46,660 nt of DNA. It comes from Escherichia phage aalborv. The notes below the pieces were generated by a model. It worked only from the letters and a program-made list of their open reading frames with translations, was not told where the DNA came from and did not search any database. Made by a program: the position numbers and the translations under genes. The stretch lies in the sequence record NC_049829.1. One strand, 5' to 3'. This document shows, in pieces, positions 1 to 46,660 of this stretch (positions within the stretch are counted from its first letter, which is position 1; each line of letters begins with the position of its first letter).

Positions 1-158
1 GCCTCCGCAAATGCTAATGGGTAGTGACCATATGCTACGCGAAGTAGAATCATTGCAGCACCCCAATCCAAATGCATATTGTTTTTCGTTCCGCCTTTTA
101 CCGCCTCGCGTGCGGTTTGTTGTGCCTGATCAAATGCTTTCTTGCTGTATACTACCAT
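1..158 (-). CDS. hypothetical protein, partial (start at 158, continues past window start); N-terminus MVVYSKKAFDQAQQ
   Basis: ATG at 158..156 preceded by GAGGAAA SD; frame open to position 1; downstream of motif-type promoter 185..235; not in ORF track because truncated. Confidence 0.4.
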   Translation of the reverse strand, partial: MVVYSKKAFDQAQQTAREAVKGGTKNNMHLDWGAAMILLRVAYGHYPLAFAE

Positions 159-184
159 TTTTATTTCCTCATGTTCGTTTCGAT

Positions 185-235
185 AAAATAATTATGCCCG
201 ACACAAGGCAGGGCTTTTTAACAAAAAGTGCTATT
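185..235 (-). promoter_or_regulatory. motif-type promoter module (AATAGCACTTTTTGTTAAAA, 22-bp spacer with inverted repeat, -10 CATAAT)
   Basis: Motif at 216..235; -10 at 191..196; hairpin-capable GCCC..GGGC in spacer. Confidence 0.55.
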
Positions 236-470
236 TTGACGCGGATTCGTAAAACTCTTGCAAGTCTTTACCGATCTGCTCATGCCATTTTTCAAGCGGT
301 AGTTTTCTTGTTTCCTCAAAGCTCATATCAAGCGCGCTTGTAAACTCCCACGGATCGCAATCTAATAGCGGTTTTATGAAATCGTTTTTATCAAGCGCCT
401 CGCAAACCATAGCGCGAAATAACAACCACTCTCCAGTTTCATTTAAACAAACGTTTCTTTCTTTCTTCAT
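231..470 (-). CDS. hypothetical protein (79 aa)
   Basis: ORF track; stop codon TAG is embedded in promoter motif 216..235; start coupled to stop of upstream methylase gene. Confidence 0.5.
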   Translation of the reverse strand: MKKERNVCLNETGEWLLFRAMVCEALDKNDFIKPLLDCDPWEFTSALDMSFEETRKLPLEKWHEQIGKDLQEFYESASK

Positions 471-474
471 GGTT

Positions 475-1176
475 TTAGCTCCGTTTCCGTGCGCGACGCT
501 CTGCTACTGACGGGCAAATGTCGCTGATTTTAATGTATCGCGTTTTCTGCTGCTCACCTTCTTTTAGTTCGCGCATGATGAAAATAACGCTGCCTTTGTT
601 GTTGCCCTGCACTGGTTTACCTGTAAGCGCGGAAGTAAACGCCAGGCGTCCGGTGCGGGAATATTCTGTTCCATCCTCCTGGTAAACTTCGCCAGTGATC
701 CAGATGATTTCCGCTGCTCGCTGTTGCGCTTCATAAAACCATCCTGTTGATGTGTCGCAAGGTAACAGCATGTCGATCTGGTTGTTGCGCTCCATTTGCT
801 CAATCGCCTTCTTAACAAATGGCGTAATATTGCTGTACGGTGGATTCAGCCAGATATGCTTATTACTACCCCACCAACGCTTTAAGCAATTTGTTTCCTT
901 GCTGTAGAATTTTTCACATACGGCATTTTCTTTGCTCGCCGCCGCGTCGATGTCATAATCACCGTATTCGCTTTCCATCCATGCGACAAGCTCAGACGGA
1001 GTAGACCACAAATCGCGCACAATGTCCGGCGTATTGCTGCCGTTATAGCGGTTGCCAGTCACTTTGAAATATTGATTTGGTTTAACAGCCTGGTAATGAC
1101 CACCAGTAGCAAGAGCATTGCCAATGAATGTTTCGAGTTCTATTTGTTCAAATGTCACTTCGGTTTCTTTGCTCAT
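475..1176 (-). CDS. DNA N6-adenine methyltransferase (Dam-like)
   Basis: 233 aa with catalytic NPPY motif (HIWLNPPYSNITPF) typical of N6-adenine MTases; preceded by motif-type promoter 1205..1255. Confidence 0.7.
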   Translation of the reverse strand: MSKETEVTFEQIELETFIGNALATGGHYQAVKPNQYFKVTGNRYNGSNTPDIVRDLWSTPSELVAWMESEYGDYDIDAAASKENAVCEKFYSKETNCLKRWWGSNKHIWLNPPYSNITPFVKKAIEQMERNNQIDMLLPCDTSTGWFYEAQQRAAEIIWITGEVYQEDGTEYSRTGRLAFTSALTGKPVQGNNKGSVIFIMRELKEGEQQKTRYIKISDICPSVAERRARKRS

Positions 1177-1204
1177 TTCTTAATTACCTGTTGCTTGTTG
1201 AATT

Positions 1205-1255
1205 GGTGTTATTATGGCGCAATCCTTCGCGCCTGTTTTAACAAAAAGTGCTATT
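1205..1255 (-). promoter_or_regulatory. motif-type promoter module upstream of methylase gene
   Basis: Motif 1236..1255; 22-bp spacer with GGCGCG..CGCGCC inverted repeat; -10 CATAAT 1211..1216. Confidence 0.55.
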
Positions 1256-1670
1256 TCATCATGTATTCTACAGCGATCATGAATTGCTTATATCCGTATG
1301 TAACGGCGGCGAATCCGCCAAGCTCACGAACGCGGCTCAAAAACGCTCTTTGCTCCTTGCTGACTGGTGAAGCCTTTCCCTTTCCTGATTTGTTTACGCG
1401 CTTCATCTCAATTGCCGCAAACGGATAGCGGCCTTTTAATCCAATCAGGATGATGAAATCACTTACTCCCTTAACAAGTCCGGCTTGCTGGTCCATCATT
1501 GCTGTAGCGATCCCCTTGTCGCCCTCGTTTTTCGTATGCCATGCCAGCAATTCAGGGTAGGCATAAGTCAACCATTGAAACGCCCCGATCTGGTGCGATT
1601 CCTCTTTTAGCGTATCTGTCGGATCTCTTTCGTAAAACTCCAGATAATCGCCTTTATCAGTCATTGCCAT
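1251..1670 (-). CDS. VRR-NUC domain nuclease (PD-(D/E)XK-like)
   Basis: 139 aa; D...E-x-K arrangement (SDFIILIG...AAIEMKR) reminiscent of VRR-NUC family; stop TAG inside promoter motif 1236..1255. Confidence 0.5.
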   Translation of the reverse strand: MAMTDKGDYLEFYERDPTDTLKEESHQIGAFQWLTYAYPELLAWHTKNEGDKGIATAMMDQQAGLVKGVSDFIILIGLKGRYPFAAIEMKRVNKSGKGKASPVSKEQRAFLSRVRELGGFAAVTYGYKQFMIAVEYMMK

Positions 1671-3702
1671 AATTAAATTCCTTCTTGTACAAATTATCTT
1701 CGCCCTTGCTAGTCTTGCGATGAGTCACACGCGATGGCGGCATGATGTGATTCACATATTGCATGATTTTACGCGCATTGCGATAGCTCGCCACCATACC
1801 AGCAATGCGGCGATCTGGTATGTGTTTAAGAGCAACGCTTCGCCATTTTGCGCGGCAAATTTGGCTCTCAGATTCAGGGAAAAATATCTCTCTCGCCTTG
1901 AAAGTATCTATGCCATCGGAAAGCTCATAATTAAATATTATCCCTTTCTGGTTTTTCGTCATGTCAACCGCGAAAGATTGCACCTGGAACCAGTCGTTTT
2001 TTGTGTAGTGCTTTCCGCTTAACTTCTCGTTGGGGTCAATCAATGACATGTCACAATGTCTGCATACCCTGGCCGCAATATCATTTTTCGTTCCACAACC
2101 GCGCTGAATAATCTTTTTAGTGCGCGGGTCAATCTGATCATCACATGTCCTGAATTTAAAGAACCATTCGCATCTGTTGCCGTTTTCGTCTACGTGCATA
2201 CAACGACGAGCATAATAGCTATTAAGAGTTCCGCAAATAGGGCAAGGCTTCGGATCTTTACCATTTCTGAATCGCTTCTGATGCTGCGCCTGTTCCAGTA
2301 TCGGATCAAAATAAAGCTCCCCTAGCTCGTCCATCGTTCCTGAAAAATCCATGACTAGATGATCATCCTTCTGGAATCCTTGCTCCTTATGCCACTTCTT
2401 AAGTAGTCGCATTCCGCGACCTAAAAGCTGAATCAGCAACGTAAGAGATCCAATCTTACGCAGAATAACAGACGTATCCCAAAACGGCACGTTAACGCCA
2501 GTAGTTAGCGCCTGCACCTGGAAGATGTATTTAACCTTTCCCTCGTATGCTTCTTTCAACCACTCCTTGCGCTGGTTATCGCCAGTCTTACCAGTAATGA
2601 TCCTGTAAGTAGTTCCAGGTGGCAACGCTGCCGCTGCCTCTTTGCAATGCCTTTCTCCTGCACATGTCACAAGTACGCCATTGCGGTTTTTACAGATCTC
2701 GTGAACTTTCGCCATGATGCGCTTTGTCATGGTCGCTTCTTCATGAATTTTTTGTTCCATCCTGCGAAGCGTTTTAGCGTCAAAGTCTGCAACTCCATCC
2801 TCACTTGATGCCTCAAACTCTGAAAGGTCATACCCGAGATCGCCAACGTCGCCAAAATTAGTCGGAACAACAGATCCGAACTTGATCAGGTAGTTGGTGT
2901 CAATATTAGTAACCTGCTCACGCCAGAATCCTTTTTGCTTTTTATCTTCTACCAGTATTGGCACTACACCGCGAAACTCTGATCCAGTCATGCCAAATAT
3001 GCGTAGTTCATGACCATATGTTTTCCGGCAACGGCGCATCATTTCCATAATAATGACAGTGTATTGTGTGCGTCCTGTTCCCTCCATTGGCAAGCCATCA
3101 TCACCAATCAGGAACTCTGTATTTCTGTTCCTGCTTCCCTTTGTTATGTTATAATATGGATTTGGTACTTTTTCGCCTTTCTCCGTCGTCATTTGTAAAA
3201 ATGATTCGTCTTTCTCTATTGCGTCGGCAAGGTCTTCCCAATCCACCTGGTGACACTCGTCAATCCCGATAACGTGCGGAACATAGTCGCCAAGCGCTTT
3301 AAACAGTCCATTAACTACAGTTCCCTCAGAACCAACAACGATCGGAAAGTATGCGCTTTTTGTCTTCAGTCCTGCACAATAGATGGAGTTCGGCACACCA
3401 AGATTTGTTATCTCTTCAGAATCCTGATCCACAATCTCAGCCTGGCGAGCAAGGACCATCATTTTCAAGCCCATTTTCCGGCACTGGTGAGCAACCATTG
3501 CAAACATCAATGTTTTGCCAGCCGATACAGACGCTTTAACAAAGAATGGATGCTCATAATTTTTCATACGCTTTGCGATCTCAGCGTATGCAACGCACTG
3601 GTAAGGGTAAGGCACAATCTCGCCAACAGTGAATCGCTCCTGAATGGATTTAATTACCGCTTCACCAAGTGCTGATATTTGCTTTTCAATGTTTGGAATC
3701 AT
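1657..3702 (-). CDS. SF2 ATP-dependent DNA helicase with C-terminal Cys-rich (zinc-ribbon-like) region
   Basis: Walker A (SAGKT), DExH-like box (GIDECHQ), motif VI-like QLLGRGMR; track ORF begins with TTG at 3768 inside the promoter motif, so start moved to ATG 3702 (MIPNIEK) with AAAGG SD; ATG 3726 is an alternative. Confidence 0.75.
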   Translation of the reverse strand: MIPNIEKQISALGEAVIKSIQERFTVGEIVPYPYQCVAYAEIAKRMKNYEHPFFVKASVSAGKTLMFAMVAHQCRKMGLKMMVLARQAEIVDQDSEEITNLGVPNSIYCAGLKTKSAYFPIVVGSEGTVVNGLFKALGDYVPHVIGIDECHQVDWEDLADAIEKDESFLQMTTEKGEKVPNPYYNITKGSRNRNTEFLIGDDGLPMEGTGRTQYTVIIMEMMRRCRKTYGHELRIFGMTGSEFRGVVPILVEDKKQKGFWREQVTNIDTNYLIKFGSVVPTNFGDVGDLGYDLSEFEASSEDGVADFDAKTLRRMEQKIHEEATMTKRIMAKVHEICKNRNGVLVTCAGERHCKEAAAALPPGTTYRIITGKTGDNQRKEWLKEAYEGKVKYIFQVQALTTGVNVPFWDTSVILRKIGSLTLLIQLLGRGMRLLKKWHKEQGFQKDDHLVMDFSGTMDELGELYFDPILEQAQHQKRFRNGKDPKPCPICGTLNSYYARRCMHVDENGNRCEWFFKFRTCDDQIDPRTKKIIQRGCGTKNDIAARVCRHCDMSLIDPNEKLSGKHYTKNDWFQVQSFAVDMTKNQKGIIFNYELSDGIDTFKAREIFFPESESQICRAKWRSVALKHIPDRRIAGMVASYRNARKIMQYVNHIMPPSRVTHRKTSKGEDNLYKKEFNYGND

Positions 3703-3712
3703 TCTAAAACCT

Positions 3713-3740
3713 TTGAGTAATGCCATTTGGCGTGTATAAT
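3713..3740 (+). promoter_or_regulatory. sigma70-like promoter (TTGAGT-16-TATAAT) for HTH-primase operon, divergent and overlapping the helicase promoter
   Basis: -35 at 3713..3718, -10 at 3735..3740; the -10 lies in a palindromic TGTATAATACA shared with the leftward promoter. Confidence 0.45.
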
Positions 3741-3780
3741 ACACAATCATTAAATCATCGTTTAACAAAAAATGCTATTG
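3730..3780 (-). promoter_or_regulatory. motif-type promoter (variant AATAGCATTTTTTGTTAAA) for helicase operon
   Basis: Motif 3761..3780; -10 TATTAT about 3735..3741. Confidence 0.5.
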
Positions 3781-3791
3781 GAGAATGAATA

Positions 3792-4265
3792 ATGAAAGAA
3801 CAGCGAATCGCAGTATCAACTGGCAAGATTGACAAGCGCACAATTAATGGCAATAACGGAACCAGACGAGGCAAGGATAAGAAGAAACGCAAACGCCCTA
3901 CAGGATATTATGTACTAAAAGATGAAGTGCGCGCTGGGCTAAAAGCACGCCTTGACATCCTTATTGAGTATTACGGAAGTGTATCAGCAATGGCAAAACG
4001 TCTTAACGTTAGCCAGCAAACTGTAAATCAGTGGCGTGTTCGCGGTATGATTTCAGCCGCTGGCGCTCAAAAGGTGCATAACGATTACAAAAAGTATGGC
4101 TGTCAAGGCTATCGCGCTTCATTCTGCCGTCCAGATCTGCGATTTGATTCCAATGGAAAACCGCTCACAAAGAGATGTGATAAGCGTGAAATGTTGCGAG
4201 TGGTAAGAATGTCAGATTATGAACCTGGCGGATTCCTGTATAAACCTGAAAGCACTAATTGCTAA
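3792..4265 (+). CDS. helix-turn-helix DNA-binding protein (Cro/YdaS-like HTH), basic N-terminus
   Basis: 157 aa; HTH-like segment SVSAMAKRLNVSQQTVNQWRVRG; GGAGAA SD; followed by intrinsic terminator 4273..4310. Confidence 0.55.
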   Translation: MKEQRIAVSTGKIDKRTINGNNGTRRGKDKKKRKRPTGYYVLKDEVRAGLKARLDILIEYYGSVSAMAKRLNVSQQTVNQWRVRGMISAAGAQKVHNDYKKYGCQGYRASFCRPDLRFDSNGKPLTKRCDKREMLRVVRMSDYEPGGFLYKPESTNC

Positions 4266-4272
4266 AAACAAT

Positions 4273-4310
4273 GCCTGGCATGATGTTATCATCTGTCAGG
4301 CTTTTTTGTT
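4273..4310 (+). terminator. intrinsic terminator after HTH gene
   Basis: Imperfect GC/AT stem GCCTGGCATGAT..ATCATCTGTCAGGC followed by TTTTTTGTTT. Confidence 0.5.
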
Positions 4311-4320
4311 TGAGGTGCAT

Positions 4321-5253
4321 ATGAACAACGAAAACTTTATGGTTTATCAAAAGGAAGATGTTCTCCCATATATGCAGGGATTATGGCGTGAGGCGCTACA
4401 AAGTATTTGCGGTCTTCCAAATGAAGTTTTTAACGGCAAGCATCAATCTTGCCCCCACTGCGGCGGAAAGGATCGCTTTAGATGGACGGATAAACTTGGA
4501 GATAAAAAAGGCGATGGCGGTGCGATCTGCAACGTGTGCGGAAACGATACTGGAATCGGTTGGATCATGAAGCTAACCGGAGAACCTTACAGCGAAGTGA
4601 TCAATATTTTGGGCCGCTTTCTTGGAAAAGTTCCGCAGGACTATAGAATCAAGGCAAATAAGCGAGTATCTCGTGATTCTGGTTATTCGTTTGGGAAACA
4701 GGCAAGCCATGAATGCTGCGAGCGCGTTATGTCAAAAACACTAAAATTTGATCGCACGCCGTTAAGCACATATGAAGGAATATGCCCGCCTGAAGATGGT
4801 CATTATGATTGCGGCGTAAAAGATGGTCGATACATTCACGCGTTACCATGTTACCTTGTGCATTCAGATGATATTGATGATGAAATGTGCAATGTGCTTT
4901 TCATTGATGAAGAAGGTAAACAGTCTTTTCTAGCAAAGGACTACACGCGAGGGTCGATTGTTAGAACCGGAAGTACAGATAAGACTATCTATCTTTGCGT
5001 TGACTGGATTGATGCGCAACATATTCATCTTGCAACTGGTCAGGAGGTTTGGGCCTGTTTTGATGCAACTAACATTGAGATTGTGGCTTACAGGTATAAA
5101 GGCAACAGAAGAATGCGAGTTGTCTGTAAGAGCACAGATCGTGACGCGATCATTGCTGCCGAGGAAAGAGGACTTGAAATTATGATGCCGATTAATGATA
5201 ATTACAGACAAGGGATAGAGAGGAAGGTTTTCAAACCTGAATCTATTCTCTAA
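4321..5253 (+). CDS. DNA primase-like protein with N-terminal C4 zinc ribbon
   Basis: CPHCGG...CNVCGN (C-x2-C-x21-C-x2-C) resembles primase zinc-binding domain; start trimmed from track 4219 to ATG 4321 (GAGGTG SD) because 4266..4310 is a terminator hairpin. Confidence 0.55.
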   Translation: MNNENFMVYQKEDVLPYMQGLWREALQSICGLPNEVFNGKHQSCPHCGGKDRFRWTDKLGDKKGDGGAICNVCGNDTGIGWIMKLTGEPYSEVINILGRFLGKVPQDYRIKANKRVSRDSGYSFGKQASHECCERVMSKTLKFDRTPLSTYEGICPPEDGHYDCGVKDGRYIHALPCYLVHSDDIDDEMCNVLFIDEEGKQSFLAKDYTRGSIVRTGSTDKTIYLCVDWIDAQHIHLATGQEVWACFDATNIEIVAYRYKGNRRMRVVCKSTDRDAIIAAEERGLEIMMPINDNYRQGIERKVFKPESIL

Positions 5254-5269
5254 ATGTCACTGCTACTTT

Positions 5270-5296
5270 TACCCCGCATTGCGGGTTTTTTTTTTG
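5270..5296 (+). terminator. intrinsic terminator after primase gene
   Basis: Stem CCCGC..GCGGG followed by run of 10 T. Confidence 0.6.
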
Positions 5297-5352
5297 CCTT
5301 AGCAAATGCTATTATCTGCATTGACATTAATATGCAACACGGGAGAAAACGC

Positions 5353-5979
5353 ATGGCAATTTACAGAACCGGACAAGCGTCAATGGACGCGCAAGGTTAT
5401 ATCACTGGATACGACACAAAATGGCGAGAGCAACTAACGCTCATTCGCCCTGGTGCAACAATCTTTTTCATTGATGCTCCATTTCAAGCGGCTGTGATCA
5501 GTGAAGTTATCAGCGATACACAAATCCGCGCCATCACAACTGGCGGCGCTGAAATTGGGCGAAGCAACTACATTATTTTGCTGCATGACTCAATAACTGT
5601 TGACGGCCTGGCGCAAGATGTTGCGGAAACGCTGCGTTACTATCAAAGCAAAGAAACTCAGATCGAGGAATCTATTGAATTTCTCAAAAACTTTGACCTA
5701 AAACAGTTGCAAGATCTGGCTAATCAGGGTAAAGGTGATGCAGAGAAAACAGCCAATGATCGTGCTGCTACTGAACAACTGAAAAACGACACTCAACAGA
5801 TAAAGGATTCTGCTGTTGCTGAAACAAACCAGATTAAAGCAGACACTAACGCATTCAAAGAGCAAAAGGCAAAAGTTGACAAGCAACAAGAGGAGATCGA
5901 AACACTTAAATCTGAAATTGCAGATCTCAAAGAGGCGGTGGCGGCGTTACTCGACAAGCCAACAACGCTGGAAAATTAA
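5353..5979 (+). CDS. hypothetical protein with C-terminal coiled coil
   Basis: Start trimmed to ATG 5353 (GGGAGA SD) because track N-terminus spans terminator 5270..5296; C-terminal heptad-like K/E/Q-rich region; followed by terminator 5996..6024. Confidence 0.5.
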   Translation: MAIYRTGQASMDAQGYITGYDTKWREQLTLIRPGATIFFIDAPFQAAVISEVISDTQIRAITTGGAEIGRSNYIILLHDSITVDGLAQDVAETLRYYQSKETQIEESIEFLKNFDLKQLQDLANQGKGDAEKTANDRAATEQLKNDTQQIKDSAVAETNQIKADTNAFKEQKAKVDKQQEEIETLKSEIADLKEAVAALLDKPTTLEN

Positions 5980-5995
5980 CAAAAAATAATCACAA

Positions 5996-6024
5996 GGCGC
6001 GGCTACGGCTGCGCCTTTTTTCGT
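5996..6024 (+). terminator. intrinsic terminator after coiled-coil protein gene
   Basis: GC-rich stem GGCGC..GCGCC followed by TTTTTT. Confidence 0.55.
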
Positions 6025-6337
6025 CTTTATGCCATTTGCTGACATATCGCTTACAAATATTTTATATCTATTCCTGGTAATTTGGCGCACACCCTTTGTC
6101 ATACCATAAATATTGCAAACTTTTTTTTAATTTTTTAACGTCAAAGAGAGCACGAACAATAGCTGATTAAGGTCACTCACCAATATCAATTATGAAATCG
6201 GCAATGTCAGGTTTTAACGGGCTTGGAAGTATGAGCGGAATGTTGTCAATAATGACCAATGGAAAACTTAATGCTCATCAAGCTTAACTTGCAAAGCGAA
6301 TTGCTGTTAAGGTTATTGCCGTGCTTGTGATGGCTGA

Positions 6338-6366
6338 AAGTGAAAAAGGGGCGTAATGCCCCTTTG
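6338..6366 (-). terminator. intrinsic terminator after SSB gene
   Basis: Stem AGGGGC..GCCCCT with T-tract on minus strand. Confidence 0.55.
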
Positions 6367-6370
6367 TTGA

Positions 6371-6823
6371 TCAGAAAGGAATGTCGTCGTCAAAATCCAT
6401 AGGTGGCTGATTACTTTGTCTTGGCTGTTGCGGTTGTTGCGGTTGATTCTGTTGTTGTGGTTGGCCCCATCCCCCTTGCGTTCGCTGCTGATATTGTTGC
6501 TGGCTTTCCCCGCGCTGACTGAAGATAAGATTTGCAAATCCACCAGGCATCAAACTTGAATACATCTTTCCGTTGTGTTCTCGCGTTTCAATGCGCAGAG
6601 TGTCACAAGAAACAGAAATAACCTTGCCAACCTGGAACGCCTCAGCATACCAACCATTAAGTCCGTCAGTTTTCGCATTAAAAAAGAAACTGTAGTTTGT
6701 ATATTGCCAGTTTCCATCTTTATCTTTGTATCGCTCTGAAAGTTCAACCACATAAAGTGTGCTGCCGTTAGGCATTTGCTTTACTCGCGGCTCTTTTCGG
6801 ATCTCACCAGTAATAATATGCAT
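6371..6823 (-). CDS. single-stranded DNA-binding protein
   Basis: C-terminal acidic tail DFDDDIPF identical to the E. coli SSB tail motif, preceded by Gln/Pro-rich linker; N-terminal OB-fold-sized domain. Confidence 0.75.
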   Translation of the reverse strand: MHIITGEIRKEPRVKQMPNGSTLYVVELSERYKDKDGNWQYTNYSFFFNAKTDGLNGWYAEAFQVGKVISVSCDTLRIETREHNGKMYSSLMPGGFANLIFSQRGESQQQYQQRTQGGWGQPQQQNQPQQPQQPRQSNQPPMDFDDDIPF

Positions 6824-6840
6824 TATTTATTCTCCTGTAA

Positions 6841-6862
6841 GAAAGGGGCGCAAGCGCCCCAT
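6841..6862 (-). terminator. hairpin after ERF gene (weak terminator / attenuator)
   Basis: Stem GGGGCGC..GCGCCCC followed by TTTCTT on minus strand. Confidence 0.4.
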
Positions 6863-6867
6863 GTCAA

Positions 6868-7524
6868 TTATTCGAAATCAGTGATACTTTGTGATTTTAC
6901 TTGCTCGTCGTTTTTTGTGTCAACGTCTTGAGCGGCGAGATTTTGCTTTGGTTGCGCTGGATTAAATCCTCGTGCTTTTCCGATCTCAAGCTCTGCTTTG
7001 CGTTTTTCGTAATGCTCTTTAATTACCTGCTTGCTTGCCGGATCGCTTGCCTTCCATGCTGATTTAAGCACTTCTTGTAATTCGTTCACGCTTTCGCATT
7101 TCTCAATGTCACGCTTCCAGTCGTTTGCAGATTTAACGGCAATCTGCGCGTCATCGTCTGCCTGGCTTAAGCCAAATGCTGCGGCTGCTGCATAACGACG
7201 CGCGTATGTGAATGCAGATCCGACACCTTGAGGATCGTTTTTAACTATTGGTAATTCAGCATAGAATTTAACGTACTGACCGGACACATGAAGCACTGTC
7301 GTTTCAACTTTAATCCTATTTGGCTGATCGCTTTCAATCATATCCTGCATAAGCATTAATTCGTTATCGTTTAGCGCCGGAGTGATTGCATCAAGAACTG
7401 CATCAAGCGTTGCGTAACGATTTTTAAGGTGAGTGTTTTGCTTGTCCTTTTTAACCTTCACAAACAAGCTGCGAGCCTTATGCAGCGCTGGTAAAACCTT
7501 GTCGAATTGCTCTGATAGTTTCAT
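6868..7524 (-). CDS. ERF-family single-strand annealing protein (recombinase)
   Basis: 218 aa; motif [23 protein letters not shown] matches recalled ERF signature (SSYARKY...GLFGIDD of P22 Erf); adjacent to SSB and exonuclease. Confidence 0.7.
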
Positions 7525-7569
7525 GATTAATTCCCGTAATTCATGGCGGCTTTCGCCGCCTTATTGCTG

Positions 7570-7848
7570 TTAGTGTTTTGTTTCTTCTTTAGTGTGTAAT
7601 TTAATAAGATTTTCCATCATGCGATCAGAACTTTCTTTTACCGCCTTGATTGCTTCCTCGTTGTCTTCACTCATTGTCGCAATGAGCACGACGTTATCGA
7701 CTGCATCTATTACTTTTCTGATGTACTCCATTTCTTCTTCGCCTGCTGTTGGATCAAGTGGCTCTACAAAGTCACGAAGCAACATAGCCATGCCAGTTGC
7801 AAAATTGTTGATATGAACTGCTACCTCTGACACTTGTTTGTTTTCCAT
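7570..7848 (-). CDS. hypothetical acidic protein (92 aa)
   Basis: ORF track; degenerate motif-type promoter upstream (7880..7921). Confidence 0.45.
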   Translation of the reverse strand: MENKQVSEVAVHINNFATGMAMLLRDFVEPLDPTAGEEEMEYIRKVIDAVDNVVLIATMSEDNEEAIKAVKESSDRMMENLIKLHTKEETKH

Positions 7849-7879
7849 GTTTATTTCCTTACGCTTATTGTTAACTTAT

Positions 7880-7921
7880 GCGGTGAATTATAACACCGCA
7901 TTTTTCATTTGTTTAGCTATT
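7880..7921 (-). promoter_or_regulatory. degenerate motif-type promoter (AAATAGCTAAA ... TATAAT)
   Basis: -10 TATAAT at 7886..7891 inside inverted repeat TGCGGTG..CACCGCA; partial motif at 7911..7921. Confidence 0.4.
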
Positions 7922-7929
7922 TGTGCTGT

Positions 7930-8991
7930 TTAAATAAGATATTGCTTAAACTGGCGTCGCACCCAATCAGGAGTATCAAGGCAAACCTCCGGCTCGCCGT
8001 TTGAATACGAAGGCCAAACGTCATGTTGCTGGCACATGGCAAACTGGTTAATTACGCTCATGTACTGAATGCGCCCGATCTTCAATTGCTCGCTGTTCAT
8101 GCGGAAAGCTAACGGCAAGTAAGGCTCTTTCTTCTCTTGCGCTAACAGGCGCACAACTATAGGTCGCTTTTCTTCTGGATACGCTTTCCTGAATAAATCA
8201 CATTGCAACGCCATTTTCAGATAATAGCCGTGATTGTAAGCCAGGCGCATAAACTCAACCGGATTAGCGATCATTGTTGTTTTGTAGTCAGTAATCACAA
8301 TCGCCTCTGGATAAATAATATCGCGGCAAATCGGTTGACCTTTTTCATCGTAACCATCAATCAGCGTTGCGGTGACGTTCTTTGTTACGTCAACGTGATC
8401 GCATCGCACTTTGACTTTTACGCCGTTGATTTCACCGAACAACGATAATTCACGTTGTGCTGTCTTGCTATTCATACATGCGTTATGTTCCGGTATTGAT
8501 TCCAGAACCTGGCGCATTGCAACGCACGAATCGTAATCTTTAGCTTCGATTAACTGAACCCCATCGGCCCTGGCCTGACTTTCTGCGATCATGTCGATTA
8601 ACCACATGACGTTAAGGTCTTCTCCGCAGTCGACCATCATTTTTATAAGTTCGGGGTAAGTCTTTCCGGTTGTACCTTTCAGGCCAAATGATTTCAGCTT
8701 TGCAGCAAGCGCCGTTTGGCTGGTTATCAGATCCTTAAAGTCTTCTGGCGCTGGCGCACGGCGATAGTTTTTTTCGAAAAGCTCCTTGCTTTCAAAGTTG
8801 GTATGCGACTGCGTACCAAAAACTAGCGCCTTGCTCTTGTCGTCACGCGGCTTGAACTTCCACGCTGCCGGGCATGTGCTGTAAATCTCCGCCAGGCTTG
8901 AACCGCTAACATAATCAGCCGTCCACGCTTCTGGATCGTGATAAAGCTCGTTGCTCATTTCTTCGCTGGTGTACGCCATAAACTTATTCAT
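7930..8991 (-). CDS. PD-(D/E)XK exonuclease (RecE/YqaJ-like) partner of ERF
   Basis: 353 aa; D-x-K-containing segment IVITDYKT; synteny with ERF and SSB; GAGGG SD; sigma70-like promoter 9015..9048. Confidence 0.55.
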   Translation of the reverse strand: MNKFMAYTSEEMSNELYHDPEAWTADYVSGSSLAEIYSTCPAAWKFKPRDDKSKALVFGTQSHTNFESKELFEKNYRRAPAPEDFKDLITSQTALAAKLKSFGLKGTTGKTYPELIKMMVDCGEDLNVMWLIDMIAESQARADGVQLIEAKDYDSCVAMRQVLESIPEHNACMNSKTAQRELSLFGEINGVKVKVRCDHVDVTKNVTATLIDGYDEKGQPICRDIIYPEAIVITDYKTTMIANPVEFMRLAYNHGYYLKMALQCDLFRKAYPEEKRPIVVRLLAQEKKEPYLPLAFRMNSEQLKIGRIQYMSVINQFAMCQQHDVWPSYSNGEPEVCLDTPDWVRRQFKQYLI

Positions 8992-9014
8992 GATTTGCCC
9001 TCGTTTGTTGGTAT

Positions 9015-9048
9015 GCCTGCATTGTAGCTATTTGATGCGTTTAGTCAA
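9015..9048 (-). promoter_or_regulatory. sigma70-like promoter TTGACT-16-TACAAT for exonuclease-ERF-SSB operon
   Basis: -35 at 9043..9048, -10 at 9021..9026 (minus strand); 24 nt upstream of exonuclease start. Confidence 0.5.
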
Positions 9049-9101
9049 TAGCTATTTTGTTTTTTATGTTCTAACAACGTTCTCACCAACCTGGATAACA
9101 A

Positions 9102-9117
9102 AACTTACATGTAAGTT
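9102..9117. promoter_or_regulatory. 16-bp perfect palindrome AACTTACATGTAAGTT (candidate operator) within control region A
   Basis: Exact palindrome; embedded in longer imperfect dyad GGATAACA...TATCC. Confidence 0.45.
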
Positions 9118-9288
9118 ATTGATAAATATCCGAGTTGTCTTTTTGTTCTCTTGTTCCTCCATTTGCGCCGGATATAGATATATACACACATAACCACTGA
9201 CACATGCATAATCACAGAAAAATCACCAGACACGCAAAATCACACAAAACATAGATAACAATAAAGAACAGATATAAATATATATACC

Positions 9289-9304
9289 ACTAACTTATTG
9301 ATTT
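9289..9304. repeat. 16-mer ACTAACTTATTGATTT shared by control regions A and B (copy A)
   Basis: Identical 16-mer at 37186..37201; flanking ATATAAATA / TATATATA blocks also similar. Confidence 0.8.
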
Positions 9305-9415
9305 ATATGTATTTATATATATTTATCTGTATATATTGCTCTCTATTGTTGTTTACTTTTTGCTCTAAATTTACGCCTCCGCAGATTTGAGAACGCATGA
9401 GAACAAAAAGAACAG

Positions 9416-9465
9416 AATAGCACTTTTTGCTAAACGCCTGCTGTAAGATCGTGTATAGTTGCAAC
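9416..9465 (+). promoter_or_regulatory. motif-type promoter (variant AATAGCACTTTTTGCTAAA) for Cor-like gene
   Basis: Motif 9416..9435; -10 TATAGT 9454..9459 after 21-bp spacer. Confidence 0.5.
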
Positions 9466-9490
9466 CAACAACAACGAAGGAGATACCAAG

Positions 9491-9718
9491 ATGAAAAAAT
9501 TAATCGCCGTTTTGATTGCAGCCGTAACCCTGACTGGTTGCGCAAATATGCCTAAACGTGAATGCACGGCTATTTATGAAAATAGCGGTATGCAGTATTC
9601 AGTTGCTATTTTTGGAGTAAAACGAGTTGGCGACCGCACTCTTGTTAAGGCTGGCTATCCGTTTAATTTTCAGTGGGTAAGTATTGATAACTTTAAAAAC
9701 GCTGATTGCAGTCTGTAA
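9491..9718 (+). CDS. small outer-membrane lipoprotein, Cor-like superinfection exclusion candidate
   Basis: 75 aa; signal peptide plus lipobox LTGC; only plus-strand gene between the exonuclease and tail modules; promoter 9416..9465; terminator 9725..9750. Confidence 0.5.
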   Translation: MKKLIAVLIAAVTLTGCANMPKRECTAIYENSGMQYSVAIFGVKRVGDRTLVKAGYPFNFQWVSIDNFKNADCSL

Positions 9719-9724
9719 ATAAAA

Positions 9725-9750
9725 ATAAAGGGGCGAAAGCCCCTTTTTTC
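9725..9750. terminator. bidirectional intrinsic terminator between convergent Cor-like and tail-fiber-like genes
   Basis: Stem GGGGC-gaaa-GCCCC flanked by A-tract and T-tract. Confidence 0.65.
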
Positions 9751-9751
9751 A

Positions 9752-10390
9752 TTAGTCGTAAATATCAGTCTTGATGGCAATTATTGAGTTTCCGTTATTT
9801 GTTATAGAACCTGTTCCTGGAGTTGTCCTTGCCGCACCTATCCTTGTGCTTGAACCATCATACCTGCATGATGTATATATGTCAGACGCACCCATACCTA
9901 TAACAGCACCAAGCCTTGATGGGCAAACGGCATAAGAACCAGATAATGTCTGATCTATATTAGTTCCCCCTGAAGAACCATGAGCACCAATTGTCACAAG
10001 GTCTGTTAGCACCCTGCTTTCATTAGTTAAAACCAACTTGCCGCTTGCATCCCATATAGCCATTCCATATTTTGGCAGAGTTTGAGGGAATATGGCAAAT
10101 ATATAAACAGTCATTGTAAATGATTGCCCGTATGGATTGCCTCCGTTTACATAAATGTTGCCACCATTCCTGTAAGCTATTAATGCAGTTGGCTGCTGTG
10201 TGTTTGTTGTTTTTATAAATGCCATACATTGATAAGATTGATTTAATGGTATATTTGCGCTTGCGCTATGATAGGCAGAATTGCCAGAAGATGAATAAGT
10301 GTACTTGCCATATAAGCAAAATGGCGTTGATTTTGGTGTGATAAATGGATTCCCATTTGATAAAGATAACATTGCTCCATATTCAGCCAT
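9752..10390 (-). CDS. putative tail fiber / host-range protein (paralog A)
   Basis: Start set at MAEYG (ATG 10390) directly after stop of upstream paralog with GAGGG SD; Gly/Ser/Thr/Asn/Tyr-rich; downstream of J. Confidence 0.4.
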   Translation of the reverse strand: MAEYGAMLSLSNGNPFITPKSTPFCLYGKYTYSSSGNSAYHSASANIPLNQSYQCMAFIKTTNTQQPTALIAYRNGGNIYVNGGNPYGQSFTMTVYIFAIFPQTLPKYGMAIWDASGKLVLTNESRVLTDLVTIGAHGSSGGTNIDQTLSGSYAVCPSRLGAVIGMGASDIYTSCRYDGSSTRIGAARTTPGTGSITNNGNSIIAIKTDIYD

Positions 10391-10391
10391 T

Positions 10392-10697
10392 TTAAGCCCT
10401 CTCAAGAAAAACAACTAACTCGCACTTTGAAGAAGAATACCTATTTGGACCAACTGACGATGTAGGACTAATTCTTATTGTATTTCCAGATGCCACTATT
10501 TCCCTTCCAACTCCTCTAGCGCCTTCATCAAGTGAAACAACATACCCAACCTTAAAACCACTTGGAATGCTAAAGCTCCACGATCCGCTTGTCTGACCAG
10601 CGGCAAGACTGATGACACCAACAACGGAAACTGGCTTAATCCCGTAGTTATTATATTTTCCGTTAGCATCCCACGTTGAAATTCCATACTCAGCCAT
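10392..10697 (-). CDS. putative tail fiber / host-range protein (paralog B)
   Basis: Start set at MAEYG (ATG 10697, GGAGG SD) because track N-terminus overlaps J; shares N-terminal MAEYG..WDA..GK block with paralog A. Confidence 0.4.
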   Translation of the reverse strand: MAEYGISTWDANGKYNNYGIKPVSVVGVISLAAGQTSGSWSFSIPSGFKVGYVVSLDEGARGVGREIVASGNTIRISPTSSVGPNRYSSSKCELVVFLERA

Positions 10698-10706
10698 TAT
10701 TAAACC

Positions 10707-10735
10707 TCCATAAATGCGGGGCAAACGCCCCGCTT
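10707..10735 (-). terminator. hairpin after J-like gene (possible attenuator)
   Basis: Stem GCGGGGC..GCCCCGC followed by ATTTAT on minus strand. Confidence 0.4.
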
Positions 10736-10740
10736 TGATT

Positions 10741-13700
10741 TTACCACGTACCAGTAAGCCTACCAATCTGAACACGCAAGCGCCCGTTTGCGTCTCGTAC
10801 ACTTATCGTTTCGTTTGTCAACTTCATGGCCCCTTCTCCAGGAGTAGAGCCATAATTTTCAAACGTGCCGTTTTTATCCAGCCTCCATCCTGTTTGATTC
10901 CAAACGTAATTGTTTGATTGGATGAAGTTACCGATCATCGCATTGGTGATTGAACCATTTTTCACTAACAGGCTGTTAATGAAAACTTGGTTGTTTTCGA
11001 CCACAAAAGGCAATGTATACGACCCTCCGGTAGAACTCGTCATGATCGCAAATCTTCCAGCATCAAAAAGGATTTGTGAAATCAACCCTTGAGCGCTGTT
11101 TGATAGCTGCATGACCATTCCGGCGCTGTACTTCTGCCCGTTGTATGTCAATCCAAGTTTCATTGCGTACTGTGCGCCAACTCCATTAACGCCAGCCCAT
11201 GAATCAAGTTTTTCAGTAAGCGCCGATTCAACATCTCCAAACTTCGCTGTTAGTGCTGTATCAGCCGAAACGCGCGCCTCTGTTTCGCTTGCAATCGCCT
11301 CCTCAACTCTCGTTAATTGCCCCTGAATATCATCACCAATCTGTGATTTCAATTTCTCAATGGCTGTGGCTCGCGTTTCCGATTCTGTTGCAATTGCCTG
11401 ATCAAGTCTCGTTACTTCGCTAGTTATCTCCTCGTTAAATTCAGCCTTTAGTTGCGTCATTGCGGTAACGCGCGCTTCCGTTTCATTTGCGATCAATTGG
11501 ATTGATTGTCTAAACTCGGCTTTGCGTTTTCCGTTCTCCTTCCTCATAATCCTAACGTCTGTATCATTCGCCAATGCGTTTTGAATGATGCTTTGTGCCT
11601 GATCCTTGATTTTGTTTGCGCTATCAATGGCGTTCTCTTTCAGATCCTTTCCTGCTTCGGTATCAAAAATCTTATCAAGAATATCTCCTAAAACAGCCTC
11701 AACATCATCTGAAGCCATGCCTCTAACAAAATCAGTCCAGCCGGAAACGTTGCCGATTCTGTCAACACTTCGGATTCTATACCATACAACATGACCAGCC
11801 GGAAGCGTACCGTGCCAGTATTCATATTGTGGATATGGGATCAGCGTTAACAGGCTTGAGTTTTCAGCCGTTCCATCAGGCGACTGATGAAGCTCAATGT
11901 ATGCCGTGTCTCCGCTCCCTTCTGGCATCCCCCACTTAACACGAATGCCAAACACCTCATTGTCTGATGCAGTTAAGTTAACTGGCGCGCCTGGCTCTCC
12001 TACCTTACCAGTCAGTGAAGCTGTCACAATTCTGGACCACGGCGACGTAGAACCGGAAGCAGAAACAGATCTTACCCTTACCTGGTAGTTTCCTGAATAA
12101 ATACCTTCAACCTCAATTTCTTTGTTTGCAGTCTGTGGTGTATTCAGCCAGTTGCCATCACCTTTTCGCCACTGCATTTCATACAGCGATGCGTAAGGTA
12201 CTTTATCCCACGACACAACCATTGTTTCAACGCTTGCACCCTGGACAATTCGCGAGTAGGAGGATATTTGCACATTTTCAGGCGCTGCCATTGTGTCAGG
12301 CTGGACAATTGAAGTTGGCCTGTCGTCAATGTTTACTCCATAATCAATCTCGTCGTATTTGTTCGGGTCATATTCAACAGCTGTGATGGAGTATGTAAAT
12401 TCATCATCATCATCACCTTTGCCGATACTCGTTACAACGTATTGCTGCAATGCAATATCAGTGCGGTCGATTGCAAAAACCGTGTCCGGTTTAACTTCAA
12501 ATCCAAACCCAATGTTTAACTCAATGGTTTTTCCGTCACCGCTTACCTTTGAGATTGTGCGCTTAACTGGCTTTCCGTCAGGCTTGTTGATGATAATGAA
12601 ATCACCTGGTCGCGCGTCAATCTTAAACGGAGCGAACACCTGCAAGCCGGAAACTTCCATCACGCGACCTGATAGGTTTAATTTAAGGTTGCTGCTGTGA
12701 AAATTGTCAGAAATAGCAATCACATCACCTATTGATGGGATCATGCCTTCCAGTCCAGTAGCAAAGTTTACCGTAGTGCTGCGCAAGTTGGTTTTTAGTA
12801 TCCATCGACCGCGCCGATTAGCCTCACTCCTGCGTGTACATCCGATAGCTGTTATGCTTGTTGGATTGTATCCAAATCGCAATGCTGCCTCGGTGTCGAA
12901 TACGCCCTCAACGTCCTGTTGATACATGTTTTGTTCGTCGTCGAACGTCACGTTGCACTGCGTGTACATGCTCTTTTCGCTTGCTGTTGTGTACTGAAAA
13001 TCACCATCAACAACGTTGTCATTGGTGAAGATGTACGACGGATCGCGCGGCTTATCAATGACGATTGACAAGCTCTCGCCATTCCAAAAGCTCATGCCTC
13101 GGAAGATTGAGCAAATATCACGAATAAGCTGATAAGCCTCAATCTGACTCTGGATAACAACATCACATAGATAGCGTGGCTCTGTGCCTCCTTTTCCGTC
13201 AGGCACTTTCTGATCGCAGTATTGCGCCGCTTCGTAAAGACTCCATTTGTCAACATGCACACCAAGTTCTCTCTGATCTAATCCGTATCGCTGGTTTGTG
13301 ATAATGTCATAAAGTACCCACGCCGGATTGTTCGACCACGCTTTCTTGAATGTACCATCCCATGAACCGTGATACTCTCGCATTACCGTATCGTAATTGC
13401 TCGGAACATTAATCAACTTCCATTTCTTCTTGATTGAAATGTTAGGGATCTGGTTAGGGAACAACTCACTGTCAAATTCAACGTATACAAGACCAGTCAG
13501 AGGATAACGGAATTTTGCATCAATAACCTCAGCGTAACTTTGTAGCTTAATCAGATCAGTAACACGAGAAGATGTGCTGTCTGCCGTAACCCTTCTAACC
13601 CTAAGTAGTACGCGATCATTAAATGCCGGAAGGTCAATCCTCCGGCTTCTGTCGTAACCGGAACGCGTTTTACCTTCGATAGTGTCTAGCAATACCTCTT

Positions 13701-14166
13701 TGTAAGAGTCTCCGTCAACAGCCATATCAACAGCATAAGTAACCTTAACGCCGACAAGATCGCCGTTATCCTCTTGTCTAATGCCTGTTGGCATTAGCAT
13801 TTTGATTCTGATAGCCGATAATGTTTTGTTGGTTACAGAAATTACATAAGGATTTGATGTAGTAATGTCACGCGCCAGCGTCACTTCGCTTGATGTGTCA
13901 GTAAACCCCTGGATGTAATCTTGCGTCTGCGTTCCAGGTCGAAATTCAGCTTTCACACCCTGGTAGTTAACAGTTCCGTCGTCTGCAATTACCGGAACAT
14001 CATCAAGATACAGATCGCGAAGTGTAAAATCTGGATCGCACTCGCCATCGGAAACGGCAAGAAGGATTTTGATTTTGTTGATTGAGATCAGGTTATCTTC
14101 CATCTCTTTCGGAACATAAGGTTTTGATGATCCGCCCTTACTGCCCGTTATCATATTTTCAGTCAT
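10741..14166 (-). CDS. tail tip / host specificity protein (lambda J-like central tail fiber)
   Basis: 1141 aa, largest ORF after tape measure; position after I-K-L-M homologs; AAGGTG SD; sigma70-like promoter 14194..14228. Confidence 0.8.
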   Translation of the reverse strand: MTENMITGSKGGSSKPYVPKEMEDNLISINKIKILLAVSDGECDPDFTLRDLYLDDVPVIADDGTVNYQGVKAEFRPGTQTQDYIQGFTDTSSEVTLARDITTSNPYVISVTNKTLSAIRIKMLMPTGIRQEDNGDLVGVKVTYAVDMAVDGDSYKEVLLDTIEGKTRSGYDRSRRIDLPAFNDRVLLRVRRVTADSTSSRVTDLIKLQSYAEVIDAKFRYPLTGLVYVEFDSELFPNQIPNISIKKKWKLINVPSNYDTVMREYHGSWDGTFKKAWSNNPAWVLYDIITNQRYGLDQRELGVHVDKWSLYEAAQYCDQKVPDGKGGTEPRYLCDVVIQSQIEAYQLIRDICSIFRGMSFWNGESLSIVIDKPRDPSYIFTNDNVVDGDFQYTTASEKSMYTQCNVTFDDEQNMYQQDVEGVFDTEAALRFGYNPTSITAIGCTRRSEANRRGRWILKTNLRSTTVNFATGLEGMIPSIGDVIAISDNFHSSNLKLNLSGRVMEVSGLQVFAPFKIDARPGDFIIINKPDGKPVKRTISKVSGDGKTIELNIGFGFEVKPDTVFAIDRTDIALQQYVVTSIGKGDDDDEFTYSITAVEYDPNKYDEIDYGVNIDDRPTSIVQPDTMAAPENVQISSYSRIVQGASVETMVVSWDKVPYASLYEMQWRKGDGNWLNTPQTANKEIEVEGIYSGNYQVRVRSVSASGSTSPWSRIVTASLTGKVGEPGAPVNLTASDNEVFGIRVKWGMPEGSGDTAYIELHQSPDGTAENSSLLTLIPYPQYEYWHGTLPAGHVVWYRIRSVDRIGNVSGWTDFVRGMASDDVEAVLGDILDKIFDTEAGKDLKENAIDSANKIKDQAQSIIQNALANDTDVRIMRKENGKRKAEFRQSIQLIANETEARVTAMTQLKAEFNEEITSEVTRLDQAIATESETRATAIEKLKSQIGDDIQGQLTRVEEAIASETEARVSADTALTAKFGDVESALTEKLDSWAGVNGVGAQYAMKLGLTYNGQKYSAGMVMQLSNSAQGLISQILFDAGRFAIMTSSTGGSYTLPFVVENNQVFINSLLVKNGSITNAMIGNFIQSNNYVWNQTGWRLDKNGTFENYGSTPGEGAMKLTNETISVRDANGRLRVQIGRLTGTW

Positions 14167-14193
14167 ACTTTTTCACCTTTTGTGCTATTTGAT

Positions 14194-14228
14194 TTGTTGA
14201 ATTATACGGGCAAAAAAAAAGCCGCGCA
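14194..14228 (-). promoter_or_regulatory. sigma70-like promoter TTGCGC-17-TATAAT upstream of J-like gene
   Basis: -35 at 14223..14228 (within terminator stem), -10 at 14200..14205; partial AAATAGCAC element in 5'UTR (14181..14189). Confidence 0.45.
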
Positions 14229-14236
14229 ACGCGCGA
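14208..14236 (-). terminator. intrinsic terminator after I-like gene
   Basis: GC-rich stem followed by 9 T on minus strand. Confidence 0.6.
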
Positions 14237-14246
14237 CTCTTTTATA

Positions 14247-14843
14247 TTAAGCCTTATCCTCTGCATAGCTTCCAGCCGACCAGATAGCACCGCCAACGGT
14301 CCTCTGACCATATGGCAATGGTATTGGGTATCCTGCCGCCGTTGTGTTAACAGCGCCACCGAAAGCGTAAGACGGCTTATTCTCTGCTGATTGGGATGAT
14401 AACCGCGAACCTCCTTGCTGTGGTGAAATCATCTGCATTACGCCACCCAGCACCATAGCGCCACCCATCATAAAAGCAGACGATGCAAAAGCACCCATCA
14501 ACGCAAGTGAAGCGCCGCCAGTGAAAAATGCAGTCGCCATAATAACCGCGCCAAGAACAACCTGAAACAACCCGCCAGACTTTGACCCTGTTGGGATTGG
14601 AATAATCCTCACTTCCTTTGCGCATTGCCACGCTTTTTCATCGTGCTGTCCTACATTATTACCGTCAACAAATACAGCATAACGCATTCGCGATCCTACT
14701 TCGCTTTGCATGTATTCCTTGAATCCTTCCACCTGCGAAGATAGCGCACGGATTGCTTCAGGGTATGAGTCAACAGCCATCTTATGAAATACACCAAATC
14801 TTCGCCCTAAAGATCCAGATAATTTAATCACCTTCAAAGTCAT
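14247..14843 (-). CDS. tail assembly protein (lambda I-like)
   Basis: 198 aa; Gly/Ala-rich hydrophobic C-terminal half; synteny between K-like and J-like genes. Confidence 0.65.
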   Translation of the reverse strand: MTLKVIKLSGSLGRRFGVFHKMAVDSYPEAIRALSSQVEGFKEYMQSEVGSRMRYAVFVDGNNVGQHDEKAWQCAKEVRIIPIPTGSKSGGLFQVVLGAVIMATAFFTGGASLALMGAFASSAFMMGGAMVLGGVMQMISPQQGGSRLSSQSAENKPSYAFGGAVNTTAAGYPIPLPYGQRTVGGAIWSAGSYAEDKA

Positions 14844-15558
14844 ATTTCAGATCCTTATGTCTACAAACCATTTTTACATGTTCCTGATACCATCCAGAAT
14901 ACAAATCAACCCTCGACAACTTACCAAAGGCATGATGAAGCAACTGATTGTTGCCAAGATAAATGCCTGCATGATTCCAAACTGGCGCGGAAAGCTGAAA
15001 GATAACCATATCACCAGGTTTTGGCGGCTCTCCTGTTTCAACAAAACCCTCTTTCAGATAATTTTCTTGATAAAGATTTTCACCGTGCTCAGGCTTCCAC
15101 CATTCATATGGTTTCCTGAAATCATTCAGGATAACCCCATGTTGCTTGTGCCATGCCATAATAAGACCCCAGCAATCATAAGAACCAAGCGACCACGGGC
15201 GACCAATCAGGGGACGAGATTCAGGCTCTATGATTCTCATGTCACCTTCTGGCCATGACAAAATAACCCATGAAACACCCATTTCATCACACATGCATGT
15301 ATCATGGGCGCTTGGAATTGTACTTGCCCCGTCTCCTGTGTGGCTATGCACAACAGCAATAAGCTCACCACTTTCACAAGCCTCAACGTATTCAATTGCG
15401 TCCATCTCAAAATGATTTTCAGGATCATTATGCACGTTGTTTATGCGGTGGTATTTTTGCGCGCGTGATTTTTGAGTGATAACACCGCACGCCTCTCGCG
15501 GGTATTCATCTTTTACGTGCTGCATTATTTCAAGTTTTATTTTTGCACTAATCATCAC
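14824..15558 (-). CDS. tail assembly protein (lambda K-like; MPN/JAMM plus NlpC/P60-like)
   Basis: JAMM-like motif HSHTGDGASTIPSAHD; Cys/His-containing C-terminal peptidase-like region; synteny. Confidence 0.75.
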   Translation of the reverse strand: MMISAKIKLEIMQHVKDEYPREACGVITQKSRAQKYHRINNVHNDPENHFEMDAIEYVEACESGELIAVVHSHTGDGASTIPSAHDTCMCDEMGVSWVILSWPEGDMRIIEPESRPLIGRPWSLGSYDCWGLIMAWHKQHGVILNDFRKPYEWWKPEHGENLYQENYLKEGFVETGEPPKPGDMVIFQLSAPVWNHAGIYLGNNQLLHHAFGKLSRVDLYSGWYQEHVKMVCRHKDLKYDFEGD

Positions 15559-16349
15559 TGATTTCTCCTTAACAGGCTTGCTACTGGTGCACCGCCAAAA
15601 TCAAGCTGCTGATCTGCACCAAACCGAAGTTTACACGCGGTTACAGTTCCGGCGCAAAAGTCTTGAGATGGATCGGTTACAGGATTGTTGTCTTTGTCAA
15701 ACATTCGCGATCCATTGTATCCGCAACCTTTTCCGCTTCGATACCATCCACGCTGCGCCCAATAACAAACGCTTTGAGTTATTCGAGGAGGAATCATTAT
15801 TCCATCCATATCATAAGGCGATGTCAGATCAAATTTTGCCATCATCCTATTGTAGTGGCTTGGGCGCTCAATGTAGTAAACCAGCTTTCTTGAAGCTCCA
15901 TCTTTAATGCTGCCATCTTTCCCCATTAATTCCGCTGGCGTAATCCAGATTGTAACCTTAGCTTGCATCATGCCGTTAAAGTTGCGAATCATCGCGCTCA
16001 CCTGGCTATCAAGGTTTGATAGTATCAATTGTGGCTTATCAGCCTTTCCGTTGCTTGTGAAGTTGATTCCAGATATTCCGAACGGGCGCGCGCCGTAAAC
16101 CTCACCACGGAATGTAATCTCTTTCGGCGGAAGAACTCCAGTTTCTCGCGCCTGCAATAATTCTTCCGCAGTGTATGAGATGTTCTCATTGTGTATGCGG
16201 TAAATGTTTGCGCCAAACTTTGTGCCGTCAATTTCAATTAGCGTGATAATCTCGCCAGGGTAAAGGCTTTGCAGACAATTTTCAAGATCCGCGCGACCTG
16301 TTGTTTCATTAGCCATAATTGCACCTCCTTTCGTGCATTGTATCATCAA
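15555..16349 (-). CDS. minor tail protein (lambda L-like)
   Basis: 264 aa; synteny between M-like and K-like genes; start overlaps K-like stop. Confidence 0.65.
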   Translation of the reverse strand: MMIQCTKGGAIMANETTGRADLENCLQSLYPGEIITLIEIDGTKFGANIYRIHNENISYTAEELLQARETGVLPPKEITFRGEVYGARPFGISGINFTSNGKADKPQLILSNLDSQVSAMIRNFNGMMQAKVTIWITPAELMGKDGSIKDGASRKLVYYIERPSHYNRMMAKFDLTSPYDMDGIMIPPRITQSVCYWAQRGWYRSGKGCGYNGSRMFDKDNNPVTDPSQDFCAGTVTACKLRFGADQQLDFGGAPVASLLRRNQ

Positions 16350-16376
16350 TAAAAAAGCCGCACAAAGGCGGCTTGA
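16350..16376 (-). terminator. intrinsic terminator between M-like and L-like genes
   Basis: Stem AAGCCGC..GCGGCTT followed by TTTTTT on minus strand. Confidence 0.6.
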
Positions 16377-16377
16377 A

Positions 16378-16734
16378 TTATTGCATTGATGTAAATTGCT
16401 CAGTAAATGTTGCTTTCACTTCCTGAACGGTTGCTGATATTGGAGTTAATCCAACGCTACCAGATTTTATCCTGAATAGACCAGGTTGACCGTCAGGCAT
16501 AAACCATAAAAACGGCTTCAGCCTGTGTCCATTCAGAAAGTCAACAACGTCTCTGTAATCCTTGCCAACATAGACAATGGAAAACTCCCTGCGTACCGTG
16601 TTAAACCCTCCTGAAGCAACCTGCGTGTAACCATTACCAAATGAGATTTCCCTGTCGTTATTTGATGTGGTCATAGTGCCGCCGCCTCCTTGCGTTTGCG
16701 TGCACCATTTGAATTGCTCAAGTTTCACTATCAC
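16378..16734 (-). CDS. minor tail protein (lambda M-like)
   Basis: 118 aa; immediately downstream of tape measure with 4-nt overlap. Confidence 0.6.
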
Positions 16735-19403
16735 CCCCGCTTAGACATAACAAATTCGTAAACTTCCCCACCCTGCGTACAGGAACGCTTAATCATATCA
16801 GTGAAAATCATTTTTACGCCAGTCTCTAACCCCTTCGGATCGTTTCCGTTGTTAATATCAACGCTAATCCCACCAATATTAAGGTTTGTTGCTCCTGATG
16901 AAACGCCGCCGCCAGTGTATGAAGTTCCGCCAACAACGCCGCCATTTGCATAACCGCGCATCATTTTGTAAAGGTTTCCAACTCCGATCCGCTTCGTGGC
17001 CTCCTTCGTCATGACAAACTCGCCTTTATGGACAACACCTGCTGGCTCATACTTCCCGCCGTCGCCAGTGTATCCACCAGTTGCAAATCCAACATTCTTA
17101 AGAAGGCTTCCAATCGTCCAAGTGTCACCGCCAATCGCACCAGATATGGCATTAAAGATAACCATCTTCGTGATCATCTGGATAATCATTTGGATGATTG
17201 ACGTTGCGAAGCTCTTAAAGTTTGCCTTGCCTGTTGCAAGGAATGTAGCCATTTGGTTGGTTAGACCGTTGAGCGCCTGGCTTGCAATATCTTGCACGTT
17301 TCCGTACATATCCATTGCATCTTGTCCGTAAACCTCCCATGCGTTTTTTGCTCCTGCAATCCAGTTATTTCTTAGCTGATCCTCAGTGGCGTAATACTCT
17401 TTCAGCTTTGCTTCCATCTGCTGATAAATTTCATCGTCGATACTACCTCCGCCAGCAACATAATCAGTTCGCAACTTCTTCAACTCAAGCTCTCGCTGGA
17501 TTTGCAGATCTGTAGCTCCAGACTGTCGCAAGTTCATAGCGTCAATAGCATCTGATGTTTGCTGAATGAATTTAAGACCTTCCTGGTATTGCTTATTCTT
17601 TCTCTGTTGCAAAACAATCTGATCGCCTATCTCGGCCTTTTCTTTTGCCATAGCAATAACTGCTTTTTGCTCGTTTAGTAACGCCTGTTCCGCTTTTGTC
17701 AGCTTACGTTTGCTTTGCGCTTCCTCCAGGATCTGGATCTGCTTTTCAATGCTCCACAAAGATTGTCGCTGGCGTGAAATAACATCATTTACAGTCCTGT
17801 GCTCTTTTAGTGTTTCAAGTTGCGCTTTGAGAACATATAGCTCCTTATCAAGCTGCTCTGTTGGCGCTTTTACAACTCCACCAACTTTTTCCTTTTGCTG
17901 CTGCGCCTTCTTCGCCTCTTCAAGCTCTTTTCGCCTGAACTCCACGTTCTCAGCCGCTCGTTTTTTCAACTCTTCGTCTGCTGTCCTTGCTACGTTCTTC
18001 TGATCCTCTATGGCTTTGTTTAAAGCCTCTTGCGCCGCTCGAACTCTGTTTAAGGAAAGGTTTTCTCTGTCGATTCGTGCTGCTCGTTCAGCCATATCCT
18101 TATTCGCATCTTTTACGATCTTTCCTATATCCTCATAGGTGTTCTTCGCAAATTGCAGCATTGGATTCACATAAGCAAGCTCTTTCCCCAACAGCCCGCC
18201 GGACGGTGAAACATAATCACGTTTTGCTTTTAAGACCGCATACCATGAATCGCCAAGCTCAAGAACCTTGTTTTTGTGATCAGCAATTTTATTGTTAAGA
18301 CTTACAAAACTTGATGCGTTTTTGTATTCGTTTACTTTTGCCTTTGCTTCGTCATAGGTAAATCCAACATCGACGAGTTTTTGTATAGCCTCGGTTGCTC
18401 CATCCTTAGTGCTTATGTATGCCTTTGCCAGATTGTCGGCGCTCTCACCTGTCTTGTCAGATAGCGCCTGGATTCCAGTTGCAATCCGCTCCGCAAAATC
18501 ACCAGAAAGACCAGTTGCCTCTTGAACGGTTTTTGTGATCTCCTTCAGTTGCGCATTTGCTTTGTATGCATTATACGCAGCATAACCAAGCGCACCAGTC
18601 AGCGCCGTCATTCCTACACTTAAAGGCGTGACAAATGTCATTAGCGCTTTAAACGTATTAGCAACACCGCCGAATGAGTCCTTGATTTGCCCCCCCTGCT
18701 GGATTGCGATCATCCATACTGGCATACCTGAAGCAAGAGAAGTAACAACGTCAGTGATCTGCATTGGCAATTGCGCCATTGCTTGCTTGTACTGCCCCAT
18801 AGAAACGCCAAGTTTTGAGGCTTGTTTTTCCTGCTCCTTCATTTTTGCAATAAATGGCGCGGCCTCTGCACTAACTCCAAGTTGTGCGGCTCTCATTTCT
18901 ACAAGCTCTGATTTTGTTTTTTCCGCTGCGTCAGCTTGCGCCTGCAATGCCGCAATGAACTTTCTTGCCTCAGCCTCTGCTCTTGCCTTATTTTTTGCTT
19001 CCTCAAGCGCTGCTCGGCCTTCTTCAGTTAGTGCCTTTTTAGTTGCGATCAGTTTATTTTGCTGCGTCTCAAGAATTGATCCTAACTCAAAGAATGTATC
19101 ATCCGGCACAATTCCTTTTTTCCAAAGCGCATCAAGCTGTGTCGCAGCTTGGCGCAACTTATCCATTTTGCTTGCTGTCGGATCTATTGCCGACTGAATT
19201 GCTTTAAATTCTTGCTTCTGCTTTGCCAATTCCTCAGCCAGTTGTTTGGCTCTTTGTCTTGCAACAACCTCTGAATCAACAAAACTCTCAACGCTTCCCT
19301 TTGCGTCGTCGTTTGCCTTCTTGAATTGCTGTAAAGAATTTACAGCATTGTTGAGTTGAGAAACGTCAACCCCAAGCGTCAAGCCTGCGTATTGTTCTGA
19401 CAT
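16731..19403 (-). CDS. tail tape measure protein
   Basis: 890 aa; long coiled-coil-rich N-terminal two thirds, Gly-rich C-terminus; position after G/GT chaperone. Confidence 0.85.
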
Positions 19404-19421
19404 TATTAATCCTCCAGGTAA

Positions 19422-19448
19422 TAAAAAAGCGCCCGTAGGCGCTTATTT
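19422..19448 (-). terminator. intrinsic terminator between GT chaperone and tape measure gene
   Basis: Stem AAGCGCC..GGCGCTT followed by TTTTTT on minus strand. Confidence 0.6.
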
Positions 19449-20071
19449 TGAATGCATCATTTCAAGTGCTTTTTGCTCCATGATTCGCAAGTCGTTTAGC
19501 GCCATCTCGCGATCCTCAACCTTGTAAATCTCAAAAAGCATAGGCAAGACATTATAATCAAATCCGTAAGCGCCACCGCCAGAACACCTCCATTGCGTTT
19601 GCATTGCGCAAAATATATCCCATGATTGCATCATGCTTTCATCAAATATAACCTCTGGCGGATCTTCTCCTTCATAGTCTGCCCTTGTAAGGCCAACGGC
19701 CTCAAGTTCTGCATCTGTCGGCGGTTTCTGATAAAACAGGTAAACCGCCCTTTTTAGTTTTTTACTCGCTGCCCCGCAAGCGCTTTCATGTATGCGCTAG
19801 TTAATCCGATTGCTGTTGCTGGGTAGTAATCAAGAAGCTGTTTAATATTTTCTTCGTTAAATTCATCATCAAGATTCCAACCGGAAGCAAGGAAGGTGAT
19901 CATTTCAACATCGCTCATTGGAGTATCTGACGTGTAGCGCTCGTGAATCTCACTTGTTTTGCGGTGGCGAACTGTGAAGATAATTGTTTGATCTTCTCCG
20001 TTAGGCATTGCAAATTTCACTGGCAATTTAAAGTCAGGAAGCGGCCCAATCGTCAATTTCATTTTTGACAT
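19443..20071 (-). CDS. tail assembly chaperone fusion (G-T-like) produced by programmed -1 ribosomal frameshift
   Basis: -1 frame is open from the slippery site (19757..19763) to stop at 19443 and matches track ORF 19443..19634; stem-loop 19720..19750 lies 6 nt downstream of the heptamer. Confidence 0.65.
19754..20071 (-). CDS. tail assembly chaperone (lambda G-like)
   Basis: 105 aa; ends with slippery heptamer A_AAA_AAC immediately before stop; AAGGAG SD. Confidence 0.7.
   Translation of the reverse strand: MSKMKLTIGPLPDFKLPVKFAMPNGEDQTIIFTVRHRKTSEIHERYTSDTPMSDVEMITFLASGWNLDDEFNEENIKQLLDYYPATAIGLTSAYMKALAGQRVKN
19757..19763 (-). other. -1 programmed ribosomal frameshift slippery heptamer A_AAA_AAC
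   Basis: Heptamer occupies the last sense codons of the G-like ORF; downstream 8-bp stem GGCGGTTT..AAACCGCC at 19720..19750. Confidence 0.65.
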
Positions 20072-20083
20072 TTCTTTCTCCTT

Positions 20084-20134
20084 GATAGCACTTTTTGTTA
20101 AAAGAATTGATTATGAATCGTGTAGCATGATTGT
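20084..20134 (+). promoter_or_regulatory. motif copy (GATAGCACTTTTTGTTAAAA) in antisense orientation within late operon, TAGCAT 22 bp downstream
   Basis: Motif 20084..20103 on plus strand between minus-strand major tail and G genes; -10-like 20123..20128. Confidence 0.4.
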
Positions 20135-20142
20135 ACAGTAAC

Positions 20143-20170
20143 AAAAAAAGGGGCGCAACGCCCCTTGTTA
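20143..20170 (-). terminator. intrinsic terminator after major tail gene
   Basis: Stem AGGGGCG..CGCCCCT followed by 7 T on minus strand. Confidence 0.65.
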
Positions 20171-20833
20171 TTATGCTACTTGAGAAGGTAGGAAGGTGAA
20201 TCGACCTTTCAGGGTTACAGACAGGGAAACAGTTTCCATTTCGTTAACGGTCGTTTGTGGGATCTCGTTAAACGAAAGGACACCAGCCCAGCAACGCATC
20301 TCTTTCGCTTTCGGTACATACATGCGAAGCGCGGTCACTTTGCATGATTCATCTGCTGAACGCAATAGCGGATAGATCGCGTTATCGTATTCGTGCGCAA
20401 AAGTGTAAGTAAGAGAAACAGCGCTCTTATAGGTAGGTAACTGCTGTTCCTGGTCGTCTGCCAAACACTGATAAGTATAGTATTGCTGTTCGCCGCCGTC
20501 CTGCGACAAATCCTGAACCCAAGGGATCTCAGTCCATGCATTAATCCTGGCAAAAGATGCAGTGCCGCCAGTCGGGAACACGTTCTGTTCGGTAGTATCA
20601 ACACCCTCAAGAGTTACGCTTGTTTCTTCACCGTCAGCCTTTACACGCATAACACGATCAATCAGCTTACCCCAAGAGGACGCAGTTATGATCACATAAT
20701 CACCTTTCTTGTACTCAGTGCCACCAGATGCAACGGTGAATACAGGATCTTTATCGTTTGATACTGCCGTTGCTTTGATTTCGCTGCCACGATTGCTCTC
20801 AACGAAAATTTGCGATCCATTTGGTAAATGCAT
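20171..20833 (-). CDS. major tail protein (by synteny)
   Basis: 220 aa ORF immediately upstream of G/GT and tape measure; strong terminator follows (20143..20170). Confidence 0.55.
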   Translation of the reverse strand: MHLPNGSQIFVESNRGSEIKATAVSNDKDPVFTVASGGTEYKKGDYVIITASSWGKLIDRVMRVKADGEETSVTLEGVDTTEQNVFPTGGTASFARINAWTEIPWVQDLSQDGGEQQYYTYQCLADDQEQQLPTYKSAVSLTYTFAHEYDNAIYPLLRSADESCKVTALRMYVPKAKEMRCWAGVLSFNEIPQTTVNEMETVSLSVTLKGRFTFLPSQVA

Positions 20834-20838
20834 AATTT

Positions 20839-21237
20839 TTACTCCTTTGTTTCAATTCGAACATAAAATCTTATTGGGAGAAGCCAGCCGCTTTCACTCT
20901 TGAGCGGCTTGTGAACTCTTGCACCCTCATATATATAACCATGCTCCAACATTTTACCATCGTAAAAGAATTGCGCAATCTCTTTAGCGAGCACGCGCGG
21001 CCTGTCAGTTCCGTAACCTGGTGGAAACACAATGCCAACCTGAATCATTCCGATATATGAAACGCATTTTCGATCCAATGACAAGTATTCTGTGTCAACT
21101 TCGGCATAGTCAAACTTCAACCACGGCGAACCGTCACCAGGTGGCGTAAACTCTACGTTTTCATAAGCGATCATGAATCTTCTCTCGTATTCAGTCGCCA
21201 GCGCCTTACGCGCCGATAGCATTAATTCATAGTGCAT
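20839..21237 (-). CDS. tail terminator-like protein (by synteny)
   Basis: 132 aa ORF between tail completion-like gene and major tail gene. Confidence 0.4.
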   Translation of the reverse strand: MHYELMLSARKALATEYERRFMIAYENVEFTPPGDGSPWLKFDYAEVDTEYLSLDRKCVSYIGMIQVGIVFPPGYGTDRPRVLAKEIAQFFYDGKMLEHGYIYEGARVHKPLKSESGWLLPIRFYVRIETKE

Positions 21238-21670
21238 TTTTTGCCCTCGACTCTTTTATTGCCTCAGCCATATAAGATCTCAACTTAACCGCTACAATCC
21301 CAAGCACACCCGCTGGCGCTTGTTTTGAATGACCGTATTCAAGCGCGTTAGCGTAAATAAGCATATTTGAAAAATAAATGGCCCTTACCGCTCCGCCACC
21401 TCTCAATATTGCGTATATAGCTCGCTTACCTTCCGCGATCGTTTTGTCGCCGTGCTTATCGTACTGGTTAAGCGCATACAATGGCGGCTTATTTGCTGTT
21501 ACCTGCCAGTTTCCACGGTAACGACCAGTATCTACCGGAGAACGCTTAACCAAATCTGTGTGTACTTTTTCGGCGAACAACTCCACGCAATCTTTCAGGC
21601 CATTATCAACGGCGTTTATCCACGCATCAATGTTGCCGTGAAATTCCCTTATCGTGTAGTTTTTAGCCAT
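21227..21670 (-). CDS. tail completion / head-tail joining protein (HK97 gp10-like, by synteny)
   Basis: 147 aa; position in head-tail joining block. Confidence 0.4.
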   Translation of the reverse strand: MAKNYTIREFHGNIDAWINAVDNGLKDCVELFAEKVHTDLVKRSPVDTGRYRGNWQVTANKPPLYALNQYDKHGDKTIAEGKRAIYAILRGGGAVRAIYFSNMLIYANALEYGHSKQAPAGVLGIVAVKLRSYMAEAIKESRAKNAL

Positions 21671-22034
21671 GTACAGAAATCCTTCTCAAAATAGGCCGAT
21701 AAGCAACTGTGACATTGGTTTGTCTGATTGGTCTTGCTTCAACTACAACATATAATTCACCATCAACATCAATATGATACCCGTTCTTAATTTCAACTTT
21801 ATTGTTAAAAACTCCCAACTTATCGGTTGCTCGTATTGTCTCGCCGTCAACCTCGCGTAATTTTGGGGATCGAATTAAACCTTTAATCATTACGCCAATC
21901 TCTGGCTTTTCTACTTCTTCACCTCCGATGATTTCAACGCTTCCACGCTGCGTTATGCACTTAAACTCACCGTTGCTATCACTAAAGAAGTTAATTCCTT
22001 CGGTTGCCATTCTTGCGATCTCGTTATAGTTCAT
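21663..22034 (-). CDS. head-tail joining protein (by synteny)
   Basis: 123 aa ORF in head-tail joining block. Confidence 0.4.
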
Positions 22035-22447
22035 TTGCAGCGCCTCCGAAATCCAGTCACAAGGCCAAATCCACCGCCTTTCTTACGATTTAGCGTTTCG
22101 TACATTTTCCCCCATGGAGTTTGTCTAATCTCTTTTCCGCCAGAGTAGCCTGACACTCGATCAAAAGTCTGGCTAAATTCACCAGTCAGGGAAAATGATG
22201 CAACTCGCCGCGAGTAACTCTCTACGCTTTCCCCCTCTTGCTTCATTGCTCCGTCAAGCGTCATAAGGTGCAACGTATAAAGAGCAACCGCTTTAGGATA
22301 TGATTCTTTAAACCGCTTCTTGCAAACAAATTCCTTTGCAAGCTCAATCCATGCCACCATTAAATCTGGATCAATCTGCTTCATCGGTGGCGCTAATTTC
22401 ACGATTTGCTGCGTGATTTCTGCTTCAGTGAAAAGTTCATCAACCAT
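22031..22447 (-). CDS. head-tail connector / adaptor protein (by synteny)
   Basis: 138 aa ORF downstream of capsid gene; GGAGG SD. Confidence 0.4.
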
Positions 22448-22464
22448 TGTGTTTCCTCCAGATA

Positions 22465-22495
22465 TGACAAAGGGCGCTTATAGCGCCCTCTTTAT
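22465..22495 (-). terminator. hairpin after 22495..22767 (weak terminator)
   Basis: Stem AGGGCGC..GCGCCCT followed by TTTGTCAT. Confidence 0.4.
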
Positions 22496-22767
22496 TAATA
22501 GATGCCGCCGTCTTCAAGTTCGGCTTTGCTCTTGCCCTCTCGCGGGTCTTTTTTACGTTTGCTTGCTGCGCTCTGTTTGATTTCTTCGTTCAATGCGGAG
22601 TTGTCTTTAACCTCCAGATCGCCTTTTGCAATTAGATATTCAAACGCGCTTGTTTTCAATTTTGATTCTTCTACGTCAAACTCTTTGCCTGGATGATAAT
22701 GCTCACCATCAACAATGATAAGGCACACGCCGGAAACCTTTAGCGTTACAGTTTTTTCTTTAGCCAT
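22495..22767 (-). CDS. hypothetical protein (90 aa) downstream of major capsid gene
   Basis: ORF track; GGAGG SD after terminator 22782..22812. Confidence 0.45.
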   Translation of the reverse strand: MAKEKTVTLKVSGVCLIIVDGEHYHPGKEFDVEESKLKTSAFEYLIAKGDLEVKDNSALNEEIKQSAASKRKKDPREGKSKAELEDGGIY

Positions 22768-22781
22768 TTCATAACCTCCAA

Positions 22782-22812
22782 TAAAAAAAGGGAATCCAGT
22801 TAAGGATTCCCC
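22782..22812 (-). terminator. intrinsic terminator after major capsid gene
   Basis: 8-bp stem GGGAATCC..GGATTCCC followed by 7 T on minus strand. Confidence 0.7.
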
Positions 22813-22824
22813 AATGTTATACGA

Positions 22825-23799
22825 TTAACTTGATTTTTTCAAGCCAGTAATAAGCACTAGCGTAAACGGACGGTAAATCGTCAGGCCAGTACATTTTGAA
22901 GTACACGGAACTTTGAAATGCAGATCTTTTGGTTGTGCCGGAAGCATGTTAAATGCTTCTGGAATTTCGATCGACATGTTCATCGGGTCTTTCTCATATA
23001 CCAGGCAACCTTTCGTTCCAGTGCCATCAATATCCTCAAGCTCTGCGATTGAGTCGATGTTGATTCCGCTGTTTTGTTTCTGGAAGTATTCCAGATAACT
23101 TTCAGAGGTGTTTTCCATTCGAACGGAAAGAACCTTGCGCATAGACGGCGGAATCAAGATATTGGTTGCACGGTGCTGACCATTGGTGATGGTCTGAATG
23201 GTTTCAATAGCCTTTTCCAGTTCAGCATATGCTGCCTGCGGGAACTTAGTGTCTTCATTAGCACTTAACCAGCCAGCTGACACGATCTTTGCCAGGTTAG
23301 GGTGTTCAAACACCGAAAGAATCTTATGCGGCTTTGAACCCTTAAACACCAGGCGGTTAACTTCCTGATCATGAGCGTTTTGCGCTGCGTTTGCCTTGCG
23401 AGTGGAAAGGCTCTTACCAGTGCGCTGACCAGCCTTGATTTCGTCAATGGAGATCAAGAACGCGTTACCCAGGCGGAATACTTTACCGAATTCGCTAGAC
23501 ATCATCGCGTCAACGGTCGGCAGGTCGTCGGTGTAATCAGCGATAATTTTTGCGTAACCGACTTTGTCAAACATCTGATATTCAAAAGTCTTATCAGTAT
23601 CAGAAAGCTCATTAGTTACAGGGAATACACGAAGCGCTGAACCTGCCGGATATTCTTTCTCGTAAGCATTAGAGCGAATCTTATGCAGTTCTTGAGCGGC
23701 CCAAATGCCCATATCGGACGTATCACCTTTAACGCCGCGAGTAGCCAGATAGCTAGAAACAATGTCCGCATCTAGCTGATCAAATTTTTCTTTTTCCAT
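22825..23799 (-). CDS. major capsid protein (by size and synteny)
   Basis: 324 aa; GGAGG SD; followed by strong intrinsic terminator, typical of highly expressed capsid gene. Confidence 0.65.
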   Translation of the reverse strand: MEKEKFDQLDADIVSSYLATRGVKGDTSDMGIWAAQELHKIRSNAYEKEYPAGSALRVFPVTNELSDTDKTFEYQMFDKVGYAKIIADYTDDLPTVDAMMSSEFGKVFRLGNAFLISIDEIKAGQRTGKSLSTRKANAAQNAHDQEVNRLVFKGSKPHKILSVFEHPNLAKIVSAGWLSANEDTKFPQAAYAELEKAIETIQTITNGQHRATNILIPPSMRKVLSVRMENTSESYLEYFQKQNSGINIDSIAELEDIDGTGTKGCLVYEKDPMNMSIEIPEAFNMLPAQPKDLHFKVPCTSKCTGLTIYRPFTLVLITGLKKSS

Positions 23800-23844
23800 T
23801 TTCTTCCTCCATATATAAAGGTCGTTAGTATGTAACGGACCAAT

Positions 23845-23863
23845 GATAGCATTTTTTGTTAAA
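23845..23863 (+). promoter_or_regulatory. motif copy (GATAGCATTTTTTGTTAAA) in antisense orientation upstream of capsid gene
   Basis: On plus strand between minus-strand genes; no -10 at the usual spacing. Confidence 0.35.
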
Positions 23864-23882
23864 CGTGCAACATAATTTTGTG

Positions 23883-24317
23883 TTATGGGTCAATGCTTAC
23901 CCCGACAATATATGAATCATTATCAACCTTTACATGTTCGCCAGTAAAGATCCAACCAATCAGCAAGTCGCCTTCACTGTATGCCACATCTCCATCTTGC
24001 GTTACAAATACTTTATCTCCATATTCTGGCGCTTCGCTCTCAGAAGTTAAGCACCAAACATTACCTCGACTAACCACATTAACTGGATCGCCCTCCTCAT
24101 ATATGTACGAGTCCGGCGGCCTTACTGCCACGCCAATAACGAGATCCCCATTAACACTTGCTATTTTGTATCCATTTGTTATATGTGATAGTCGCACAAT
24201 CTTACCTGGCGCAATAAATTCATCTCCGCACACGAAAGATCCGTTAATCACCATTATTGAAGAATCAACCATGCACCCTGGCGACTCAGCGCCAACAATG
24301 ACTGAATAATCACTCAT
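23883..24317 (-). CDS. capsid-associated protein, decoration-like candidate (paralog 2)
   Basis: 144 aa; C-terminal half similar to 24363..24875 (G.VW.L.....AP..G..........G). Confidence 0.4.
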   Translation of the reverse strand: MSDYSVIVGAESPGCMVDSSIMVINGSFVCGDEFIAPGKIVRLSHITNGYKIASVNGDLVIGVAVRPPDSYIYEEGDPVNVVSRGNVWCLTSESEAPEYGDKVFVTQDGDVAYSEGDLLIGWIFTGEHVKVDNDSYIVGVSIDP

Positions 24318-24330
24318 GAGAACTCCAAAT

Positions 24331-24356
24331 ATAAAAAAGGCGCTCAGTGAGCGCCA
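24331..24356 (-). terminator. intrinsic terminator between the two decoration-like genes
   Basis: Stem GGCGCTC..GAGCGCC followed by TTTTTT on minus strand. Confidence 0.6.
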
Positions 24357-24362
24357 TATTTA

Positions 24363-24875
24363 TTAACCTGCTGAAGCTGCCGGAATTTTTTGCACCTGAA
24401 CCTCTACCAGCTTCAAGTCTTGAAACTTGGTGAAATCACCAGTCGCGATCCAGTTTGTTTCGATAGTGCCAGACGAGGTATCGACCTGACCATCATCAGA
24501 CAGTTTGATTGCAGTGCCGAAAGCTGGCGCGGAAGCGTCTTTAGCCAACATCCAAACACGCCCTTCAGTCATTACGTTGATTCCGCCGCCAGATTCATAA
24601 ATCATTCGACCGTCAGACGAAGTTGTCTGAAAGTGAGATCGAATTGCAACGCCGTAAGCCTTGCCGCTTGCCGCCATCGGCTTAATTAGCTTATTGCCCA
24701 TAGCGTCAACGCCGCCATGCTGGACCGCAACACCAACAAAAACAGACTGATTCTGATTGTCTGCTGCATTCTCAAGAACACAAGCGCCATCAATATTATA
24801 AGCTGAAGTGTCAGAAACCTGACCAGGTAACGCACGAGACATTACAGCAAAGTAGCTTGCTCCAATTGTAGCCAT
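24363..24875 (-). CDS. capsid-associated protein, decoration-like candidate (paralog 1)
   Basis: 170 aa; between scaffold-like and capsid genes; paralogous to 23883..24317. Confidence 0.4.
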   Translation of the reverse strand: MATIGASYFAVMSRALPGQVSDTSAYNIDGACVLENAADNQNQSVFVGVAVQHGGVDAMGNKLIKPMAASGKAYGVAIRSHFQTTSSDGRMIYESGGGINVMTEGRVWMLAKDASAPAFGTAIKLSDDGQVDTSSGTIETNWIATGDFTKFQDLKLVEVQVQKIPAASAG

Positions 24876-24887
24876 GTTTATTTCTCC

Positions 24888-26000
24888 TTATTTAAGTTTT
24901 TTCAAACGCGCAGTAGGATCAAGGGAGTCGGTTTTTTCACCCTTGCCAGATTCGAAAGAATCGCCCTTAACAGATTTACGCTGCGCCGCCATTTTATCAG
25001 ACTGCTTCGCAAGGTCAAAAGCCGTTTCAATATATGCATCGGCTTTTTCTGAAATATCCGCGCCAGTAACTTCTTTGACGTAAGCAACCTTGATCGCTTT
25101 AGCGTCCAAGCCGTCACACTTGATGCCAATTTCAGTTGCATCTGCAACCAGCTTGGCGTGTTCTTCTGCGTCAGTCTTTGCCTTCTTAACAGCTTCTGCA
25201 ATCTGCGCCGGAATGCCATCGACTTTAGTTTTCATGGCGTCGCGCTCGGCCTCAAGGCCATCAGCTTTTTCGGTTGCAGCTTTTGCATCTGCCTTTAACG
25301 CCTCAATATGATCAGCAACGGCCTTTGGAACATCAAATTCTACCGCGCCATCAAGTTTAATTTTTACTGTCATTTCCTCATCTCCTTTGTCATTTAGAAC
25401 CTCGTCACTATACGGAAAATCTTGTTCACTATCAAGATTTAATTTGGCAATGCCAGCACGACCACGAAAGACAAGCGCAATGTGGTTGACACGAATATTC
25501 GTCTGAATGGCGTCAAATTTGACCCAATCAGGAGAATCAGGCTTCCAGTCTTCTTTAAGGTCTTCATCAAATAAGTAATCACCAGTTTTATTGTTGCCCC
25601 ATCCTGGTTTATCAATATCAATTGATGTGTAACCAACTGAAATTTCAGCCGTATCTTTCTTTTTTGCGCTCTCAATTGCTCGCTTTGAGTAAATGCTTAA
25701 CGGAACTTCAACGCCAATTCCATTAGGAACACCAGCGCCAGCGCATGAACCAACAACAACCTGATCCGCATTATCTGGCGTCACTGTGACGTGACCGATA
25801 GTGATCGGCTTGCCTGCGAACGTGGCAAGGGAATCAGCTTTGAACACCTCTGACGCTGGTCTGAACTCTCGTCTGATTCCATACGGCGTGTGATACTCCT
25901 GCAAGCCAATTCGCGCCACAATTGGGCGATCCACTAAAAAGCCATTATCATCAAAATGCGCCTTAACCTGAACGCTATCAAATCTTTGTTTTGCCTTCAT
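24888..26000 (-). CDS. prohead protease / scaffolding-like protein
   Basis: 370 aa; globular N-terminal domain followed by long Ala/Lys/Glu/Asp-rich coiled-coil-like tail; position between head morphogenesis and capsid genes. Confidence 0.45.
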   Translation of the reverse strand: MKAKQRFDSVQVKAHFDDNGFLVDRPIVARIGLQEYHTPYGIRREFRPASEVFKADSLATFAGKPITIGHVTVTPDNADQVVVGSCAGAGVPNGIGVEVPLSIYSKRAIESAKKKDTAEISVGYTSIDIDKPGWGNNKTGDYLFDEDLKEDWKPDSPDWVKFDAIQTNIRVNHIALVFRGRAGIAKLNLDSEQDFPYSDEVLNDKGDEEMTVKIKLDGAVEFDVPKAVADHIEALKADAKAATEKADGLEAERDAMKTKVDGIPAQIAEAVKKAKTDAEEHAKLVADATEIGIKCDGLDAKAIKVAYVKEVTGADISEKADAYIETAFDLAKQSDKMAAQRKSVKGDSFESGKGEKTDSLDPTARLKKLK

Positions 26001-26003
26001 TAA

Positions 26004-26768
26004 TTACTCTCCTTTATTATTCCAATCTGGAATCGCCCAGCAACGGCAACCCCACGGCTCACCAGGGAAATCATGAATTGCATCAAGCGCTATTCTTTTA
26101 CCTTCCCATAACACATGCTGCAATCGCTCTCTATCATCTAACATTCCATGCCAGAAATAATGAGTTACCTTAGCATCGTAAAGGCGCTGGCGCATCAGGC
26201 GACTATTCCACGCGCCGATAATGTTTTCTGATCTTGTTTTGCCCCAAGAGCTATAAACAGCAAATCTCTTTTCTGCAAGATCATTAACCTGTTTATCATT
26301 GCTTCCGCGAAAGTTTGCATTGCGAATGTTTGTTGACCAGTCAGACACAATATTTGTGAACAACTTCCTTAGCGATGATTCTGTAAGCCCGTGCCATTGA
26401 CCGTAGAGCGTCTGATACCAATCCTCGTTAGCGTTAGCGCCAACCGCGATCAAAACAATTACCGCCGTATTATCCTTTCCGCCAGTTGACTTGGCAACAT
26501 TGATAAACTGCTTCGCATTGAATTTATAAATGGTCAACGCGATTGCAGGAAGAGTTGAAACAATGCCAGCTATAAGGTCAGTTGCCAGGCTGTTAATTTC
26601 ATCTTCTGCGCTGTTGATCTCATTATCTGTTGCGTCAAACTTCATCGCTTTTGTTCGCTTGCGCATGAGAATTACAAGATCTCTAATTGCCTCCTGAATT
26701 GAGCGGCTAAGTTGCCGCTCGCTTGCTTCAGGAAAGCGCCATTGTTTAACGACGCCATTCACTTTCAT
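26004..26768 (-). CDS. head morphogenesis / minor head protein (Mu F-like)
   Basis: 254 aa immediately downstream of portal with overlapping stop/start; Cys/Trp-containing C-terminal region. Confidence 0.55.
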   Translation of the reverse strand: MKVNGVVKQWRFPEASERQLSRSIQEAIRDLVILMRKRTKAMKFDATDNEINSAEDEINSLATDLIAGIVSTLPAIALTIYKFNAKQFINVAKSTGGKDNTAVIVLIAVGANANEDWYQTLYGQWHGLTESSLRKLFTNIVSDWSTNIRNANFRGSNDKQVNDLAEKRFAVYSSWGKTRSENIIGAWNSRLMRQRLYDAKVTHYFWHGMLDDRERLQHVLWEGKRIALDAIHDFPGEPWGCRCWAIPDWNNKGE

Positions 26769-28048
26769 TACTCATTCCCCTGTGTGCCTGGCTCCGGCTC
26801 CGCTGGCTCCGGTAGCTTGATTTTATTAGTGTCCTTTAGTTTAACGCTTGTGGCGATTGCTCGCAACGTGTCTCGCGCTTCTTCAACATCAAGGAACTGA
26901 CCATCAATAGCCTTGCTGATTGAGTCGATATTCTTATTCAGAATTTCAGCCTGATCTTTATCGCTAGGCACGCTCAAAGGTGAAAACTCAATGCTCCACT
27001 CCTGCTCACTAATGATGAACGGCAATAGAAATTCAAGGATAGGCTTGTAATCCTCAACGCGTTTTCTTTCAATCAGCTTATAGAATGTTTCAAGCGCCGT
27101 ATTTTGGCTTGCGCTAACGCCGCCAACGTTTTTATTTTTCAGGATGATTTCATGAATACCTGAAAGGGAAACTATGCGATCCATTTTCTTTTCCAGAAAA
27201 GAATCAACGCCGCTAATGTCAGAGTTAAGAATATCATATTCCTCATCCTCAGCATCAATACCAATGGCCTTGCCTACGCCGCCCTCATCGTCAACCTGCG
27301 CAAGCCTCAGACGTGCCGCGCTAACACCTTCCTCATCATCGCACAAGTCAGCGAGTCCTTTAGCCTTCCATACCGCCTGTTGTTTCCTACGCAATAATTG
27401 CGTGGCTAATGTTTCACAATAGTTATAATCAACAATAGCCTCAACAAGTCGCTTGTTGAGAACTGACTCACCCCAGCCATCATTGCTGCGTCGCTTTGCG
27501 TTAGGTATCCGCTCACCGTCGATAATGCAAACTCGCGTGTAGTGTACCTGGTATTCCGGCAAGTCTCCGCCTGGTGTTACAGTGTAAAGCACTGGCTCAC
27601 CATAGCGAACCTTGCGGGGATTAGTTTCGCGCGCTTCAACGCGAATCTGATAGCGATCGTAAACGCGCACATCTTCCAGAATAGCTCCAGGCTTTACAGG
27701 TGATTTGAGCGCTCGCCCATCCTGAACAAGAGCAATGATTGCAGATCCGCCAAACAAACGCGACCAGCAAAGCGCATCAATGATTTTTGCATTCAATCGC
27801 TTCTCATCCCACAAAGAACGGAATGCTGCCTCGTCTGCCACGCCGTCAACAGTAAAGCCAGGGGAAACCATTTCCTCTGGTACTACGTCAATAATCCTTT
27901 TTGCCAGGCCCTCTTTTTCGTAAAAGTCAGCAAGCGTCTTGTATGGCATTGACTGCATGTAGAATGGTTGCTCTGCTCGCGATTTGCAATTCTCGCCTTT
28001 AAAGATCTCGTTGTAGCCGTCAGCCTTAACGATTCGTGATTTACTCAT
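26768..28048 (-). CDS. portal protein
   Basis: 426 aa; immediately downstream of large terminase; GGAGG SD; acidic C-terminus. Confidence 0.8.
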   Translation of the reverse strand: MSKSRIVKADGYNEIFKGENCKSRAEQPFYMQSMPYKTLADFYEKEGLAKRIIDVVPEEMVSPGFTVDGVADEAAFRSLWDEKRLNAKIIDALCWSRLFGGSAIIALVQDGRALKSPVKPGAILEDVRVYDRYQIRVEARETNPRKVRYGEPVLYTVTPGGDLPEYQVHYTRVCIIDGERIPNAKRRSNDGWGESVLNKRLVEAIVDYNYCETLATQLLRRKQQAVWKAKGLADLCDDEEGVSAARLRLAQVDDEGGVGKAIGIDAEDEEYDILNSDISGVDSFLEKKMDRIVSLSGIHEIILKNKNVGGVSASQNTALETFYKLIERKRVEDYKPILEFLLPFIISEQEWSIEFSPLSVPSDKDQAEILNKNIDSISKAIDGQFLDVEEARDTLRAIATSVKLKDTNKIKLPEPAEPEPGTQGNE

Positions 28049-28061
28049 TATCTTTCCTCCA

Positions 28062-28088
28062 ATAAAAAAGGCTGGATTTACCAGCCTT
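28062..28088 (-). terminator. intrinsic terminator between large terminase and portal genes
   Basis: Stem GGCTGG..CCAGCC followed by TTTTTT on minus strand. Confidence 0.6.
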
Positions 28089-28122
28089 TGATTATATATT
28101 GGTTTGTCGATTCGTGCTATTT
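28085..28122 (-). promoter_or_regulatory. truncated motif element (AAATAGCACGAAT) plus TATAAT at terminase-portal junction
   Basis: Large terminase stop TAG lies in AAATAGCAC; TATAAT at 28091..28096; terminator follows. Confidence 0.35.
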
Positions 28123-29685
28123 GTTCCGCAAACCTGCCAATTTTTTCATTCTTCCTACCGGATCATCTGCCATGTTCATTTCAATGTTAACCGCATCAAT
28201 GATGTTATCAACAATATCATCATGAGGATGCGAATCATCGAATGTAAACGCCGCAACTTCAGCGAGTATCTCAGCCAGCATATGATGCGATTCTGGAAGT
28301 GCTACGCGTCCGGCGCGCATTACTGGCGCTGCGTCCATTGCTCGCGTAACCTTATCTTTATCTCGCTGAACGGGATTGATCTTGATCATGATTTTTTTCG
28401 CTGCACTCTGAATCAAACCAGTGCCAGACGATTTATCTTCAACATGAATCCTTCTCAACGTTCCGCATTCTTTATTGCGCTTCCAGCACTGATTAACGAA
28501 TGCAACAAAATTCGTCTCAAGGTCCGGTGCTTCCCATTTTCCGCGAACACCATCAATGAAGTAAACGCGATCTTTATACATCCCCCAATAACAGATCACG
28601 GAGTAGTCGTTAAGCTCCCCTGTTTTCTGTGCGGTATCAACCGTGATAAATGTATATTCAAAGCGATCCGGTTTTGGTAGCGTGCATTTCTCGCTGCTGC
28701 CGTAATACTGAAACCACTCTGTTTTAAACACGTTACCGCCAAGCGCAACAGGCTGTTGCTGATACTGACTAGCGAACGTGTACGGATCAGCATTGCGAAG
28801 CGCAAGCAATTCCTCCGCGCTTTCCTTAGCAGGCCAGAATGAATAATGAGCAACGCCATCAATCATCACTGGCTTACTGGACAAAACATCGCGATCAAAC
28901 TCAGGCTTTAACCAATCAGGAAGCGTTTCGCGATATTCCTTAGTAACGAGCGCCGGAATACTAACCACCTTAAACTTGATGCCGCCCATGCCGCCGTTTG
29001 TCATGAACCATGTTGAATCATTGACGTGTAGCCGTTGCTGGACCATTACGATGGGCGTTGTGTCCTTCATTCTACGCGATCGCACCGTGTTCTTTAGGCG
29101 CATGTGTCCGGCTTCTCGCTTTACCTTAGAAAGCATGTCATCCGGTTTGTCTGGATCATCAAGAACCAGCATACCAGTAAATCCATCGTCCATGTATCCG
29201 CCACGCAGACCAGTAACCTGACCACCGATAGAACGCGAGTTAACTTGTAATTTAACCTTGCCGCCATCGGTTACAATCAAATCCTTTGCGCTCGCCTTTG
29301 CCAGCTTTCCAGGCCATAGCTCCTGCCATTCTGGAGAACCAATAATCTCCTTAATTCGGTTGCTATTCTGCTGGACAAGGCCATCACTAAACGAAAGATT
29401 AAGATTTCGCACCTTCTTACTTTTCAATGACGCATAAGGTGACATATGGATCGAGAATATCTCTGTTTTACCGCTGCCTGGCGTTATGTTGAAAATTACA
29501 TTCTGTGACTCGCCTTTGATGATTTTTTCAACTTCGCTGCATAGGTAGCTGAAATGCCAGTTTCCTAAGAATTTCTGACCTTGCAATAATTGAAACCAAA
29601 TGCGGATCATCTTTTCGAATGAATATTCGCTCATTTCCTTAACGGCGCGTTTCTGCGCCGCTGTTAAGTCTTCCCAAATCAGCAT
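28117..29685 (-). CDS. terminase large subunit
   Basis: 522 aa; Walker A-like NITPGSGKTE; C-terminal nuclease-like acidic residues; start overlaps stop of small subunit. Confidence 0.85.
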   Translation of the reverse strand: MLIWEDLTAAQKRAVKEMSEYSFEKMIRIWFQLLQGQKFLGNWHFSYLCSEVEKIIKGESQNVIFNITPGSGKTEIFSIHMSPYASLKSKKVRNLNLSFSDGLVQQNSNRIKEIIGSPEWQELWPGKLAKASAKDLIVTDGGKVKLQVNSRSIGGQVTGLRGGYMDDGFTGMLVLDDPDKPDDMLSKVKREAGHMRLKNTVRSRRMKDTTPIVMVQQRLHVNDSTWFMTNGGMGGIKFKVVSIPALVTKEYRETLPDWLKPEFDRDVLSSKPVMIDGVAHYSFWPAKESAEELLALRNADPYTFASQYQQQPVALGGNVFKTEWFQYYGSSEKCTLPKPDRFEYTFITVDTAQKTGELNDYSVICYWGMYKDRVYFIDGVRGKWEAPDLETNFVAFVNQCWKRNKECGTLRRIHVEDKSSGTGLIQSAAKKIMIKINPVQRDKDKVTRAMDAAPVMRAGRVALPESHHMLAEILAEVAAFTFDDSHPHDDIVDNIIDAVNIEMNMADDPVGRMKKLAGLRNK

Positions 29686-30206
29686 TATATCTTCTCCAGA
29701 ATGTCAATTACCGCCTCTTTGACTTCCTCCGCCGTTACAGCGTCAACGCTTGCGCTTGTGTTATTCTCAATGGTTACGGTTGCTGGCTTTTCAATGCCGA
29801 TCTCTTTACCAATGAATCCGGCGTTAACAATATTGTTTGCGGCAAGCTGGAATTTTTGCTCGTAAACAACGCCGTCGATAAAGTCCATAACATCGCTGAA
29901 TCCTGGCTCGCGTCGCCATTTTTCAAGCACGGAAGCAGAAAGGCCAGAGAATAAGCGGAACCCATTTAAGGTGAACACGCGCGGCTTGTGAATCTTGCTT
30001 TCGTATACATCACCTTGAAAGGATGCAGTTTCCGCAGCCTGTATATGGTTTTCCTCTGCCCACGTAAAGTAACGTACAGCCAGATCAAATACCTGTTCCG
30101 GCGTGTACTTGTGCGCCTTTGTCATTTTTGCAATATCGCCATATTGCTTATTATATAGTTTTTTAAAATTGCAAGCCTTTACGGCTGGCTCAACGTTTTT
30201 AGCCAT
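29685..30206 (-). CDS. terminase small subunit (by synteny)
   Basis: 173 aa ORF directly upstream of and overlapping large terminase; preceded by terminator and TATAAT. Confidence 0.55.
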   Translation of the reverse strand: MAKNVEPAVKACNFKKLYNKQYGDIAKMTKAHKYTPEQVFDLAVRYFTWAEENHIQAAETASFQGDVYESKIHKPRVFTLNGFRLFSGLSASVLEKWRREPGFSDVMDFIDGVVYEQKFQLAANNIVNAGFIGKEIGIEKPATVTIENNTSASVDAVTAEEVKEAVIDILEKI

Positions 30207-30254
30207 AATGCGCCCTCCTTATAACAAAGACTCATTATAGACAAATTGCAGGCA

Positions 30255-30279
30255 ATAAAAAACCCGCCATTTGGCGGGT
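30255..30279 (-). terminator. intrinsic terminator upstream of terminase operon
   Basis: Stem CCCGCC..GGCGGG followed by 6 T on minus strand. Confidence 0.6.
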
Positions 30280-30285
30280 AGTTGG

Positions 30286-30519
30286 TCAATACTTGTATTT
30301 TACTTTTTCATCTTCTTGATTCTCCAGGTGCTGATGGATTTTGCTACCAATCATCAGATAGTGACCGCGCACATCCCATCGCTGCATATTGTTATTCCAT
30401 GTCGCGCTTGCAAACTTCCCGTTCTTAGCAAGAAATTTGCAAATCTTTTCCGATGCGACAAGCAGAATAATTACAGCAAAAACAAAACCAATAACAAAAG
30501 CAGAAATTAAGTTCAACAT
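30286..30519 (-). CDS. small membrane protein (77 aa, N-terminal TM helix)
   Basis: Hydrophobic N-terminus LISAFVIGFVFAVIILLVA; GGGGAG SD. Confidence 0.5.
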   Translation of the reverse strand: MLNLISAFVIGFVFAVIILLVASEKICKFLAKNGKFASATWNNNMQRWDVRGHYLMIGSKIHQHLENQEDEKVKYKY

Positions 30520-30604
30520 GATACTCCCCTTACAAAATTGATTGAAAATTGATGCGTCTCTGGATCTGCACCTGATATAACTTTAGCACATTGAATCGCG
30601 TCAA

Positions 30605-30641
30605 CAGGATTTTGCGCTGAAATCTCGCATTCAAAATCCTG
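30605..30641. other. 10-bp perfect inverted repeat CAGGATTTTG..CAAAATCCTG with 17-nt spacer in noncoding region
   Basis: No flanking T-tract on either strand, so not a terminator; lies in a 515-bp stretch without convincing ORFs. Confidence 0.5.
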
Positions 30642-30900
30642 CCTACATGACTGGCAATTACGCCCCATTCACCTGATCGTCAGCTTTACTTTGTACTTCA
30701 TCTTTTACGATCTCTCGTTTGATGCAATTGATATTGTGCACGGTGTACAAGTATTCACCAATTCGAATGAATTTGCAATCATCATCAATTTCATCCTCAT
30801 TCACGGTAACAGAAAAGCTATTGCAAGGTAACCATTTAATGGATTCATCACCATACCGTCAAACATGAAAGTTAATTTGTACTTTTCCATATATTCACCT

Positions 30901-30942
30901 ATAAAAAAGGCGATACGTCTTACGGCAAAAACCTGCATATCG
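30901..30942 (-). terminator. intrinsic terminator after 31035..31265
   Basis: Stem GGCGATA..TATCGCC with long loop followed by TTTTTTAT on minus strand. Confidence 0.45.
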
Positions 30943-31034
30943 CCGTTGTTGCGTGGCAACCGCGCCACCCGTTCGGCCTTAGCCGCTCTTATGTAAACGA
31001 TTGATATGCTATCCAATCAGGAAATAGTTGTCAA

Positions 31035-31265
31035 TCATTCGCGGTCAAATGCGTTTCCCCATCTTCCACGAAGATAACCACATAACCAGATGAATTGGGT
31101 AATTGTCAGCATTGGCGCAACTGGCTGATAATGTTCGGCAATAATGCCCTTCATAACTTCATCAACATACTTCCCGCGCTTTTCAACATCCGCCTTCATT
31201 GCCTCGCCGCACTTCTTAGCTTGGCGTTTTGCAGCGTTGAATTGTGCCTCGCTCATTCCAAACAT
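31035..31265 (-). CDS. hypothetical protein (76 aa)
   Basis: ORF track; start overlaps stop of upstream micro-ORF (TAATG); terminator 30901..30942 follows. Confidence 0.5.
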   Translation of the reverse strand: MFGMSEAQFNAAKRQAKKCGEAMKADVEKRGKYVDEVMKGIIAEHYQPVAPMLTITQFIWLCGYLRGRWGNAFDRE

Positions 31266-31393
31266 TACAGACCTCTACCCTTCCACAAGTTGTACATTTC
31301 GAAATAGTGCATTGCCGTTTCAGTGTCGCCGCGCTCTAATGCTTCCTCTTGCTTATGTGCGCACCACTGCGACGGTTTTATGTAGTTATCCAT
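31265..31393 (-). CDS. hypothetical small protein (42 aa, MDNYIKPSQWCAHKQEE...)
   Basis: Not in track (<60 aa); AAGGTGA SD 5 nt upstream of ATG; stop overlaps downstream ATG. Confidence 0.4.
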   Translation of the reverse strand: MDNYIKPSQWCAHKQEEALERGDTETAMHYFEMYNLWKGRGL

Positions 31394-31409
31394 TGAATCA
31401 CCTTACCTA

Positions 31410-31458
31410 AAAAATGCCTCGTAAAAATGCGTCCTGTTCGCTGTATGAGGCATTCAAT
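31410..31458 (-). terminator. hairpin with T-tract after 31464..31775
   Basis: 8-bp stem AATGCCTC..GAGGCATT, 26-nt loop, followed by TTTTT. Confidence 0.4.
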
Positions 31459-31463
31459 TTTAA

Positions 31464-31775
31464 TTAAAAATCGTCGAGCAACTCACGAAAGTTGTTAAGC
31501 GTTGCAACTTTAGCGCAATCCCACTCCGTAGATCCAGCTTCTTCCCACGGAGAACCAGGCCCGTGATTTGTCATGTCGTCGATTAGTGATGAAATTTCAT
31601 CAACAACAATCTCTTTCAAATGCTCTCGGTGCTCTATATCTTCCACTGGCTCAAAAGCCTGAATTACACCACCCAAAACGCGTTGCTGTGCTTTCGCATC
31701 GTCGAGCGTATCGTAAATATTTCGGATCTGCTTGTTGGCAAACTTCCCGATCCCGTAAGTGTGAATGTAAATCAT
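31464..31775 (-). CDS. hypothetical acidic protein (103 aa)
   Basis: ORF track; terminator 31410..31458 downstream. Confidence 0.5.
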   Translation of the reverse strand: MIYIHTYGIGKFANKQIRNIYDTLDDAKAQQRVLGGVIQAFEPVEDIEHREHLKEIVVDEISSLIDDMTNHGPGSPWEEAGSTEWDCAKVATLNNFRELLDDF

Positions 31776-32080
31776 TTTAATTTCTCCACATCAACCATAG
31801 TGCAGCGAGAAACAACACCAGATACACGATCAACTTTCTTTTTGCTCTTTCGCTTCCAGTTGTGAACTTTTAAAGCCGTGTATCCATTCTCAGCAAGCCA
31901 TTTTGCAGTTTCTGCCGCGTCAGTCGGACGCGGTGAGAATTTTTGCTCAAGCTGAGTAAAAAGCTCTCTTGCAACCTCATGATCAATCATCATTTCATCA
32001 TCTGATCCGCAAAGTGCACGAGAACCTACAGCATGCAGGAGTTTCTTTGCTTGTTCTTCTGAAAGGTTAATCGTGATCAT
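31772..32080 (-). CDS. hypothetical protein (102 aa)
   Basis: Start set to ATG 32080 (MITINLSEE), which overlaps the upstream stop as ATGA; track start 32098 lacks SD. Confidence 0.5.
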   Translation of the reverse strand: MITINLSEEQAKKLLHAVGSRALCGSDDEMMIDHEVARELFTQLEQKFSPRPTDAAETAKWLAENGYTALKVHNWKRKSKKKVDRVSGVVSRCTMVDVEKLK

Positions 32081-32289
32081 TCTTCTACTACCTCGCATTC
32101 GTCATGGTTTACGCCGATGTTATCACCGATTCGAATTTCTTCTGTATTGCGGATTGCTAACACGCAGTAAGAACCATCGCGAAAGAATCCGTCAACCTCT
32201 ACAATGTCACCAACTTTGAACCCGCATTGCTCAAGGGTAATGCCTCCGTCGTTGCGGTCAATGTCAACCCTGGTGATTCGAATTTTCAT
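32077..32289 (-). CDS. hypothetical protein (70 aa)
   Basis: ORF track; GAGGAAA SD; driven by motif promoter 32316..32366. Confidence 0.5.
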   Translation of the reverse strand: MKIRITRVDIDRNDGGITLEQCGFKVGDIVEVDGFFRDGSYCVLAIRNTEEIRIGDNIGVNHDECEVVEE

Positions 32290-32315
32290 TTTGATTTCCT
32301 CTGTTTCGCTTCAAT

Positions 32316-32366
32316 GAGGACACTTTAACAAATGCCCTCGCGGAAGTTTTAACAAAAAATGCTGTT
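32316..32366 (-). promoter_or_regulatory. motif-type promoter (variant AACAGCATTTTTTGTTAAAA), -10 TAAAGT
   Basis: Motif 32347..32366; 22-bp spacer; -10 32322..32327. Confidence 0.45.
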
Positions 32367-32652
32367 AGCTCATGTAATAGATTTCATCGCGAACAAAATC
32401 GTCAAAATCAGATTGCGTCAATGGTCGATCCTCTAGTGCTGCCTGCTCAATCATTTCTACAAGGGCGCAATCCATATCAAGGTAATGAGCATCAAAATCA
32501 TACCATGAAGCCATTTCACGCGCCCATGAGCGGCAATTCTTGAATCCGTAACGTCTGATACAGTTTGCTGTATGAAATGAGTCATTCCAACCACGCTCAA
32601 GCGCTGCCTTTTCGAATGCGTTAATCAACATTTTGCGATAGCTTTTAGCCAT
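32365..32652 (-). CDS. hypothetical protein (95 aa)
   Basis: ORF track; AAGGAGG SD; stop TAA abuts promoter motif. Confidence 0.5.
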   Translation of the reverse strand: MAKSYRKMLINAFEKAALERGWNDSFHTANCIRRYGFKNCRSWAREMASWYDFDAHYLDMDCALVEMIEQAALEDRPLTQSDFDDFVRDEIYYMS

Positions 32653-32694
32653 TTGTTTCCTCCTTTTGGCGCCACCTAAGCGGCGCGGTTAACA

Positions 32695-32874
32695 TTACTT
32701 CTTTTTTCCGGTCAGCATGTATCGCTTACCGTCTTTGAATCCGTCACCATAGCCAGCATATCCGCCAGCCATGAAGATAATCAATCCGCCGATTGACTCA
32801 ACAATGCCGCTATATCCATAAGCCAGGTAGCAACCAGCGATAAGGGCAATAAAAATGATAATTACTCTTTTCAT
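32695..32874 (-). CDS. small membrane protein / possible lipoprotein (59 aa)
   Basis: Start at ATG 32874 (MKRVIIIFIALIAGCY), lipobox-like LIAGC; ATGA overlap with upstream interrupted frame. Confidence 0.45.
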   Translation of the reverse strand: MKRVIIIFIALIAGCYLAYGYSGIVESIGGLIIFMAGGYAGYGDGFKDGKRYMLTGKKK

Positions 32875-33233
32875 ACGTGATCCCATACATCGCACTTTTT
32901 GACAACCAGCAAACGCAGCTTGTAAGGTCGGAACTTGTGCAACTTTTTAGCGTACTCACGCGCTTCACTGTAGCTATTGAACTCCATAGCCCAAAAACCG
33001 AAAGCATCATCCGTCAGATATTCCCAATCGCCACTGATAACGCGGCGGCGTTGCAGGTAATAAATCTTGCATTCTGTGCAAGCAACGATCCGGTATTAAG
33101 GTTTAAAGATTCGTTTTAATGCGTTAAAAACCATAGTGCGGCCCTCACTGAATAAATAACTAAGAGAATCAAGAATAACACAATCATGATTTCATAAAAA
33201 TCAAACGGTGGCTTAGGATTGGTTGCGTTGTTG

Positions 33234-33638
33234 TTATTTCCCAGCATTTCGCGCAATCCCCTTGTACATGCCGTAAAGAACATTATCAGGCTTTTTGAAC
33301 TTGATCGCATTGCGCGCAAGTCGGCGCATACGTCGCGCATCGTATCGCGCTCGCTGAAATGGCATTTTCATTGTCTTAACATGGCAGCCGCGATGATCGC
33401 TGATTCGCTTAAGCTCAATCAAAACGCCTTGAGTTGCCTCTACGCAATAATGATCAAAGCCAAGTCGTCTAGTAATGATATAGCCATTCTTGATGCGTGG
33501 TCGGTTAAACTCTTTTAACGATCCGATATAGCGATCGGAAGCCGTTACAATCTCACCTTTACGAATGCCGCATCGCTCATCATATACCCAGGTTACAACA
33601 AATTTTGTGCCTACGCGGATTTTGTGAAGATCTAACAT
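33234..33638 (-). CDS. hypothetical basic protein (134 aa)
   Basis: Start moved to ATG 33638 (MLDLHKIRVG, AAAGGA SD) because track N-terminus lies upstream of promoter -10 (33669..33674). Confidence 0.5.
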   Translation of the reverse strand: MLDLHKIRVGTKFVVTWVYDERCGIRKGEIVTASDRYIGSLKEFNRPRIKNGYIITRRLGFDHYCVEATQGVLIELKRISDHRGCHVKTMKMPFQRARYDARRMRRLARNAIKFKKPDNVLYGMYKGIARNAGK

Positions 33639-33662
33639 GTTCAAGTCCTTTCGTTGATTGGT

Positions 33663-33714
33663 GTTTGCATTATAGCGAGGCATTGCGCCCCGCTTTTAGC
33701 AATTCGTGCTATTT
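33663..33714 (-). promoter_or_regulatory. motif-type promoter variant (AAATAGCACGAATTGCTAAAA), -10 TATAAT
   Basis: TTGCTA then 22-bp GC-rich inverted-repeat spacer then TATAAT (33669..33674). Confidence 0.5.
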
Positions 33715-34299
33715 GATCTTTGTGTGTTTCCACTGGACCGTTTTGATGATCTCGTCAACAGTCTTTTCTGGATCGCCATCAGTCATTGTGAAGTCGTAAT
33801 GCTTGGCGCGGTGATGGTATCCGCTCAGGTCAATATAGTTTCGTGAATCGCCATCAAACGTGAAGCCTTCGCGATGCAGTCGGCAAATGTGCACTTCATG
33901 GCCTGCCTTAACTAGCGGCTTGATTTCTTCAGGGAATCCGCCGTCACTAATTACAACAGCTAAATCTCTGTACATCTCGTGTACTTGCTCAACCATGCGA
34001 TTTCCGAAATATTGCTCGCCAAAAGCTGGCTTCATAACTTCTTCGCTAATCCAGATCATGAACTGGCGAGGCGACTTTCCTTGCAAGATTGCTTGGGGCT
34101 TTTCTTTCTGCTCGCGGTCGTTATACAGATTAATGAACTCGTCATATCGGTAAACGCCAAGCATGGAAAACGCAATATCAAACATAGGCTGTTTAAACGA
34201 CGCTTTAACGGCTGCGTAACGATGGCCCGTTAAGTATGCCGCAAGCGTATCCTTGCCAACTCCTGGCGGTCCGTTAAGGATGATAATGTCGCGTTTCAT
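33709..34299 (-). CDS. P-loop nucleotide kinase (dNMP kinase / polynucleotide kinase-like)
   Basis: Walker A GPPGVGKDT near N-terminus resembling T4 gp1 / Pnk kinase P-loops; stop TAG inside promoter motif. Confidence 0.55.
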   Translation of the reverse strand: MKRDIIILNGPPGVGKDTLAAYLTGHRYAAVKASFKQPMFDIAFSMLGVYRYDEFINLYNDREQKEKPQAILQGKSPRQFMIWISEEVMKPAFGEQYFGNRMVEQVHEMYRDLAVVISDGGFPEEIKPLVKAGHEVHICRLHREGFTFDGDSRNYIDLSGYHHRAKHYDFTMTDGDPEKTVDEIIKTVQWKHTKIK

Positions 34300-34301
34300 A
34301 T

Positions 34302-34418
34302 TTATTCACCTCTTGCTTTCAAGACAGTAATTTCTGTTGTCTCGCTTAAAACCTTGAAATTTCTATTCTCGCTTTTAATTGTCATATTGACAATCATAAC
34401 CCGACCGCGCTCTATCAT
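34302..34418 (-). CDS. micro-ORF (38 aa) translationally coupled to kinase gene
   Basis: Stop TAA immediately followed by kinase ATG; preceded by overlapping 30-codon ORF 34415..34507 (ATGA); weak SD. Confidence 0.25.
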   Translation of the reverse strand: MIERGRVMIVNMTIKSENRNFKVLSETTEITVLKARGE

Positions 34419-34517
34419 GTCGGCAAGCTCTCGAAGGTGACTTGCAGTTTTGGCAATCTCTTAGCTTTTTTCGTCAAATGGTGGCAATTGCATTTAGTTG
34501 TCTCCATGTCTGATTGT

Positions 34518-34568
34518 AGGCCTACTATACAGCAGGCCCGATAATCTGTTTTTGCAAAAAGTGCTATT
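34518..34568 (-). promoter_or_regulatory. motif-type promoter (variant AATAGCACTTTTTGCAAAAA), -10 TATAGT
   Basis: Motif 34549..34568; -10 at 34524..34529. Confidence 0.5.
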
Positions 34569-34743
34569 AAACAGAAAAATCATCATCATCTGGATCAATG
34601 GCCCAGGTGTCACCGTGGTCGTCGTACACAAAGTAATTGCCAGCACTCGACACATCGGCATGATAACGCTTTCCAGCGGTGAAACATTCGTTGACTTCCT
34701 CGCATTCACTACCCAGGAATTTAATCACTGTTGATTGCATCAT
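34567..34743 (-). CDS. small acidic protein (58 aa, C-terminus DPDDDDFSV)
   Basis: Not in track; GGAGG SD 9 nt upstream; stop TAA immediately precedes TAGCAC of promoter motif 34549..34568; preferred over track ORF 34494..34709, which reads through the motif. Confidence 0.45.
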   Translation of the reverse strand: MMQSTVIKFLGSECEEVNECFTAGKRYHADVSSAGNYFVYDDHGDTWAIDPDDDDFSV

Positions 34744-35362
34744 TTTTCAATTCCTCCACGCCGCAACGCAAACATTTACCATCAACCACACTAAAACAGT
34801 GCTCGCCTTCGCATTCGATTTTTGGCTTCAATTCATCCACGCCGTGCGATTGGATGTGATTATGTGGCTTGTCGTATTCCGTGACCTGATAGGTTGTGAT
34901 CCCCAGGCTGCGGAAGTGCTTAACCACGTTCGGCGAATCGTCAAAGGCGCAAACGATGTTCTCCAGGCCAATAGCTTGCAAGACTTCTTCTTTGATGATT
35001 GTATCTTTTCGATTGTCTTCCTTTCGGCGCATGATTAACGCGTCGTGCTTGATGCCGTTATAATTTAACCAGTCGCAGGTGTCAGCCATCACCTCATCGC
35101 TGCGTCCGGTCAGGATAACGATGGCAAATCCTGACATCCACAATCCGTTAACCACTGCAACCGTGCTCTTAATCGGCGAATCGCCAACAGCCGCTTTGTT
35201 GAACTCAGACCAGCTTTCTGTAAGGTGCAAATCTTCTGTCGGCAGCAGGTGCAAGCGATGCGTTCCATCTGATAACGTTCCGTCCAGATCAACAATAACA
35301 ATCGGCTTGCTCGTGGAAAAATGGTATTTGCTGCCAAAAAGTTCGAACTCGTATTTTTTCAT
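34721..35362 (-). CDS. HAD-superfamily phosphatase with C-terminal Cys4 zinc ribbon
   Basis: DxDGT motif (VIVDLDGTLSD) near N-terminus; C-terminal C-x3-C...C-x2-C. Confidence 0.6.
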   Translation of the reverse strand: MKKYEFELFGSKYHFSTSKPIVIVDLDGTLSDGTHRLHLLPTEDLHLTESWSEFNKAAVGDSPIKSTVAVVNGLWMSGFAIVILTGRSDEVMADTCDWLNYNGIKHDALIMRRKEDNRKDTIIKEEVLQAIGLENIVCAFDDSPNVVKHFRSLGITTYQVTEYDKPHNHIQSHGVDELKPKIECEGEHCFSVVDGKCLRCGVEELKNDAINSD

Positions 35363-35580
35363 TATTTCACTTCCTCAAATTCAGCAATTACCATAGCGTG
35401 TGCCATAACCTTAGTGCCTTCACCGCCGTTCAGGAACATGCGATGCCCCTTACTATTGCTCACATAAAAAGATCCGGTTGATGATTTCAACTTTTGCGCC
35501 ATATAGATTTCGCCAGGCTTGAACATGCCAGCGCAACCATAGTTAACGGAAATGCATTTCATCTTCTTGTTAATGTACAT
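35362..35580 (-). CDS. hypothetical protein (72 aa)
   Basis: Start moved to ATG 35580 because track TTG start lies inside promoter motif 35636..35655. Confidence 0.45.
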   Translation of the reverse strand: MYINKKMKCISVNYGCAGMFKPGEIYMAQKLKSSTGSFYVSNSKGHRMFLNGGEGTKVMAHAMVIAEFEEVK

Positions 35581-35604
35581 CGTTTTATCTTCTTCATTGA
35601 AAGT

Positions 35605-35655
35605 GAGGCCATTATACCTGGCCCCACATTTGAGTTTTAACAAAAAGTGCTATTT
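35605..35655 (-). promoter_or_regulatory. motif-type promoter, -10 TATAAT in loop of GGCC..GGCC inverted repeat
   Basis: Motif 35636..35655; -10 35611..35616. Confidence 0.55.
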
Positions 35656-35839
35656 AGAATTTTACCTCTTCCACAAGCTCAACCATTTTATAACCCAGCC
35701 GATAAGAGTCACCGAACAACAGCACCCCCATAAATTCATCGTGGCTTATTGACTCTTTGCCAACAGTTCTAAGCTCGCCGTTGTGAATCACAGTATCGCC
35801 GATCTTGATTTCTGATTTATGGACTAATTTCGTTTTCAT
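35654..35839 (-). CDS. hypothetical protein (61 aa)
   Basis: ORF track; AGGTGA SD; stop TAA abuts promoter motif. Confidence 0.45.
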   Translation of the reverse strand: MKTKLVHKSEIKIGDTVIHNGELRTVGKESISHDEFMGVLLFGDSYRLGYKMVELVEEVKF

Positions 35840-35854
35840 TTATTCACCTGCTAA

Positions 35855-36040
35855 TTAAAAGAAAGCTACATAGTTTGCAATGCCTTTGGCGTCGTCGTTT
35901 GGCATTGCTTTTACAGCCAGGTCATAACCTTCCTCTACCTTCTGCTTTGCTGTTTCTTCGTTGTAACCCCAGATAACCAGGATTTTAACTACGTTTTCTT
36001 TGTTCAGGATTTTAAGGTCTTTGGTGATGCGACGTGCCAT
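35855..36040 (-). CDS. hypothetical protein (61 aa)
   Basis: ORF track; GAGGAAAA SD within conserved 5'UTR (CATCGAAACGA) of promoter module 36067..36117. Confidence 0.5.
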   Translation of the reverse strand: MARRITKDLKILNKENVVKILVIWGYNEETAKQKVEEGYDLAVKAMPNDDAKGIANYVAFF

Positions 36041-36066
36041 TTTGTTTTCCTCAATCTCGTTTCGAT

Positions 36067-36117
36067 GAGGCTATTATGCCAGGCTTTTACACCTGGCTTT
36101 TAACAAAAAGTGCTATT
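36067..36117 (-). promoter_or_regulatory. motif-type promoter module, exact inverted copy of module 40786..40836
   Basis: Motif 36098..36117; spacer hairpin GCCAGG..CCTGGC; -10 CATAAT 36073..36078; conserved leader CATCGAAACGA. Confidence 0.55.
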
Positions 36118-36118
36118 T
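36073..36118. repeat. 46-bp exact inverted repeat of promoter module (partner 40785..40830)
   Basis: Reverse complement of 40785..40830 matches 36073..36118 base for base. Confidence 0.85.
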
Positions 36119-36379
36119 AATATCTGTTGTGACTTGCTGGTGCATTACGCTCTTTCCGCTGTTGTGCGTGCTATTCGTTGCGCCTTTGCAATTGGTGTAA
36201 TAGATCGCGCGACCGTTATCATAGAATCTGTATGCTGTGCATCCATCAACAGTGAACAGGCGACCGACTTTGAAATCTGACTCCACGCCTACGACAACCG
36301 TTGATTCCGATGCCTTTCGCATCCGGTCAGGGTAGCGATTGCAATCAAAACTCCAATTAATGCCTTGTTCATTATTCAT
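36113..36379 (-). CDS. hypothetical protein (88 aa)
   Basis: ORF track; stop TAG inside promoter motif 36098..36117. Confidence 0.5.
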   Translation of the reverse strand: MNNEQGINWSFDCNRYPDRMRKASESTVVVGVESDFKVGRLFTVDGCTAYRFYDNGRAIYYTNCKGATNSTHNSGKSVMHQQVTTDIK

Positions 36380-36842
36380 CCTCCATCTTTACCATCTCGT
36401 TAAGCATTTCATTCATTCGCTCAAGTGCGATTGCCGCACCTTCCAGGCGCTCGCCTTCAAGATCGCTGATTCGCGGCTGTGTTTTAAGCAGTTGAGCAAT
36501 AAACTTTGCTCGCCACTTGATTTCAAGTTTCGCTATATCATCTCCAGTCAGAACACGCGGTTTGCTTTTGGATTCTGTGAGCGCAAACACGAAACCATCA
36601 CCTTCATCAGTCACCTTGCGCTTAATGCTGATCACGCCTTTTTGCTTCACTTCAGGTACGCGGTTGACAACCTGGCGCATGTACGATGCCGTAATTGCTT
36701 CGCCGTTCTCCACATTAGCGCACAAAAAAAGTGCTGGCATGAATACATTATTACGCTCACCACTACCAATTGCCGCGCCCAAGTCGCGAAGCATATCGCA
36801 GAACTCACTACGCGACATATAACTAATATTTTCTTCATTCAT
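36372..36842 (-). CDS. hypothetical protein (156 aa), first gene of leftward operon
   Basis: Start set to ATG 36842 (MNEENISYM, AAGGAG SD); sigma70-like TTGACA-17-AATAAT promoter 36873..36907. Confidence 0.5.
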   Translation of the reverse strand: MNEENISYMSRSEFCDMLRDLGAAIGSGERNNVFMPALFLCANVENGEAITASYMRQVVNRVPEVKQKGVISIKRKVTDEGDGFVFALTESKSKPRVLTGDDIAKLEIKWRAKFIAQLLKTQPRISDLEGERLEGAAIALERMNEMLNEMVKMEDE

Positions 36843-36872
36843 GGCGTCTGCTCCTTTTGTTGCGTTTAAACT

Positions 36873-36907
36873 GGATGCATTATTTCCTTGCCTTTCCTGC
36901 ATGTCAA
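36873..36907 (-). promoter_or_regulatory. sigma70-like promoter TTGACA-17-AATAAT for leftward operon
   Basis: -35 at 36902..36907, -10 at 36879..36884 (minus strand); 30-nt leader with AAGGAG SD. Confidence 0.5.
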
Positions 36908-37185
36908 TATATTTTGTGTTTTAATAACAATTTTTGGCATGTGGCGCGTTTAAAGATAACAAAATGCACTACTTAAGTTATTGGTTTAACAGATAAAAGC
37001 GACCCTGTTGACCTGGTTGACGGAGTATTGCCGCTACCCCATATATATACATACAAAAATCACCACACATCACCATTGATTAAAAAATATACAATCACAC
37101 ATACATATCACCACAAACAATACCACTCCACCACATACCCATAGAACAAGCTCAACAGTAAATAACAAATATAAATACATATATA

Positions 37186-37201
37186 ACTAACTTATTGATT
37201 T
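37186..37201. repeat. 16-mer ACTAACTTATTGATTT (copy B)
   Basis: Identical to 9289..9304. Confidence 0.8.
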
Positions 37202-37442
37202 TATGGGTATATATATAAATTTTATTTTGTTCTTTTTGTTGATGAACGCCGTTTCTGTTATCTAAAAGTGCGGAGGCTTATTTGAGATAACATGGGGAAC
37301 AGAAATAACAGATGAGCGCGCCAGGATTGCCGGAAAGGACGCAAGAGGACCGCGTTTCTCTATCCCCTCCACACAAAAAGTTAATCATCTGATTAAAATT
37401 GATCAAACTCAATATCTCACAATCCAGGTGATCGCGAATGAG

Positions 37443-37482
37443 TTATTCCTGTTATTCCTGATTAATGGAATAGATGGAATAA
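37443..37482. promoter_or_regulatory. dyad of repeated half-sites TTATTCC(x2)...GGAATA(x2), candidate operator upstream of first rightward promoter
   Basis: TTATTCC at 37443 and 37452; GGAATA at 37467 and 37476; 14 bp upstream of motif 37496. Confidence 0.45.
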
Positions 37483-37495
37483 TGACCAGTCAGCA

Positions 37496-37546
37496 AATAG
37501 CACTTTTTGTTAAAACTGAATCCGCCTGATCGGGTACATTACACAC
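37496..37546 (+). promoter_or_regulatory. motif-type promoter module, first of the rightward early array
   Basis: Motif 37496..37515; -10 TACATT 37535..37540; leader CATCGAAAAGAA. Confidence 0.55.
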
Positions 37547-37575
37547 ATCGAAAAGAACCGATCAGGAGATAGCAA

Positions 37576-37848
37576 ATGAACATCAGCAAAACCACTTTCA
37601 ACTTCGCTAAGCGTCACGGTCTGGATCTGACTGTTGAAGATTTTGGCGATGTTCTGCAACTCTGCATTTGGGAAGCAGATAACGATTGCGAGTGGCTTTG
37701 CTCTTATCGTATCAACTACGATTGCTTGACCTGGCACGGCAATATCTATCTGCCGCAAGAAGTGAAAGAGGAATTGCCAGAAACCATCAACAACGAAGTT
37801 TTTTTGCGCAAAGTCATGAAGTTTATTGCCGAGGAGATCAAGAAATGA
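37576..37848 (+). CDS. hypothetical early protein (90 aa)
   Basis: ORF track; first gene after promoter module 37496..37546; AGGAGA SD. Confidence 0.5.
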   Translation: MNISKTTFNFAKRHGLDLTVEDFGDVLQLCIWEADNDCEWLCSYRINYDCLTWHGNIYLPQEVKEELPETINNEVFLRKVMKFIAEEIKK

Positions 37849-38084
37849 TTAATGAAGTGGATTTTGAACTCGCTGAGGCCCAGGTAAGGGCCAAAAAGAT
37901 GGGATTGCGGATCTTGACGCAAAAAGTCGAGTTCCCGTCGATGCCGTTCGCATCATTCCATAAAGTGACTGTGTTCAGTAGCAAACGCGAGTTTAACGCG
38001 CTAATCCCTGATGGTGATGATAAGCGCATGGCGAAATTTATTAACGAATCCTGTGATGTTCTGGATGCCGTTAAACATGGTTAA
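37845..38084 (+). CDS. hypothetical early protein (79 aa)
   Basis: Start ATG 37845 overlaps upstream stop (ATGA). Confidence 0.5.
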   Translation: MINEVDFELAEAQVRAKKMGLRILTQKVEFPSMPFASFHKVTVFSSKREFNALIPDGDDKRMAKFINESCDVLDAVKHG

Positions 38085-38103
38085 CAACAAAGGAGAAATA
38101 AAG

Positions 38104-38370
38104 ATGCCACGTATCAATGCACCTATTCCAGATAAGCGCAAAGCACGTTTGCTCAATAACGGGTGTTACGCCCTGCGGCCTGCATTTAAGGATCGCACCT
38201 TTCCGGTTATCGTTAACGTATCTCACGTAAGCCGTAGCGGGGATCTGGTATTTGTTAAAGGTGAGGATCTGTCGGCGCTTGGATTCTATGGCGGTATTTA
38301 CGGTGAGGCGCTAGGATTCTGGATTAAAGATCCGTTAACTGGCGAGCGCGAAATCGAATTCCTGGACTAA
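38104..38370 (+). CDS. hypothetical early protein (88 aa)
   Basis: AAAGGAG SD; stop TAA abuts promoter motif 38370..38389. Confidence 0.5.
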   Translation: MPRINAPIPDKRKARLLNNGCYALRPAFKDRTFPVIVNVSHVSRSGDLVFVKGEDLSALGFYGGIYGEALGFWIKDPLTGEREIEFLD

Positions 38371-38420
38371 ATAGCACTTTTTGTTAAAACTCAATCCTCG
38401 TATTCCTGTACATTACACAC
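38370..38420 (+). promoter_or_regulatory. motif-type promoter module
   Basis: Motif 38370..38389; -10 TACATT 38409..38414; leader CATCGATAACGAA...GAGGATTTGAAA. Confidence 0.55.
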
Positions 38421-38447
38421 ATCGATAACGAATGCGAGGATTTGAAA

Positions 38448-38600
38448 ATGGTTACTCTGATTACCTGGGAACACGAAAACAGCCAGCCGGAAGTGCGCGA
38501 ATTTGAAACTGTAGCCGCTTGTTACAACCTGGCGAAAAATGGCGGCTTCTACAAGGCGCAAATCGTTAACGAATTTGGAGTTGTTGACTATGAGTTCTAA
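38448..38600 (+). CDS. hypothetical small early protein (50 aa, MVTLITWEHENSQ...)
   Basis: Not in track; GAGGA SD in conserved 5'UTR of promoter module 38370..38420. Confidence 0.45.
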   Translation: MVTLITWEHENSQPEVREFETVAACYNLAKNGGFYKAQIVNEFGVVDYEF

Positions 38601-38871
38601 GTTTTACAGCTACACCGACACAGTGGATTTTGAGGGGATACAATTGCCCCTACCTAACAACTACAGGTACATAACTCGTGACCGTTTCGGCTTTATCCAG
38701 GGGTGGCGGAACAAACCAACACACACTGAGTTCGGTATGTCTGGAGGAGAAGAGTTGCCGATCACTTTTGGGCATCAAAGCGGTGAAAATCTTCCGGTTG
38801 TTGCGCGTAAGTATCGTAGACGAAAGATCACAAGACGGCTTATCTCTTTAACTGGATCTGTTGTTGAATAG
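38590..38871 (+). CDS. hypothetical early protein with basic C-terminus (93 aa)
   Basis: Start ATG 38590 (MSSKFYS, GGAG SD) overlapping previous ORF end; stop TAG inside promoter motif. Confidence 0.5.
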   Translation: MSSKFYSYTDTVDFEGIQLPLPNNYRYITRDRFGFIQGWRNKPTHTEFGMSGGEELPITFGHQSGENLPVVARKYRRRKITRRLISLTGSVVE

Positions 38872-38917
38872 CACTTTTTGTTAAAACCGATGCGCCTCTG
38901 ATTGGTATATTAATCGC
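38867..38917 (+). promoter_or_regulatory. motif-type promoter module
   Basis: Motif 38867..38886; -10 TATATT 38906..38911; leader CATCGACAACGAA...GAGGATTTAAAA. Confidence 0.55.
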
Positions 38918-38942
38918 ATCGACAACGAACGAGGATTTAAAA

Positions 38943-39140
38943 ATGGAAAATCAAGTTGATGTTAAAGTTGTACAGCGTGACAAGTCTCACGAAAAAGGTT
39001 TGTTTAAGAAAGGTGCTGAAATCACCATTGACCTTGATGATATGGAGGCGTACCACTCAGGGCTAACTTGGAACGTGCGCAAATGTGAAAACGGCCTGTT
39101 CAAGTTAAATGGCTTTGAAACATACATGGAGATCATTTAA
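38943..39140 (+). CDS. hypothetical early protein (65 aa)
   Basis: ORF track; GAGGATTTAAAA-ATG conserved leader. Confidence 0.5.
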   Translation: MENQVDVKVVQRDKSHEKGLFKKGAEITIDLDDMEAYHSGLTWNVRKCENGLFKLNGFETYMEII

Positions 39141-39460
39141 TGGCAAAGCAATTAAAACTTAAGTGCGTAGAAACTTATAACTCAATTTGGAAATTTACGC
39201 GCGGAAAAGAATATCCACTAATGTGAAATCTCAAAGAAGATCCTCATGTAATTTCAGATAATGGTCTTCACCTTTATTTGATGGAATACAACGATGGCTA
39301 TATTGGCGCTGGTGTTCCAGGTCATAAATTTAAGATGAAAAATAAGAAATGAGGCTATTTATTTTCAAAAATGCCCGGATGGTAGCGGTTGCAAATGACC
39401 ATTACGGAGGCGACGGAAAAAGAGCGCCACGTCATTCATATTTCAATTGAGGATATTTAA

Positions 39461-39688
39461 ATGAAAGCAAAAGTTTTAAACATTATGGCAACTATTGACG
39501 CTCATCACCGCGTGGCTGTAAAACTTGATAAGTCCTGCGGAATTAGCCAAATCACTATCACCGAGGGCAAAGGCGGCTATCTTATTGGTAGCCATCCAGG
39601 CGGTAAGGTGCGCAAATACAATAAAGATCAGGTAAAAGAATTACTGGAAGAAAACGCTTTCTATATTCAAAGTTGGCGCGCTCTTTAA
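39461..39688 (+). CDS. hypothetical early protein (75 aa)
   Basis: ORF track; GAGGATATTTAA-ATG leader; followed by terminator 39696..39718. Confidence 0.5.
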   Translation: MKAKVLNIMATIDAHHRVAVKLDKSCGISQITITEGKGGYLIGSHPGGKVRKYNKDQVKELLEENAFYIQSWRAL

Positions 39689-39695
39689 TTAATCT

Positions 39696-39718
39696 GGCGG
39701 CGTTTTGCCGCCTTTTAA
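39696..39718 (+). terminator. intrinsic terminator after 39461..39688
   Basis: Stem GGCGGC..GCCGCC followed by TTTT. Confidence 0.55.
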
Positions 39719-39730
39719 ATGAGGTGGAAA

Positions 39731-39847
39731 ATGATAGATAAAGCTATTGATTTCTTTTTTTATTCTATTATTGGCGCGGTTGGTTTTTTGGTTACTGCTG
39801 CTGGTCTGGCTATTATCTTGGCTGTTATTAAGGGGATTATGCGATGA
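39731..39847 (+). CDS. small hydrophobic membrane peptide (38 aa, MIDKAIDFFFYSIIGAVGFLVTAAGLAIILAVIKGIMR)
   Basis: Not in track; GAGGTGG SD 5 nt upstream; single predicted TM helix. Confidence 0.4.
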   Translation: MIDKAIDFFFYSIIGAVGFLVTAAGLAIILAVIKGIMR

Positions 39848-39877
39848 GTCAAGACGGTTTTTTTTGAGCGCCTTCAA

Positions 39878-40069
39878 ATGGCAGAAGATGCCGGACTAAA
39901 TAAAGAGTCGGCGCTTGAAGTGGCATATAAAATTAAGACTCTTGATGAGGCTTTAGGTGATATGGATATGGATCTTGAATCAAGCGCAATATTTGCAGAT
40001 CCCACTATGATTGTTAATGATTGTGGATGCGATTTCGATCCTGGTTGTGCGCGCTGTTTTCCGTTTTGA
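39878..40069 (+). CDS. hypothetical acidic Cys-containing protein (63 aa)
   Basis: ORF track; weak SD. Confidence 0.4.
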   Translation: MAEDAGLNKESALEVAYKIKTLDEALGDMDMDLESSAIFADPTMIVNDCGCDFDPGCARCFPF

Positions 40070-40079
40070 GGTAATGACG

Positions 40080-40790
40080 ATGTATAAAGGTTTAATATTC
40101 TCCCTATTTGATGGATCTGGTAAAGCCGTTAAAGATTGGGCTGATAATGGCTATAAGTGCATTTGCTTTAATGCTGACGGCGGCGATCACGGTGATTACC
40201 AGTCAGTGCGCATACAGCATGAGAATATCGAATATGTTAACGTCTGGATTGATGAAAGATTTTACCACCGCGCGCGCTGGGAGGAATGGGGCATTCCTGA
40301 CTTTATTATGGCATTTCCGCCATGCACTGACCTTGCAAATAGCGGATCTCGCCATTGGGCTAAAAAACGCATTGAGAATCCATCGTTCCAGGATGAAGCC
40401 GCCGACACTTGCAAAATAGCTGCGCAAATTGCTGATTATTTCGGTGTTCCGTACATGATAGAGAATCCTGTAGGCAAGCTGTCAACGCTATGGCGCAAGC
40501 CTGATTATACGTTCCATCCGTGCGATTATGCTGGCTATCTGCCGGAAGATGATAAACATCCCGACTTTCCTGATATTATTCCGGCACGGGATCGGTACTT
40601 TAAGAAAACATGCCTTTGGACTGGAAACGGATTTGTTATTCCTCCGCGCGCAACAATCATTCCTAAAGATGGCGACAAGGATAATCCTGGTTGGGCCAAA
40701 ACTGGCGGAAAATCGTCTCGCACAAAGATGATCCGCTCCCTCACACCGCGCGGTTTTGCTCGCGCCGTCTTTGAAGCAAACGCAAAATAG
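40080..40790 (+). CDS. putative compact DNA cytosine-C5 methyltransferase-like protein
   Basis: Start set to ATG 40080 (MYKG, GAGGT SD); FxGxG-like (LFDGSG), PC (FPPCTD) and ENx (MIENPVG) motifs in C5-MTase order; short for the family, so tentative. Confidence 0.4.
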   Translation: MYKGLIFSLFDGSGKAVKDWADNGYKCICFNADGGDHGDYQSVRIQHENIEYVNVWIDERFYHRARWEEWGIPDFIMAFPPCTDLANSGSRHWAKKRIENPSFQDEAADTCKIAAQIADYFGVPYMIENPVGKLSTLWRKPDYTFHPCDYAGYLPEDDKHPDFPDIIPARDRYFKKTCLWTGNGFVIPPRATIIPKDGDKDNPGWAKTGGKSSRTKMIRSLTPRGFARAVFEANAK

Positions 40791-40830
40791 CACTTTTTGT
40801 TAAAAGCCAGGTGTAAAAGCCTGGCATAAT
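40785..40830. repeat. 46-bp exact inverted repeat of promoter module (partner 36073..36118)
   Basis: See partner entry. Confidence 0.85.
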
Positions 40831-40836
40831 CACTTC
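40786..40836 (+). promoter_or_regulatory. motif-type promoter module
   Basis: Motif 40786..40805; spacer hairpin GCCAGG..CCTGGC; -10 CATAAT 40825..40830. Confidence 0.55.
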
Positions 40837-40861
40837 ACCGAAACGAAAGGAGAAATAAACG

Positions 40862-41248
40862 ATGAAAGTTATCTGCAATAAAACCAACGTTTTGATGAAC
40901 GGTCGCTATAAAACCGTATACGAAAAAATCGCTGGTAGCGATGATGTGATCGAGTTGGAACAATTCCAGGTAAAGAGCATTACAAAGGGTAGTAAGTGGC
41001 AAAACGCTGTTGAGTCTGACTATCGTCACATCAAGACAAAAACAATTAAATGCACATTTGTAGATCACAAGATCCCGTGCAAAAAGCATTTCAAAGAAGG
41101 AAAGCGTTACCAGATTGAGCAAGGACGCGCGCTTGGCGCTGTTGCTGGTTATGTGTTTGATGAGTCTGGCGACCGCTGGACGCTATACCGCGAAGAAGTT
41201 GGATTTTCCGCTGGTGGCTGTCATTTGTTTGAGGCTATGTATAAGTGA
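40862..41248 (+). CDS. hypothetical early protein (128 aa)
   Basis: ORF track; AAGGAGAAA SD after promoter module 40786..40836. Confidence 0.5.
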   Translation: MKVICNKTNVLMNGRYKTVYEKIAGSDDVIELEQFQVKSITKGSKWQNAVESDYRHIKTKTIKCTFVDHKIPCKKHFKEGKRYQIEQGRALGAVAGYVFDESGDRWTLYREEVGFSAGGCHLFEAMYK

Positions 41249-41466
41249 TCAAGGCTGAATATCGCTATAAGGTGACTCATTCAGCAACAAAAACCTTCAA
41301 TCCTGGCGATATAGTCAGGCCAATAAAGAAAACGATGGTTGGGTGGCTGACTGGATTCTCATATCACAAATCACTTTACTTTGATTTTGTTGATTCTGTA
41401 ACCGCGCATTGCCATAGTGCAAAGGAACCAGAAAAAATCTTAGTTAGCATAGAGCGGATCAAATAG
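41245..41466 (+). CDS. hypothetical early protein (73 aa), GTG start
   Basis: GTG at 41245 overlaps upstream stop (GTGA); stop TAG inside promoter motif. Confidence 0.45.
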   Translation: MIKAEYRYKVTHSATKTFNPGDIVRPIKKTMVGWLTGFSYHKSLYFDFVDSVTAHCHSAKEPEKILVSIERIK

Positions 41467-41512
41467 CATTTTTTGTTAAATGCGGGTAGCATTGGTGCGG
41501 TATTATTGCCGC
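41462..41512 (+). promoter_or_regulatory. motif-type promoter module (variant AATAGCATTTTTTGTTAAA)
   Basis: TTGTTA 41473..41478; 22-bp spacer; -10 TATTAT 41501..41506. Confidence 0.5.
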
Positions 41513-41534
41513 ATCAAAAAAGGAGTTATCATCA

Positions 41535-43118
41535 ATGAATTTTTCGTTTGAAACCAATAAACTAACACCAAAACAAATTATCGAATTAGCTGATGCACAA
41601 GGATTGTCTCCGGTGCGCGTGTCCATTCAGGCAAACGGATACCGTCAATCGTCCAGCTTTTGGGGTGAGGTTAATGATGTTAATAACGGAAACGATCGCT
41701 ACCCTATAATTTCTCTTGGCAATGATGTTGATGTTGTTGGTAAGTTGGCGCGCAACATTGCTCGATCAGTTCAGTTCCCTGAATCATCGGCATATATGCA
41801 TTTTATCGGCTGCGTGTCTGCTGCAATGCTTGGACGCTTCACGGTTGAGTATCACGGAACGGATCAACCAACTGCTCTTTACGTTGTTACAAGTCAGCCT
41901 CCTTCAACTGGTAAATCTGCCGTTAACAGCCTTGCACTTGCTCCTATGGTTGCTGAGGTAGAAAGAATTAATGATCAGCGAAAGAAGGAACGAAAAAAGA
42001 TTCAGGCAAAGTTGGCAGGTCTTGCAAAGGAAATGAAAAGCGAGCGTTCCGGCGCTGATATGGAATCGCTATACCAGGAGAAAGAAGATCTGGAAGAAAA
42101 ACTGGAAAAGATGTGTGACATTGTTTTCCCTGTCTCCGACACCACGCCGGAAGGACTTGCAAGAATCAACAACCGCCAGGGAAACTTTGCTGTAATTTCA
42201 GACGAGGCAACGAGTATTAACAGCCTTTTAGGTCTGACATATGCCAATAGCGAACGTAAAACCAACAGCGAACTTGTGCTAAAAGCATGGGATCATGGTC
42301 ATGTTTCTATAGCTCGTGCAAACGCTGACAACAATATGAGTTTTAAAGCTCTTGGCTGCATGGCGGTAATTGCCCAGGATGAAACAATCAATGCCATCAT
42401 GGACGCAGGATCACGCGGTATCGGTGTAAGTGAGCGTTATTTGCTTGTGCGTGAGGAATCATTTTTAGGTCGTCGAAAGTTTGTTGATGATAACGGTGAT
42501 TCGACTTATGAGCCTGTTGATGGAGAACTGAAAAGCCAATATTTTAAGCTGATCCATAACATAATGAGCGAATCAAACATCCAGCTTAAGATCAGCAAAT
42601 CAGCAATGCGAGTGCTTAACATGGCTCGTCAGGAGATGGAACCGCACCTTGCCGATGGCGGAAAGTATTCTCATACAATGCTGCGCGGCGCGCTTGGCAA
42701 AATGGATAAGCAGGTGATCAGAATTGCTTCGGTTTTGCACACTATCCGCAATTGGTTTAATCCTGGCGGATACCCTCAAAAGTCGAAAGAGATTGAGGTT
42801 GAAACCGTTCAGGAAGCACTGCTGATGTTTAGCGAGTTGAGCAAAACATACATTAGCGCCGCCAACGCTTCTGGCTATGCTGGTGATGATGCTGAAATGG
42901 GTAAACTAATCGAGATTATCACTCGACACGGTAAGGCTAACAAGGGAATCTTGAATGTGCGAGCCATATATGAGGCTGCGCGAAAAGTTAAGCCTTTTGT
43001 TGGTCAGGCTGGCGTAATGAAGCGCATGGAAACGCAACTGCTGCCGATGCTTGAAGAAAGAAATTATATTTGTGTGATTAATGGCGTTGTTTTTGTAAAT
43101 CCAACATTGCTGGGGTAA
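41535..43118 (+). CDS. P-loop NTPase domain protein (527 aa), function unknown
   Basis: Walker A-like TSQPPSTGKSAV; AAGGAG SD; largest protein of the early block. Confidence 0.6.
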   Translation: MNFSFETNKLTPKQIIELADAQGLSPVRVSIQANGYRQSSSFWGEVNDVNNGNDRYPIISLGNDVDVVGKLARNIARSVQFPESSAYMHFIGCVSAAMLGRFTVEYHGTDQPTALYVVTSQPPSTGKSAVNSLALAPMVAEVERINDQRKKERKKIQAKLAGLAKEMKSERSGADMESLYQEKEDLEEKLEKMCDIVFPVSDTTPEGLARINNRQGNFAVISDEATSINSLLGLTYANSERKTNSELVLKAWDHGHVSIARANADNNMSFKALGCMAVIAQDETINAIMDAGSRGIGVSERYLLVREESFLGRRKFVDDNGDSTYEPVDGELKSQYFKLIHNIMSESNIQLKISKSAMRVLNMARQEMEPHLADGGKYSHTMLRGALGKMDKQVIRIASVLHTIRNWFNPGGYPQKSKEIEVETVQEALLMFSELSKTYISAANASGYAGDDAEMGKLIEIITRHGKANKGILNVRAIYEAARKVKPFVGQAGVMKRMETQLLPMLEERNYICVINGVVFVNPTLLG

Positions 43119-43120
43119 TT

Positions 43121-43513
43121 ATGTTTCTTCTGGATCTGTATCGCTGGTGTGAGTCATTCGAATGGTTTACACGTCAACATATAGCGAAATTTATATTTCA
43201 GCATAGAGAATGTGAGCGGCTCGCAAGGGCCGCAGGATTTACGCCGAGGATGTTTGCAACTGCCGTTTCAAAAGAATTTTGCTCAAGAATGATGACCGCT
43301 GGTTATCTTGATGGAGTTGGTGGAAAGTTCTGGTGTAAGAAAGGATCAGCAAATCGCCCTTTCTCGTTTGAACTTTACAGCCTGGAAGGTATGCAAAACG
43401 AATGGGTAAGAGATGTTTTACGGATCGGAGAAATGAGCGATGAAGAATTGTTTACGTCAAATGCTAATAGACAAAATATTGAAGTTCTGCGCCGTAAGTT
43501 CAATCTCACATGA
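43121..43513 (+). CDS. hypothetical early protein (130 aa)
   Basis: ORF track; GGGG SD. Confidence 0.5.
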   Translation: MFLLDLYRWCESFEWFTRQHIAKFIFQHRECERLARAAGFTPRMFATAVSKEFCSRMMTAGYLDGVGGKFWCKKGSANRPFSFELYSLEGMQNEWVRDVLRIGEMSDEELFTSNANRQNIEVLRRKFNLT

Positions 43514-43634
43514 CGACTTCATGCACGCAATGTTAACGCTCATTCATTCTGACATGCGAGCGTTTGATATATCAGAGCATAATTTGTGTGATGAGGACGG
43601 AGTTTTGTTGGTTACTGTAAAGCGTATTGAATAG
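43440..43634 (+). CDS. hypothetical protein (64 aa) overlapping previous gene out of frame
   Basis: GGAGAAA SD; stop TAG is the TAG of promoter motif 43630..43648; 74-nt overlap with 43121..43513. Confidence 0.35.
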   Translation: MKNCLRQMLIDKILKFCAVSSISHDDFMHAMLTLIHSDMRAFDISEHNLCDEDGVLLVTVKRIE

Positions 43635-43679
43635 CACTTTTGTTAAAACACCCGATCTCGTATCGGGTATATTTGTTTC
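43630..43679 (+). promoter_or_regulatory. motif-type promoter module
   Basis: Motif 43630..43648 (one T shorter); spacer hairpin CCCGAT..ATCGGG; -10 TATATT 43668..43673; leader CATCGAAACGAA. Confidence 0.55.
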
Positions 43680-43706
43680 ATCGAAACGAATATGAGGATT
43701 TTAAAA

Positions 43707-43928
43707 ATGGCTATCAAAGTAACAAAAAAAGAAACAAAAATCATCAATGTAACTTTTGATGTTTTCAACGACAAAGGAACTGCGACAAGAGAAGATGGTA
43801 GCACGTTTGAAATAAATCGTTACGAATACAATGAAATGTTATGGGATATAAAGAAGAAAGGTGCTTACATTCTTGTCGAGAATGATTATAGCGGAAACAG
43901 CTTTCAAGATTTGATGGATTCACTATAA
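43707..43928 (+). CDS. hypothetical early protein (73 aa)
   Basis: Start ATG 43707 with GAGGATTTTAAAA leader; terminator 43934..43960 follows. Confidence 0.5.
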   Translation: MAIKVTKKETKIINVTFDVFNDKGTATREDGSTFEINRYEYNEMLWDIKKKGAYILVENDYSGNSFQDLMDSL

Positions 43929-43933
43929 AACAA

Positions 43934-43960
43934 AGGAGGCGTTAAGCCTCCTTTTTGTTG
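43934..43960. terminator. bidirectional terminator between rightward early array and lysis cassette
   Basis: Stem AGGAGGC..GCCTCCT followed by TTTTTGTTG; spanin stop codon lies in the loop. Confidence 0.6.
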
Positions 43961-44340
43961 CCTTTGCGGTAGGAAAAGTAAAGCATTGACAAAAGACCAC
44001 TAAAAATTGCCGCGCAATAGATTATAGGATCGTACCAATTCCTTTGTCCACCTTGCACGACCTGGATTTTATCAGCCTTGATGGTGTTAGCCTGAATGGT
44101 TGACGTAGTAAAATCCTTCTTGCTGGAAGTGTCCACCTTATCAACCGCAGATTCCTTTATTGTAGTTTCCTGTTTTGTGCTGGTGTCCTGCTTTGCGGTA
44201 ACGCCAACGGTCTGCTTTACGTTCTCCGCTCCTGCCTGTGCTGTGATTTCCGGCTTACTACCGATTAATCCGGTCAGTGGCATAACGCTTGAACATCCAG
44301 ACAAAATAACAGCGATCACGATTATTGATAACTTTCTCAT
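43942..44340 (-). CDS. unimolecular spanin-like lipoprotein (outer-membrane lipoprotein with C-terminal TM anchor)
   Basis: Lipobox LSGCSS after signal peptide; C-terminal TM helix IIYCAAIFSGLLSMLYF; last gene of lysis cassette. Confidence 0.6.
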   Translation of the reverse strand: MRKLSIIVIAVILSGCSSVMPLTGLIGSKPEITAQAGAENVKQTVGVTAKQDTSTKQETTIKESAVDKVDTSSKKDFTTSTIQANTIKADKIQVVQGGQRNWYDPIIYCAAIFSGLLSMLYFSYRKGNKKEA

Positions 44341-44342
44341 AA

Positions 44343-44831
44343 TTACAGATCCTTAATGCAATATTTAAATTCCACAGCGCGGCGGTTTCGCAGTCCTTTA
44401 GACGTTTCTTTCTTTCCTGTTTTTGGATTGGTGTATTTTGTCCATCGCCATAACTGCTCGCACGCTTCCATATAACGACCGTTATTAATCAGCTTAAGCA
44501 TGGTTGAATTTCTAAAAGCACCAGTGCCAGCATTGTATGTGAATGAATACATTGCCGCGCGCATTGTATCAGGAATATCAACATTAACACGCTTATCAAC
44601 TTCATCCTTTGCGATCTTGATATGCTTTGCCAGTAGCGCATCGCATTCTCTCTGCGTGTACGTCTTACCTGGTATTACGTCAGGTCCAGTTATTCCGGCG
44701 CAAACCGTCCATATTCCAGCAATATCTTTGTACGGCTTATATTTTACTCCTTCTATTTCCTCCAGCAACGGAGAAGTAAGAGCAAGAGCAACGCCAAAAG
44801 CCGCAGCGGTCACTCTTTGTTTTATGCTCAT
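44343..44831 (-). CDS. endolysin, GH24 lysozyme with N-terminal SAR-like signal-anchor
   Basis: E-x8-D-x5-T catalytic pattern ([22 protein letters not shown]); Gly/Ala-rich weakly hydrophobic N-terminus. Confidence 0.75.
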
Positions 44832-45046
44832 TATTTACCCCTGATTTCAATAGCTTTCTTAATATCTCCGCATTCAAGCGCGTCACGTAGCGCCTTACTA
44901 TCACGCCAGCGAAGATAAGCCCCCCACATACCAAATGCAGCCATCAAAACGAAGCTGGCTATTGCAATGGTTGTTTGACCAGTTACCGCGCCAGTGATTG
45001 ACGCGCCGCCAGTGCCGGAAGTTGCAACGTTTAAAAAATCTTTCAT
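44831..45046 (-). CDS. holin / pinholin candidate
   Basis: 71 aa with TM helix [20 protein letters not shown] and charged C-terminus; overlaps endolysin start. Confidence 0.6.
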
Positions 45047-45118
45047 GATTAGATCTCCTGTAAATAAAAGTCAACAATTAATTGATTGTATCCTAACCAT
45101 TGAACGCATAAAAAGGAA

Positions 45119-45144
45119 TAAAAAAAAGGCAAAGCAAAATGCCT
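45119..45144 (-). terminator. intrinsic terminator upstream of lysis cassette
   Basis: Stem AGGCA..TGCCT followed by 8 T on minus strand. Confidence 0.5.
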
Positions 45145-45192
45145 CGCCCAATTAAATTTATGATTTATATTGGTATTTTAATAATTAAAAGT

Positions 45193-46311
45193 TCAATCAG
45201 CCATTTCTGGATAATGCATAAATCGCCCTACTTCTCCGTATTCTTTATCGTAAACAATAACAGCCGCACGGCGACGGGAACGCCATCCACCGCGCGCCGC
45301 ATATGCATCTTTTGCCGCCATAGTGCTATGCACTTCAACAATGCCCAGGCTTGTTTCAGTTACTGTCTGATTATGCCAGTGCCCTACGTGAGCATACATC
45401 ATTTTTGAATTTCCGAAGTCTTCGCGCCAGTCTGCCGCGCACATCATGAGCAATGTTTCAGGCTTGCGGATAGTGTGCCCATGATGGTATGCCAGGAATG
45501 TTTTGCCATATTGTGTGTGATGAACTACTCGCGGAGACACATCAACATGCACTCGCGGCTCATTCTCATATGCTGCCGCCATTGCTGCGCGCAACCAGAT
45601 CATGCCGCTTTGGTCGTGGTTGCCTTCAATTATCTGAATCTCGACGTTTTTGTGTTTTGATAACAGCTTTGCTATTGCTCGACGCACTGACCGGATGGCA
45701 ACGTAAACCAGTTTTGCATATCGACTATCTTGATCCAATACGTGACCGCTTGCAGGTGTTACCGCCTCCAGTCCGTCGCTGTGAAGCATATCACCACCAA
45801 TCAGCAAGACAGCTTTTTCACTATCCGGCGCGCACTGGATGGAATAATCAATGAAATTATTCATTACGCGCTCTGCTGTTGCTGTATCCCAATTCTCTCC
45901 GCATTCATGCTTATGCGCCATTGCGCCCAAGTGCATATCAAAGATCGGATACAGTGATAACGTCTCGCTATAATCCTTTTGTGATTCTGGTTGCGGATCA
46001 AGTCGCGGAACTTCTTCGCTAAATGCATCCATAGCGGCCTGCATTAATGCTTCTAACTGTTCGCGGTCCTTGCTTGTCTTAATCCATGTCATAACCACAT
46101 TGCCATCTTGATCAATTAGCTTTGATTCTCCAGTAACACCAAAACCAGGTGATCCGATGGTTGTAACTTTACCTTGCTTTGCTAATCGTGCCGCGCGGCG
46201 CTCAATGCTGCGAACGTTCATGCCATACTCATTAGCGATCTGCTTATATGTCTTTCCCTGCTTGCGCTCATTGATAAATTGTTCATCTGTGATTTTGATT
46301 TGCTTCATCAA
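45193..46311 (-). CDS. HTH domain fused to calcineurin-like metallophosphoesterase
   Basis: N-terminal HTH-like TYKQIANEYGMNVRSIERR; MPP motifs D-x-H (FDMHLG), GDxxD (GGDMLHSD), GNHD (EGNHDQ), GH-x-H (GHWHN). Confidence 0.6.
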   Translation of the reverse strand: MMKQIKITDEQFINERKQGKTYKQIANEYGMNVRSIERRAARLAKQGKVTTIGSPGFGVTGESKLIDQDGNVVMTWIKTSKDREQLEALMQAAMDAFSEEVPRLDPQPESQKDYSETLSLYPIFDMHLGAMAHKHECGENWDTATAERVMNNFIDYSIQCAPDSEKAVLLIGGDMLHSDGLEAVTPASGHVLDQDSRYAKLVYVAIRSVRRAIAKLLSKHKNVEIQIIEGNHDQSGMIWLRAAMAAAYENEPRVHVDVSPRVVHHTQYGKTFLAYHHGHTIRKPETLLMMCAADWREDFGNSKMMYAHVGHWHNQTVTETSLGIVEVHSTMAAKDAYAARGGWRSRRRAAVIVYDKEYGEVGRFMHYPEMAD

Positions 46312-46406
46312 AAATTCTCCTTATTTCATTATGACAACGTATACAATAGAGAACGCCATCATAACAGGTAAGGGCAAAAGTAACAAACGCCACATGATAA
46401 TAATCC

Positions 46407-46649
46407 TCATTTGTAGTATTTGCGCGGCTCGCGAATTTTCGCCATAGCCTCTTTGAAATCAATCTTTGTTGGTATTGCTGGTACGCGATGCATCTTGCGC
46501 GGTCGTTCATTGAGAAATGTCATTTTGTCGCCGCTGATAATGCTTATGTCAGCAATATCAAAATATTTCGCTATCCTGGATATGTCTTCTGCGATCCCGC
46601 ATTCCTTTGCGTGATCCCATACAGCCTGCCTACCTTGTTCAACCTTCAT
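46407..46649 (-). CDS. hypothetical protein (80 aa)
   Basis: ORF track; start 11 nt from window end, so upstream signals not visible. Confidence 0.4.
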   Translation of the reverse strand: MKVEQGRQAVWDHAKECGIAEDISRIAKYFDIADISIISGDKMTFLNERPRKMHRVPAIPTKIDFKEAMAKIREPRKYYK

Positions 46650-46660
46650 GCTTATAATAT

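What the first reader, a model, noticed from the sequence alone, without database searches (positions are those of the whole stretch)
23845..23877. Second antisense motif copy just upstream of the major capsid gene
GATAGCATTTTTTGTTAAA (23845..23863) is on the plus strand, 45 nt upstream of the minus-strand capsid start, but lacks a -10 hexamer at the usual 22-bp spacing (CATAAT lies only 10 bp away). It may be a decayed promoter or a protein-binding site used for late regulation. Together with the copy at 20084 it shows the element is not restricted to early genes.
Basis: seen in the sequence. Interest (0 to 1): 0.45.

Follow-up and report, generated by a model that had tools for sequence, protein, structure and literature searches.

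The report
Capsid-gene promoter built on inverted repeat
The "antisense motif" upstream of the capsid gene of this T1-like phage is best read on the other strand, where it forms the core of a conserved host-type promoter for the capsid gene, probably doubling as a regulator-binding site; this is useful but fairly ordinary phage promoter anatomy.

Summary
The sequence is real and non-random: 14 copies with 3 or fewer mismatches in the window against 0.07 expected. The window is a T1-like coliphage (Drexlerviridae, Hanrivervirus).

The motif is the family-wide 21-nt repeat aaATAGCACnnnTTGnTAAAA, already listed for phage TLS with no known function. In five genomes, 77 of 90 copies have a TAnnnT -10 hexamer 19-21 bp downstream, so most copies belong to promoters that lack a -35 element.

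The copy at 23845-23863 is an exception in every genome: it has no antisense -10. Read on the capsid (minus) strand, it supplies the spacer and extended -10 of a sigma-70 promoter:
- -35: TTGCAC, 23870-23865
- spacer: 16 nt
- extended -10: TGC-TATCAT, 23851-23843

Downstream come a hairpin supported by covariation, a ribosome-binding site and the capsid ATG. TTGnnn-N16/17-TAnnnT is present in 85 of 86 relatives. It persists where the motif is eroded (some Webervirus) or absent (Braunvirinae). So the element is not a decayed promoter.

The strong conservation of the spacer suggests that the factor binding the repeat also binds here. My candidate is the phage's Cro-like 157-aa regulator, which I infer represses the capsid promoter; this is not shown.

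The copy at 20084 is different. It keeps a conserved antisense -10 and looks like a genuine antisense promoter.

The parts
23845..23863 (+). Inverted copy of the Drexlerviridae repeat (GATAGCATTTTTTGTTAAA). On the minus strand it reads TTTAACAAAAAATGCTATC and occupies about -27 to -9 of the capsid promoter.
   Evidence: the syntenic copy is present in T1, orkinos, Alina and the IMG/VR relatives; listed as DR7 in TLS Table S1
23865..23870 (-). -35 element TTGCAC of the predicted capsid promoter (P_MCP); 16-nt spacer to the -10.
   Evidence: TTG is invariant in alignment A1. TTGnnn is found in 38 of 38 unique sequences and in 85 of 86 relatives.
23843..23851 (-). Extended -10: TGC (23851-23849) followed by TATCAT (23848-23843).
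   Evidence: TG, TA and the -7 T are at maximum information content. Only the MCP-upstream copies (4 of 72 motif copies in four genomes) combine TTG with TAnnnT in this reading.
23871..23882 (-). A/T-rich tract directly upstream of the -35 (ACACAAAATTAT on the minus strand).
   Evidence: The AAAA run is nearly invariant in relatives (consensus ta.ca.AAAAa.c..TTG). A function as an UP element is inferred.
23834..23838 (-). Predicted transcription start, about 23836 (a G, 7 nt after the -10).
   Evidence: Inference from the standard distance between a sigma-70 -10 and the start site. Not mapped.
23820..23841 (-). Hairpin GGTC(C)GTTA...TAACGACC followed by UUUAUAUAU, immediately before the ribosome-binding site. 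It is terminator-like in relatives (TLS 'T35').
   Evidence: 5 of 8 pairs show compensatory changes in 21 relatives. All 28 unique variants fold. The window's own version is weak: -6.6 kcal/mol, z -0.39. TLS Table S1 calls it a terminator; ARNold did not call it in G29-2.
22825..23799 (-). Major capsid protein gene. Ribosome-binding site GGAGG at 23810-23806. Strong terminator after the gene at 22812-22789.
20084..20128 (+). Second inverted copy (motif 20084-20102) with a forward-type -10 TAGCAT (20123-20128) exactly 20 nt downstream. Predicted antisense start about 20135, running into the bidirectional terminator at 20148-20166.
   Evidence: The antisense -10 is TAnnnT in every relative that has this copy: TATCAT, TATCTT, TATATT, TAGATT, TACAGT, TAAGAT.
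3713..3779 (.). Regulator/helicase control region. P_reg is TTGAGT (3713-3718)-16-TATAAT (3735-3740) on the + strand. The helicase -10 TATTAT is at 3741-3736 on the - strand. The motif at 3779-3761 (-) lies at -51..-33 of the helicase promoter and at about +15..+33 of P_reg.
   Evidence: The TLS equivalents are P57 and DR11.
3792..4265 (+). 157-aa Cro-like helix-turn-helix regulator. Candidate protein for binding the motif.
   Evidence: Weak Pfam YdaS/P22_Cro matches at residues 55-89. PDB Cro matches at residues 54-90. phrog_2856 'transcriptional regulator', E=3e-78. 58-78% identical across subfamilies. The link to the motif is an inference.

Best explanation
The 19-mer at 23845-23863 is not an antisense or decayed promoter. 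On the minus (capsid) strand its reverse complement is the spacer and extended -10 of a conserved sigma-70-type promoter for the major capsid gene.

The layout, 5' to 3' on the minus strand, is:
- an A/T-rich tract
- -35 TTGCAC (23870-23865)
- a 16-nt spacer
- TGC-TATCAT (23851-23843)
- a predicted start near 23836
- a hairpin, a ribosome-binding site and ATG 23799

Host RNA polymerase would start here to add capsid mRNA on top of read-through from the upstream head genes. The start lies at or inside the 5' arm of the hairpin. Promoter-initiated transcripts would therefore largely escape a structure that can attenuate upstream transcripts.

This promoter is overlaid by the family's repeat, ATAGCAC-NNN-TTGNTAAA. 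The repeat contains a quasi-dyad, TAGCA-N5-TG(T/C)TA, with half-sites one helical turn apart. At about 85% of its copies it is centred near -42 of promoters that lack a -35 element and have a -10 exactly 20 bp downstream. That is the geometry of a class II activator.

I infer that one DNA-binding protein recognises all copies. The most likely candidate is the conserved phage-encoded Cro-like 157-aa regulator. It would activate from -42. At the capsid promoter it would sit over -27..-9 and compete with sigma-70, delaying or damping capsid transcription.

What is shown: the sequence anatomy, its conservation and its specificity. What is inferred: the start site, protein binding, the identity of the protein and the sign of regulation.
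For: (1) Alignment of the MCP-upstream region from 14 Drexlerviridae genera. The invariant columns are the -35 TTG, the TG/TA of the extended -10 and the -7 T, all read on the capsid strand.

(2) Of 86 relatives, 85 have TTGnnn-N16/17-TAnnnT there, in 52 unique sequences. Information content peaks at the A-tract, TTG, TG, TAT and the -7 T.

(3) Specificity. Of 72 motif copies in four complete genomes, only the four MCP-upstream copies have both TTG and TAnnnT in the reverse reading.

(4) The promoter outlives the motif. A 1-nt insertion lineage breaks the motif (ATAAGCAC) but keeps TTGCAC-17-TATCAT. Many Webervirus keep TTGACG-16-TGA-TATTCT with an eroded motif. The Braunvirinae phage JeanPiccard has a terminator followed by a plain TTGCGT-17-TATAAT with no motif.

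(5) The antisense -10 is absent in all MCP copies (TATGGG, TATACA, TAAGGA or none). In contrast, 77 of 90 copies have one at 19-21 nt, against 11% by chance.

(6) The hairpin after the -10 has compensatory changes at 5 of 8 pairs.

(7) Operator overlay. The spacer is about 90% or more conserved across genera. It varies at the same positions as the forward copies: Spearman 0.80, p=0.002, over the 12 positions outside TG/TAT.

(8) The regulator gene has the same motif between its own sigma-70 promoter and its ribosome-binding site. The same copy lies at -51..-33 of the divergent helicase promoter, and the two -10 hexamers overlap.

(9) The regulator is a family-core protein, 58-78% identical across subfamilies, with a Cro-type helix-turn-helix.
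Against: - No transcript ends, binding data or expression data exist for any T1-like phage in the searched literature.
- In the window the -35 matches the consensus at only 3 of 6 positions, and the simple consensus scan did not list the promoter.
- The window's own hairpin is weak and no better than shuffled sequence.
- If the regulator is made early and autoregulated, it is unclear how repression of the capsid promoter would be lifted late in infection.
- The overlay is dispensable in some lineages: it is eroded in part of Webervirus and absent in Braunvirinae.
- The motif is almost invariant across phages of different hosts. That would also fit a conserved host factor. It matches the Lrp consensus YAGHAWATTWTDCTR at 11-13 of 15 positions (plus my own count).
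- The entropy correlation rests on 18 related sequences, which are not independent.
Confidence: 0.6

Rival explanations
1. Plain promoter with no trans-acting factor at this copy. The reverse complement of the repeat happens to contain TGCTAT, an extended -10 start. An inverted promoter cassette was co-opted as the capsid promoter. The rest of the motif persists through descent or homogenisation with the other copies, not because anything binds it here.
For: - The promoter elements persist where the motif is broken or eroded (the 1-nt insertion lineage and many Webervirus), and Braunvirinae uses a motif-free promoter at the same place.
- The most conserved columns are the promoter elements.
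Against: - A sigma-70 spacer has no known reason to stay about 90% or more identical across genera whose capsid proteins are only 55-80% identical.
- It varies only at the positions that are free in the forward copies.
- 19-bp repeats are too short for efficient gene conversion (established knowledge; not tested here).
Confidence: 0.2
2. One reading: a decayed or weak plus-strand (antisense) promoter of the early class that fires away from the capsid gene.
For: - The motif matches the forward-class consensus perfectly.
- The sister copy at 20084 does look like a working antisense promoter.
Against: - No TAnnnT lies at 19-21 nt in the window, and none in the syntenic copy of T1, orkinos or Alina.
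- CATAAT at 7 nt is Hanrivervirus-specific.
- The site is conserved rather than decaying. What is conserved around it are sense-strand promoter elements.
Confidence: 0.05
3. The repeat, including this copy, is bound by a conserved host protein, for example an Lrp-like global regulator, or is contacted directly by RNA polymerase alpha or sigma subunits as an UP-like or displaced -35 element. The phage regulator is not involved.
For: - The motif is virtually identical in phages of Escherichia, Klebsiella, Salmonella, Citrobacter and Cronobacter.
- TAGCA-N5-TG(C/T)TA fits the half-sites of the published Lrp consensus YAGHAWATTWTDCTR at 11-13 of 15 positions (plus my own count).
- The TLS authors suggested UP-like or enhancer elements.
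Against: - The regulator is just as conserved as the motif (58-78%) and sits next to a motif copy in an autoregulatory layout.
- The motif lies at -51..-33, not at the -59..-38 UP-element position. TTGNTA is 22 bp from the -10, too far to act as a -35.
- In this copy the motif lies inside the spacer, where neither an UP element nor a -35 can act.
- The Lrp match depends on degenerate positions.
Confidence: 0.12
4. A stoperator-like or roadblock site. A bound protein blocks elongating polymerase coming from the upstream head genes, with no local promoter.
For: - The TLS authors raised the stoperator analogy.
- The site lies between two co-transcribed late genes, as does the copy at 20084.
Against: - These phages are virulent, and no repressor or lysogeny module is seen.
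- The fixed 20-bp spacing of the -10 at 77 of 90 copies shows that the repeat is a promoter element.
- The conserved TTG and -7 T flanking this copy are unexplained by a roadblock.
Confidence: 0.05

Closest known systems
21-nt direct repeats of phage TLS and T1-like phages (aaATAGCACnnnTTGnTAAAA; German, Misra and Kropinski-type reannotation, PMC11447400)
   Same: The same sequence family. The TLS homologue of this very copy is listed as DR7 (negative strand, 15044..15024), next to 'terminator T35' and just upstream of the TLS capsid gene.
   Different: - The paper describes the repeats as lying in the direction of transcription, about 76 nt upstream of start codons, with unknown function (stoperator, enhancer or UP-like). 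It does not discuss the inverted copy.
- It calls no promoter upstream of the capsid gene and does not mention a fixed-distance -10.
- Here the copy is inverted, 45 nt from the ATG, has no forward -10, and sits inside a sense-strand promoter.
Extended -10 (TGnTATAAT) sigma-70 promoters with weak -35 elements (established E. coli promoter class)
   Same: TGC-TATCAT with a 16-nt spacer and a 3-of-6 -35 element TTGCAC. The TG, the TA and the -7 T are conserved.
   Different: The spacer sequence is itself conserved and equals the reverse complement of a repeated regulatory element. That is not a property of ordinary extended -10 promoters. The start site is unmapped.
Dual activator/repressor phage regulators acting by site position: lambda CI at OR (activates PRM from about -42, represses PR) and phi29 p4 (activates A3, represses A2b/A2c)
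   Same: One recognition sequence is used at about -42 of promoters that lack a good -35, and inside the core of another promoter. At the regulator/helicase region the -10 elements of two divergent promoters overlap.
   Different: - No binding or regulation has been demonstrated.
- The phage is virulent.
- The operator is a single asymmetric quasi-dyad rather than tandem cooperative sites.
- The candidate protein shares only a Cro-type helix-turn-helix.
Lambda CII-dependent promoters (PRE, PI and the antisense PaQ inside the late regulator gene) and T4 MotA-dependent middle promoters
   Same: A sigma-70 -10 plus an activator site replacing the -35. An activator-type promoter points antisense into late genes, as the 20084 copy does.
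   Different: - Different site sequence and geometry: CII uses TTGC-N6-TTGC around -35, and the MotA box is at -30. Here the site spans -51..-33.
- The copy at 23845 itself has no antisense -10.
Mycobacteriophage L5 stoperators
   Same: An asymmetric repeat in short intergenic gaps, mostly co-oriented with transcription. One copy overlaps a promoter.
   Different: The L5 sites are bound by a lysogenic repressor and carry no promoter. Here 77 of 90 copies carry a -10 at fixed spacing, and the phage is virulent.

Membership tests
Drexlerviridae promoter-associated repeat (TLS 'DR') | Match to the consensus ATAGCAC-NNN-TTGNTAAA | tested here: met
   23846-23863 matches ATAGCAYNNNTTGNTAAA with 0 mismatches. 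It carries the same ATAGCAT...TTGTTAAAC core as TLS DR7.
Drexlerviridae promoter-associated repeat (TLS 'DR') | Oriented in the direction of transcription of the flanking genes | tested here: not met
   The copy is on the + strand between two minus-strand genes. The same inversion is seen in T1, orkinos, Alina and TLS.
Drexlerviridae promoter-associated repeat (TLS 'DR') | TAnnnT -10 hexamer 19-21 nt downstream (the forward-promoter architecture found here) | tested here: not met
   The hexamer at 20 nt is TATGGG. All four MCP-upstream copies fall among the 13 of 90 copies that lack a -10.
Sigma-70 extended -10 promoter (capsid strand) | -10 hexamer with A at position 2 and T at position 6, preceded by TGn | tested here: met
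   TGC-TATCAT at 23851-23843. Conserved in 85 of 86 relatives.
Sigma-70 extended -10 promoter (capsid strand) | -35-like TTGnnn 16-18 nt upstream | tested here: met
   TTGCAC with a 16-nt spacer. TTG is invariant. It matches the consensus at only 3 of 6 positions, so the promoter was missed by the consensus scan.
Sigma-70 extended -10 promoter (capsid strand) | A primary transcript 5' end about 7 nt downstream of the -10 | not testable with these tools
   No transcript-mapping data for Drexlerviridae were found.
Intrinsic terminator / 5' stem-loop (TLS 'T35') | Conserved G+C-containing hairpin followed by a U-run | tested here: inconclusive
   The hairpin is supported by covariation (5 of 8 pairs), and U-runs are present in most relatives. 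In the window it is weak (-6.6 kcal/mol, z -0.39) with the tail UUUAUAUAU. ARNold did not call it in the close relative G29-2.
Operator of a dimeric helix-turn-helix regulator | Dyad-symmetric half-sites one helical turn apart | tested here: inconclusive
   TAGCA-N5-TG(T/C)TA: perfect in the TGCTA variants, one mismatch in this copy. The rest of the motif is asymmetric.
Operator of a dimeric helix-turn-helix regulator | Demonstrated protein binding | not testable with these tools
   Only circumstantial evidence exists: the autoregulatory layout at the regulator gene and the conservation of the regulator.
UP element | A/T-rich element at about -59 to -38, upstream of the -35 | tested here: not met
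   In forward copies the motif spans -51..-33. In this copy it spans -27..-9 of the sense promoter. A separate A-tract upstream of the -35 is the UP-like candidate.
Sigma-54 promoter | GG at -24 and GC at -12 in TGGCAC-N5-TTGCW | tested here: not met
   The motif is TAGCAC-N3-TTG(T/C)T. The GG is not kept and the spacing is 2 nt short (read directly).
Lrp binding site | Match to YAGHAWATTWTDCTR | tested here: inconclusive
   The consensus was verified in the literature. T-class copies match at 12 of 15 positions (13 of 15 with TGCTA) and G-class copies at 11 of 15, by my own count. Many positions are degenerate. Binding was not tested.
Known RNA family (Rfam) | Match at the family's gathering score | tested here: not met
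   No Rfam family matched anywhere in the window.

The most novel reading that the evidence does not exclude
One 19-bp operator, read by a single conserved Cro-like phage protein, wires the whole T1-like transcription programme. At about 15 promoters it lies at -42 and replaces the -35 element, giving activation. Downstream of the regulator's own promoter it gives autorepression. Inverted inside the spacer of the capsid promoter it holds back the most abundant late protein. Inverted after the major-tail terminator it drives a convergent antisense promoter that sharpens the expression step-down to the tail chaperone and tape-measure genes. This would be the first mechanistic account of early-to-late control in a classic phage family that has no polymerase or sigma factor of its own.
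Probability: 0.3. Interest if true: 0.65.

Novelty: new member of a known kind. Interest (0 to 1): 0.4.

Why it matters
T1-like phages (Drexlerviridae) are among the commonest coliphages and Klebsiella phages. They cause fermentation failures and are used in therapy collections. How they time gene expression is unknown: they encode no RNA polymerase or sigma factor, and the 2024 TLS re-annotation found only three recognisable sigma-70 promoters plus an unexplained repeat.

This analysis contributes three things:
- It shows that the repeat is a promoter element with a -10 at fixed spacing.
- It shows that the odd inverted copy upstream of the capsid gene is part of a conserved sense promoter.
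- It gives concrete, cheap tests of a one-regulator model: a reporter fusion, a gel-shift assay and 5'-end mapping.

Practically, it gives annotators a rule for finding promoters in this family. It also gives engineers a defined capsid promoter and a candidate operator. The element itself, a promoter with a probable operator, is a familiar kind of thing.

Tried and rejected
- **Antisense promoter at 23845.** Rejected. No TAnnnT lies at 19-21 nt in this genome or in the syntenic copy of any other genome examined. CATAAT is not conserved.
- **TTGTTA as a true -35.** Rejected. It lies 22 bp from the -10 in the forward copies.
- **Sigma-54-like promoter.** Rejected on spacing and loss of the GG.
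- **UP element.** Rejected on position.
- **Co-variation of repeat class between the capsid copy and the rest of a genome.** I asked whether the middle triplet (TTT or GAA) of the capsid copy tracks the genome's other copies. There was no signal, because Alina and JeanPiccard mix both classes.
- **Phylogenetic profiling of the regulator against the motif.** Uninformative. Both are family-wide, including in Braunvirinae, and no outgroup carries the regulator.
- **Rfam.** No match anywhere in the window.
- **Literature search for the sequence, for T1-like promoters and for Drexlerviridae transcriptomes.** Only the TLS paper was relevant. The T1 genome paper is not held.
- **RNA-level role for the motif** (an RNase site followed by a hairpin). 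Considered, but the two orientations give different RNAs, so it was not pursued.
- **Not run:** structure prediction of the regulator (it cannot show DNA specificity), and a scan of bacterial genomes for the 19-mer (chance hits are expected, so the yield would be low).

Full report
**Observation.** The 19-mer GATAGCATTTTTTGTTAAA is at 23845-23863 on the + strand. It lies in the 83-nt gap between two minus-strand genes: 23883-24317, a cement or minor capsid protein (Pfam PF23982/PF22758), and 22825-23799, the major capsid protein. It is 45 nt from the capsid ATG.

The motif is strongly over-represented. There are 14 copies with 3 or fewer mismatches against 0.07 expected. The looser pattern ATAGCAYNNNTTGNTAAA gives 19 copies against 1.4 expected.

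The hexamer 20 nt downstream is TATGGG, so it has no -7 T. CATAAT is at 23871-23876, which is 7 nt after the 19-mer rather than 10.

**What the window is, and what is already known.** The window is a T1-like siphophage: Drexlerviridae, Tempevirinae, Hanrivervirus, 97% identical to Escherichia phage haarsle.

The motif is the 21-nt direct repeat aaATAGCACnnnTTGnTAAAA described in the 2024 re-annotation of phage TLS. That paper reports 21 copies, "in the direction of transcription", about 76 nt upstream of start codons. It groups them into classes by the middle triplet. It leaves the function open: stoperator-like, enhancer-binding or UP-like. It says the repeat is also present in T1, Rtp and Rogue1. 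It found only three ordinary sigma-70 promoters in TLS.

Its Table S1 lists the homologue of this very copy as DR7, on the negative strand next to "terminator T35", without comment.

**The normal architecture of the repeat.** I collected 90 copies with 1 or fewer mismatches from five genomes: the window, T1, orkinos, the Webervirus Alina and the Braunvirinae phage JeanPiccard.
- 77 have a (T/C)AnnnT hexamer 19-21 nt after the motif, 65 of them at exactly 20 nt. Random positions give 11%.
- The hexamers are near-consensus: TATAGT, TATTAT, CATAAT, TATAAT.
- 40% are preceded by TGn.
- A conserved leader, CATCGAAACGAA, and a ribosome-binding site follow.

The motif therefore spans about -51 to -33, centred near -42. 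TTGNTA lies 22 bp from the -10, too far to serve as a -35. The repeat thus marks a large class of promoters that lack a -35 element, with the geometry of a class II activator site. This goes beyond what the TLS paper states.

**Why the copy at 23845 is different.** In each of the four complete genomes that carry it, the MCP-upstream copy is inverted relative to the late genes. It is also among the few copies without a forward -10: TATGGG, TATACA, TAAGGA or none.

Read on the capsid strand, the region is:
- stop codon of the upstream gene
- A-tract
- TTGCAC
- g-TTTAACAAAAAATGC
- TATCAT
- hairpin
- U-rich tail
- GGAGG
- ATG

This is a sigma-70 promoter with a 16-nt spacer and an extended -10 (TGC-TATCAT).

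Three lines of evidence support this reading.
- In an alignment of 14 genera, the invariant columns are the -35 TTG, the TG/TA and the -7 T.
- In 86 relatives drawn from IMG/VR and GenBank, 85 have TTGnnn-N16/17-TAnnnT at this place. Their capsid proteins are 53-96% identical to the window's. Information content peaks at an upstream AAAA run, TTG, TG, TAT and the -7 T.
- Of 72 motif copies in four genomes, only the four MCP-upstream copies have both TTG and TAnnnT in the reverse reading.

The promoter also survives where the motif does not.
- A Klebsiella K50-like lineage has a 1-nt insertion that breaks the motif (ATAAGCAC) but gives TTGCAC-17-TATCAT.
- Many Webervirus keep TTGACG-16-TGA-TATTCT with an eroded motif, ATATCACGAATCGTTAAG.
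- JeanPiccard has a terminator followed by a plain TTGCGT-17-TATAAT with no motif.

So the primary conserved function here is a dedicated capsid-gene promoter. "Decayed antisense promoter" is refuted.

**The hairpin.** Immediately after the -10, all 28 unique variants fold into a 7-10-bp hairpin. Five of eight consensus pairs show compensatory double changes. Most variants are followed by a U-run, and TLS annotates the structure as terminator T35.

In the window the hairpin is weak: -6.6 kcal/mol, no better than shuffled sequence, with the tail UUUAUAUAU. ARNold did not call it in the close relative G29-2.

The predicted start, about 23836, falls at or inside the 5' arm. I infer that transcripts from upstream can be attenuated here, while promoter-initiated transcripts lack part of the stem and escape. 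Webervirus and Braunvirinae use the conventional order instead, with the terminator before the promoter.

**Why the repeat sits in the spacer.** Sigma-70 spacers are not normally conserved. This one is about 90% or more identical across genera. It varies at the same positions that are free in the forward copies: the Y, the middle triplet and the N of TTGNTA. The Spearman correlation of per-position entropy is 0.80 (p=0.002) over the 12 positions outside TG/TAT, although the sequences are not independent.

The motif contains a quasi-dyad, TAGCA-N5-TG(T/C)TA. It is perfect in the TGCTA variants, and the half-site centres are 10 bp apart. That fits a helix-turn-helix dimer.

The family-core 157-aa regulator (3792-4265) is the natural candidate.
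- It has a Cro-type helix-turn-helix at residues 54-90.
- It is 58-78% identical across subfamilies.
- It is confined to this family.

Its own near-consensus promoter is TTGAGT-16-TATAAT at 3713-3740, equivalent to TLS P57. That promoter is followed at about +15..+33 by a motif copy. The same copy lies at -51..-33 of the divergent helicase promoter, and the two -10 hexamers overlap at 3735-3741. This is a classic autorepression plus activation layout.

At the capsid promoter the same protein would cover -27..-9, including the TG and the start of the -10. It would therefore compete with sigma-70, which means repression. None of this binding has been shown.

Two weaknesses remain. It is unclear how repression would be relieved late in infection. 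A conserved host protein is also possible: the half-sites fit the published Lrp consensus at 11-13 of 15 positions.

**The other late-region copy.** The motif at 20084-20102 (+) lies between the major tail gene's bidirectional terminator (20148-20166) and the tail assembly chaperone gene (PF08748). It abuts that gene's ribosome-binding site.

It has no sense-strand -35 or -10. It does keep a forward-type -10 at exactly 20 nt. That hexamer is TAGCAT in the window and TATCAT, TATCTT, TATATT, TAGATT, TACAGT or TAAGAT in relatives. A conserved GATTnTACAG follows.

It therefore looks like a genuine antisense promoter, with a start near 20135 that runs straight into the terminator hairpin (-16 kcal/mol, z -3.7). 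It would give either a very short antisense RNA or convergent interference that reinforces the step-down in expression after the major tail gene.

JeanPiccard has a sense-oriented motif promoter at the equivalent place. The two inverted copies are thus different things.

**Comparison with known systems.**
- The element belongs by sequence to the TLS/T1 repeat family. It fails that family's usual orientation and lacks the forward -10.
- On the other strand it meets the sequence criteria of an extended -10 sigma-70 promoter.
- Functionally, the inferred arrangement resembles position-dependent dual regulators such as lambda CI at OR and phi29 p4.
- The forward class resembles activator-dependent promoters that lack a -35 (lambda CII, T4 MotA).
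- The 20084 copy recalls lambda's CII-dependent antisense promoter PaQ.
- It is not a stoperator, an UP element or a sigma-54 promoter (see the membership tests).
- No Rfam family matches.

**Verdict.** The best-supported reading is a conserved capsid-gene promoter whose spacer and extended -10 are formed by an inverted copy of the family's regulatory repeat, which probably also serves as an operator.

My confidence is about 0.8 for the promoter. It is about 0.45 that a trans-acting factor binds here. It is about 0.3 that the factor is the Cro-like regulator acting as a repressor.

Novelty is modest. The repeat and this copy are already tabulated for TLS. A promoter upstream of a capsid gene is ordinary, and the T1 genome paper, which I could not read, may already predict it. 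What is new is the anatomy, the family-wide evidence and a testable one-regulator model.

Noticed in passing
window, all 17 co-directional motif copies (e.g. 217, 1237, 35636, 36099, 37496, 38370, 40786, 41462); L002, L003, L091, L092: The family repeat is followed at exactly 20 nt (range 19-21) by a near-consensus -10 in 77 of 90 copies, and 40% have TGn. No -35 lies at a usable distance. This defines the main promoter class of T1-like phages, which the TLS paper left as 'function unknown'.
   Followed up: yes
window 20084-20166: The second inverted copy keeps a conserved antisense -10 (TAGCAT, 20123-20128) and a conserved GATTGTACAG start region. It points into the bidirectional terminator after the major tail gene. 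The predicted product is a tiny antisense RNA, or the effect is convergent interference. The Braunvirinae phage JeanPiccard has the same cassette in the sense orientation (L092 9221).
   Followed up: partly
window 3713-3791: The regulator and helicase promoters are divergent, and their -10 hexamers overlap (3735-3740 on +, 3741-3736 on -). A motif copy serves one promoter at -42 and sits downstream of the other's start. This is a switch-like layout.
   Followed up: partly
window, downstream of forward -10s (e.g. 36060-36040 minus, 37545-37565 plus); L091 likewise: A conserved leader begins (C)CATCGAAACGAA right after the -10, often preceded by a C-rich discriminator (CCCC in Klebsiella phages). 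In several copies a CCUC...GAGG pairing could mask the ribosome-binding site.
   Followed up: no
window spacers between motif and -10 (e.g. 36098-36079 minus: GCCAGG..CCTGGC; 216-197 minus): Many forward promoters carry a short G+C inverted repeat in the 20-nt spacer; 43 of 77 fold at -3 kcal/mol or lower. The sequences differ between copies, but the repeat always abuts the -10. Its role is unknown: it may be a 3' structure for the upstream cistron or a DNA-level feature.
   Followed up: partly
window 28103-28120 (minus) and L003 3367: A degenerate sense-oriented motif copy overlaps the 3' end of the large terminase gene. It has no -10 at 20 nt. Instead TATAAT lies about 8 nt away, followed by a terminator-like hairpin before the portal gene.
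   Followed up: no
window 23883-24317 and 24363-24875 (minus): Two adjacent paralogous genes both hit the Phage_cement and XM1_gp53 minor-capsid families. They are separated by a terminator-like hairpin at 24355-24339.
   Followed up: no
GenBank MG065638, MG065671, MG065675, MG065680 ('Campylobacter phage' A15a, A120, A118, A113): Records labelled as Campylobacter jejuni phages are 92-100% identical to this coliphage group. This suggests mislabelled hosts or contaminating T1-like phages.
   Followed up: no
L023 (IMGVR_UViG_2974632794_000001), MCP upstream: The only relative lacking the 16/17-nt spacer has one A fewer in the A-run, and odd sequence around the capsid start. This is probably a homopolymer sequencing error.
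   Followed up: no

What the first reader, a model, noticed from the sequence alone, without database searches (positions are those of the whole stretch)
30520..31034. 515-bp structured region without convincing ORFs in the packaging-proximal part of the genome
Contains a 10-bp perfect inverted repeat with 17-nt spacer (30605..30641) adjacent to a TTGACG -35-like element, several GC-rich hairpins (30906..30960), and only short ORFs (for example a 29-aa hydrophobic peptide at 30801..30890 with AGGTGA SD). Candidates are a pac site or packaging recognition region, a regulatory RNA, or an operator.
Basis: seen in the sequence. Interest (0 to 1): 0.5.

Follow-up and report, generated by a model that had tools for sequence, protein, structure and literature searches.

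The report
Promoter, structured leader RNA, two broken genes
The supposedly gene-free stretch of this T1-like phage holds two small conserved genes, each disabled here by a point lesion, plus a promoter that fires into a conserved folded leader RNA ending in a terminator; that RNA is shared across T1-like phages, absent from Rfam, and is not a DNA-packaging site.

Summary
The window is a T1-like coliphage (Drexlerviridae, Hanrivervirus) and all local genes are on the minus strand.

- **Coding content.** 72% of the interval is coding. Gene B (61 aa, phrog_2919; 30701..30513) has an in-frame TGA at codon 11. Gene A (77 aa; ATG 30890) is split by a 1-nt deletion. Both are intact in every relative examined.
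- **Inverted repeat.** The 10-bp repeat lies inside gene B, occurs at chance frequency and is absent from two of the three relatives aligned over it.
- **Intergenic region (30891..31034).** This is the real feature:
  - a conserved sigma-70 promoter (TTGACA-17-TAGCAT);
  - a ~97-nt leader RNA (30999..30903) with a 5' box, two short hairpins and a long hairpin plus U6, an intrinsic terminator 2 nt before gene A's ribosome-binding site.
- **Support for the RNA.** 16 of 20 base pairs show compensatory changes. The promoter, box and two hairpins recur in all five Drexlerviridae lineages sampled. Rfam has no match.
- **Mechanism and pac.** The most likely mechanism is a promoter-proximal attenuator or antitermination leader for the small operon ahead of terS; this is inferred, not shown. 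The literature places the T1-type pac site in an AT-rich region, here about 6 kb upstream.

The parts
31006..31034 (-). Sigma-70 promoter: TTGACA (31034..31029), 17-nt spacer, TAGCAT (31011..31006). The -35 hexamer overlaps by one base the TGA stop of the upstream T1p59-like gene.
   Evidence: Consensus scan, 10 of 12 matches. The -35, the spacing and a TAnnnT -10 are conserved in 77 of 85 Drexlerviridae loci by a strict regex. The equivalent site is annotated 'promoter' in the KpV522 record.
30903..30999 (-). About 97-nt leader RNA (covariance-model match): 5' box, HP1, HP2, and HP3 with a U-tract.
   Evidence: Model R1 scores 113.9 bits and finds a single copy in the window. Homologues are found in Henuseptimavirus, Tlsvirus and Tunavirus. 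16 of 20 pairs are compensatory and 98.3% of cells are paired, against 26-52% in slid controls. No Rfam match.
30986..30999 (-). 5' box CGUUUACAUAAGAG. It starts 7-8 nt after the -10 hexamer, so it is the predicted start of the transcript.
   Evidence: CGTnnAC(A)yAmGAG follows the -10 at a fixed distance in all lineages. It occurs only once in the window.
30974..30985 (-). HP1: CGGC-UAAG-GCCG.
   Evidence: All 4 pairs show compensatory changes across the family, for example GCUC/GAGC, GCGG/CCGC and UGUGU/ACACA.
30953..30968 (-). HP2: GUGGC-GCGGUU-GCCAC, preceded by a conserved AACG.
   Evidence: At least 10 distinct, perfectly complementary stems. Loops are conserved as GCGAUA, GCGGA or GCUUA.
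30903..30944 (-). HP3: a 9-bp outer stem (GGCGAUAUG/CGUAUCGCC), a conserved internal loop GUAAGA and a short inner stem, followed by U6. Together these form an intrinsic terminator.
   Evidence: Folds alone at -15.5 kcal/mol, z = -2.5. 7 of 9 outer pairs are compensatory. The T-run is 5-9 nt in Hanriver-/Warwick-type relatives. Tlsvirus and Tunavirus have a hairpin with CCGUAA in the loop at the equivalent place but no U-tract; in Webervirus the first gene follows HP2 directly.
30658..30890 (-). Gene A, 77 aa in relatives, with its Shine-Dalgarno AGGUGA at 30900..30895. Here it is frameshifted by a 1-nt deletion between 30828 and 30827. What remains is the 29-codon ORF 30890..30801 and a GTG-started 48-codon remainder 30804..30658.
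   Evidence: Alignment A1 column 227. Every relative that carries this gene has it intact; the Henuseptimavirus loci have an unrelated 55-aa gene in its place. The length is fixed at 231 nt in three diverged lineages, with an excess of third-position changes. Translation.
30513..30701 (-). Gene B, 61 aa, phrog_2919. It has an in-frame TGA at 30671..30669 (codon 11, CGA in relatives). An ATG follows directly, giving the 51-aa ORF 30668..30513.
   Evidence: Translation. phrog_2919 is matched over profile positions 1-60 of 60 by the full-length form. Homologues are all 60-61 aa. The AlphaFold2 model is beta-beta-alpha-beta at pLDDT 90, and the lost residues form strand 1.
30605..30641 (.). It lies inside gene B, is chance-level and is absent from two of the three relatives aligned over it.
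30286..30519 (-). Gene C, a 77-aa membrane protein (DUF7299). It is intact and is the last gene of the small operon.
   Evidence: Pfam PF23973, E = 3.7e-30.
30234..30279 (-). Intrinsic terminator (30279..30262 plus a T-run), then a conserved TATAAT (30239..30234), lying 28 nt upstream of the terS ATG at 30206.
   Evidence: Scan. The terminator followed by TATAAT (one locus has TATACT) is conserved upstream of terS in 17 distinct sequences, several of them with TGnTATAAT.
31035..31265 (-). Upstream neighbour: a 76-aa homologue of T1p59 (phrog_303). It is the last gene of the early small-gene cluster.
   Evidence: tblastn finds it in 833 phage records. Shfl1 and Sazh annotation notes name T1p59. 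PHROG match.

Best explanation
On the minus strand the interval has two components.

**Two small conserved phage genes.** Each is inactivated in this genome by a single lesion, which is why no convincing ORF is visible.

**A 144-bp control region.** A conserved sigma-70 promoter sits at the end of the early small-gene cluster. It initiates a transcript of about 97 nt, made of a conserved 5' box, two short hairpins with conserved loops, and a long hairpin followed by U6.
- The last element is an intrinsic terminator placed 2 nt before the ribosome-binding site of the first downstream gene.
- Genes A, B and C can therefore be transcribed only by polymerases that read through it. This holds whether they start at this promoter or arrive from the early operon.

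**Most likely mechanism (inferred, not shown).**
- The unit is a promoter-proximal attenuator or antitermination leader.
- By default a short RNA is released at the terminator.
- The conserved box and hairpins are the recognition surface for a host or phage factor, or for RNA polymerase itself, that sets read-through or transcript fate for the mini-operon ahead of the terminase genes.
- The logic resembles lambda PR'-6S RNA-tR' or nut/put leaders, but there is no homology to them.
For: **Shown**
- Gene orientation and phage identity.
- Both genes are intact and conserved in relatives, and the window-specific lesions are identified.
- The promoter matches consensus. The promoter plus +1 box is present in 77 of 85 loci spanning Hanriver-, Warwick-, Henuseptima-, Tls-, Tuna-, Weber- and Rogunavirus.
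- HP1 and HP2 appear in single-sequence minimum-energy folds of nearly all 49 unique leaders.
- Covariation is strong: 16 of 20 pairs are compensatory, and the covariation score is 0.472 against 0.166 in shuffles and at most 0.073 in slid controls.
- There are 31 G.U cells against 9 unpaired cells, so the folding strand is the transcribed sense.
- HP3 plus the U-tract folds stably. The U-tract ends at 30903, and the Shine-Dalgarno is at 30900..30895.
- Indels of 2 and 17-18 nt, and variable T-run length, rule out coding through the leader.
- There is only one copy in the window.
- Between the early promoter (36907..36879) and HP3, the simple minus-strand scan finds only one weak terminator-like site, at 33082.

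**Inferred**
- Read-through must occur, because A-C have no room for a promoter of their own and are under purifying selection in relatives.
- The function is at the transcript or transcription level rather than gene-specific. The first downstream cargo differs: a 77-aa gene, a 55-aa gene, the phrog_2919 homologue directly in Webervirus, or a tRNA in Rogunavirus.
Against: - There are no experimental data: no mapped transcription start or 3' end, and no measured termination efficiency.
- No alternative antiterminator pairing was found in the leader, by inspection.
- No N-, Q- or put-like homologue was identified.
- terS has its own conserved TATAAT promoter just after the next terminator. Processive antitermination into the late genes is therefore not required.
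- The U-tract on HP3 is present only in the Hanriver, Warwick and Henuseptima group. In Tlsvirus, Tunavirus and Webervirus the leader is simply a 5' UTR, so termination control cannot be the ancestral or universal role of the box and hairpins.
- The whole-leader fold energy is not exceptional (z = -1.4 to -1.8).
- Alignment A5 was fitted to the model, which inflates the pairing counts somewhat.
Confidence: 0.6

Rival explanations
1. Stand-alone trans-acting small RNA. The ~97-nt terminated transcript is the functional product, for example an Hfq-type regulator or a decoy for a host factor, and read-through is incidental.
For: - Strong promoter, conserved single-stranded 5' box, an ARN-like CAACAAC linker, and a terminator with U6-U9.
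- There is a precedent: the StxS sRNA produced by early termination at a phage late promoter (PMC7547250).
Against: - In Tlsvirus, Tunavirus and Webervirus the same box and hairpins are not followed by a U-tract terminator and run into an ORF.
- The box varies at positions a seed would need, for example ACAUAAGAG, ACAGACGAG, ACACAAGAG and AUAAAAG.
- There is no enriched complementary site in the phage genome.
- Genes A-C need read-through.
Confidence: 0.2
2. Passive juxtaposition. HP3 is just the terminator of the early operon, the promoter is an ordinary internal promoter, and the conserved hairpins merely stabilise or process the 5' end of the mRNA. There is no regulated switch.
For: - HP3 is the first convincing terminator downstream of the early promoter.
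- T1-like genomes are described as strings of promoter/terminator modules (PMC11447400).
- The 5' CGU can pair with the conserved ACG after HP1, partly burying the 5' end.
Against: - The order promoter, then leader, then terminator is the reverse of the terminator-then-promoter order seen before terS. It forces this promoter's own transcripts into the terminator.
- Loop sequences (GCGAUA or GCGGA; CCGUAAG) are conserved while the stems covary, which points to specific recognition rather than generic stability.
Confidence: 0.17
3. pac site or packaging recognition region for the small terminase subunit, or an operator formed by the 10-bp inverted repeat.
For: - It lies about 0.3-0.8 kb upstream of terS.
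- Many headful phages have pac in or near terS (general knowledge).
- The inverted repeat exists.
Against: - The repeat is chance-level, lies inside a coding sequence and is absent from G29-2 and B1.3.
- T1-like pac sites are placed in the AT-rich UTR at the start of the small-gene cluster, with ATATA repeats proposed (PMC7718038, PMC8421802, PMC11447400). The matching region here is 37040..37230.
- The G.U asymmetry and the fixed promoter spacing point to an RNA rather than a duplex-DNA site.
Confidence: 0.03

Closest known systems
Lambdoid late control region PR'-6S RNA-tR' with Q antitermination, and the StxS sRNA derived from it
   Same: - A constitutive-looking sigma-70 promoter is followed within about 100 nt by an intrinsic terminator, so a short structured RNA is the default product.
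- Downstream genes need read-through.
- It sits at the boundary before the packaging and morphogenesis genes.
   Different: - No Q homologue or Q-binding element was identified.
- The cargo is three small accessory genes, and terS has its own promoter.
- The conserved part is the box and two hairpins, not the terminator, which is lineage-specific.
- There is no sequence or Rfam relationship.
Lambda N/nut (boxA-boxB) and HK022 put processive-antitermination RNAs
   Same: A promoter-proximal linear box is followed by short hairpins whose loops are conserved while the stems covary.
   Different: - The transcribed strand has no boxA consensus. CGCTCTTA occurs only antisense, at 30984..30991, and is not conserved in other genera.
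- Loops are GCGAUA or GCGGA rather than lambda's GAAAA-type.
- No N-like arginine-rich protein was found. Gene B folds as beta-beta-alpha-beta.
- The function is untested.
Hfq-type bacterial or phage sRNAs with a Rho-independent terminator
   Same: Length of about 97 nt, a single-stranded 5' end, an ARN-like linker and a 3' hairpin with a U-tail.
   Different: It is not terminated in several genera, and it abuts a ribosome-binding site, so it is also a 5' leader.
pac sites of headful phages (P22, Sf6, SPP1; T1)
   Same: Proximity to terS.
   Different: - No conserved duplex-DNA motif.
- T1-like pac is mapped or placed several kb upstream in an AT-rich region.
- The element here is an RNA-type structure.

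Membership tests
pac site (headful packaging initiation site) | Terminase cleavage or a read-start pile-up at the site in virion DNA. | not testable with these tools
   No read data are available.
pac site (headful packaging initiation site) | Position consistent with pac as mapped in related T1-like phages. | tested here: not met
   The literature places pac in the UTR at the genome start, with ATATA repeats (PMC7718038, PMC8421802, PMC11447400). The corresponding AT-rich region is 37040..37230, about 6 kb away.
pac site or operator | The proposed recognition repeat is conserved in relatives and exceeds chance. | tested here: not met
   Absent in G29-2 and B1.3. 3 observed against 1.8 +/- 1.8 expected.
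Sigma-70 promoter | -35 and -10 hexamers at 16-18 nt spacing, conserved across relatives. | tested here: met
   TTGACA-17-TAGCAT. TTGACN-17/18-TAnnnT is found in 77 of 85 loci.
Sigma-70 promoter | Experimentally mapped transcription start. | not testable with these tools
   No transcriptome for a Drexlerviridae phage turned up in two literature searches.
Intrinsic (Rho-independent) terminator | A GC-rich stem immediately followed by a U-tract on the transcribed strand. | tested here: met
   GGCGAUAUG...CGUAUCGCC plus U6 at -15.5 kcal/mol. The hairpin is long and branched, so the simple scan missed it. Its efficiency is unknown.
Conserved structured RNA | Base pairs maintained by compensatory substitutions. 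| tested here: met
   16 of 20 pairs, with shuffled and slid controls far lower. There are at least 10 distinct HP2 stems.
Any Rfam 15 family | A covariance-model match. | tested here: not met
   No hit on the leader at E <= 10 in the window, nor at E <= 1 in five other genera.
Lambda nut site | boxA (CGCUCUUA) 5' of a boxB hairpin with a GNRA-like pentaloop, on the transcript. | tested here: not met
   A boxA-like string occurs only on the antisense strand and is not conserved. HP2 loops are GCGAUA, GCGGUU or GCGGA.
Riboswitch-type or leader-peptide attenuator | A mutually exclusive antiterminator pairing, or a conserved leader ORF. | tested here: inconclusive
   No conserved alternative pairing was seen by inspection of the folds. 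The upstream in-frame AUG in HP3 is broken by indels in relatives. This was not searched exhaustively.
Protein-coding genes (gene A, gene B) | ORF length and frame conserved across diverged relatives, third-position bias, and a family match. | tested here: met
   In the window itself both are interrupted.

The most novel reading that the evidence does not exclude
The promoter-linked 5' box plus HP1 and HP2 (plus a CCGUAA hairpin) is a previously undescribed, family-wide cis-acting RNA of T1-like phages. It reprograms or recruits RNA polymerase or a small phage protein, in the manner of put or nut processive antitermination. It would govern the hand-over from the early small-gene cluster to the packaging and morphogenesis genes, whose regulation in T1 is, to my knowledge, still unexplained.
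Probability: 0.2. Interest if true: 0.75.

Novelty: new variant of a known kind. Interest (0 to 1): 0.45.

Why it matters
T1-like phages (Drexlerviridae) are very common coliphages and Klebsiella phages, used in therapy collections and notorious as laboratory contaminants. To my knowledge their temporal gene control is essentially unknown.

- A strongly covarying RNA leader tied to a conserved promoter, just upstream of the terminase genes, gives a concrete and testable handle on that regulation. It is present in all five lineages sampled and absent from Rfam.
- The analysis corrects gene starts in public records, where a 100-103-aa ORF is read through the leader hairpins and the U-tract.
- It shows that this isolate carries two knocked-out accessory genes.
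- It redirects any search for the pac site to the AT-rich region about 6 kb upstream.

Tried and rejected
- **Rfam.** Searches of the window region and of five other genera found nothing on the leader. The only hits were terminator-like weak matches at 30241..30355 and a tRNA in phiKP26.
- **tRNA or tmRNA.** None in the window.
- **Second copy of the leader.** None in the window, as would be expected for a nutL/nutR-style pair. The next hits score 12 bits or less.
- **Target for the 5' box.** A complementary site in the phage genome was sought; 13 matches against 13.1 expected.
- **boxA resemblance.** CGCTCTTA at 30984..30991 is on the wrong strand and not conserved, so it was rejected.
- **Kissing interaction between the HP2 loop and the HP3 internal loop.** It works for CGGU/ACCG in the window lineage but not for GCGAUA lineages, so it was rejected (by inspection).
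- **Pairing of the 5' box with the U-tract.** It appears in the minimum-energy fold, is AU- and GU-rich, and is absent in Tunavirus. It is left as unproven.
- **The TLS-type 19-nt direct repeat.** It is abundant in the window, but no copy lies inside the finding.
- **Function of gene B.**
  - Pfam found nothing, PHROGs gave only 'unknown function', and PDB sequence search found nothing.
  - It is not a zinc ribbon, despite its CxxC motif.
- **Literature.**
  - Searches for a Drexlerviridae transcriptome or sRNA found nothing relevant.
  - The Rtp genome paper is not held in the library.
  - fEg-Eco19 turned out not to be a relative.

Full report
**Context**

The window is a T1-like siphophage. 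A 1.1-kb stretch around the finding is 92-95% identical to Escherichia phages aaroes, vojen, damhaus and G29-2 (Drexlerviridae, Tempevirinae, Hanrivervirus). All genes near the finding are on the minus strand:
- TerL, 28117..29685;
- TerS, 29685..30206;
- an intrinsic terminator, 30279..30262;
- a chain of small overlapping ORFs upstream of that.

**Checking the observation**

The 10-bp perfect inverted repeat (30605..30614 / 30632..30641, 17-nt spacer), the neighbouring TTGACG on the minus strand, the GC-rich hairpins and the 29-codon ORF behind AGGTGA are all present.

The inverted repeat is unremarkable:
- Perfect 10-bp inverted repeats with a 3-30 nt spacer occur 3 times in the window, against 1.8 +/- 1.8 in first-order Markov simulations.
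- The window holds 39 inverted repeats of at least 10 nt within 40 nt.
- The repeat lies inside a coding sequence. It is present in aaroes but absent from G29-2 and B1.3, although the encoded protein is conserved in all three.

**The 'missing' ORFs**

Aligning relatives shows that 30520..30890 is coding on the minus strand.

Gene A:
- In relatives it is a 77-aa ORF starting at the ATG behind the AGGTGA Shine-Dalgarno (window 30890).
- The window has a 1-nt deletion (GGTTAC-CTTGC against GGTTACGCTTGC) between 30828 and 30827.

Gene B:
- It is a 60-62-aa protein (MKYKVKLTIRRMGRNC...) matching phrog_2919 over the whole profile.
- In the window, codon 11 is TGA (30671..30669) instead of CGA, leaving a 51-aa ORF from the next ATG.
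- All 11 database homologues are 60-61 aa.

Evidence that both genes are real in relatives:
- Their lengths stay fixed between diverged lineages (231 nt and 183-186 nt).
- Substitutions are concentrated at third codon positions, for example 27/25/44 and 15/12/28 by codon position.

**The intergenic region (30891..31034, minus strand)**

Directly after the stop codon of the upstream 76-aa gene lies TTGACA-17 nt-TAGCAT (31034..31006). That gene is a T1p59 homologue (phrog_303), present in 833 phage records.

Seven to eight nucleotides after the -10 hexamer begins a 97-nt element (30999..30903):

| Element | Sequence |
|---|---|
| 5' box | CGUUUACAUAAGAG |
| HP1 | CGGC-UAAG-GCCG |
| Linker | AACGG |
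| HP2 | GUGGC-GCGGUU-GCCAC |
| Linker | GCAACAAC |
| HP3 | 9-bp outer stem GGCGAUAUG/CGUAUCGCC, internal loop GUAAGA, short inner stem |
| Tail | U6 |

The U-tract ends 2 nt before gene A's Shine-Dalgarno.

The leader is not coding. Relatives carry a 2-nt indel in the HP1 loop, a 17-18-nt insertion that lengthens the inner stem of HP3, and T-runs of 5-9 nt. Several public records nevertheless annotate a 100-103-aa ORF that starts inside HP2 and runs through the terminator.

**Conservation and covariation**

- Within Hanriver-, Warwick- and Henuseptimavirus, the proposed helices are 97% paired with compensatory changes in HP2 and HP3.
- A covariance model built from these sequences finds exactly one copy in the window, at 113.9 bits. 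It also finds significant homologues in Henu7 (74.7 bits), Tlsvirus Sazh (32.8 bits, E = 3e-7) and Tunavirus Shfl1 (27 bits, E = 1.4e-5).
- I fetched 80 further loci through the T1p59 protein. Of 85 loci scanned, 77 carry TTGACN-16..19 nt (17 or 18 in every match)-TAnnnT-4..9 nt-CGTnnAC downstream of that gene, including Webervirus and Rogunavirus.
- Single-sequence folds of 49 unique leaders place HP1 and HP2 at the same positions.
- On the 33-sequence model alignment:
  - 16 of 20 pairs show changes on both sides;
  - 98.3% of cells are paired, against 26-52% when partners are slid;
  - the covariation score is 0.472, against 0.166 in shuffles and at most 0.073 when slid (with the caveat that the alignment is fitted to the model).
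- HP2 has at least 10 different perfectly complementary stems, while its loop stays GCGAUA, GCGGA or GCUUA.
- G.U cells (31) far outnumber unpaired cells (9), so the structure belongs to the transcribed sense strand.
- Rfam 15 has no match in any lineage.

**What differs between lineages**

- The U-tract after HP3 is present in Hanriver-, Warwick- and Henuseptimavirus.
- In Tlsvirus and Tunavirus a hairpin with CCGUAA in its loop sits at the equivalent place without a U-tract, and the leader runs on into the first ORF. In Webervirus the first gene follows HP2 directly.
- The first downstream cargo also differs:
  - the 77-aa gene A in Hanriver- and Warwickvirus;
  - an unrelated 55-aa gene in Henuseptimavirus;
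  - the gene B homologue directly in Webervirus;
  - a tRNA about 200 nt downstream in Rogunavirus.
- The leader is therefore tied to the promoter, not to a particular gene.

**Transcription context**

- A near-consensus promoter at 36907..36879 heads the minus-strand cluster of small early genes. Between it and HP3 the simple scan finds only one weak terminator-like site, at 33082.
- Downstream, the late region is punctuated by strong minus-strand terminators at 30279, 28089, 24355, 22812, 20166, 19444 and 16374. The count is 39 sites against 20 +/- 5 expected. This fits the 'transcripton' description of T1 quoted in PMC11447400.
- Between terminator 30279..30262 and terS there is a perfectly conserved TATAAT (30239..30234). 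In several genera it reads TGnTATAAT.
- terS therefore has its own promoter and does not need read-through from 31034.

**Mechanism**

Shown:
- a conserved promoter;
- a conserved, covarying RNA structure;
- a terminator-type hairpin with a U-tract abutting a ribosome-binding site.

Inferred:
- There is no room for another promoter, so genes A-C can only be expressed by polymerases that pass HP3.
- Because those genes are conserved in relatives, read-through must happen.
- The unit then behaves as a promoter-proximal attenuator that by default releases a ~97-nt RNA.
- The conserved box and loops are the likely recognition surface for whatever sets read-through or RNA fate.
- I found no mutually exclusive antiterminator pairing and no N-, Q- or put-like component. 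The factor and the exact mode remain unknown.

Rivals:
- the short RNA is itself a trans-acting sRNA;
- the arrangement is a passive juxtaposition of an early-operon terminator with an ordinary promoter and a stabilising 5' UTR;
- far behind these, pac or an operator.

**pac**

- Papers on T1-like phages place pac in the untranslated region at the beginning of the small-gene cluster (PMC7718038).
- ATATA repeats have been proposed for T1 (cited in PMC8421802).
- For TLS, pac was mapped by restriction analysis (PMC11447400). The paper does not give its position relative to terS; that it lies at the start of the deposited sequence is my inference from the record layout.
- The matching region in the window is the AT-rich divergent intergenic stretch 36907..37576, with (TA)n runs at about 37040..37230. 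That is about 6.9 kb upstream of terS.

**Verdict**

The finding as written is largely not upheld. The interval is not ORF-free, the inverted repeat is chance-level, and it is not pac. It does contain a genuine and apparently undescribed conserved leader RNA with its promoter and, in this lineage, a terminator.

Noticed in passing
window 216..41481 (20 sites, e.g. 35635..35653, 36098..36116, 37497..37515, 38371..38389): The 19-nt direct repeat ATAGCACTTTTTGTTAAAA occurs 20 times (up to 3 mismatches), against 2.5 expected. It is mostly upstream of genes in the early regions. It is the same element as the 21-nt repeat described for phage TLS, whose function is unknown.
   Followed up: partly
window 36907..37576, especially 37040..37230: An AT-rich divergent intergenic region with (TA)n runs lies between the leftward and rightward early gene clusters. 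A near-consensus promoter, TTGACA-17-AATAAT, sits at 36907..36879 on the minus strand. This is the best candidate for the T1-type pac or genome-start region.
   Followed up: partly
window 30234..30279: A terminator is followed immediately by a perfectly conserved TATAAT 28 nt upstream of the terS ATG. It is an extended -10 (TGnTATAAT) in several genera, but no -35 is conserved. It is probably a dedicated terS-terL promoter.
   Followed up: partly
window 30827/30828 and 30669..30671: Two independent inactivating lesions lie in adjacent small genes of one operon: a 1-nt deletion in gene A and CGA to TGA in gene B. The third gene (DUF7299) is intact. Either the accessory genes have really been lost in this isolate, or these are sequencing errors.
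   Followed up: yes
L001 1959..2261, L002 1959..2261, L012 1302..1604, L013 1302..1604: Public records (G292_00023, aaroes_43, slyngel_6, herni_51) annotate a 100-aa ORF whose first 23 codons run through HP2, HP3 and the U-tract of the leader. The start is probably wrong. The conserved product is 77 aa.
   Followed up: yes
phage records MG065636-MG065687 (hits H42-H51, H81): About 21 records named 'Campylobacter phage', with host given as C. jejuni, are about 97-99% identical to this E. coli T1-like phage region. They are probably mislabelled or contaminant genomes.
   Followed up: no
L086 1985..2286 (Escherichia phage phiKP26, Rogunavirus): The same promoter and a shortened leader are followed about 200 nt later by a tRNA gene (57.6 bits). 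In that subfamily the promoter therefore drives a non-coding cargo.
   Followed up: partly
window 9267..9336: A cluster of AT-rich near-palindromes (ATAAATATATATA / TATATATATTTAT and longer imperfect arms) lies in an intergenic stretch. Its role is unknown.
   Followed up: no
[not shown]
   Followed up: partly

What the first reader, a model, noticed from the sequence alone, without database searches (positions are those of the whole stretch)
32871..33134. ORF interrupted by an in-frame TAA, translationally coupled to the downstream gene
A minus-strand frame reads MVFNALKRIFKP, then TAA (33096..33098), then 74 further sense codons (YRIVACTECKIYY...KKCDVWDHV) ending in an ATGA overlap with the start of 32695..32874. 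The downstream part has no in-frame ATG/GTG/TTG before an internal Met. This may be a recent pseudogene, a readthrough site, or a sequencing or assembly error. An antisense plus-strand ORF (32877..33119, GTG start) and a sigma70-like TTGACA-18-TAAGGT (32899..32928) overlap the same region.
Basis: seen in the sequence. Interest (0 to 1): 0.5.

Follow-up and report, generated by a model that had tools for sequence, protein, structure and literature searches.

The report
Nonsense mutation in small phage gene
A single G-to-T change has put a stop codon at codon 13 of a small, conserved, function-unknown gene of a T1-like (Hanrivervirus) coliphage, so this copy is a recent knock-out allele (or a base-call error), which is ordinary and not a recoding signal.

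Summary
Minus strand 33134..32871 reads MVFNALKRIFKP, TAA (33098..33096), then 74 sense codons, ending in an ATGA overlap with the next gene. The window is a Hanrivervirus-like phage (Drexlerviridae, Tempevirinae). In every relative examined the same 264-nt gene is intact and annotated (pSf-1 gp50, vojen_18, grams gp20), and codon 13 is GAA (Glu). The window differs there by one base. Apart from the stop, its protein is identical to those of vojen, pSf-1 and slyngel.

The gene is real: pN/pS is 0.08 and 31 of 46 variable sites are at third codon positions. Nothing supports readthrough or recoding:
- The stop is not conserved in relatives.
- The context is UAA-U.
- The window has no tRNA gene.
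- No in-frame restart codon occurs before Met50, which lacks a Shine-Dalgarno sequence.
- No intact conserved gene carries an in-frame stop.

The antisense ORF is broken in two relatives (pN/pS 2.4). The promoter-like site fails the consensus scan and is not conserved.

The best reading is a recent loss-of-function allele of a dispensable accessory gene, probably also weakening the coupled downstream membrane-protein gene. A consensus base error cannot be excluded without reads. Other public assemblies carry independent nonsense, frameshift and deletion alleles of this gene. Its function remains unknown.

The parts
32871..33134 (-). Disrupted 87-codon gene, ortholog of pSf-1 gp50 / vojen_18 / grams gp20 (hypothetical protein, Tempevirinae-restricted family)
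   Evidence: Full-length homology to annotated intact CDSs. Among 14 Hanrivervirus alleles pN/pS is 0.077 and 31 of 46 variable columns are at codon position 3.
33096..33098 (-). Premature ochre codon TAA at codon 13. The mutated base is the T at 33098 on the minus strand (A on the plus strand, where relatives have C). Relatives have GAA (Glu).
   Evidence: Alignment. The change is window-private. No GenBank phage record matches 61 of 61 bases around it. The allele is absent from IMG/VR, metagenome and genome collections.
33099..33134 (-). Residual 12-codon ORF (MVFNALKRIFKP), the only product expected from the normal start
33142..33146 (-). Shine-Dalgarno GAGGG of the gene, 7 nt upstream of the ATG
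   Evidence: Sequence. Duplex with the 16S 3' end is -7.0 kcal/mol. Invariant in relatives.
32871..33095 (-). Untranslated remainder: 74 sense codons plus the stop, encoding the whole predicted beta3-alpha-beta fold. It is still free of amino-acid changes.
32871..32987 (-). Only remaining in-frame ORF (Met50 to the end, 38 aa). No usable ribosome-binding site, so expression is unlikely.
   Evidence: SD duplex -2.6 kcal/mol with wrong spacing.
32695..32874 (-). Downstream 59-aa membrane-protein gene whose ATG overlaps the normal stop (ATGA, 32871..32874). It has a weak SD of its own, so its translation is probably coupled and is now uncoupled by the premature stop.
   Evidence: The 4-nt overlap is annotated in vojen, B1.3, pSf-1 and phiE31-2. 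SD -4.0 kcal/mol against -7.0 to -11.6 for neighbouring genes. PHROG 14912, unknown function.
33116..33247 (-). Upstream 43-aa membrane-peptide ORF (pSf-1 gp49 homolog) whose 3' end overlaps the first 19 nt of the disrupted gene. Not affected by the mutation.
   Evidence: Annotated in pSf-1, B1.3, MatMar and PaulSarasin.

Best explanation
This is a recent nonsense (ochre) allele of a genuine but dispensable accessory gene.

Shown: the window is a Hanrivervirus-like T1-type coliphage. Its ortholog of pSf-1 gp50 carries one G->T transversion that turns Glu13 (GAA) into TAA.

Inferred mechanism: ribosomes start normally at ATG 33134 behind a good Shine-Dalgarno sequence and terminate after 12 codons. 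UAA-U is the most efficient termination context known in E. coli. They cannot restart in frame, so none of the folded 74-residue remainder is made and the allele is null.

The normal stop overlaps the start of the next gene (ATGA), and that gene has only a weak Shine-Dalgarno sequence. Termination 225 nt upstream should therefore also lower translation of the downstream 59-aa membrane protein (inferred, not shown).

The phage tolerates this because the gene is non-essential. Other natural phages lack it through deletion, frameshift or other stop codons. The biochemical function of the protein is unknown.
For: - Coordinates and reading frame are verified.
- Orthologs are intact with GAA at codon 13 in vojen, B1.3, pSf-1, phiE31-2, five IMG/VR contigs, aaroes, BEK12B, herni and slyngel.
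- The T is private to the window and absent from IMG/VR, metagenome and genome collections.
- The gene is under purifying selection: pN/pS 0.077, with 31 of 46 variable sites at position 3. It is conserved in Warwickvirus, Changchunvirus and a Klebsiella phage at 35-67% identity.
- There are zero non-synonymous differences from vojen, pSf-1 or slyngel apart from the stop, so the lesion is young.
- Termination should be final. No tRNA gene is present. No in-frame start occurs before Met50, and Met50 has SD -2.6 kcal/mol.
- Dispensability is shown by independent broken alleles: GAA->TAA at codon 57 (L027); a 1-nt deletion in the A5 run (L028); a deletion from codon 30 to the leader of the next-but-one gene (C4, A127, A15a); a 116-nt internal deletion (2019SD1); an N-terminal replacement (L029); and GAA->TAA at codons 50 and 51 in Warwickvirus and Changchunvirus orthologs.
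- The sequence looks reliable overall. About 55 conserved CDSs align to grams in one frame without stops. The C>A share of private substitutions is 22.8%, against 21.5-23.7% in four relatives. Of 340 private coding substitutions, 211 are synonymous.
Against: No reads are available, so a consensus base error or a minority variant fixed by the assembler cannot be excluded. The window also has a private 1-nt deletion that frameshifts another small gene (about 30827/30828). That fits either real decay of accessory genes or imperfect sequence. The polar effect on the downstream gene is inferred only from the ATGA overlap and a weak SD. Loss of function is inferred from the truncation, not measured.
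Confidence: 0.72

Rival explanations
1. Sequencing or assembly artefact. The phage really has GAA at codon 13, and the T at 33098 is a consensus error (G->T is the classic oxidative-damage library artefact) or a minority variant picked up by the assembler.
For: The change is a singleton seen in no other record or collection. It is a G->T transversion. The window has one other private gene-breaking lesion, a 1-nt deletion in the grams gp27 homolog. One of the other public GAA->TAA alleles comes from a contig with about 2x coverage (L035).
Against: The window's private substitutions show no excess of C>A/G>T relative to four complete relatives (22.8% against 21.5-23.7%). Of those in conserved coding segments, 62% are synonymous, as expected for real divergence. 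About 55 conserved genes are intact. The other private indel is not in a homopolymer. Artefacts rarely reach consensus at normal coverage (general knowledge).
Confidence: 0.2
2. Functional stop-codon readthrough, suppression or reassignment. The TAA is decoded as a sense codon at useful frequency, so the full-length protein is still made.
For: The frame downstream of the stop is fully open and unchanged. However, that is also what a very young mutation would look like.
Against: - The stop is not conserved. All orthologs have a sense codon here, GAA in Hanrivervirus.
- The context is UAA followed by U, the most efficient termination signal in E. coli (established knowledge: Poole, Brown and Tate 1995).
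- The window encodes no tRNA or suppressor.
- TAA serves as the normal stop of neighbouring genes. The only other in-frame stops against grams CDSs lie in a 5'-truncated gene remnant (6141..6353) and in the doubtful grams gp09 ORF.
- The nearby hairpin (-7 kcal/mol) is no more stable than shuffled sequence, z = -0.29.
Confidence: 0.03
3. The region's real function lies on the other strand: an antisense gene (32877..33119, plus strand) driven by a sigma70 promoter (32899..32928). On this view the minus-strand frame would be irrelevant.
For: An 80-codon GTG ORF and a TTGACA-18-TAAGGT motif do exist.
Against: The antisense frame has stop codons in two of 13 relatives (L009, L021) and pN/pS 2.39, whereas the sense frame has 0.077. 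The motif has only 3 of 6 matches in the -10 hexamer and is not reported by the scan, which found 1 site in the region against 4.0 expected. The -35 becomes TTAACA in vojen through a synonymous change of the sense gene. All flanking genes are on the minus strand.
Confidence: 0.02

Closest known systems
Shigella phage pSf-1 gp50 (AGI61433.1), Escherichia phage vojen_18 (QHR65339.1), grams gp20 (YP_009901814.1): 87-aa hypothetical proteins of Hanrivervirus
   Same: Same length (264 nt), same position between the 43-aa and 59-aa membrane-peptide genes, and the same ATGA junction. Amino-acid identity is 99-100% apart from codon 13.
   Different: The window copy has TAA instead of GAA at codon 13, so only a 12-residue peptide can be made.
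Other natural null alleles of the same gene family in public assemblies (L027, L028, L034, L035; 'Campylobacter' phages C4, A127 and A15a; Shigella phage 2019SD1)
   Same: Independent inactivation of the same small gene by GAA->TAA nonsense changes, a frameshift or deletions, in otherwise complete-looking phage genomes.
   Different: The lesions are at different positions (codons 30, 50, 51, 57, about 63). None shares the codon-13 stop.
Loss-of-function escape alleles of small phage accessory genes, e.g. Gp54 of phage Bas11 (W43*, deletions) escaping CapRel-SJ46 (PMC11578894)
   Same: A small early protein of unknown function in a T1-like coliphage, knocked out by a premature stop or deletion without loss of viability.
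   Different: There is no sequence relationship. Gp54 is a 66-aa beta-barrel whose structure is in the PDB, and the profile of this family finds no PDB chain with E below 0.6. No selection by any defence system has been shown for the window allele.
UPF0339 / YegP-like small domains (PDB 2k49, 3bid, 6q2z)

Membership tests
pSf-1 gp50 / vojen_18 protein family (Tempevirinae 82-87-aa hypothetical protein) | Full-length sequence homology to family members | tested here: met
   85 of 86 aligned residues are identical to grams gp20, the only mismatch being the stop. Identical to the vojen, pSf-1 and slyngel proteins apart from codon 13.
pSf-1 gp50 / vojen_18 protein family (Tempevirinae 82-87-aa hypothetical protein) | Conserved synteny: after the P-loop kinase-like gene, the 134-149-aa gene and the 43-aa peptide gene; before the 59-aa membrane-protein gene and the 95-aa gene | tested here: met
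   Same gene order in vojen, B1.3, pSf-1, phiE31-2, MatMar, tiwna, PHB17, PaulSarasin and KLB26 and in the window.
pSf-1 gp50 / vojen_18 protein family (Tempevirinae 82-87-aa hypothetical protein) | Uninterrupted reading frame giving the full-length protein | tested here: not met
   TAA at codon 13. The locus is a member of the gene family but is a null or pseudogene allele.
Programmed stop-codon readthrough / recoding site | The in-frame stop is conserved among orthologs | tested here: not met
   All 13 Hanrivervirus orthologs have GAA. More distant orthologs have Glu, Lys, Val or Arg codons. No record matches 61 of 61 bases around the stop.
Programmed stop-codon readthrough / recoding site | Leaky stop context or a stimulatory downstream RNA structure | tested here: not met
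   The context is UAA-U, the strongest E. coli terminator by established knowledge. The downstream hairpin is -7 kcal/mol with z = -0.29 against shuffles.
Programmed stop-codon readthrough / recoding site | Full-length product detectable | not testable with these tools
   Needs mass spectrometry, a Western blot or a reporter assay.
Phage with reassigned stop codon / phage-encoded suppressor tRNA | Suppressor tRNA gene in the genome | tested here: not met
   ARAGORN finds no tRNA or tmRNA gene in the 46,660-base window.
Phage with reassigned stop codon / phage-encoded suppressor tRNA | In-frame TAA codons scattered through other conserved genes | tested here: not met
   tblastn of 76 grams CDSs shows about 55 conserved genes with no in-frame stop. 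The only other stops lie in a 5'-truncated remnant and in a doubtful ORF.
CapRel trigger Gp54(Bas11) family | Sequence similarity to Gp54, a 66-aa beta-barrel with a structure in the PDB | tested here: not met
   The profile of the family searched against all PDB chains gives nothing below E = 0.66. The predicted fold is beta3-alpha-beta, not a beta-barrel.
Antisense protein-coding gene (32877..33119, plus strand) | ORF open and under purifying selection in relatives | tested here: not met
   Stops in L009 and L021; pN/pS 2.39.
Sigma70 promoter (32899..32928, plus strand) | Adequate match to both hexamers, and conservation | tested here: not met
   The -10 TAAGGT matches 3 of 6 and the site is not reported by the scan. 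The -35 is TTAACA in vojen.

The most novel reading that the evidence does not exclude
The stop may not be neutral decay. It could be a selected loss-of-function: the 87-aa protein, or the coupled membrane protein downstream, might be sensed by or costly in the presence of a host defence system. Knock-outs would then be repeatedly favoured on some hosts, as with Gp54(Bas11) W43* against CapRel.

This would explain why a gene under strong purifying selection (pN/pS 0.08) appears with at least seven independent inactivating lesions in public assemblies. In GenBank the neighbouring upstream 149-aa gene is full-length in 127 of 127 records, against 118 of 134 for this gene.

A side puzzle is that all four known nonsense alleles are GAA->TAA.
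Probability: 0.1. Interest if true: 0.5.

Novelty: already known. Interest (0 to 1): 0.13.

Why it matters
In itself it matters little. It is a point-mutated null allele of a hypothetical accessory gene, and annotators should mark it as a pseudogene or disrupted CDS rather than call a 38-aa fragment.

It has two modest uses. First, it is a ready-made natural knock-out of a conserved Tempevirinae early gene of unknown function, and probably a knock-down of the coupled membrane-protein gene. Comparing it with an isogenic revertant could reveal what the gene does. Second, together with the other broken alleles found here, it marks this gene as conditionally dispensable. That profile is typical of host-interaction or defence-related phage genes.

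Tried and rejected
1. Function by sequence. Pfam, PHROGs and PADLOC give no hit for the repaired 87-aa protein. The family profile against PDB sequences gives nothing below E = 0.66. A profile search of 1.84 billion representative proteins finds only 13 clusters, all of the same small phage family apart from two long proteins with local matches.
3. Link to the CapRel trigger Gp54(Bas11). The paper was read; it concerns a different protein, so this was rejected.
4. Search for the TAA allele elsewhere. No exact match in IMG/VR, metagenome or genome collections. The 38-aa remnant ORF and two neighbouring window proteins are not on record in the gene-position index, so no independent assembly of this phage could be found to act as a resequencing check.
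5. Suppressor tRNA: none.
6. Intrinsic terminator just after the stop (33082..33066). It has a 6-bp stem and is not more stable than shuffles. Not pursued.
7. G->T damage-artefact hypothesis. The genome-wide private-substitution spectrum shows no excess.
8. Antisense ORF and promoter: rejected.

Full report
**Observation.** On the minus strand the window reads ATG (33134..33132), then 11 further sense codons (MVFNALKRIFKP in all). TAA follows at 33098..33096, then 74 sense codons and TGA at 32873..32871. The TGA overlaps the ATG (32874..32872) of a 59-codon ORF as ATGA. In that frame ORF listing finds only a 38-aa ORF starting at Met50 (32987), so there is no ATG, GTG or TTG between the stop and Met50. 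The plus-strand GTG ORF 32877..33119 and the TTGACA-18-TAAGGT motif (32899..32928) are also present.

**What the locus is.** A megablast of 32600..33400 hits 90 phage records, the best at about 96% identity: Escherichia phages vojen, grams and herni. All are Drexlerviridae, Tempevirinae, Hanrivervirus. In vojen, vB_Eco-B1.3, pSf-1 (gp50) and phiE31-2 the same 264 nt are annotated as an intact CDS. This CDS lies between a 43-aa peptide gene and a 59-aa membrane-protein gene and has the same 4-nt overlap. Their translations are MVFNALKRIFKPEYRIVAC.... The alignment shows that the window differs at codon 13 by one base, GAA to TAA.

Eight further Hanrivervirus sequences and one more copy of the haarsle genome (five IMG/VR contigs, aaroes, BEK12B, herni, slyngel) all have GAA. 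Over 61 nt centred on the stop, no GenBank phage record among 120 matches is identical; the best is 60 of 61. Exact searches for the TAA allele find nothing in IMG/VR, metagenome contigs or 185,579 prokaryotic genomes. The same pattern with N at the mutated base does find relatives.

**The gene is real, and the antisense features are not.**
- Among 14 Hanrivervirus alleles, 31 of 46 variable columns are third codon positions and pN/pS is 0.077.
- The antisense frame has pN/pS 2.39 and carries stop codons in two relatives.
- Orthologs at 35-67% identity exist in Warwickvirus, Changchunvirus and a Klebsiella phage, in the same gene order.
- The sigma70-like motif matches only 3 of 6 in its -10 hexamer. 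The consensus scan does not report it and finds fewer sites in the region (1) than in shuffles (4.0).
- Its -35 hexamer is lost in vojen through a synonymous change of the sense gene.

**The lesion is young.** Apart from the stop, the window's gene has no amino-acid difference from vojen, pSf-1 or slyngel. Besides the G->T, its only private base is a synonymous change in codon 46.

**Can the stop be bypassed?** Nothing suggests so.
- The window has no tRNA or tmRNA gene.
- The stop is followed by U. UAA-U is the most efficient termination signal in E. coli (established knowledge: Poole, Brown and Tate 1995).
- The hairpin 14 nt downstream (33082..33066) folds at -7 kcal/mol, no better than shuffled sequence (z = -0.29).
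- TAA is the ordinary stop of the two upstream genes.
- In a tblastn of all 76 grams CDSs against the window, about 55 conserved genes align in one frame without any stop, so the code is standard.
- In-frame reinitiation is impossible before Met50, whose upstream sequence pairs with the 16S 3' end at only -2.6 kcal/mol and with wrong spacing. The gene's true start has -7.0 kcal/mol.

The expected product is therefore a 12-residue peptide. The entire predicted fold is lost: strands at residues 13-19, 24-30 and 37-39, a helix at 55-65, and a strand at 72-78, with mean pLDDT 79.

**Likely consequence for the neighbour (inferred).** The downstream 59-aa membrane-protein gene starts inside the normal stop (ATGA). 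This arrangement is conserved in Hanrivervirus and in the Klebsiella phage, with a 1-nt overlap in Changchunvirus and a 7-nt gap in Warwickvirus. Its own SD is weak, -4.0 kcal/mol against -7.0 to -11.6 for neighbours. Terminating 225 nt upstream should therefore reduce its translation.

**Real mutation or sequence error?** No reads are available, and the phage could not be found in any other assembly. Indirect tests favour a reliable sequence.
- In a five-genome comparison (window, grams, PGN590, haarsle, Henu8) the window has 464 private substitutions, of which 22.8% are C>A/G>T. The four relatives have 21.5-23.7%. There is no oxidative-artefact excess.
- Of 340 private substitutions inside conserved coding segments, 211 are synonymous and 218 lie at third positions. 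Only two create stops: this one, and one in an already truncated gene remnant.
- The window does carry one other private gene-breaking lesion, a 1-nt deletion (TTACGCTTGC to TTAC-CTTGC) that frameshifts the grams gp27 homolog. All 15 best relatives are one base longer.

I put the odds at roughly 3.5:1 for a genuine mutation over an error.

**The gene is dispensable and is often found broken.** Protein and DNA searches turned up other damaged alleles:
- GAA->TAA at codon 57 in a 49.7-kb Logan contig (L027).
- A 1-nt deletion in the A5 run giving a frameshift at about codon 63, in a 50.5-kb ENA contig (L028).
- A deletion joining codon 30 to the leader of the next-but-one gene in 'Campylobacter' phages C4, A127 and A15a, across CGCCGC microhomology.
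- A 116-nt internal deletion in Shigella phage 2019SD1.
- Replacement of the N-terminal third at the same CGCCGCCGC site (L029).
- GAA->TAA at codon 50 of a Warwickvirus ortholog (L034) and at codon 51 of a Changchunvirus ortholog (L035, about 2x coverage).

In GenBank, 118 of 134 records cover at least 80% of this protein, against 127 of 127 for the gene immediately upstream. Many of the 16 partial records are near-clonal.

All four nonsense alleles are GAA->TAA. Under the lineage's own substitution spectrum, GAA->TAA should make up 10-30% of one-step nonsense changes in these genes. The coincidence is therefore notable, but it is post hoc and rests on four cases.

**Function.** It remains unknown.
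- No Pfam, PHROG or PADLOC family matches.
- No PDB sequence relative was found.
- Only 13 clusters appear among 1.84 billion representative proteins.
- BFVD returns only uncharacterised phage proteins.
- It is not related to the CapRel trigger Gp54 of Bas11, a 66-aa beta-barrel.

**Verdict.** This is an ordinary, recent E13-ochre null allele (or possibly a base-call error) of an annotated, conserved, non-essential small early gene of a Hanrivervirus phage. It probably has a polar effect on the coupled downstream membrane-protein gene. Readthrough, an antisense gene and an internal promoter are not supported. Interest is low. The only mildly interesting thread is the repeated independent inactivation of a gene that is otherwise under strong purifying selection. 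That pattern would fit a host- or defence-dependent accessory function but has not been tested.

Noticed in passing
window 30661..30890 (minus strand), lesion between 30828 and 30827: The homolog of grams gp27 (77 aa, hypothetical) carries a window-private 1-nt deletion (TTACGCTTGC to TTAC-CTTGC, not in a homopolymer). It splits the gene into two ORFs, 30801..31016 and 30658..30804. All 15 best GenBank relatives are one base longer.
   Followed up: partly
window 6141..6353 (plus strand): A 5'-truncated remnant of the grams gp57 / pSf-1 gp89 gene sits next to a tail-fibre module swap; the junction is shared with phage PGN590. It contains two GAA->TAA stops: 6168 is shared with PGN590 and 6285 is private to the window. 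This is a decaying pseudogene.
   Followed up: partly
L027:1001-1171, L034:601-750, L035:601-753 (orthologs of window 32871..33134): Three other public assemblies carry independent premature stops in orthologs of the same gene, at codons 57, 50 and 51. All are GAA->TAA, like the window's. GAA->TAA is expected to be only 10-30% of one-step nonsense changes in these genes. The excess is unexplained; the sample is small and the test post hoc.
   Followed up: partly
window 33042..33050 and 32680..32685 (minus strand); L010, L012, L029: The CGC CGC CGC (Arg29-31) run in the gene and a CGCCGC just after the downstream membrane-protein gene are the end points of a roughly 360-bp deletion in phages C4, A127 and A15a. 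That deletion fuses codon 30 in frame to the leader and the 95-aa protein of the next-but-one gene. The same run is the break point of an N-terminal replacement in metagenomic contigs (L029). It is a small recombination hot spot.
   Followed up: partly
whole window (1..46660): The window looks like a circularly permuted, near-complete Hanrivervirus genome: grams gp69 maps to 46649..46410 and gp68 to 158..3. It lacks detectable homologs of grams gp11, gp13, gp15-17, gp58-60 and gp74. Its homolog of the grams tail-fibre gene gp61 aligns only over the first 162 residues (67% identity), next to the junction shared with PGN590.
   Followed up: no
whole window compared with L023, L036, L037, L038: In all five Hanrivervirus genomes about 22% of lineage-private substitutions are C>A/G>T. 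Per site, this is nearly as frequent as each transition class and far above the other transversions. This is an unusually G->T-rich substitution spectrum for the genus.
   Followed up: no
window 37203..37634 (plus strand): The ORF annotated as grams gp09 (145 aa, overlapping gp08 and lying in a divergent-promoter region) has three in-frame stops in the window despite 84% identity. It is probably not a real gene in grams either.
   Followed up: no
window 33066..33082 (minus strand): A terminator-like hairpin (CTTGCA-CAGAA-TGCAAG followed by ATTTATTA) lies 14 nt after the premature stop, inside the coding sequence. It is weak (-6 to -7 kcal/mol, z = -0.29). It would normally be melted by translating ribosomes and is now untranslated, so a small contribution to polarity is conceivable.
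   Followed up: partly

What the first reader, a model, noticed from the sequence alone, without database searches (positions are those of the whole stretch)
33709..35362. Separate P-loop kinase and HAD phosphatase genes with coupled micro-ORFs between them
A T4 gp1/Pnk-like P-loop kinase (33709..34299) and a HAD phosphatase with DxDGT motif and an unusual C-terminal Cys4 ribbon (34721..35362) are separated by a motif promoter and a chain of overlapping small ORFs (34567..34743, 34415..34507, 34302..34418). Together they could form a split polynucleotide kinase-phosphatase (nucleic acid end-healing, for example against host anticodon nucleases) or a dNMP kinase plus nucleotidase pair.
Basis: inference. 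Interest (0 to 1): 0.5.

Follow-up and report, generated by a model that had tools for sequence, protein, structure and literature searches.

The report
T1-like phage phosphatase and dNMP kinase
This is the ordinary, already-annotated pair of early genes of T1-like coliphages: a stand-alone phosphatase related to the phosphatase half of T4 polynucleotide kinase, and a T4 gp1-type deoxynucleotide kinase. It is not a split polynucleotide kinase, and two of the three "micro-ORFs" between the genes are debris from one small gene broken by a stop codon.

Summary
The window is a Hanrivervirus (Drexlerviridae, T1-like) genome. Both enzyme genes are real.

- **HAD protein (34721-35362, minus strand).** It is a stand-alone DxDxT phosphatase of the PNKP-phosphatase family (Pfam PF25109). 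All five catalytic residues are present, and its best fold matches are Pnkp1 and T4 Pnk.
- **Linkage.** The pair is tightly linked across T1-like phages, always with HAD upstream. It is already annotated in the literature (TLS Gp09/Gp14).
- **Repair pathway.** The window encodes no ligase and no tRNA.
- **Micro-ORFs.** The 30-aa and 38-aa ORFs are artefacts of a conserved 63-aa gene carrying a TAA at codon 11. The 58-aa ORF is real, and its domain is fused to the HAD in relatives.
- **Cys4 tail.** It is an optional module in which only C..H..CxxC is conserved.
- **"Motif promoter".** It is the known TLS-type direct repeat.

The most likely role is nucleotide salvage from degraded host DNA. This is ordinary; interest is low.

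The parts
35602..35653 (-). Promoter-like element: TLS-type direct repeat ATAGCACTTTTTGTTAAAA, a GC hairpin (GGGGCC...GGCCTC) around the hexamer, and TATAAT 21 nt after TTGTTA. It lies upstream of the 72-aa/HAD/58-aa module.
   Evidence: repeat described for phage TLS in PMC11447400
35362..35580 (-). 72-aa gene of unknown function (phrog_9122). Its TAA stop overlaps the HAD ATG by one base (TAATG), so the two are probably translationally coupled.
   Evidence: annotated at this length in JakobBernoulli and morffagbaw
34721..35362 (-). Stand-alone HAD (DxDxT) phosphatase, 213 aa, PNKP-phosphatase family. Catalytic residues are D25, D27, T85, K124 and D142. It has a clade-specific conserved insert after motif I (about residues 30-63).
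34724..34822 (-). Optional C-terminal tail of the HAD (residues 181-213) with a small zinc-knuckle-like motif: C184-x3-H188-C189 ... C197-x2-C200.
   Evidence: two short beta-hairpins in the AF2 model at pLDDT about 75
34567..34743 (-). 58-aa gene (phrog_11551) that overlaps the HAD 3' end by 23 nt in the +1 frame and has its own GGAGGA ribosome-binding site. The homologous domain is fused to the HAD C-terminus in 30 of 120 homologue clusters.
   Evidence: 37% identity, E 6.5e-9 to the JakobBernoulli fused tail
34516..34567 (-). Promoter-like element: direct repeat ATAGCACTTTTTGCAAAAA, TATAGT 22 nt after TTGCAA, and a stem GGGCCT/AGGCC flanking the hexamer.
34302..34493 (-). Conserved 63-aa gene (JakobBernoulli bas07_0077) inactivated here by a TAA at codon 11 (34461-34463). 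It accounts for both the 30-aa and the 38-aa 'micro-ORFs'.
33709..34299 (-). T4 gp1-type deoxynucleoside monophosphate kinase, 196 aa. P-loop is G15-K16-D17-T18. Nucleotide contacts are R62, R78, M81, D119, E125 and R140.
33661..33712 (-). Promoter-like element (ATAGCACGAATTGCTAAAA, hairpin, TATAAT). Its TAG is the kinase stop codon. It lies upstream of the next gene (149 aa, 33234-33683).

Best explanation
The locus holds two separate early enzymes of a T1-like phage that act on nucleotides, not a divided polynucleotide kinase-phosphatase.

**What the parts are (shown).**
- The 196-aa protein is a gp1-type dNMP kinase. It would convert dNMPs to dNDPs, and host nucleoside diphosphate kinase would then make dNTPs.
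- The 213-aa protein is a stand-alone DxDxT phosphomonoesterase descended from the same stock as the 3'-phosphatase domain of T4 Pnkp.
- Family membership, fold, catalytic residues, gene linkage and promoter modules are all shown here.

**What they most likely do (inferred).**
- The phosphatase most likely removes 3'-phosphates from deoxynucleotides or short oligonucleotides (3'-dNMP, pdNp, 3'-P ends). These would be released when the phage degrades the host chromosome.
- The products can then enter the 5'-dNMP pool that the kinase charges.
- The phosphatase's substrate and the salvage pathway are inferred, not shown.

**Layout in this phage.**
- Each enzyme sits in its own promoter-defined module: DR@35653 to 72-aa, HAD, 58-aa; DR@34567 to broken 63-aa gene, kinase.
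- In about half of related phages the two genes abut or overlap, with HAD first.
For: **Kinase**
- phrog_139 at E 3e-51. T4 gp1 falls in the same PHROG at E 1.8e-65.
- gp1 contact residues from PMC10653934 Table 2 map to invariant family residues: K14/D15/T16, R68, R132, M135, D175, E181 and R197 correspond to K16/D17/T18, R62, R78, M81, D119, E125 and R140.

**HAD**
- D165/D167/S211/K258/D278 of T4 Pnkp (roles per PMC3592404) correspond to D25/D27/T85/K124/D142.
- T4 Pnkp phosphatase also hydrolyses the mononucleotide 3'-dTMP.

**Linkage**
- 78 of 80 HAD-anchored and 66 of 80 kinase-anchored viral loci hold both genes within the 4 kb fetched on each side, on the same strand, HAD always upstream. 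In 39 of the 78 the stop-to-stop reading frames overlap or abut.

**Context**
- T1 and TLS degrade host DNA and reuse the nucleotides. TLS Gp09/Gp14 are the same pair (PMC11447400).
- The KanT1 paper proposes nucleotide supply as the role (PMC13164509).
- A same-clade HAD in GEC-3S is coupled to nrdB inside the td-nrdA-nrdB cluster, while that phage keeps a separate PseT + RnlA.
- No ligase or tRNA is encoded in the window.
Against: - No biochemical data exist for either protein of any T1-like phage, as far as the searched library shows.
- Two gp1 contacts are not conserved: K37 aligns with F40 and R177 with G121. Substrate range may therefore differ from gp1.
- The phosphatase fold and residues cannot separate mononucleotide substrates from polynucleotide 3' ends. 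T4 Pnkp does both.
- It is not known that host-DNA breakdown in T1-like infection produces 3'-phosphorylated products.
- The HAD model is only moderately confident (pLDDT 70.9; the conserved insert at 28-63 is below 50).
- In Erwinia phage VL73 a same-clade HAD sits near a DNA ligase, exonuclease and endonuclease VII without a gp1-type kinase directly downstream. That context is equally compatible with DNA end repair.
Confidence: 0.6

Rival explanations
1. The HAD works alone as a nucleic-acid 3'-end healing enzyme. It would remove 3'-phosphate or 2',3'-cyclic phosphate from nicked phage DNA or RNA so that host polymerase or ligase can act. The kinase would be an unrelated dNMP kinase that merely shares the early region.
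For: - The closest solved relatives are the end-healing phosphatase domains of Pnkp1 and T4 Pnk, with an identical catalytic set.
- In Erwinia phage VL73 a same-clade HAD lies beside a 5'-3' exonuclease, endonuclease VII and an ATP-dependent DNA ligase.
- Optional zinc-knuckle and small-domain tails could be nucleic-acid-binding add-ons. That last point is inference.
Against: - The strict HAD-to-kinase order and frequent overlap across T1-like phages argue for a shared pathway.
- In GEC-3S the same-clade HAD is coupled to nrdB even though a full PseT exists in that genome.
- No phage ligase is encoded in the window.
- The clade has a conserved insert at the HAD cap position that T4 Pnk lacks. 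Caps usually go with small substrates; this is general knowledge of the HAD superfamily, used as inference.
Confidence: 0.2
2. Split Pnkp. The gp1-type kinase phosphorylates 5'-OH polynucleotide ends and the HAD removes 3'-phosphates. Together they would form a two-subunit analogue of T4 Pnkp that heals tRNA or DNA cut by host defence nucleases, with a host ligase sealing the break.
For: - The tight gene pair is often translationally coupled, as expected for two halves of one activity.
- The HAD is a true Pnkp-phosphatase homologue.
- Both Pnk kinase and gp1 are P-loop kinases of the adenylate-kinase-like fold.
Against: - NMP-phosphate-binding arginines and base contacts of gp1 are conserved.
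- The gene order is phosphatase then kinase, the reverse of the Pnkp domain order.
- No ligase or tRNA genes are present.
- E. coli RtcB seals 3'-P/5'-OH RNA ends directly, so removing the 3'-P would not help. This rests on established knowledge and was not tested here.
Confidence: 0.07
3. The HAD is a small-molecule phosphatase with a different target, for example a 5'-nucleotidase that trims or sanitises particular (d)NMPs, or a non-nucleotide phosphoester. It would tune pools rather than feed the kinase.
For: - There are secondary Pfam and fold matches to class B/C acid phosphatases and plant vegetative storage protein.
- A P1-like phage homologue is annotated 'acid phosphatase Pap'.
- The GEC-3S homologue is coupled to nrdB.
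Against: - A 5'-dNMP phosphatase expressed together with a dNMP kinase would form a futile cycle.
- The best sequence and fold matches are consistently the Pnkp 3'-phosphatase domains.
Confidence: 0.12

Closest known systems
T4 gp1 deoxynucleoside monophosphate kinase (PDB 1DEK/1DEL; PHROG 139)
   Same: - Same PHROG family.
- Best structural match.
- GKDT P-loop variant.
- Conserved equivalents of R68, R132, M135, D175, E181 and R197.
   Different: - 196 aa rather than 241 aa; it lacks a 36-residue insertion after the GKSP motif.
- gp1 K37 and R177 are not conserved (F40, G121).
- Only about 17% identical.
- The host phage has unmodified DNA, so specificity is probably for canonical dNMPs (inference).
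3'-phosphatase domain of T4 polynucleotide kinase-phosphatase (PseT; PDB 1LTQ, 5UJ0) and of Capnocytophaga Pnkp1 (4XRP)
   Same: - DxDxT acylphosphatase fold.
- Pfam HAD_PNKP.
- All five catalytic or metal-binding residues present.
- 27-30% identity over the core.
   Different: - Stand-alone protein with no fused 5'-kinase domain, so the database label 'polynucleotide kinase' is a misnomer.
- It has an N-terminal beta-hairpin and a conserved insert of about 20 residues after motif I.
- It carries optional C-terminal modules.
- No partner RNA ligase is encoded.
TLS Gp09 ('polynucleotide kinase') and Gp14 (dNMP kinase), and the same pair in T1, KanT1 and other Drexlerviridae
   Same: - Same two genes, in the same early region and the same order.
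- Already annotated and discussed as nucleotide-supply genes (PMC11447400, PMC13164509).
- Window proteins are 95-98% identical to deposited Hanrivervirus proteins.
   Different: Only the small genes between them differ. This window has its own combination: a 58-aa gene and a nonsense-mutated 63-aa gene.
TLS 21-nt direct repeat aaATAGCACnnnTTGnTAAAA
   Same: Same consensus, intergenic, oriented with the genes, with 12 strict copies and up to 13 including a weaker one at 4251 in the window.
   Different: I additionally see a -10-like hexamer at a fixed 21-22 nt and, in most copies, a GC-rich hairpin in between. The passages of the TLS paper that I read do not mention these.

Membership tests
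T4 gp1-type dNMP kinase (PHROG 139 / 1DEK fold) | Significant match to the family profile that contains T4 gp1 | tested here: met
   The window kinase hits phrog_139 at E 3e-51. T4 gp1 hits the same profile at E 1.8e-65.
T4 gp1-type dNMP kinase (PHROG 139 / 1DEK fold) | Fold closest to 1DEK rather than to other P-loop kinases | tested here: met
T4 gp1-type dNMP kinase (PHROG 139 / 1DEK fold) | P-loop G-K-D-T plus dNMP-phosphate, sugar and base contacts (K37, R68, R132, R177, M135, D175, E181) and the ATP-base Arg197 | tested here: inconclusive
   Conserved and invariant in the family: K16/D17/T18, R62, R78, M81, D119, E125, R140. Not conserved: K37 aligns with F40 and R177 with G121. The alignment is sequence-based (MAFFT), not structural.
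T4 gp1-type dNMP kinase (PHROG 139 / 1DEK fold) | ATP-dependent phosphorylation of dNMPs | not testable with these tools
   Needs an enzyme assay.
T4 Pnk-type polynucleotide 5'-kinase domain | Homology to the Pnk kinase domain beyond the Walker A motif | tested here: not met
PNKP-type HAD (DxDxT) 3'-phosphatase domain (Pfam PF25109) | Score above Pfam's gathering threshold | tested here: met
   76.3 bits vs a cut-off of 27.6, E 3.5e-21.
PNKP-type HAD (DxDxT) 3'-phosphatase domain (Pfam PF25109) | Nucleophile Asp, acid-base Asp, phosphate-contact Ser/Thr and Lys, and Mg-binding Asp (T4 D165, D167, S211, K258, D278) | tested here: met
   D25, D27, T85, K124 and D142 align with them and are invariant or nearly invariant in the family. 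Residue roles are from PMC3592404.
PNKP-type HAD (DxDxT) 3'-phosphatase domain (Pfam PF25109) | Fold closest to the Pnkp phosphatase domains | tested here: met
Bifunctional polynucleotide kinase-phosphatase (Pnkp), the label used in databases | 5'-kinase domain fused to the phosphatase domain | tested here: not met
   The protein is 213 aa. T4 Pnk residues 1-150 have no counterpart in the alignment, and Pfam finds only HAD-type domains.
Phage RNA repair (heal-and-seal) system, T4 PseT + Rnl type | A partner RNA ligase, and usually a tRNA-damage context, in the same genome | tested here: not met
   No ligase among window ORFs of 220 aa or more. None is annotated in JakobBernoulli, and the word 'ligase' does not occur in the TLS paper. 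No tRNA genes.
Cys4 zinc ribbon | Four conserved Cys ligands in two knuckles | tested here: not met
   The window has C184, C189, C197 and C200. In homologues the second Cys is usually W or K, while H188 is conserved, giving the pattern C..H..CxxC. The tail is absent in 79 of 120 clusters. Metal binding is not testable here.
TLS-type 21-nt direct repeat (promoter-associated element of T1-like phages) | Consensus aaATAGCACnnnTTGnTAAAA, intergenic, multiple copies per genome | tested here: met
   There are 12 strict copies in the window, three of them at this locus. The consensus is from PMC11447400.

The most novel reading that the evidence does not exclude
The stand-alone HAD and the gp1-type kinase form a two-protein, non-orthologous analogue of Pnkp. 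The kinase would have been recruited to phosphorylate 5'-OH nucleic-acid ends. The optional zinc-knuckle and 58-aa-domain tails would target the phosphatase to broken DNA or RNA. T1-like phages could then heal damage inflicted by host defence nucleases using host ligases.
Probability: 0.07. Interest if true: 0.6.

Novelty: already known. Interest (0 to 1): 0.18.

Why it matters
It matters little as a discovery. The gene pair is present and annotated in well over a hundred T1-like phage genomes, and the literature already discusses it as a nucleotide-supply module.

Three modest points have practical value.
- The widespread label 'polynucleotide kinase' for the HAD protein is wrong. It has only the phosphatase domain, and the neighbouring kinase is gp1-type, not Pnk-type.
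- The enzymes behind the classical T1 host-DNA reutilisation phenotype are still unidentified. This conserved, often translationally coupled pair is a cheap and testable candidate for part of that pathway.
- The stand-alone HAD clade recurs in three phage families, with swappable C-terminal modules. Its substrate is an open but small question.

Tried and rejected
- **Pfam and NCBIfam on the kinase.** Only sub-threshold generic AAA/P-loop hits.
- **Sequence and profile searches of the PDB with the kinase.** Nothing beyond Walker A. The fold search was needed.
- **Canonical sigma-70 promoter for the intergenic motif.** The consensus scan does not find it. TTGCAA and TATAGT are 22 nt apart, too far for a standard -35/-10 pair. 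It is not unique to this locus either: the short repeat recurs 12 times, although the full 28-nt version is unique.
- **Known RNA family in the locus.** None at E up to 1.
- **Identity of the accessory pieces.** Pfam gave no significant family for the 58-aa domain as fused in P0122/P0124, the 72-aa protein or the 63-aa protein. The window's own 58-aa ORF gave only a weak DUF7244 hit (E 0.037). No dedicated search was run for the zinc-knuckle tail.
- **HAD-kinase fusion proteins as a Rosetta stone.** None among 160 loci; the smallest stop-to-stop frame gap is -109 nt, far short of a fusion.
- **ORF after the HAD in Erwinia phage VL73.** It is not a gp1-type kinase.
- **Programmed frameshift joining the HAD to the 58-aa ORF.** Considered and rejected. 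The 58-aa ORF is in the +1 frame and has its own strong ribosome-binding site (GGAGGA, 8 nt before the ATG), and the site shows no good slippery heptamer (sequence reading).
- **Retron Eco2 paper.** It mentions PNK only as a reagent, so it is irrelevant.
Full report
**Source and layout**

The 3-kb region around the finding matches 168 phage records. The best are Hanrivervirus genomes (Drexlerviridae, T1-like) such as JakobBernoulli, SFP17 and aaroes, at 92-96% identity. All genes from about 33.2 to 36.9 kb lie on the minus strand.

Relatives show the same order: a small 72-aa gene, the HAD gene, a variable set of small genes, the P-loop gene. Their annotations read 'polynucleotide kinase' or 'HAD' and 'P-loop NTPase / ATP-binding / dNMP kinase'.

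**Checking the observation**

Both long ORFs are present at the stated coordinates.
- The kinase carries GPPGVGKDT.
- The HAD carries DLDGT (D25-D27-T29).
- The HAD C-terminus holds C184, C189, C197 and C200.
- The three small ORFs exist as open frames.

Two of those small ORFs are not genes. Aligning the inter-gene DNA with relatives and translating all frames shows a single 63-aa gene in relatives (JakobBernoulli bas07_0077). The window has the same gene at 34302-34493, with GAA changed to TAA at codon 11 (34461-34463).
- The '38-aa ORF' is that gene's C-terminal part, starting at Met26.
- The '30-aa ORF' is an out-of-frame overlap that starts in the real gene's Shine-Dalgarno region.
- The gene is intact in all 23 other loci that carry it, down to about 39% identity, and always sits just upstream of the kinase.

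So the apparent ATGA 'coupling' between the two micro-ORFs is an accident of a nonsense mutation or a sequencing error.

The 58-aa ORF (34567-34743) is real. It matches phrog_11551 at E 1.4e-12 and has a GGAGGA ribosome-binding site. Its domain is fused to the C-terminus of the HAD in JakobBernoulli and in 30 of the 120 closest homologue clusters.

**The kinase**

Pfam, NCBIfam and PDB sequence or profile searches see only the Walker A motif. PHROGs places the protein in phrog_139, 'deoxynucleoside monophosphate kinase', at E 3e-51. T4 gp1 itself scores E 1.8e-65 against the same profile.

An AlphaFold model built on 42 homologues is confident (pLDDT 91.4, pTM 0.85).
- T4 Pnk is not in the top 60.

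Profile comparison with T4 Pnk aligns only 27 P-loop columns. Against gp1 it aligns 73 columns.

I then mapped the 1DEK contact residues tabulated in PMC10653934 through a MAFFT alignment.
- Invariant family residues align with the P-loop K14/D15/T16, the dNMP-phosphate arginines R68 and R132, the sugar contact M135, the base contacts D175 and E181, and the ATP-base R197.
- gp1 K37 and R177 are not conserved.
- gp1 has a 36-residue insertion that this family lacks.

The protein is therefore a compact gp1-type nucleotide kinase.

**The phosphatase**

Pfam HAD_PNKP (PF25109) scores 76.3 bits against a cut-off of 27.6. phrog_415 scores E 2.7e-65. PDB sequence hits are Pnkp1 and the T4 Pnk phosphatase domain, and hhalign against T4 Pnk gives 95.9% probability.

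The T4 residues whose roles are described in PMC3592404 are D165 (nucleophile), D167 (acid-base), S211 and K258 (phosphate contacts) and D278 (Mg). They align with D25, D27, T85, K124 and D142, all invariant or nearly so.

There is no kinase domain, so the common database name 'polynucleotide kinase' is a misnomer.

**The C-terminal tail**

The tail is modular. Of 120 homologue clusters:
- 79 end right after the core;
- 30 carry the 58-aa-type domain;
- 12 carry a C..H..CxxC knuckle, and only 2 of these have four Cys as here;
- one carries both.

**Linkage and context**

I examined 160 viral loci fetched with either protein as the anchor.
- 78 of 80 HAD-anchored and 66 of 80 kinase-anchored loci contain both genes within the 4 kb fetched on each side.
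- The two genes are always on the same strand, with the HAD upstream.
- In 39 of the 78 the stop-to-stop reading frames overlap or abut (the frame extends upstream of the true start codon). In the rest, 0.5-2 kb of small genes intervene.
- In Klebsiella phage Sweeny the two tblastn matches meet: the HAD match ends at 43128 and the kinase match starts at 43125.

The cargo between the two genes is mosaic. SFP17 has the same HAD with the Cys4 tail but entirely different small genes.

The window has no ligase among its large ORFs and no tRNA genes. JakobBernoulli has no ligase annotated, and the TLS paper never uses the word 'ligase'.

Outside T1-like phages, same-clade HADs share the insert HRL..P..SW.E.N.A..GD.P.
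- One occurs in the T4-like phage GEC-3S. It is translationally coupled to nrdB within the td-nrdA-nrdB cluster, although that genome also has a complete PseT and RnlA. The window HAD is 45% identical to that stand-alone HAD and 28% identical to the GEC-3S PseT.
- Another occurs in the T7-like Erwinia phage VL73, beside an exonuclease, endonuclease VII and a DNA ligase, with no gp1-type kinase directly downstream.

**The 'motif promoter'**

The full 28-nt motif is unique in the window. Its first part, ATAGCACnnnTTGnnAAA, recurs 12 times, oriented with the genes. It matches the 21-nt direct repeat aaATAGCACnnnTTGnTAAAA reported at 21 sites in phage TLS (PMC11447400).

Three copies punctuate this locus, at 35653, 34567 and 33712. 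The last overlaps the kinase stop codon.

Every copy is followed by a -10-like hexamer 21-22 nt after TTGnnA. That is too far for a canonical -35/-10 pair, and the consensus scan misses it.

Eight of the 12 copies have a significantly stable GC hairpin in or around that spacer. Mean dG is -9.9 kcal/mol, against -4.1 for random 36-mers from the window. Orthologous copies of the 34567 element show compensatory stem changes. No Rfam family matches.

If these elements are promoters, the HAD and the kinase lie in adjacent but separate transcription modules in this phage.

**Mechanism**

Shown:
- a gp1-type nucleotide kinase;
- a catalytically complete Pnkp-type phosphatase without a kinase domain;
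- strict HAD-to-kinase linkage;
- no phage ligase.

Established background:
- T1 and TLS degrade the host chromosome and reuse its nucleotides, and the enzymes responsible are unidentified (PMC11447400).
- The T4 Pnkp phosphatase also hydrolyses the mononucleotide 3'-dTMP (PMC3592404).

Inferred: the pair serves nucleotide salvage. The phosphatase would clear 3'-phosphates from breakdown products, and the kinase would raise 5'-dNMPs to dNDPs for host NDP kinase. I put this at about 0.6.

Rivals:
- the HAD as a lone DNA/RNA 3'-end healing enzyme (0.2);
- the HAD as another small-molecule phosphatase (0.12);

**Comparison and novelty**

The pair equals TLS Gp09/Gp14 and the 'PNK' and 'dNMP kinase' genes mapped in KanT1, phi2013 and T1. 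The KanT1 paper already interprets them as extending the replication module by improving nucleotide supply (PMC13164509). The window proteins are 95-98% identical to deposited ones.

Nothing here is new in kind. The corrections are:
- the mislabelled 'polynucleotide kinase';
- the pseudo-micro-ORFs;
- the non-conserved Cys4.

**Verdict**

Novelty: already known. Interest: about 0.18.

Noticed in passing
window + strand 9417, 20085, 37497, 38371, 38868, 40787; - strand 36116, 35653, 34567, 33712, 1254, 234: The TLS-type direct repeat ATAGCACnnnTTGnnAAA is always followed by a -10-like hexamer (TATAAT, CATAAT, TATAGT, TATATT or TACATT) at a fixed 21-22 nt. That spacing is too long for a normal sigma-70 -35/-10 pair. 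In 8 of 12 copies a GC-rich hairpin of varying sequence sits in or around the spacer (mean dG -9.9 vs -4.1 kcal/mol for random 36-mers). Orthologous copies in relatives show compensatory stem changes. The function is unexplained (unusual promoter architecture, operator, or processing site).
   Followed up: partly
window 33709-33712 and 34567-34569: The TAG or TAA inside or abutting the repeat's 'AATAGCAC' start serves as the stop codon of the upstream gene (the kinase at 33709-33711; the 58-aa gene's TAA at 34567-34569). Gene ends and the next regulatory element are therefore fused.
   Followed up: no
window 34721-34743 (HAD / 58-aa overlap); JakobBernoulli L001:3702-4415; protein P0122: The region just after the HAD core (about residue 180) is a recombination hotspot. 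Relatives end there, or add a zinc knuckle, or add the 58-aa-type domain as a fusion, or both. In the window the domain is a separate, overlapping +1-frame gene. The set of small genes between HAD and kinase differs even between 96%-identical phages such as SFP17.
   Followed up: yes
L167:4998-5474 (Enterobacteria phage GEC-3S): A stand-alone HAD of the same clade (45% identical, same conserved insert, DLDFT motif) overlaps the stop of nrdB in the td-nrdA-nrdB cluster. This T4-like phage also has a full PseT and RnlA, which suggests the clade has a nucleotide-metabolism role distinct from Pnkp.
   Followed up: partly
window 35173-35275 (HAD residues about 30-63): The segment after motif I (HRLHLLPTEDLHLTESWSEFNKAAVGDSP) is strongly conserved and nearly invariant across the family, yet AlphaFold predicts it at pLDDT below 50. 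It occupies the HAD cap position and is much shorter in T4 Pnk. It is probably a substrate-specificity element.
   Followed up: no
window 5254-5979 (+): The lateral tail fibre ORF next to the primase is only 241 aa and matches just the N-terminal part of tail-fibre families. JakobBernoulli's lateral tail fibre gene at the same place is 741 aa. The fibre may be truncated or replaced in this phage.
   Followed up: no
window 33234-33683 (-): The 149-aa gene immediately downstream of the kinase has no Pfam or PHROG match at all. The gene at the corresponding position in relatives is 133 aa, and phiE31-2 labels it an HNH endonuclease, a label that looks doubtful; I did not test whether the two are homologous.
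   Followed up: no

What the first reader, a model, noticed from the sequence alone, without database searches (positions are those of the whole stretch)
36067..43928. Array of repeated promoter / 5'UTR / RBS cassettes driving small early genes, including a 46-bp exact inverted duplication
Six modules (36067..36117 on the minus strand; 37496, 38370, 38867, 40786, 43630 on the plus strand) share the motif, the -10 and a conserved initial transcribed sequence CA(T/C)CGA(A/C/T)AACGA. Four of the five plus-strand modules are followed by GAGGATTT(A/G)AAA-ATG, while 40786 carries AAGGAGAAA instead. A 46-bp segment is exactly duplicated in inverted orientation (36073..36118 versus 40785..40830). This looks like a modular system for acquiring or shuffling small accessory genes, which are candidates for host takeover or anti-defense functions. 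The conserved leader may be an RNA-level regulatory element.
Basis: seen in the sequence. Interest (0 to 1): 0.75.

Follow-up and report, generated by a model that had tools for sequence, protein, structure and literature searches.

The report
Repeated promoter cassettes of T1-like phage
These are the phage's standard promoter modules: a 20-base box, a stem-loop, a -10 element, a short leader and a ribosome site in front of most non-structural genes. The box was already noted in T1-like phages, and the repeated copies also act as recombination points where small accessory genes are lost, swapped or overwritten.

Summary
The box AATAGCACTTTTTGTTAAAA occurs about 17 times in the window (0.02 expected), and the 46-nt exact inverted repeat exists.

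It is not special to 36-44 kb. The window is a T1-like phage (Drexlerviridae, Hanrivervirus-like), and the box is the 21-nt direct repeat already described for TLS, T1, Rtp and Rogue1, with its function left open.

Across about 500 unique copies the anatomy is fixed:
- the stop codon of the upstream gene lies in or at the box (84%);
- a 19-nt variable spacer usually forms a stem-loop;
- a -10 hexamer with G at -14 follows, with no -35;
- then a CA start, a CAUCGAAACGAA-type leader, a ribosome site and ATG about 76 nt from the box start.

Published Bas11 escape mutants map, by my reading, to the -10 and to the box core. They lower expression in uninfected E. coli, so host polymerase suffices.

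Close relatives show exact box-to-box cassette deletions and gene replacements just after the leader. The 46-nt repeat is a gene-conversion tract; pSf-1 carries the reverse conversion.

Against other gene boundaries the enrichment of rearrangements at boxes is modest. I read this as ordinary promoters that recombine, much like T4 PeSLs, not as a dedicated shuffling system. The leader shows no sign of being an RNA regulator.

The parts
36038..36117 (-). Module A. Box 36098-36117, spacer stem-loop GCCAGG/CCTGGC, -10 CATAAT 36073-36078, predicted start about 36066, ATG 36040. Drives the DUF7421 gene 35855-36040.
   Evidence: (z -5.5)
37496..37578 (+). Module. Box 37496-37515, -10 TACATT 37535-37540, start about 37547, ATG 37576. 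It is the first module of the plus-strand array. Spacer CCTGATCGG pairs with CCGATCAGG at the RBS.
38370..38450 (+). Module. Box 38370-38389, -10 TACATT 38409-38414, start about 38421, ATG 38448. The whole 497-bp cassette up to 38866 is absent from four relatives.
38867..38945 (+). Module. Box 38867-38886, -10 TATATT 38906-38911, start about 38918, ATG 38943. Drives the Gp54-family gene 38943-39140.
   Evidence: orthologous Bas11 promoter
40786..40864 (+). Module B. Box 40786-40805, the same stem-loop as module A, -10 CATAAT 40825-40830, start about 40837, ATG 40862. The TAG inside the box is the stop codon of the methyltransferase gene.
41462..41537 (+). Box AATAGCATTTTTTGTTAAAT, stem-loop GCGG/CCGC enclosing -10 TATTAT 41501-41506, ATG 41535 of the DUF3987-type helicase gene.
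43630..43709 (+). Module with a 19-nt box (one T missing). Stem-loop ACCCGAT/ATCGGGT, -10 TATATT 43668-43673, ATG 43707. The cassette 43637-43928 is absent from three relatives. The gene after the leader (43691-43924) is replaced in three others.
35578..35654 (-). Hybrid module marking a box-to-box deletion. Relatives carry two modules here flanking a roughly 0.9-kb gene. The window keeps the upstream flank and TTT-type box of one module, and the spacer, -10 and gene of the other.
   Evidence: event 1
36057..36118 (-). Left arm of the inverted repeat (46 nt exact, 62 nt at 94%). This is the gene-conversion tract in which module A acquired the spacer of module B.
40785..40846 (+). Right arm of the inverted repeat; the donor type of the conversion.
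34549..34568 (-). Box AATAGCACTTTTTGCAAAAA with -10 TATAGT 34524-34529. The downstream gene appears decayed in the window.
32347..33713 (-). Two further sense modules of the minus-strand small-gene array: boxes 32347-32366 and 33694-33713 (GAA-type box).
216..3779 (-). Sense modules in front of replication and modification genes. Boxes 216-235, 1236-1255 (Dam-like methylase) and 3760-3779 (ST22-type helicase).
9416..9493 (+). Module in front of the cor-like gene (ATG 9491).
6871..8982 (-). Phage recombination genes: Erf-like annealing protein 6871-7545 and RecE-like exonuclease 7945-8982. These are the likely machinery for recombination between boxes; that link is inferred.
   Evidence: 51% and 62% identity to T1 ST28 / ST29

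Best explanation
The six modules are copies of the standard transcription-unit boundary of T1-like phages (Drexlerviridae). Read 5' to 3', each module holds these parts:
1. The stop codon of the upstream gene, which usually lies inside the box.
2. A nearly invariant 20-nt box, ATAGCAC-N3-TTG-N-TAAAA, at about -51 to -32.
3. A variable 19-nt spacer that usually forms a GC-rich stem-loop.
4. A -10 hexamer with G at -14 and no usable -35.
5. A CA start site, a short A-rich unstructured leader (CAUCGAAACGAA), a ribosome-binding site and ATG about 76 nt from the box start.

How it works:
- Unmodified host sigma-70 RNA polymerase fires these promoters, and the box acts as a positive upstream element. 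This is shown for one orthologous module in the literature and inferred for the rest.
- The stem-loop belongs to the RNA that reads through from the upstream gene. It could be a 3'-end hairpin or a weak attenuator; its exact role is inferred.
- The modules serve non-structural genes and are absent, in sense orientation, from the structural gene block.
- Some 15 co-oriented copies share 20-60 nt of identity, so general homologous recombination between them deletes, replaces or converts cassettes. The phage encodes RecE-like and Erf-like proteins that could do this.
- The 46-nt exact inverted repeat is such a conversion tract between modules A (36117-) and B (40786+).
- Recombination is a by-product of promoter repetition, not a dedicated cassette-capture system.
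For: Identity of the element:
- The window is 91-93% identical to Hanrivervirus phages.
- The same box occurs in T1. It is the 21-nt direct repeat aaATAGCACnnnTTGnTAAAA reported for TLS, T1, Rtp and Rogue1. The Stevie GenBank record annotates it as repeat_region.

Promoter anatomy, in 497-508 unique copies from 132 loci:
- The best -10-like hexamer starts at position 40 in 86% and at 39-41 in 97%.
- G at -14 in 85%; TG in 43%.
- CA at 51-52 in 69%.
- RBS, start codon and ORF in 92%, with the start most often 75-79 nt from the box start.

Function:
- The 38867 module drives a Gp54-family gene.
- In Bas11, the cloned 'native promoter' of gene 54 starts at box position 3.
- It expresses Gp54-FLAG in uninfected MG1655, and the escape-derived '-37' and '-71' mutations lower that expression.
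- In the Bas11 sequence, -37 is the A of -10 TATCAT and -71 is A7 of ATAGCAC.

Stem-loop:
- 231 non-redundant modules have mean z -2.19, against 0.02 for random 64-mers (P 8e-44).
- Modules with an upstream co-directional ORF have z -3.28; those without have -1.10 (P 2.5e-9).
- Compensatory changes occur in several ortholog groups.

Stop codons: 403 of 479 upstream ORFs end in or at the box.

Recombination:
- Three junctions have the crossover inside the box. There is one cassette indel and one replacement immediately after the leader.
- 11 of 31 breakpoints fall in modules that cover 7% of the region (P 5e-6).
- The conversion tract in the window and the reverse one in pSf-1 are each 46 nt exact, against 20-21 nt in eight other relatives.
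- RecE-like and Erf-like genes are present.
Against: - No transcript 5' or 3' ends are available for this phage or any T1-like phage I could find.
- What reads the box is unknown. It is out of register for a -35 (TTG sits 22 bp from the -10) and matches the UP-element consensus only through its T-tract.
- The mapping of '-37' and '-71' rests on plasmid names counted from the ATG. The mutated bases themselves are in a figure I could not read.
- Most stem-loops lack a U-tract in the sense direction (20 of 181 have at least 5 T in 8 nt), so they are not canonical terminators.
- Against a gene-boundary null the breakpoint enrichment is modest (P 0.026).
- A family-scale junction test shows little excess mosaicism at boxes: 22% and 21% against 17% and 12%, with equal partner numbers in large clusters.
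- Conserved boxes also anchor BLAST alignments, which inflates the number of 'breakpoints at boxes'.
Confidence: 0.75

Rival explanations
1. The box is the binding site of a phage-encoded regulator, for example the Cro/YdaS-like HTH protein at 3792-4220 (homologue of T1 ST23). On this view the modules are factor-dependent 'middle' promoters, analogous to T4 MotA-box promoters, or operator or stoperator sites that shut early genes off.
For: - The box is asymmetric, orientation-locked, nearly invariant, and sits where an activator replacing the -35 would bind.
- A conserved HTH regulator exists.
- The regulator's own sigma-70-like promoter (3713-3740) overlaps face-to-face with the -10 of the box promoter at 3779(-). 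The box lies in the regulator's 5'UTR, in this window and in T1.
- The TLS authors raised the stoperator and enhancer-site ideas.
Against: - The Bas11 module works, and depends on its box core, in uninfected E. coli. A phage activator is therefore not required.
- No binding data exist.
- A modulatory role on top of basal activity, such as late shut-off, is not excluded.
Confidence: 0.12
2. The modules form a dedicated gene-cassette exchange system, integron-like or PeSL mini-circle-like, in which the box is a recombination site selected for capturing and shuffling accessory genes.
For: - Crossovers lie inside the box in three cassette deletions, and one cassette indel is bounded by the box.
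- 84% of upstream ORFs end in the box, so any junction preserves reading frames.
- Homologues of T1 ST4 and ST71 sit in the opposite gene array in this phage.
- Many BLAST matches to the Bas10 gp57 module region begin exactly at the box.
Against: - No integrase or other site-specific recombinase appears among the T1-homologous genes.
- Exchange points also fall in the leader and elsewhere, and conversion tracts span the whole module. That is the signature of general homologous recombination.
- Box junctions are barely more mosaic than other gene junctions at family scale.
- Homing-endonuclease insertions and other breakpoints ignore the boxes.
Confidence: 0.08
3. The conserved box plus stem-loop is mainly a transcript 3'-end or terminator element, possibly bidirectional. 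The apparent promoter features would then be secondary.
For: - The T1 GenBank record annotates two of these stem-loops as rho-independent terminators.
- The A-tract, GC-rich stem and AT-rich tail resemble a bidirectional terminator, and 101 of 181 have at least 4 U after the stem on the antisense strand.
- Stem-loops track the presence of an upstream co-directional gene.
Against: - The fixed-distance -10, G-14, CA start, RBS and ATG in about 90% of copies make sense only for a promoter.
- Modules without stem-loops keep the box and the -10.
- Sense-strand U-tracts are mostly absent.
- Box and -10 mutations lower expression of the downstream gene.
Confidence: 0.05

Closest known systems
21-nt direct repeat of T1-like phages (TLS 'DR', aaATAGCACnnnTTGnTAAAA; also T1, Rtp, Rogue1; 'repeat_region' in the Citrobacter phage Stevie record)
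   Same: It is the same element. The consensus is the same, it has the same orientation with transcription, it lies about 76 nt upstream of start codons, it has the same TTT / GAA / AAA sub-types, and it occurs in the same phage family.
   Different: The published description stops at the box and leaves its function open (stoperator, enhancer site or UP element). It does not report the fixed -10 with G-14, the start site and leader, the spacer stem-loop, the in-box stop codons or the recombination junctions.
PeSLs (promoter-early stem-loops) of T4-like phages (Arbiol 2010; Comeau 2014)
   Same: Both are small composite promoter plus stem-loop plus RBS cassettes, repeated between small non-essential genes. 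Both are scarce in structural blocks, and both sit at indels and replacements between close relatives (versus 25, 55).
   Different: - PeSLs have near-consensus -35/-10 promoters, with the stem-loop upstream of the promoter acting as an effective terminator.
- Here the -35 is replaced by a family-specific box, and the stem-loop sits inside the promoter (between box and -10, or around the -10).
- Most stem-loops here lack a U-tract.
- The box also supplies the stop codon of the upstream gene.
- The phage family is different. Mini-circles were not tested.
Extended -10 promoters and UP-element-boosted phage promoters (T5, T4 early)
   Same: A -10 with G at -14 (TG in 43%) and no functional -35, an upstream AT-containing element that increases activity, and use of unmodified host polymerase.
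   Different: The ATAGCAC core is not AT-rich and is far more conserved than UP elements. Only the T5 tract (-43 to -39) lines up with the proximal UP sub-site.
T4 middle promoters (MotA box replacing the -35)
   Same: A sigma-70 -10 element plus a phage-specific upstream box in place of the -35.
   Different: T4 middle promoters need the phage proteins MotA and AsiA. The Bas11 module is active in uninfected cells.
Morons of lambdoid phages, and start-associated sequences / stoperators of mycobacteriophages
   Same: Self-contained promoter-gene units inserted between genes, and short oriented family-specific repeats at gene starts.
   Different: Morons do not share one common promoter box. Stoperators are repressor sites of temperate phages, whereas these phages are virulent and the box acts positively.

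Membership tests
T1-like 21-nt direct repeat (TLS DR) | Consensus aaATAGCACnnnTTGnTAAAA | tested here: met
   15 matches at up to 3 mismatches, plus 2 variants. The consensus is quoted.
T1-like 21-nt direct repeat (TLS DR) | Lies between genes, in the direction of transcription | tested here: met
   15 of 17 copies are co-oriented with the downstream gene. Two (20084+, 23845+) are antisense within the structural block.
T1-like 21-nt direct repeat (TLS DR) | About 76 nt upstream of the start codon | tested here: met
   The start codon lies 74-81 nt after the box start in the window modules. The most common distance is 75-79 nt in 497 copies.
T1-like 21-nt direct repeat (TLS DR) | Host genome is a T1-like (Drexlerviridae) phage | tested here: met
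   91-93% identity to Hanrivervirus genomes and synteny with T1. All IMG/VR contigs with the box are 41-53 kb.
PeSL (T4-like phages) | Sigma-70-like promoter with both -35 and -10 at about N17 | tested here: not met
   The -10 is present at a fixed distance, but there is no -35. TTG lies 22 bp from the -10, and only 1 of the modules passes a consensus scan.
PeSL (T4-like phages) | Stem-loop just upstream of the promoter that terminates transcription | tested here: inconclusive
   The stem-loop is significant, but it lies between box and -10 or around the -10. Only 20 of 181 have at least 5 T in the 8 nt after the stem. Termination itself cannot be tested here.
PeSL (T4-like phages) | RBS and start codon at the 3' end of the element | tested here: met
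   92% of 497 copies; window modules.
PeSL (T4-like phages) | Concentrated among small variable genes, rare in structural gene blocks | tested here: met
   There is no sense-oriented box in the structural block at 10.7-30.2 kb. There are eleven in the two small-gene arrays at 30-44 kb.
PeSL (T4-like phages) | Indels and replacements between close relatives occur at the elements | tested here: met
   Events 1-5 and gene conversion. Enrichment over other gene boundaries is modest.
PeSL (T4-like phages) | Formation of circular cassette DNAs between neighbouring elements | not testable with these tools
   Needs outward PCR or read-level data from lysates.
Extended -10 promoter | TGn immediately upstream of the -10 hexamer | tested here: inconclusive
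   G at -14 in 85%, but the full TG in only 43% of 497 copies. In the window TG is present at 36117, 38370, 38867 and 40786.
UP element | AT-rich consensus nnAAAWWTWTTTTnnnAAAnnn at -59 to -38 | tested here: inconclusive
   By inspection, with the geometry, the box spans -51 to -32. Only its T5 tract (-43 to -39) coincides with the proximal sub-site, and ATAGCAC does not fit.
T4-type activator-dependent (MotA-box) promoter | Requires a phage-encoded activator or co-activator | not testable with these tools
   The literature argues against it. The Bas11 module drives expression in uninfected MG1655 and is weakened by a box-core mutation.
Integron-like cassette system | Site-specific recombinase acting at a defined crossover point in the repeat | tested here: not met
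   No recombinase appears among the genes mapped by T1 homology. Crossovers occur in the box, in the leader and as whole-module conversion tracts.

The most novel reading that the evidence does not exclude
The ATAGCAC-N3-TTG-N-TAAAA box is a previously uncharacterised upstream promoter element, read by the unmodified E. coli transcription machinery or by an unknown host factor. It is neither a -35 nor a canonical UP element. Combined with the stop codon built into the box and a stem-loop tied to read-through, it makes every small gene a self-insulated, frame-safe expression cassette. Ordinary RecE/Erf-type recombination can then delete, swap or overwrite these cassettes. That would amount to an integrase-free cassette platform through which T1-like phages turn over accessory genes, including immune triggers such as Gp54.
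Probability: 0.3. Interest if true: 0.6.

Novelty: new member of a known kind. Interest (0 to 1): 0.4.

Why it matters
T1-like phages are model and therapy-candidate phages and are well represented in the BASEL collection, yet their promoters have never been defined. Published annotations find only a handful of sigma-70 sites and leave the 21-nt repeat unexplained.

- Reading the repeat as the upstream half of a fixed promoter module gives a near-complete map of non-structural transcription units for the family.
- It explains why spontaneous mutations at -37 and -71 let Bas11 escape CapRel.
- It predicts that defence-triggering accessory genes can be lost in one step by box-to-box deletion.
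- It shows that PeSL-type promoter-mediated mosaicism is not confined to T4-like phages.

Tried and rejected
- **Anti-RBS pairing as a general rule.** The spacers of 37496 and 38370 pair with their own RBS (9 and 15 bp). Across 231 modules, spacer-to-leader complementarity equals the shuffled control. Rejected as a general rule.
- **Leader as a known RNA element.** Rfam finds nothing in 33-46.6 kb except a chance sRNA hit elsewhere.
- **Simple sigma-70 consensus scan.** It recovers only one module (35640), and the number of hits does not exceed the shuffles. That is consistent with the missing -35.
- **Family-scale test of boxes as recombination hot spots.** The result was weak, so I do not claim a hot spot beyond close relatives.
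- **Consensus folding of ortholog groups.** Several groups gave no common structure because the spacer in front of the same gene differs between phages. Others show compensatory pairs.
- **Dcm (CCWGG) sites in spacers.** Enriched about 2.8-fold, but present in only 13% of modules. Not a defining feature.
- **Candidate host-factor sites (Fis, IHF, CRP, DnaA).** Compared with the box by eye; none fits.
- **Literature.** Exact-sequence searches found only the TLS paper. The 2004 T1 genome paper is not held. No T1-family transcriptome was found.
- **Pfam and PHROG searches of 20 cassette proteins.** All are of unknown function except the Gp54 family, some DUFs and the HTH regulator.

Full report

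Yes. AATAGCACTTTTTGTTAAAA matches 15 times in the window at up to 3 mismatches, against 0.02 expected from dinucleotide shuffles. A fuzzy search adds the copy at 43630, which lacks one T, and a GAA-type variant at 33713.

The inverted duplication is exact for 46 nt (36073-36118 / 40785-40830) and continues to 62 nt at 94%.

The description needs three corrections.
- Modules at 41462(+), 35654(-) and 34568(-) were overlooked.
- Only two plus-strand modules carry GAGGATTT(A/G)AAA-ATG exactly. 43630 has an extra T and 37496 reads CAGGAGATAGCAAATG.
- The motif is not local. It runs through the whole window, at 235-, 1255-, 3779-, 9416+, 20084+, 23845+, 32366- and 33713- as well.

**2. What is the genome, and is the motif known?**

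The region is 91-93% identical to Hanrivervirus phages such as herni, vB_Eco-B1.3, JakobBernoulli/Bas07 and pSf-1. It is syntenic with coliphage T1 in reverse orientation.

T1 itself carries the same box. An exact-match scan of IMG/VR returned 120 stretches, all from contigs of 41-53 kb.

The box is published. [quoted passage not shown] It notes the repeat in T1, Rtp and Rogue1 as well. It leaves the function open between stoperator, enhancer-binding site and UP element, and finds only three sigma-70-like promoters in the genome. The GenBank record of Citrobacter phage Stevie marks the boxes as repeat_region. No other paper in the searchable library mentions the sequence.

**3. Anatomy of the module**

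I collected every box from 132 related loci plus the window, about 500 unique copies, and stacked them without gaps. Counting from the first A of the box:
- The best -10-like hexamer starts at position 40 in 86% and at 39-41 in 97%.
- Position 38 (-14) is G in 85%, and the full TG occurs in 43%.
- Positions 51-52 are CA in 69%, which puts the A seven nt after the hexamer, where a start site belongs.
- The next ten bases lean towards tcgAAAcgAA.
- A ribosome site, start codon and ORF of at least 30 codons follow in 92%, most often 75-79 nt from the box start.

There is no -35. The TTG of the box lies 22 bp from the hexamer, and a plain consensus scan finds just one of the window's modules. With this geometry the box spans about -51 to -32.

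Upstream, 403 of 479 co-directional ORFs end in or at the box. Of these, 255 use the TAG at box positions 3-5, 63 use the TAA at 16-18, and 85 use a TAA or TGA overlapping the first A. In the window the methyltransferase gene, for example, stops at the TAG of box 40786.

**4. The stem-loop**

The 19-nt spacer is variable in sequence but not in behaviour.

For the 17 window modules, the stretch from box end to RBS folds at -13.6 kcal/mol on average, against -10.05 for random windows of this genome (P about 1e-4). Eleven of the 17 have z of -2.5 or lower.

For 231 non-redundant modules the mean z is -2.19, against 0.02 for random 64-mers (P 8e-44). In 226 of them the 5' arm lies in the spacer. 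The geometry varies:
- 86 have a local hairpin filling the space between box and hexamer.
- 107 have a hairpin whose loop holds the -10.
- 33 have longer-range pairings.

Some ortholog groups show compensatory changes; one has 5 of 7 pairs changed on both sides.

Two results constrain what the stem-loop is for.
- It tracks read-through. Modules with a co-directional ORF ending at the box have mean z -3.28 (71% below -2). Modules without one have -1.10 (24% below -2; P 2.5e-9). In the window, the four modules with no upstream co-directional gene (3779-, 9416+, 20084+, 23845+) are the ones without a hairpin.
- It is rarely a canonical terminator. Only 20 of 181 have at least 5 T in the 8 nt after the stem on the sense strand. 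The T1 record nevertheless labels two of them as terminators.

The 5' arm always lies upstream of the predicted start. The structure can therefore form only in RNA coming from the upstream gene. I take it to be a 3'-end hairpin or a weak attenuator for that RNA. This step is inferred.

**5. Is it a promoter, and who reads it?**

The first gene of the 38867 module (38943-39140) belongs to Pfam PF25180, 'phage antiviral trigger protein Gp54' (E 1e-38).

Zhang et al. (Nature 2024, PMC11578894) showed the following.
- Gp54 of phage Bas11 is non-essential and triggers the CapRelSJ46 defence.
- Gene 54 with its 'native promoter' was cloned in pBR322 and expressed Gp54-FLAG in uninfected MG1655.
- The mutant versions, listed as '-37 mut' and '-71 mut', gave less protein.
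- Their forward primer begins the phage insert at TAGCACTTTTTGTTAAAACCAG, which is position 3 of the box.

Bas11 is phage JohannLBurckhardt. In its sequence the ATG is at locus position 1277. Position -37 is then the A of the hexamer TATCAT, and -71 is A7 of ATAGCAC.

If the names count from the ATG, as I assume, selection in the laboratory hit exactly the two elements predicted from the alignment. Both matter without any phage protein. It argues against a MotA-like dependence on a phage activator.

What contacts ATAGCAC remains unknown. Only the T-tract at -43 to -39 coincides with the proximal UP sub-site.

**6. Which genes are served?**

Mapping T1 proteins onto the window puts sense-oriented modules in front of several groups of genes:
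- the Dam-like methylase;
- the ST22-type and DUF3987-type helicases;
- cor;
- the two divergent arrays of small genes (30-36.9 kb on the minus strand, 37.5-43.9 kb on the plus strand).

There are none in the structural block at 10.7-30.2 kb. 'Early or non-structural' is therefore a reasonable inference, but timing was not measured, and I found no transcriptome for the family.

**7. Do cassettes vary while modules stay?**

I compared the window with eleven relatives.
- **Event 1.** Relatives have two modules flanking a roughly 0.9-kb gene. The window has a single hybrid module at 35654(-). Its upstream flank and TTT-type box come from one module; its spacer, -10 and gene come from the other. 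The crossover lies within TTGTTAAAACT.
- **Event 2.** vB_Eco-B1.3 lacks 37552-38368, joined within the shared part of modules 37496 and 38370.
- **Event 3.** Four phages lack 38452-38866 and are joined in the box.
- **Event 4.** Three phages lack the whole cassette 43637-43928, from box to stop codon.
- **Event 5.** Three phages carry different genes immediately after the leader ...CATCGA(A/G)ACGAA of module 43630.

Divergent segments also begin or end at box edges (36097/8, 36118/9, 37493/4, 41462/3).

By my count, 11 of 31 distinct breakpoints fall in modules covering 7% of the region (binomial P 5e-6).

Three caveats keep this claim modest.
- Conserved boxes naturally anchor alignments.
- Measured against gene boundaries only (9 of about 30 carry a box), the enrichment is P 0.026.
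- A family-wide test of how many different partners each flank has gave 22% and 21% multi-partner clusters at box junctions, against 17% and 12% at box-less gene junctions. Partner numbers in large clusters were equal.

Homing-endonuclease insertions and several other breakpoints ignore the boxes.

**8. The 46-nt inverted repeat**

In eight relatives, module A (in front of the DUF7421 gene) and module B (in front of the phrog_2684 gene) share only the box (20-21 nt exact). Their spacers differ: CGCCAGGYGCRAAKCCTGG against GCCAGGTGTAAAAGCCTGG.

In the window, A carries the B-type spacer, which gives 46 exact nt. In pSf-1, B carries the A-type spacer, which again gives 46 exact nt.

These are two independent patches in opposite directions. 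Each is bounded by the box on one side and by CCTGGCATAAT on the other. That is the pattern expected from gene conversion between inverted paralogous promoters. The intervening 4.7 kb is not inverted relative to the other genomes.

The phage encodes RecE-like and Erf-like proteins. These could act on homologies this short, but that link is inferred.

**9. Comparison with what is known, and verdict**

As an element this is the T1-family direct repeat, and every defining feature is met.

As a mechanism it works like the PeSLs of T4-like phages: promoter plus stem-loop plus RBS cassettes that sit at indels in hyperplastic regions. It fails two PeSL criteria. It has no -35/-10 consensus promoter. 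Its stem-loop lies inside the promoter and mostly lacks a terminator tail.

It is not an integron-like system, and nothing requires a dedicated shuffling function.

The leader is short, A-rich and unstructured in the module's own transcript. The anti-RBS pairing seen at 37496 and 38370 does not generalise, and Rfam finds nothing.

The finding is real and biologically coherent, but it is largely an instance of known things. The parts that appear to be undescribed are the full module anatomy, the in-box stop codons, the link between the hairpin and read-through, the conversion events, and the connection to the Bas11 escape mutations.

Noticed in passing
window 20084-20175 (+) and 23845-23900 (+); T1 (L012) 18851(-) and 15087(-): Two boxes lie antisense inside the structural gene block, at the same two intergenic positions in T1 and in this phage: major tail / chaperone, and major capsid / ST48-like. 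The copy at 20084 has a -10-like TAGCAT and faces the strong terminator hairpin GGGGCGCAACGCCCC about 30 nt downstream. It could make a very short antisense RNA or serve some non-promoter role.
   Followed up: partly
window 3694-3795; T1 (L012) 36432-36524: The promoter-like site of the HTH regulator gene (TTGAGT-16-TATAAT, 3713-3740, plus strand) overlaps face-to-face with the -10 TATTAT of the box promoter of the helicase gene (box 3760-3779, minus strand). The box therefore lies in the regulator's 5'UTR. T1 has the same layout. This suggests mutually exclusive or coupled regulation.
   Followed up: partly
window 38943-39140 (+): The 65-aa product matches Pfam PF25180, 'phage antiviral trigger protein Gp54' (E 1e-38). 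This is the family whose Bas11 member activates the CapRelSJ46 defence. tblastn finds 213 phage records with homologues.
   Followed up: yes
window 39140-39352 (+): A 70-codon gene that is intact in vB_Eco-B1.3 has an in-frame TGA at codon 29 in the window (Gly in B1.3). It is a likely pseudogene or a sequencing error. Most other relatives carry an unrelated 282-nt gene here, annotated as a putative homing endonuclease in Bas07.
   Followed up: partly
window 36880-37495: A noncoding stretch of roughly 600 nt separates the two divergent small-gene arrays. It is AT-rich, with CACCAC / ATACA-type repeats. It corresponds to the genome-end / pac region of T1. A near-consensus sigma-70 site (TTGACA-17-AATAAT, 36907-36879, minus strand) sits in front of the DUF7174 gene 36372-36842.
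   Followed up: no
window 43630-43648: This box has four T instead of five (AATAGCACTTTTGTTAAAA), whereas all relatives examined have five. It is either a real 1-nt deletion that alters the spacing between ATAGCAC and TTG, or a homopolymer error.
   Followed up: no
window 31659-31775 (-) and 38137-38334 (+): Homologues of T1 ST4 and ST71 lie in the opposite small-gene array compared with T1. Small genes have therefore moved between the two divergent arrays since the lineages split.
   Followed up: no
window-wide; spacers of modules 35654, 36117, 40786: CCWGG (Dcm) sites are over-represented: 111 in the window against about 60 expected from base composition. They often sit directly in front of the -10 (CCTGGCATAAT, CCAGGTATAAT). 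65 of 513 modules have one in the spacer, against about 23 expected. The phage encodes a Dcm-like methyltransferase (40080-40790).
   Followed up: partly
L008 8701-9216; L009 6408-6921, 8585-9048 and 9427-9912 (window equivalents 43120, 41192-41462, 43488): Relatives carry HNH homing-endonuclease genes inserted around the DUF3987-type helicase gene, and the window lacks them. This second source of mosaicism is independent of the boxes.
   Followed up: no
window 4249-4320 (+): A degenerate box (AAAGCACTAATTGCTAAAAAC) follows the regulator gene. After it comes a long hairpin with a T-run (CCTGGCATGATGTTATCATCTGTCAGGCTTTTTTG), which is annotated as a terminator at the equivalent place in T1. Here the box accompanies a genuine terminator in front of the primase gene.
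   Followed up: no
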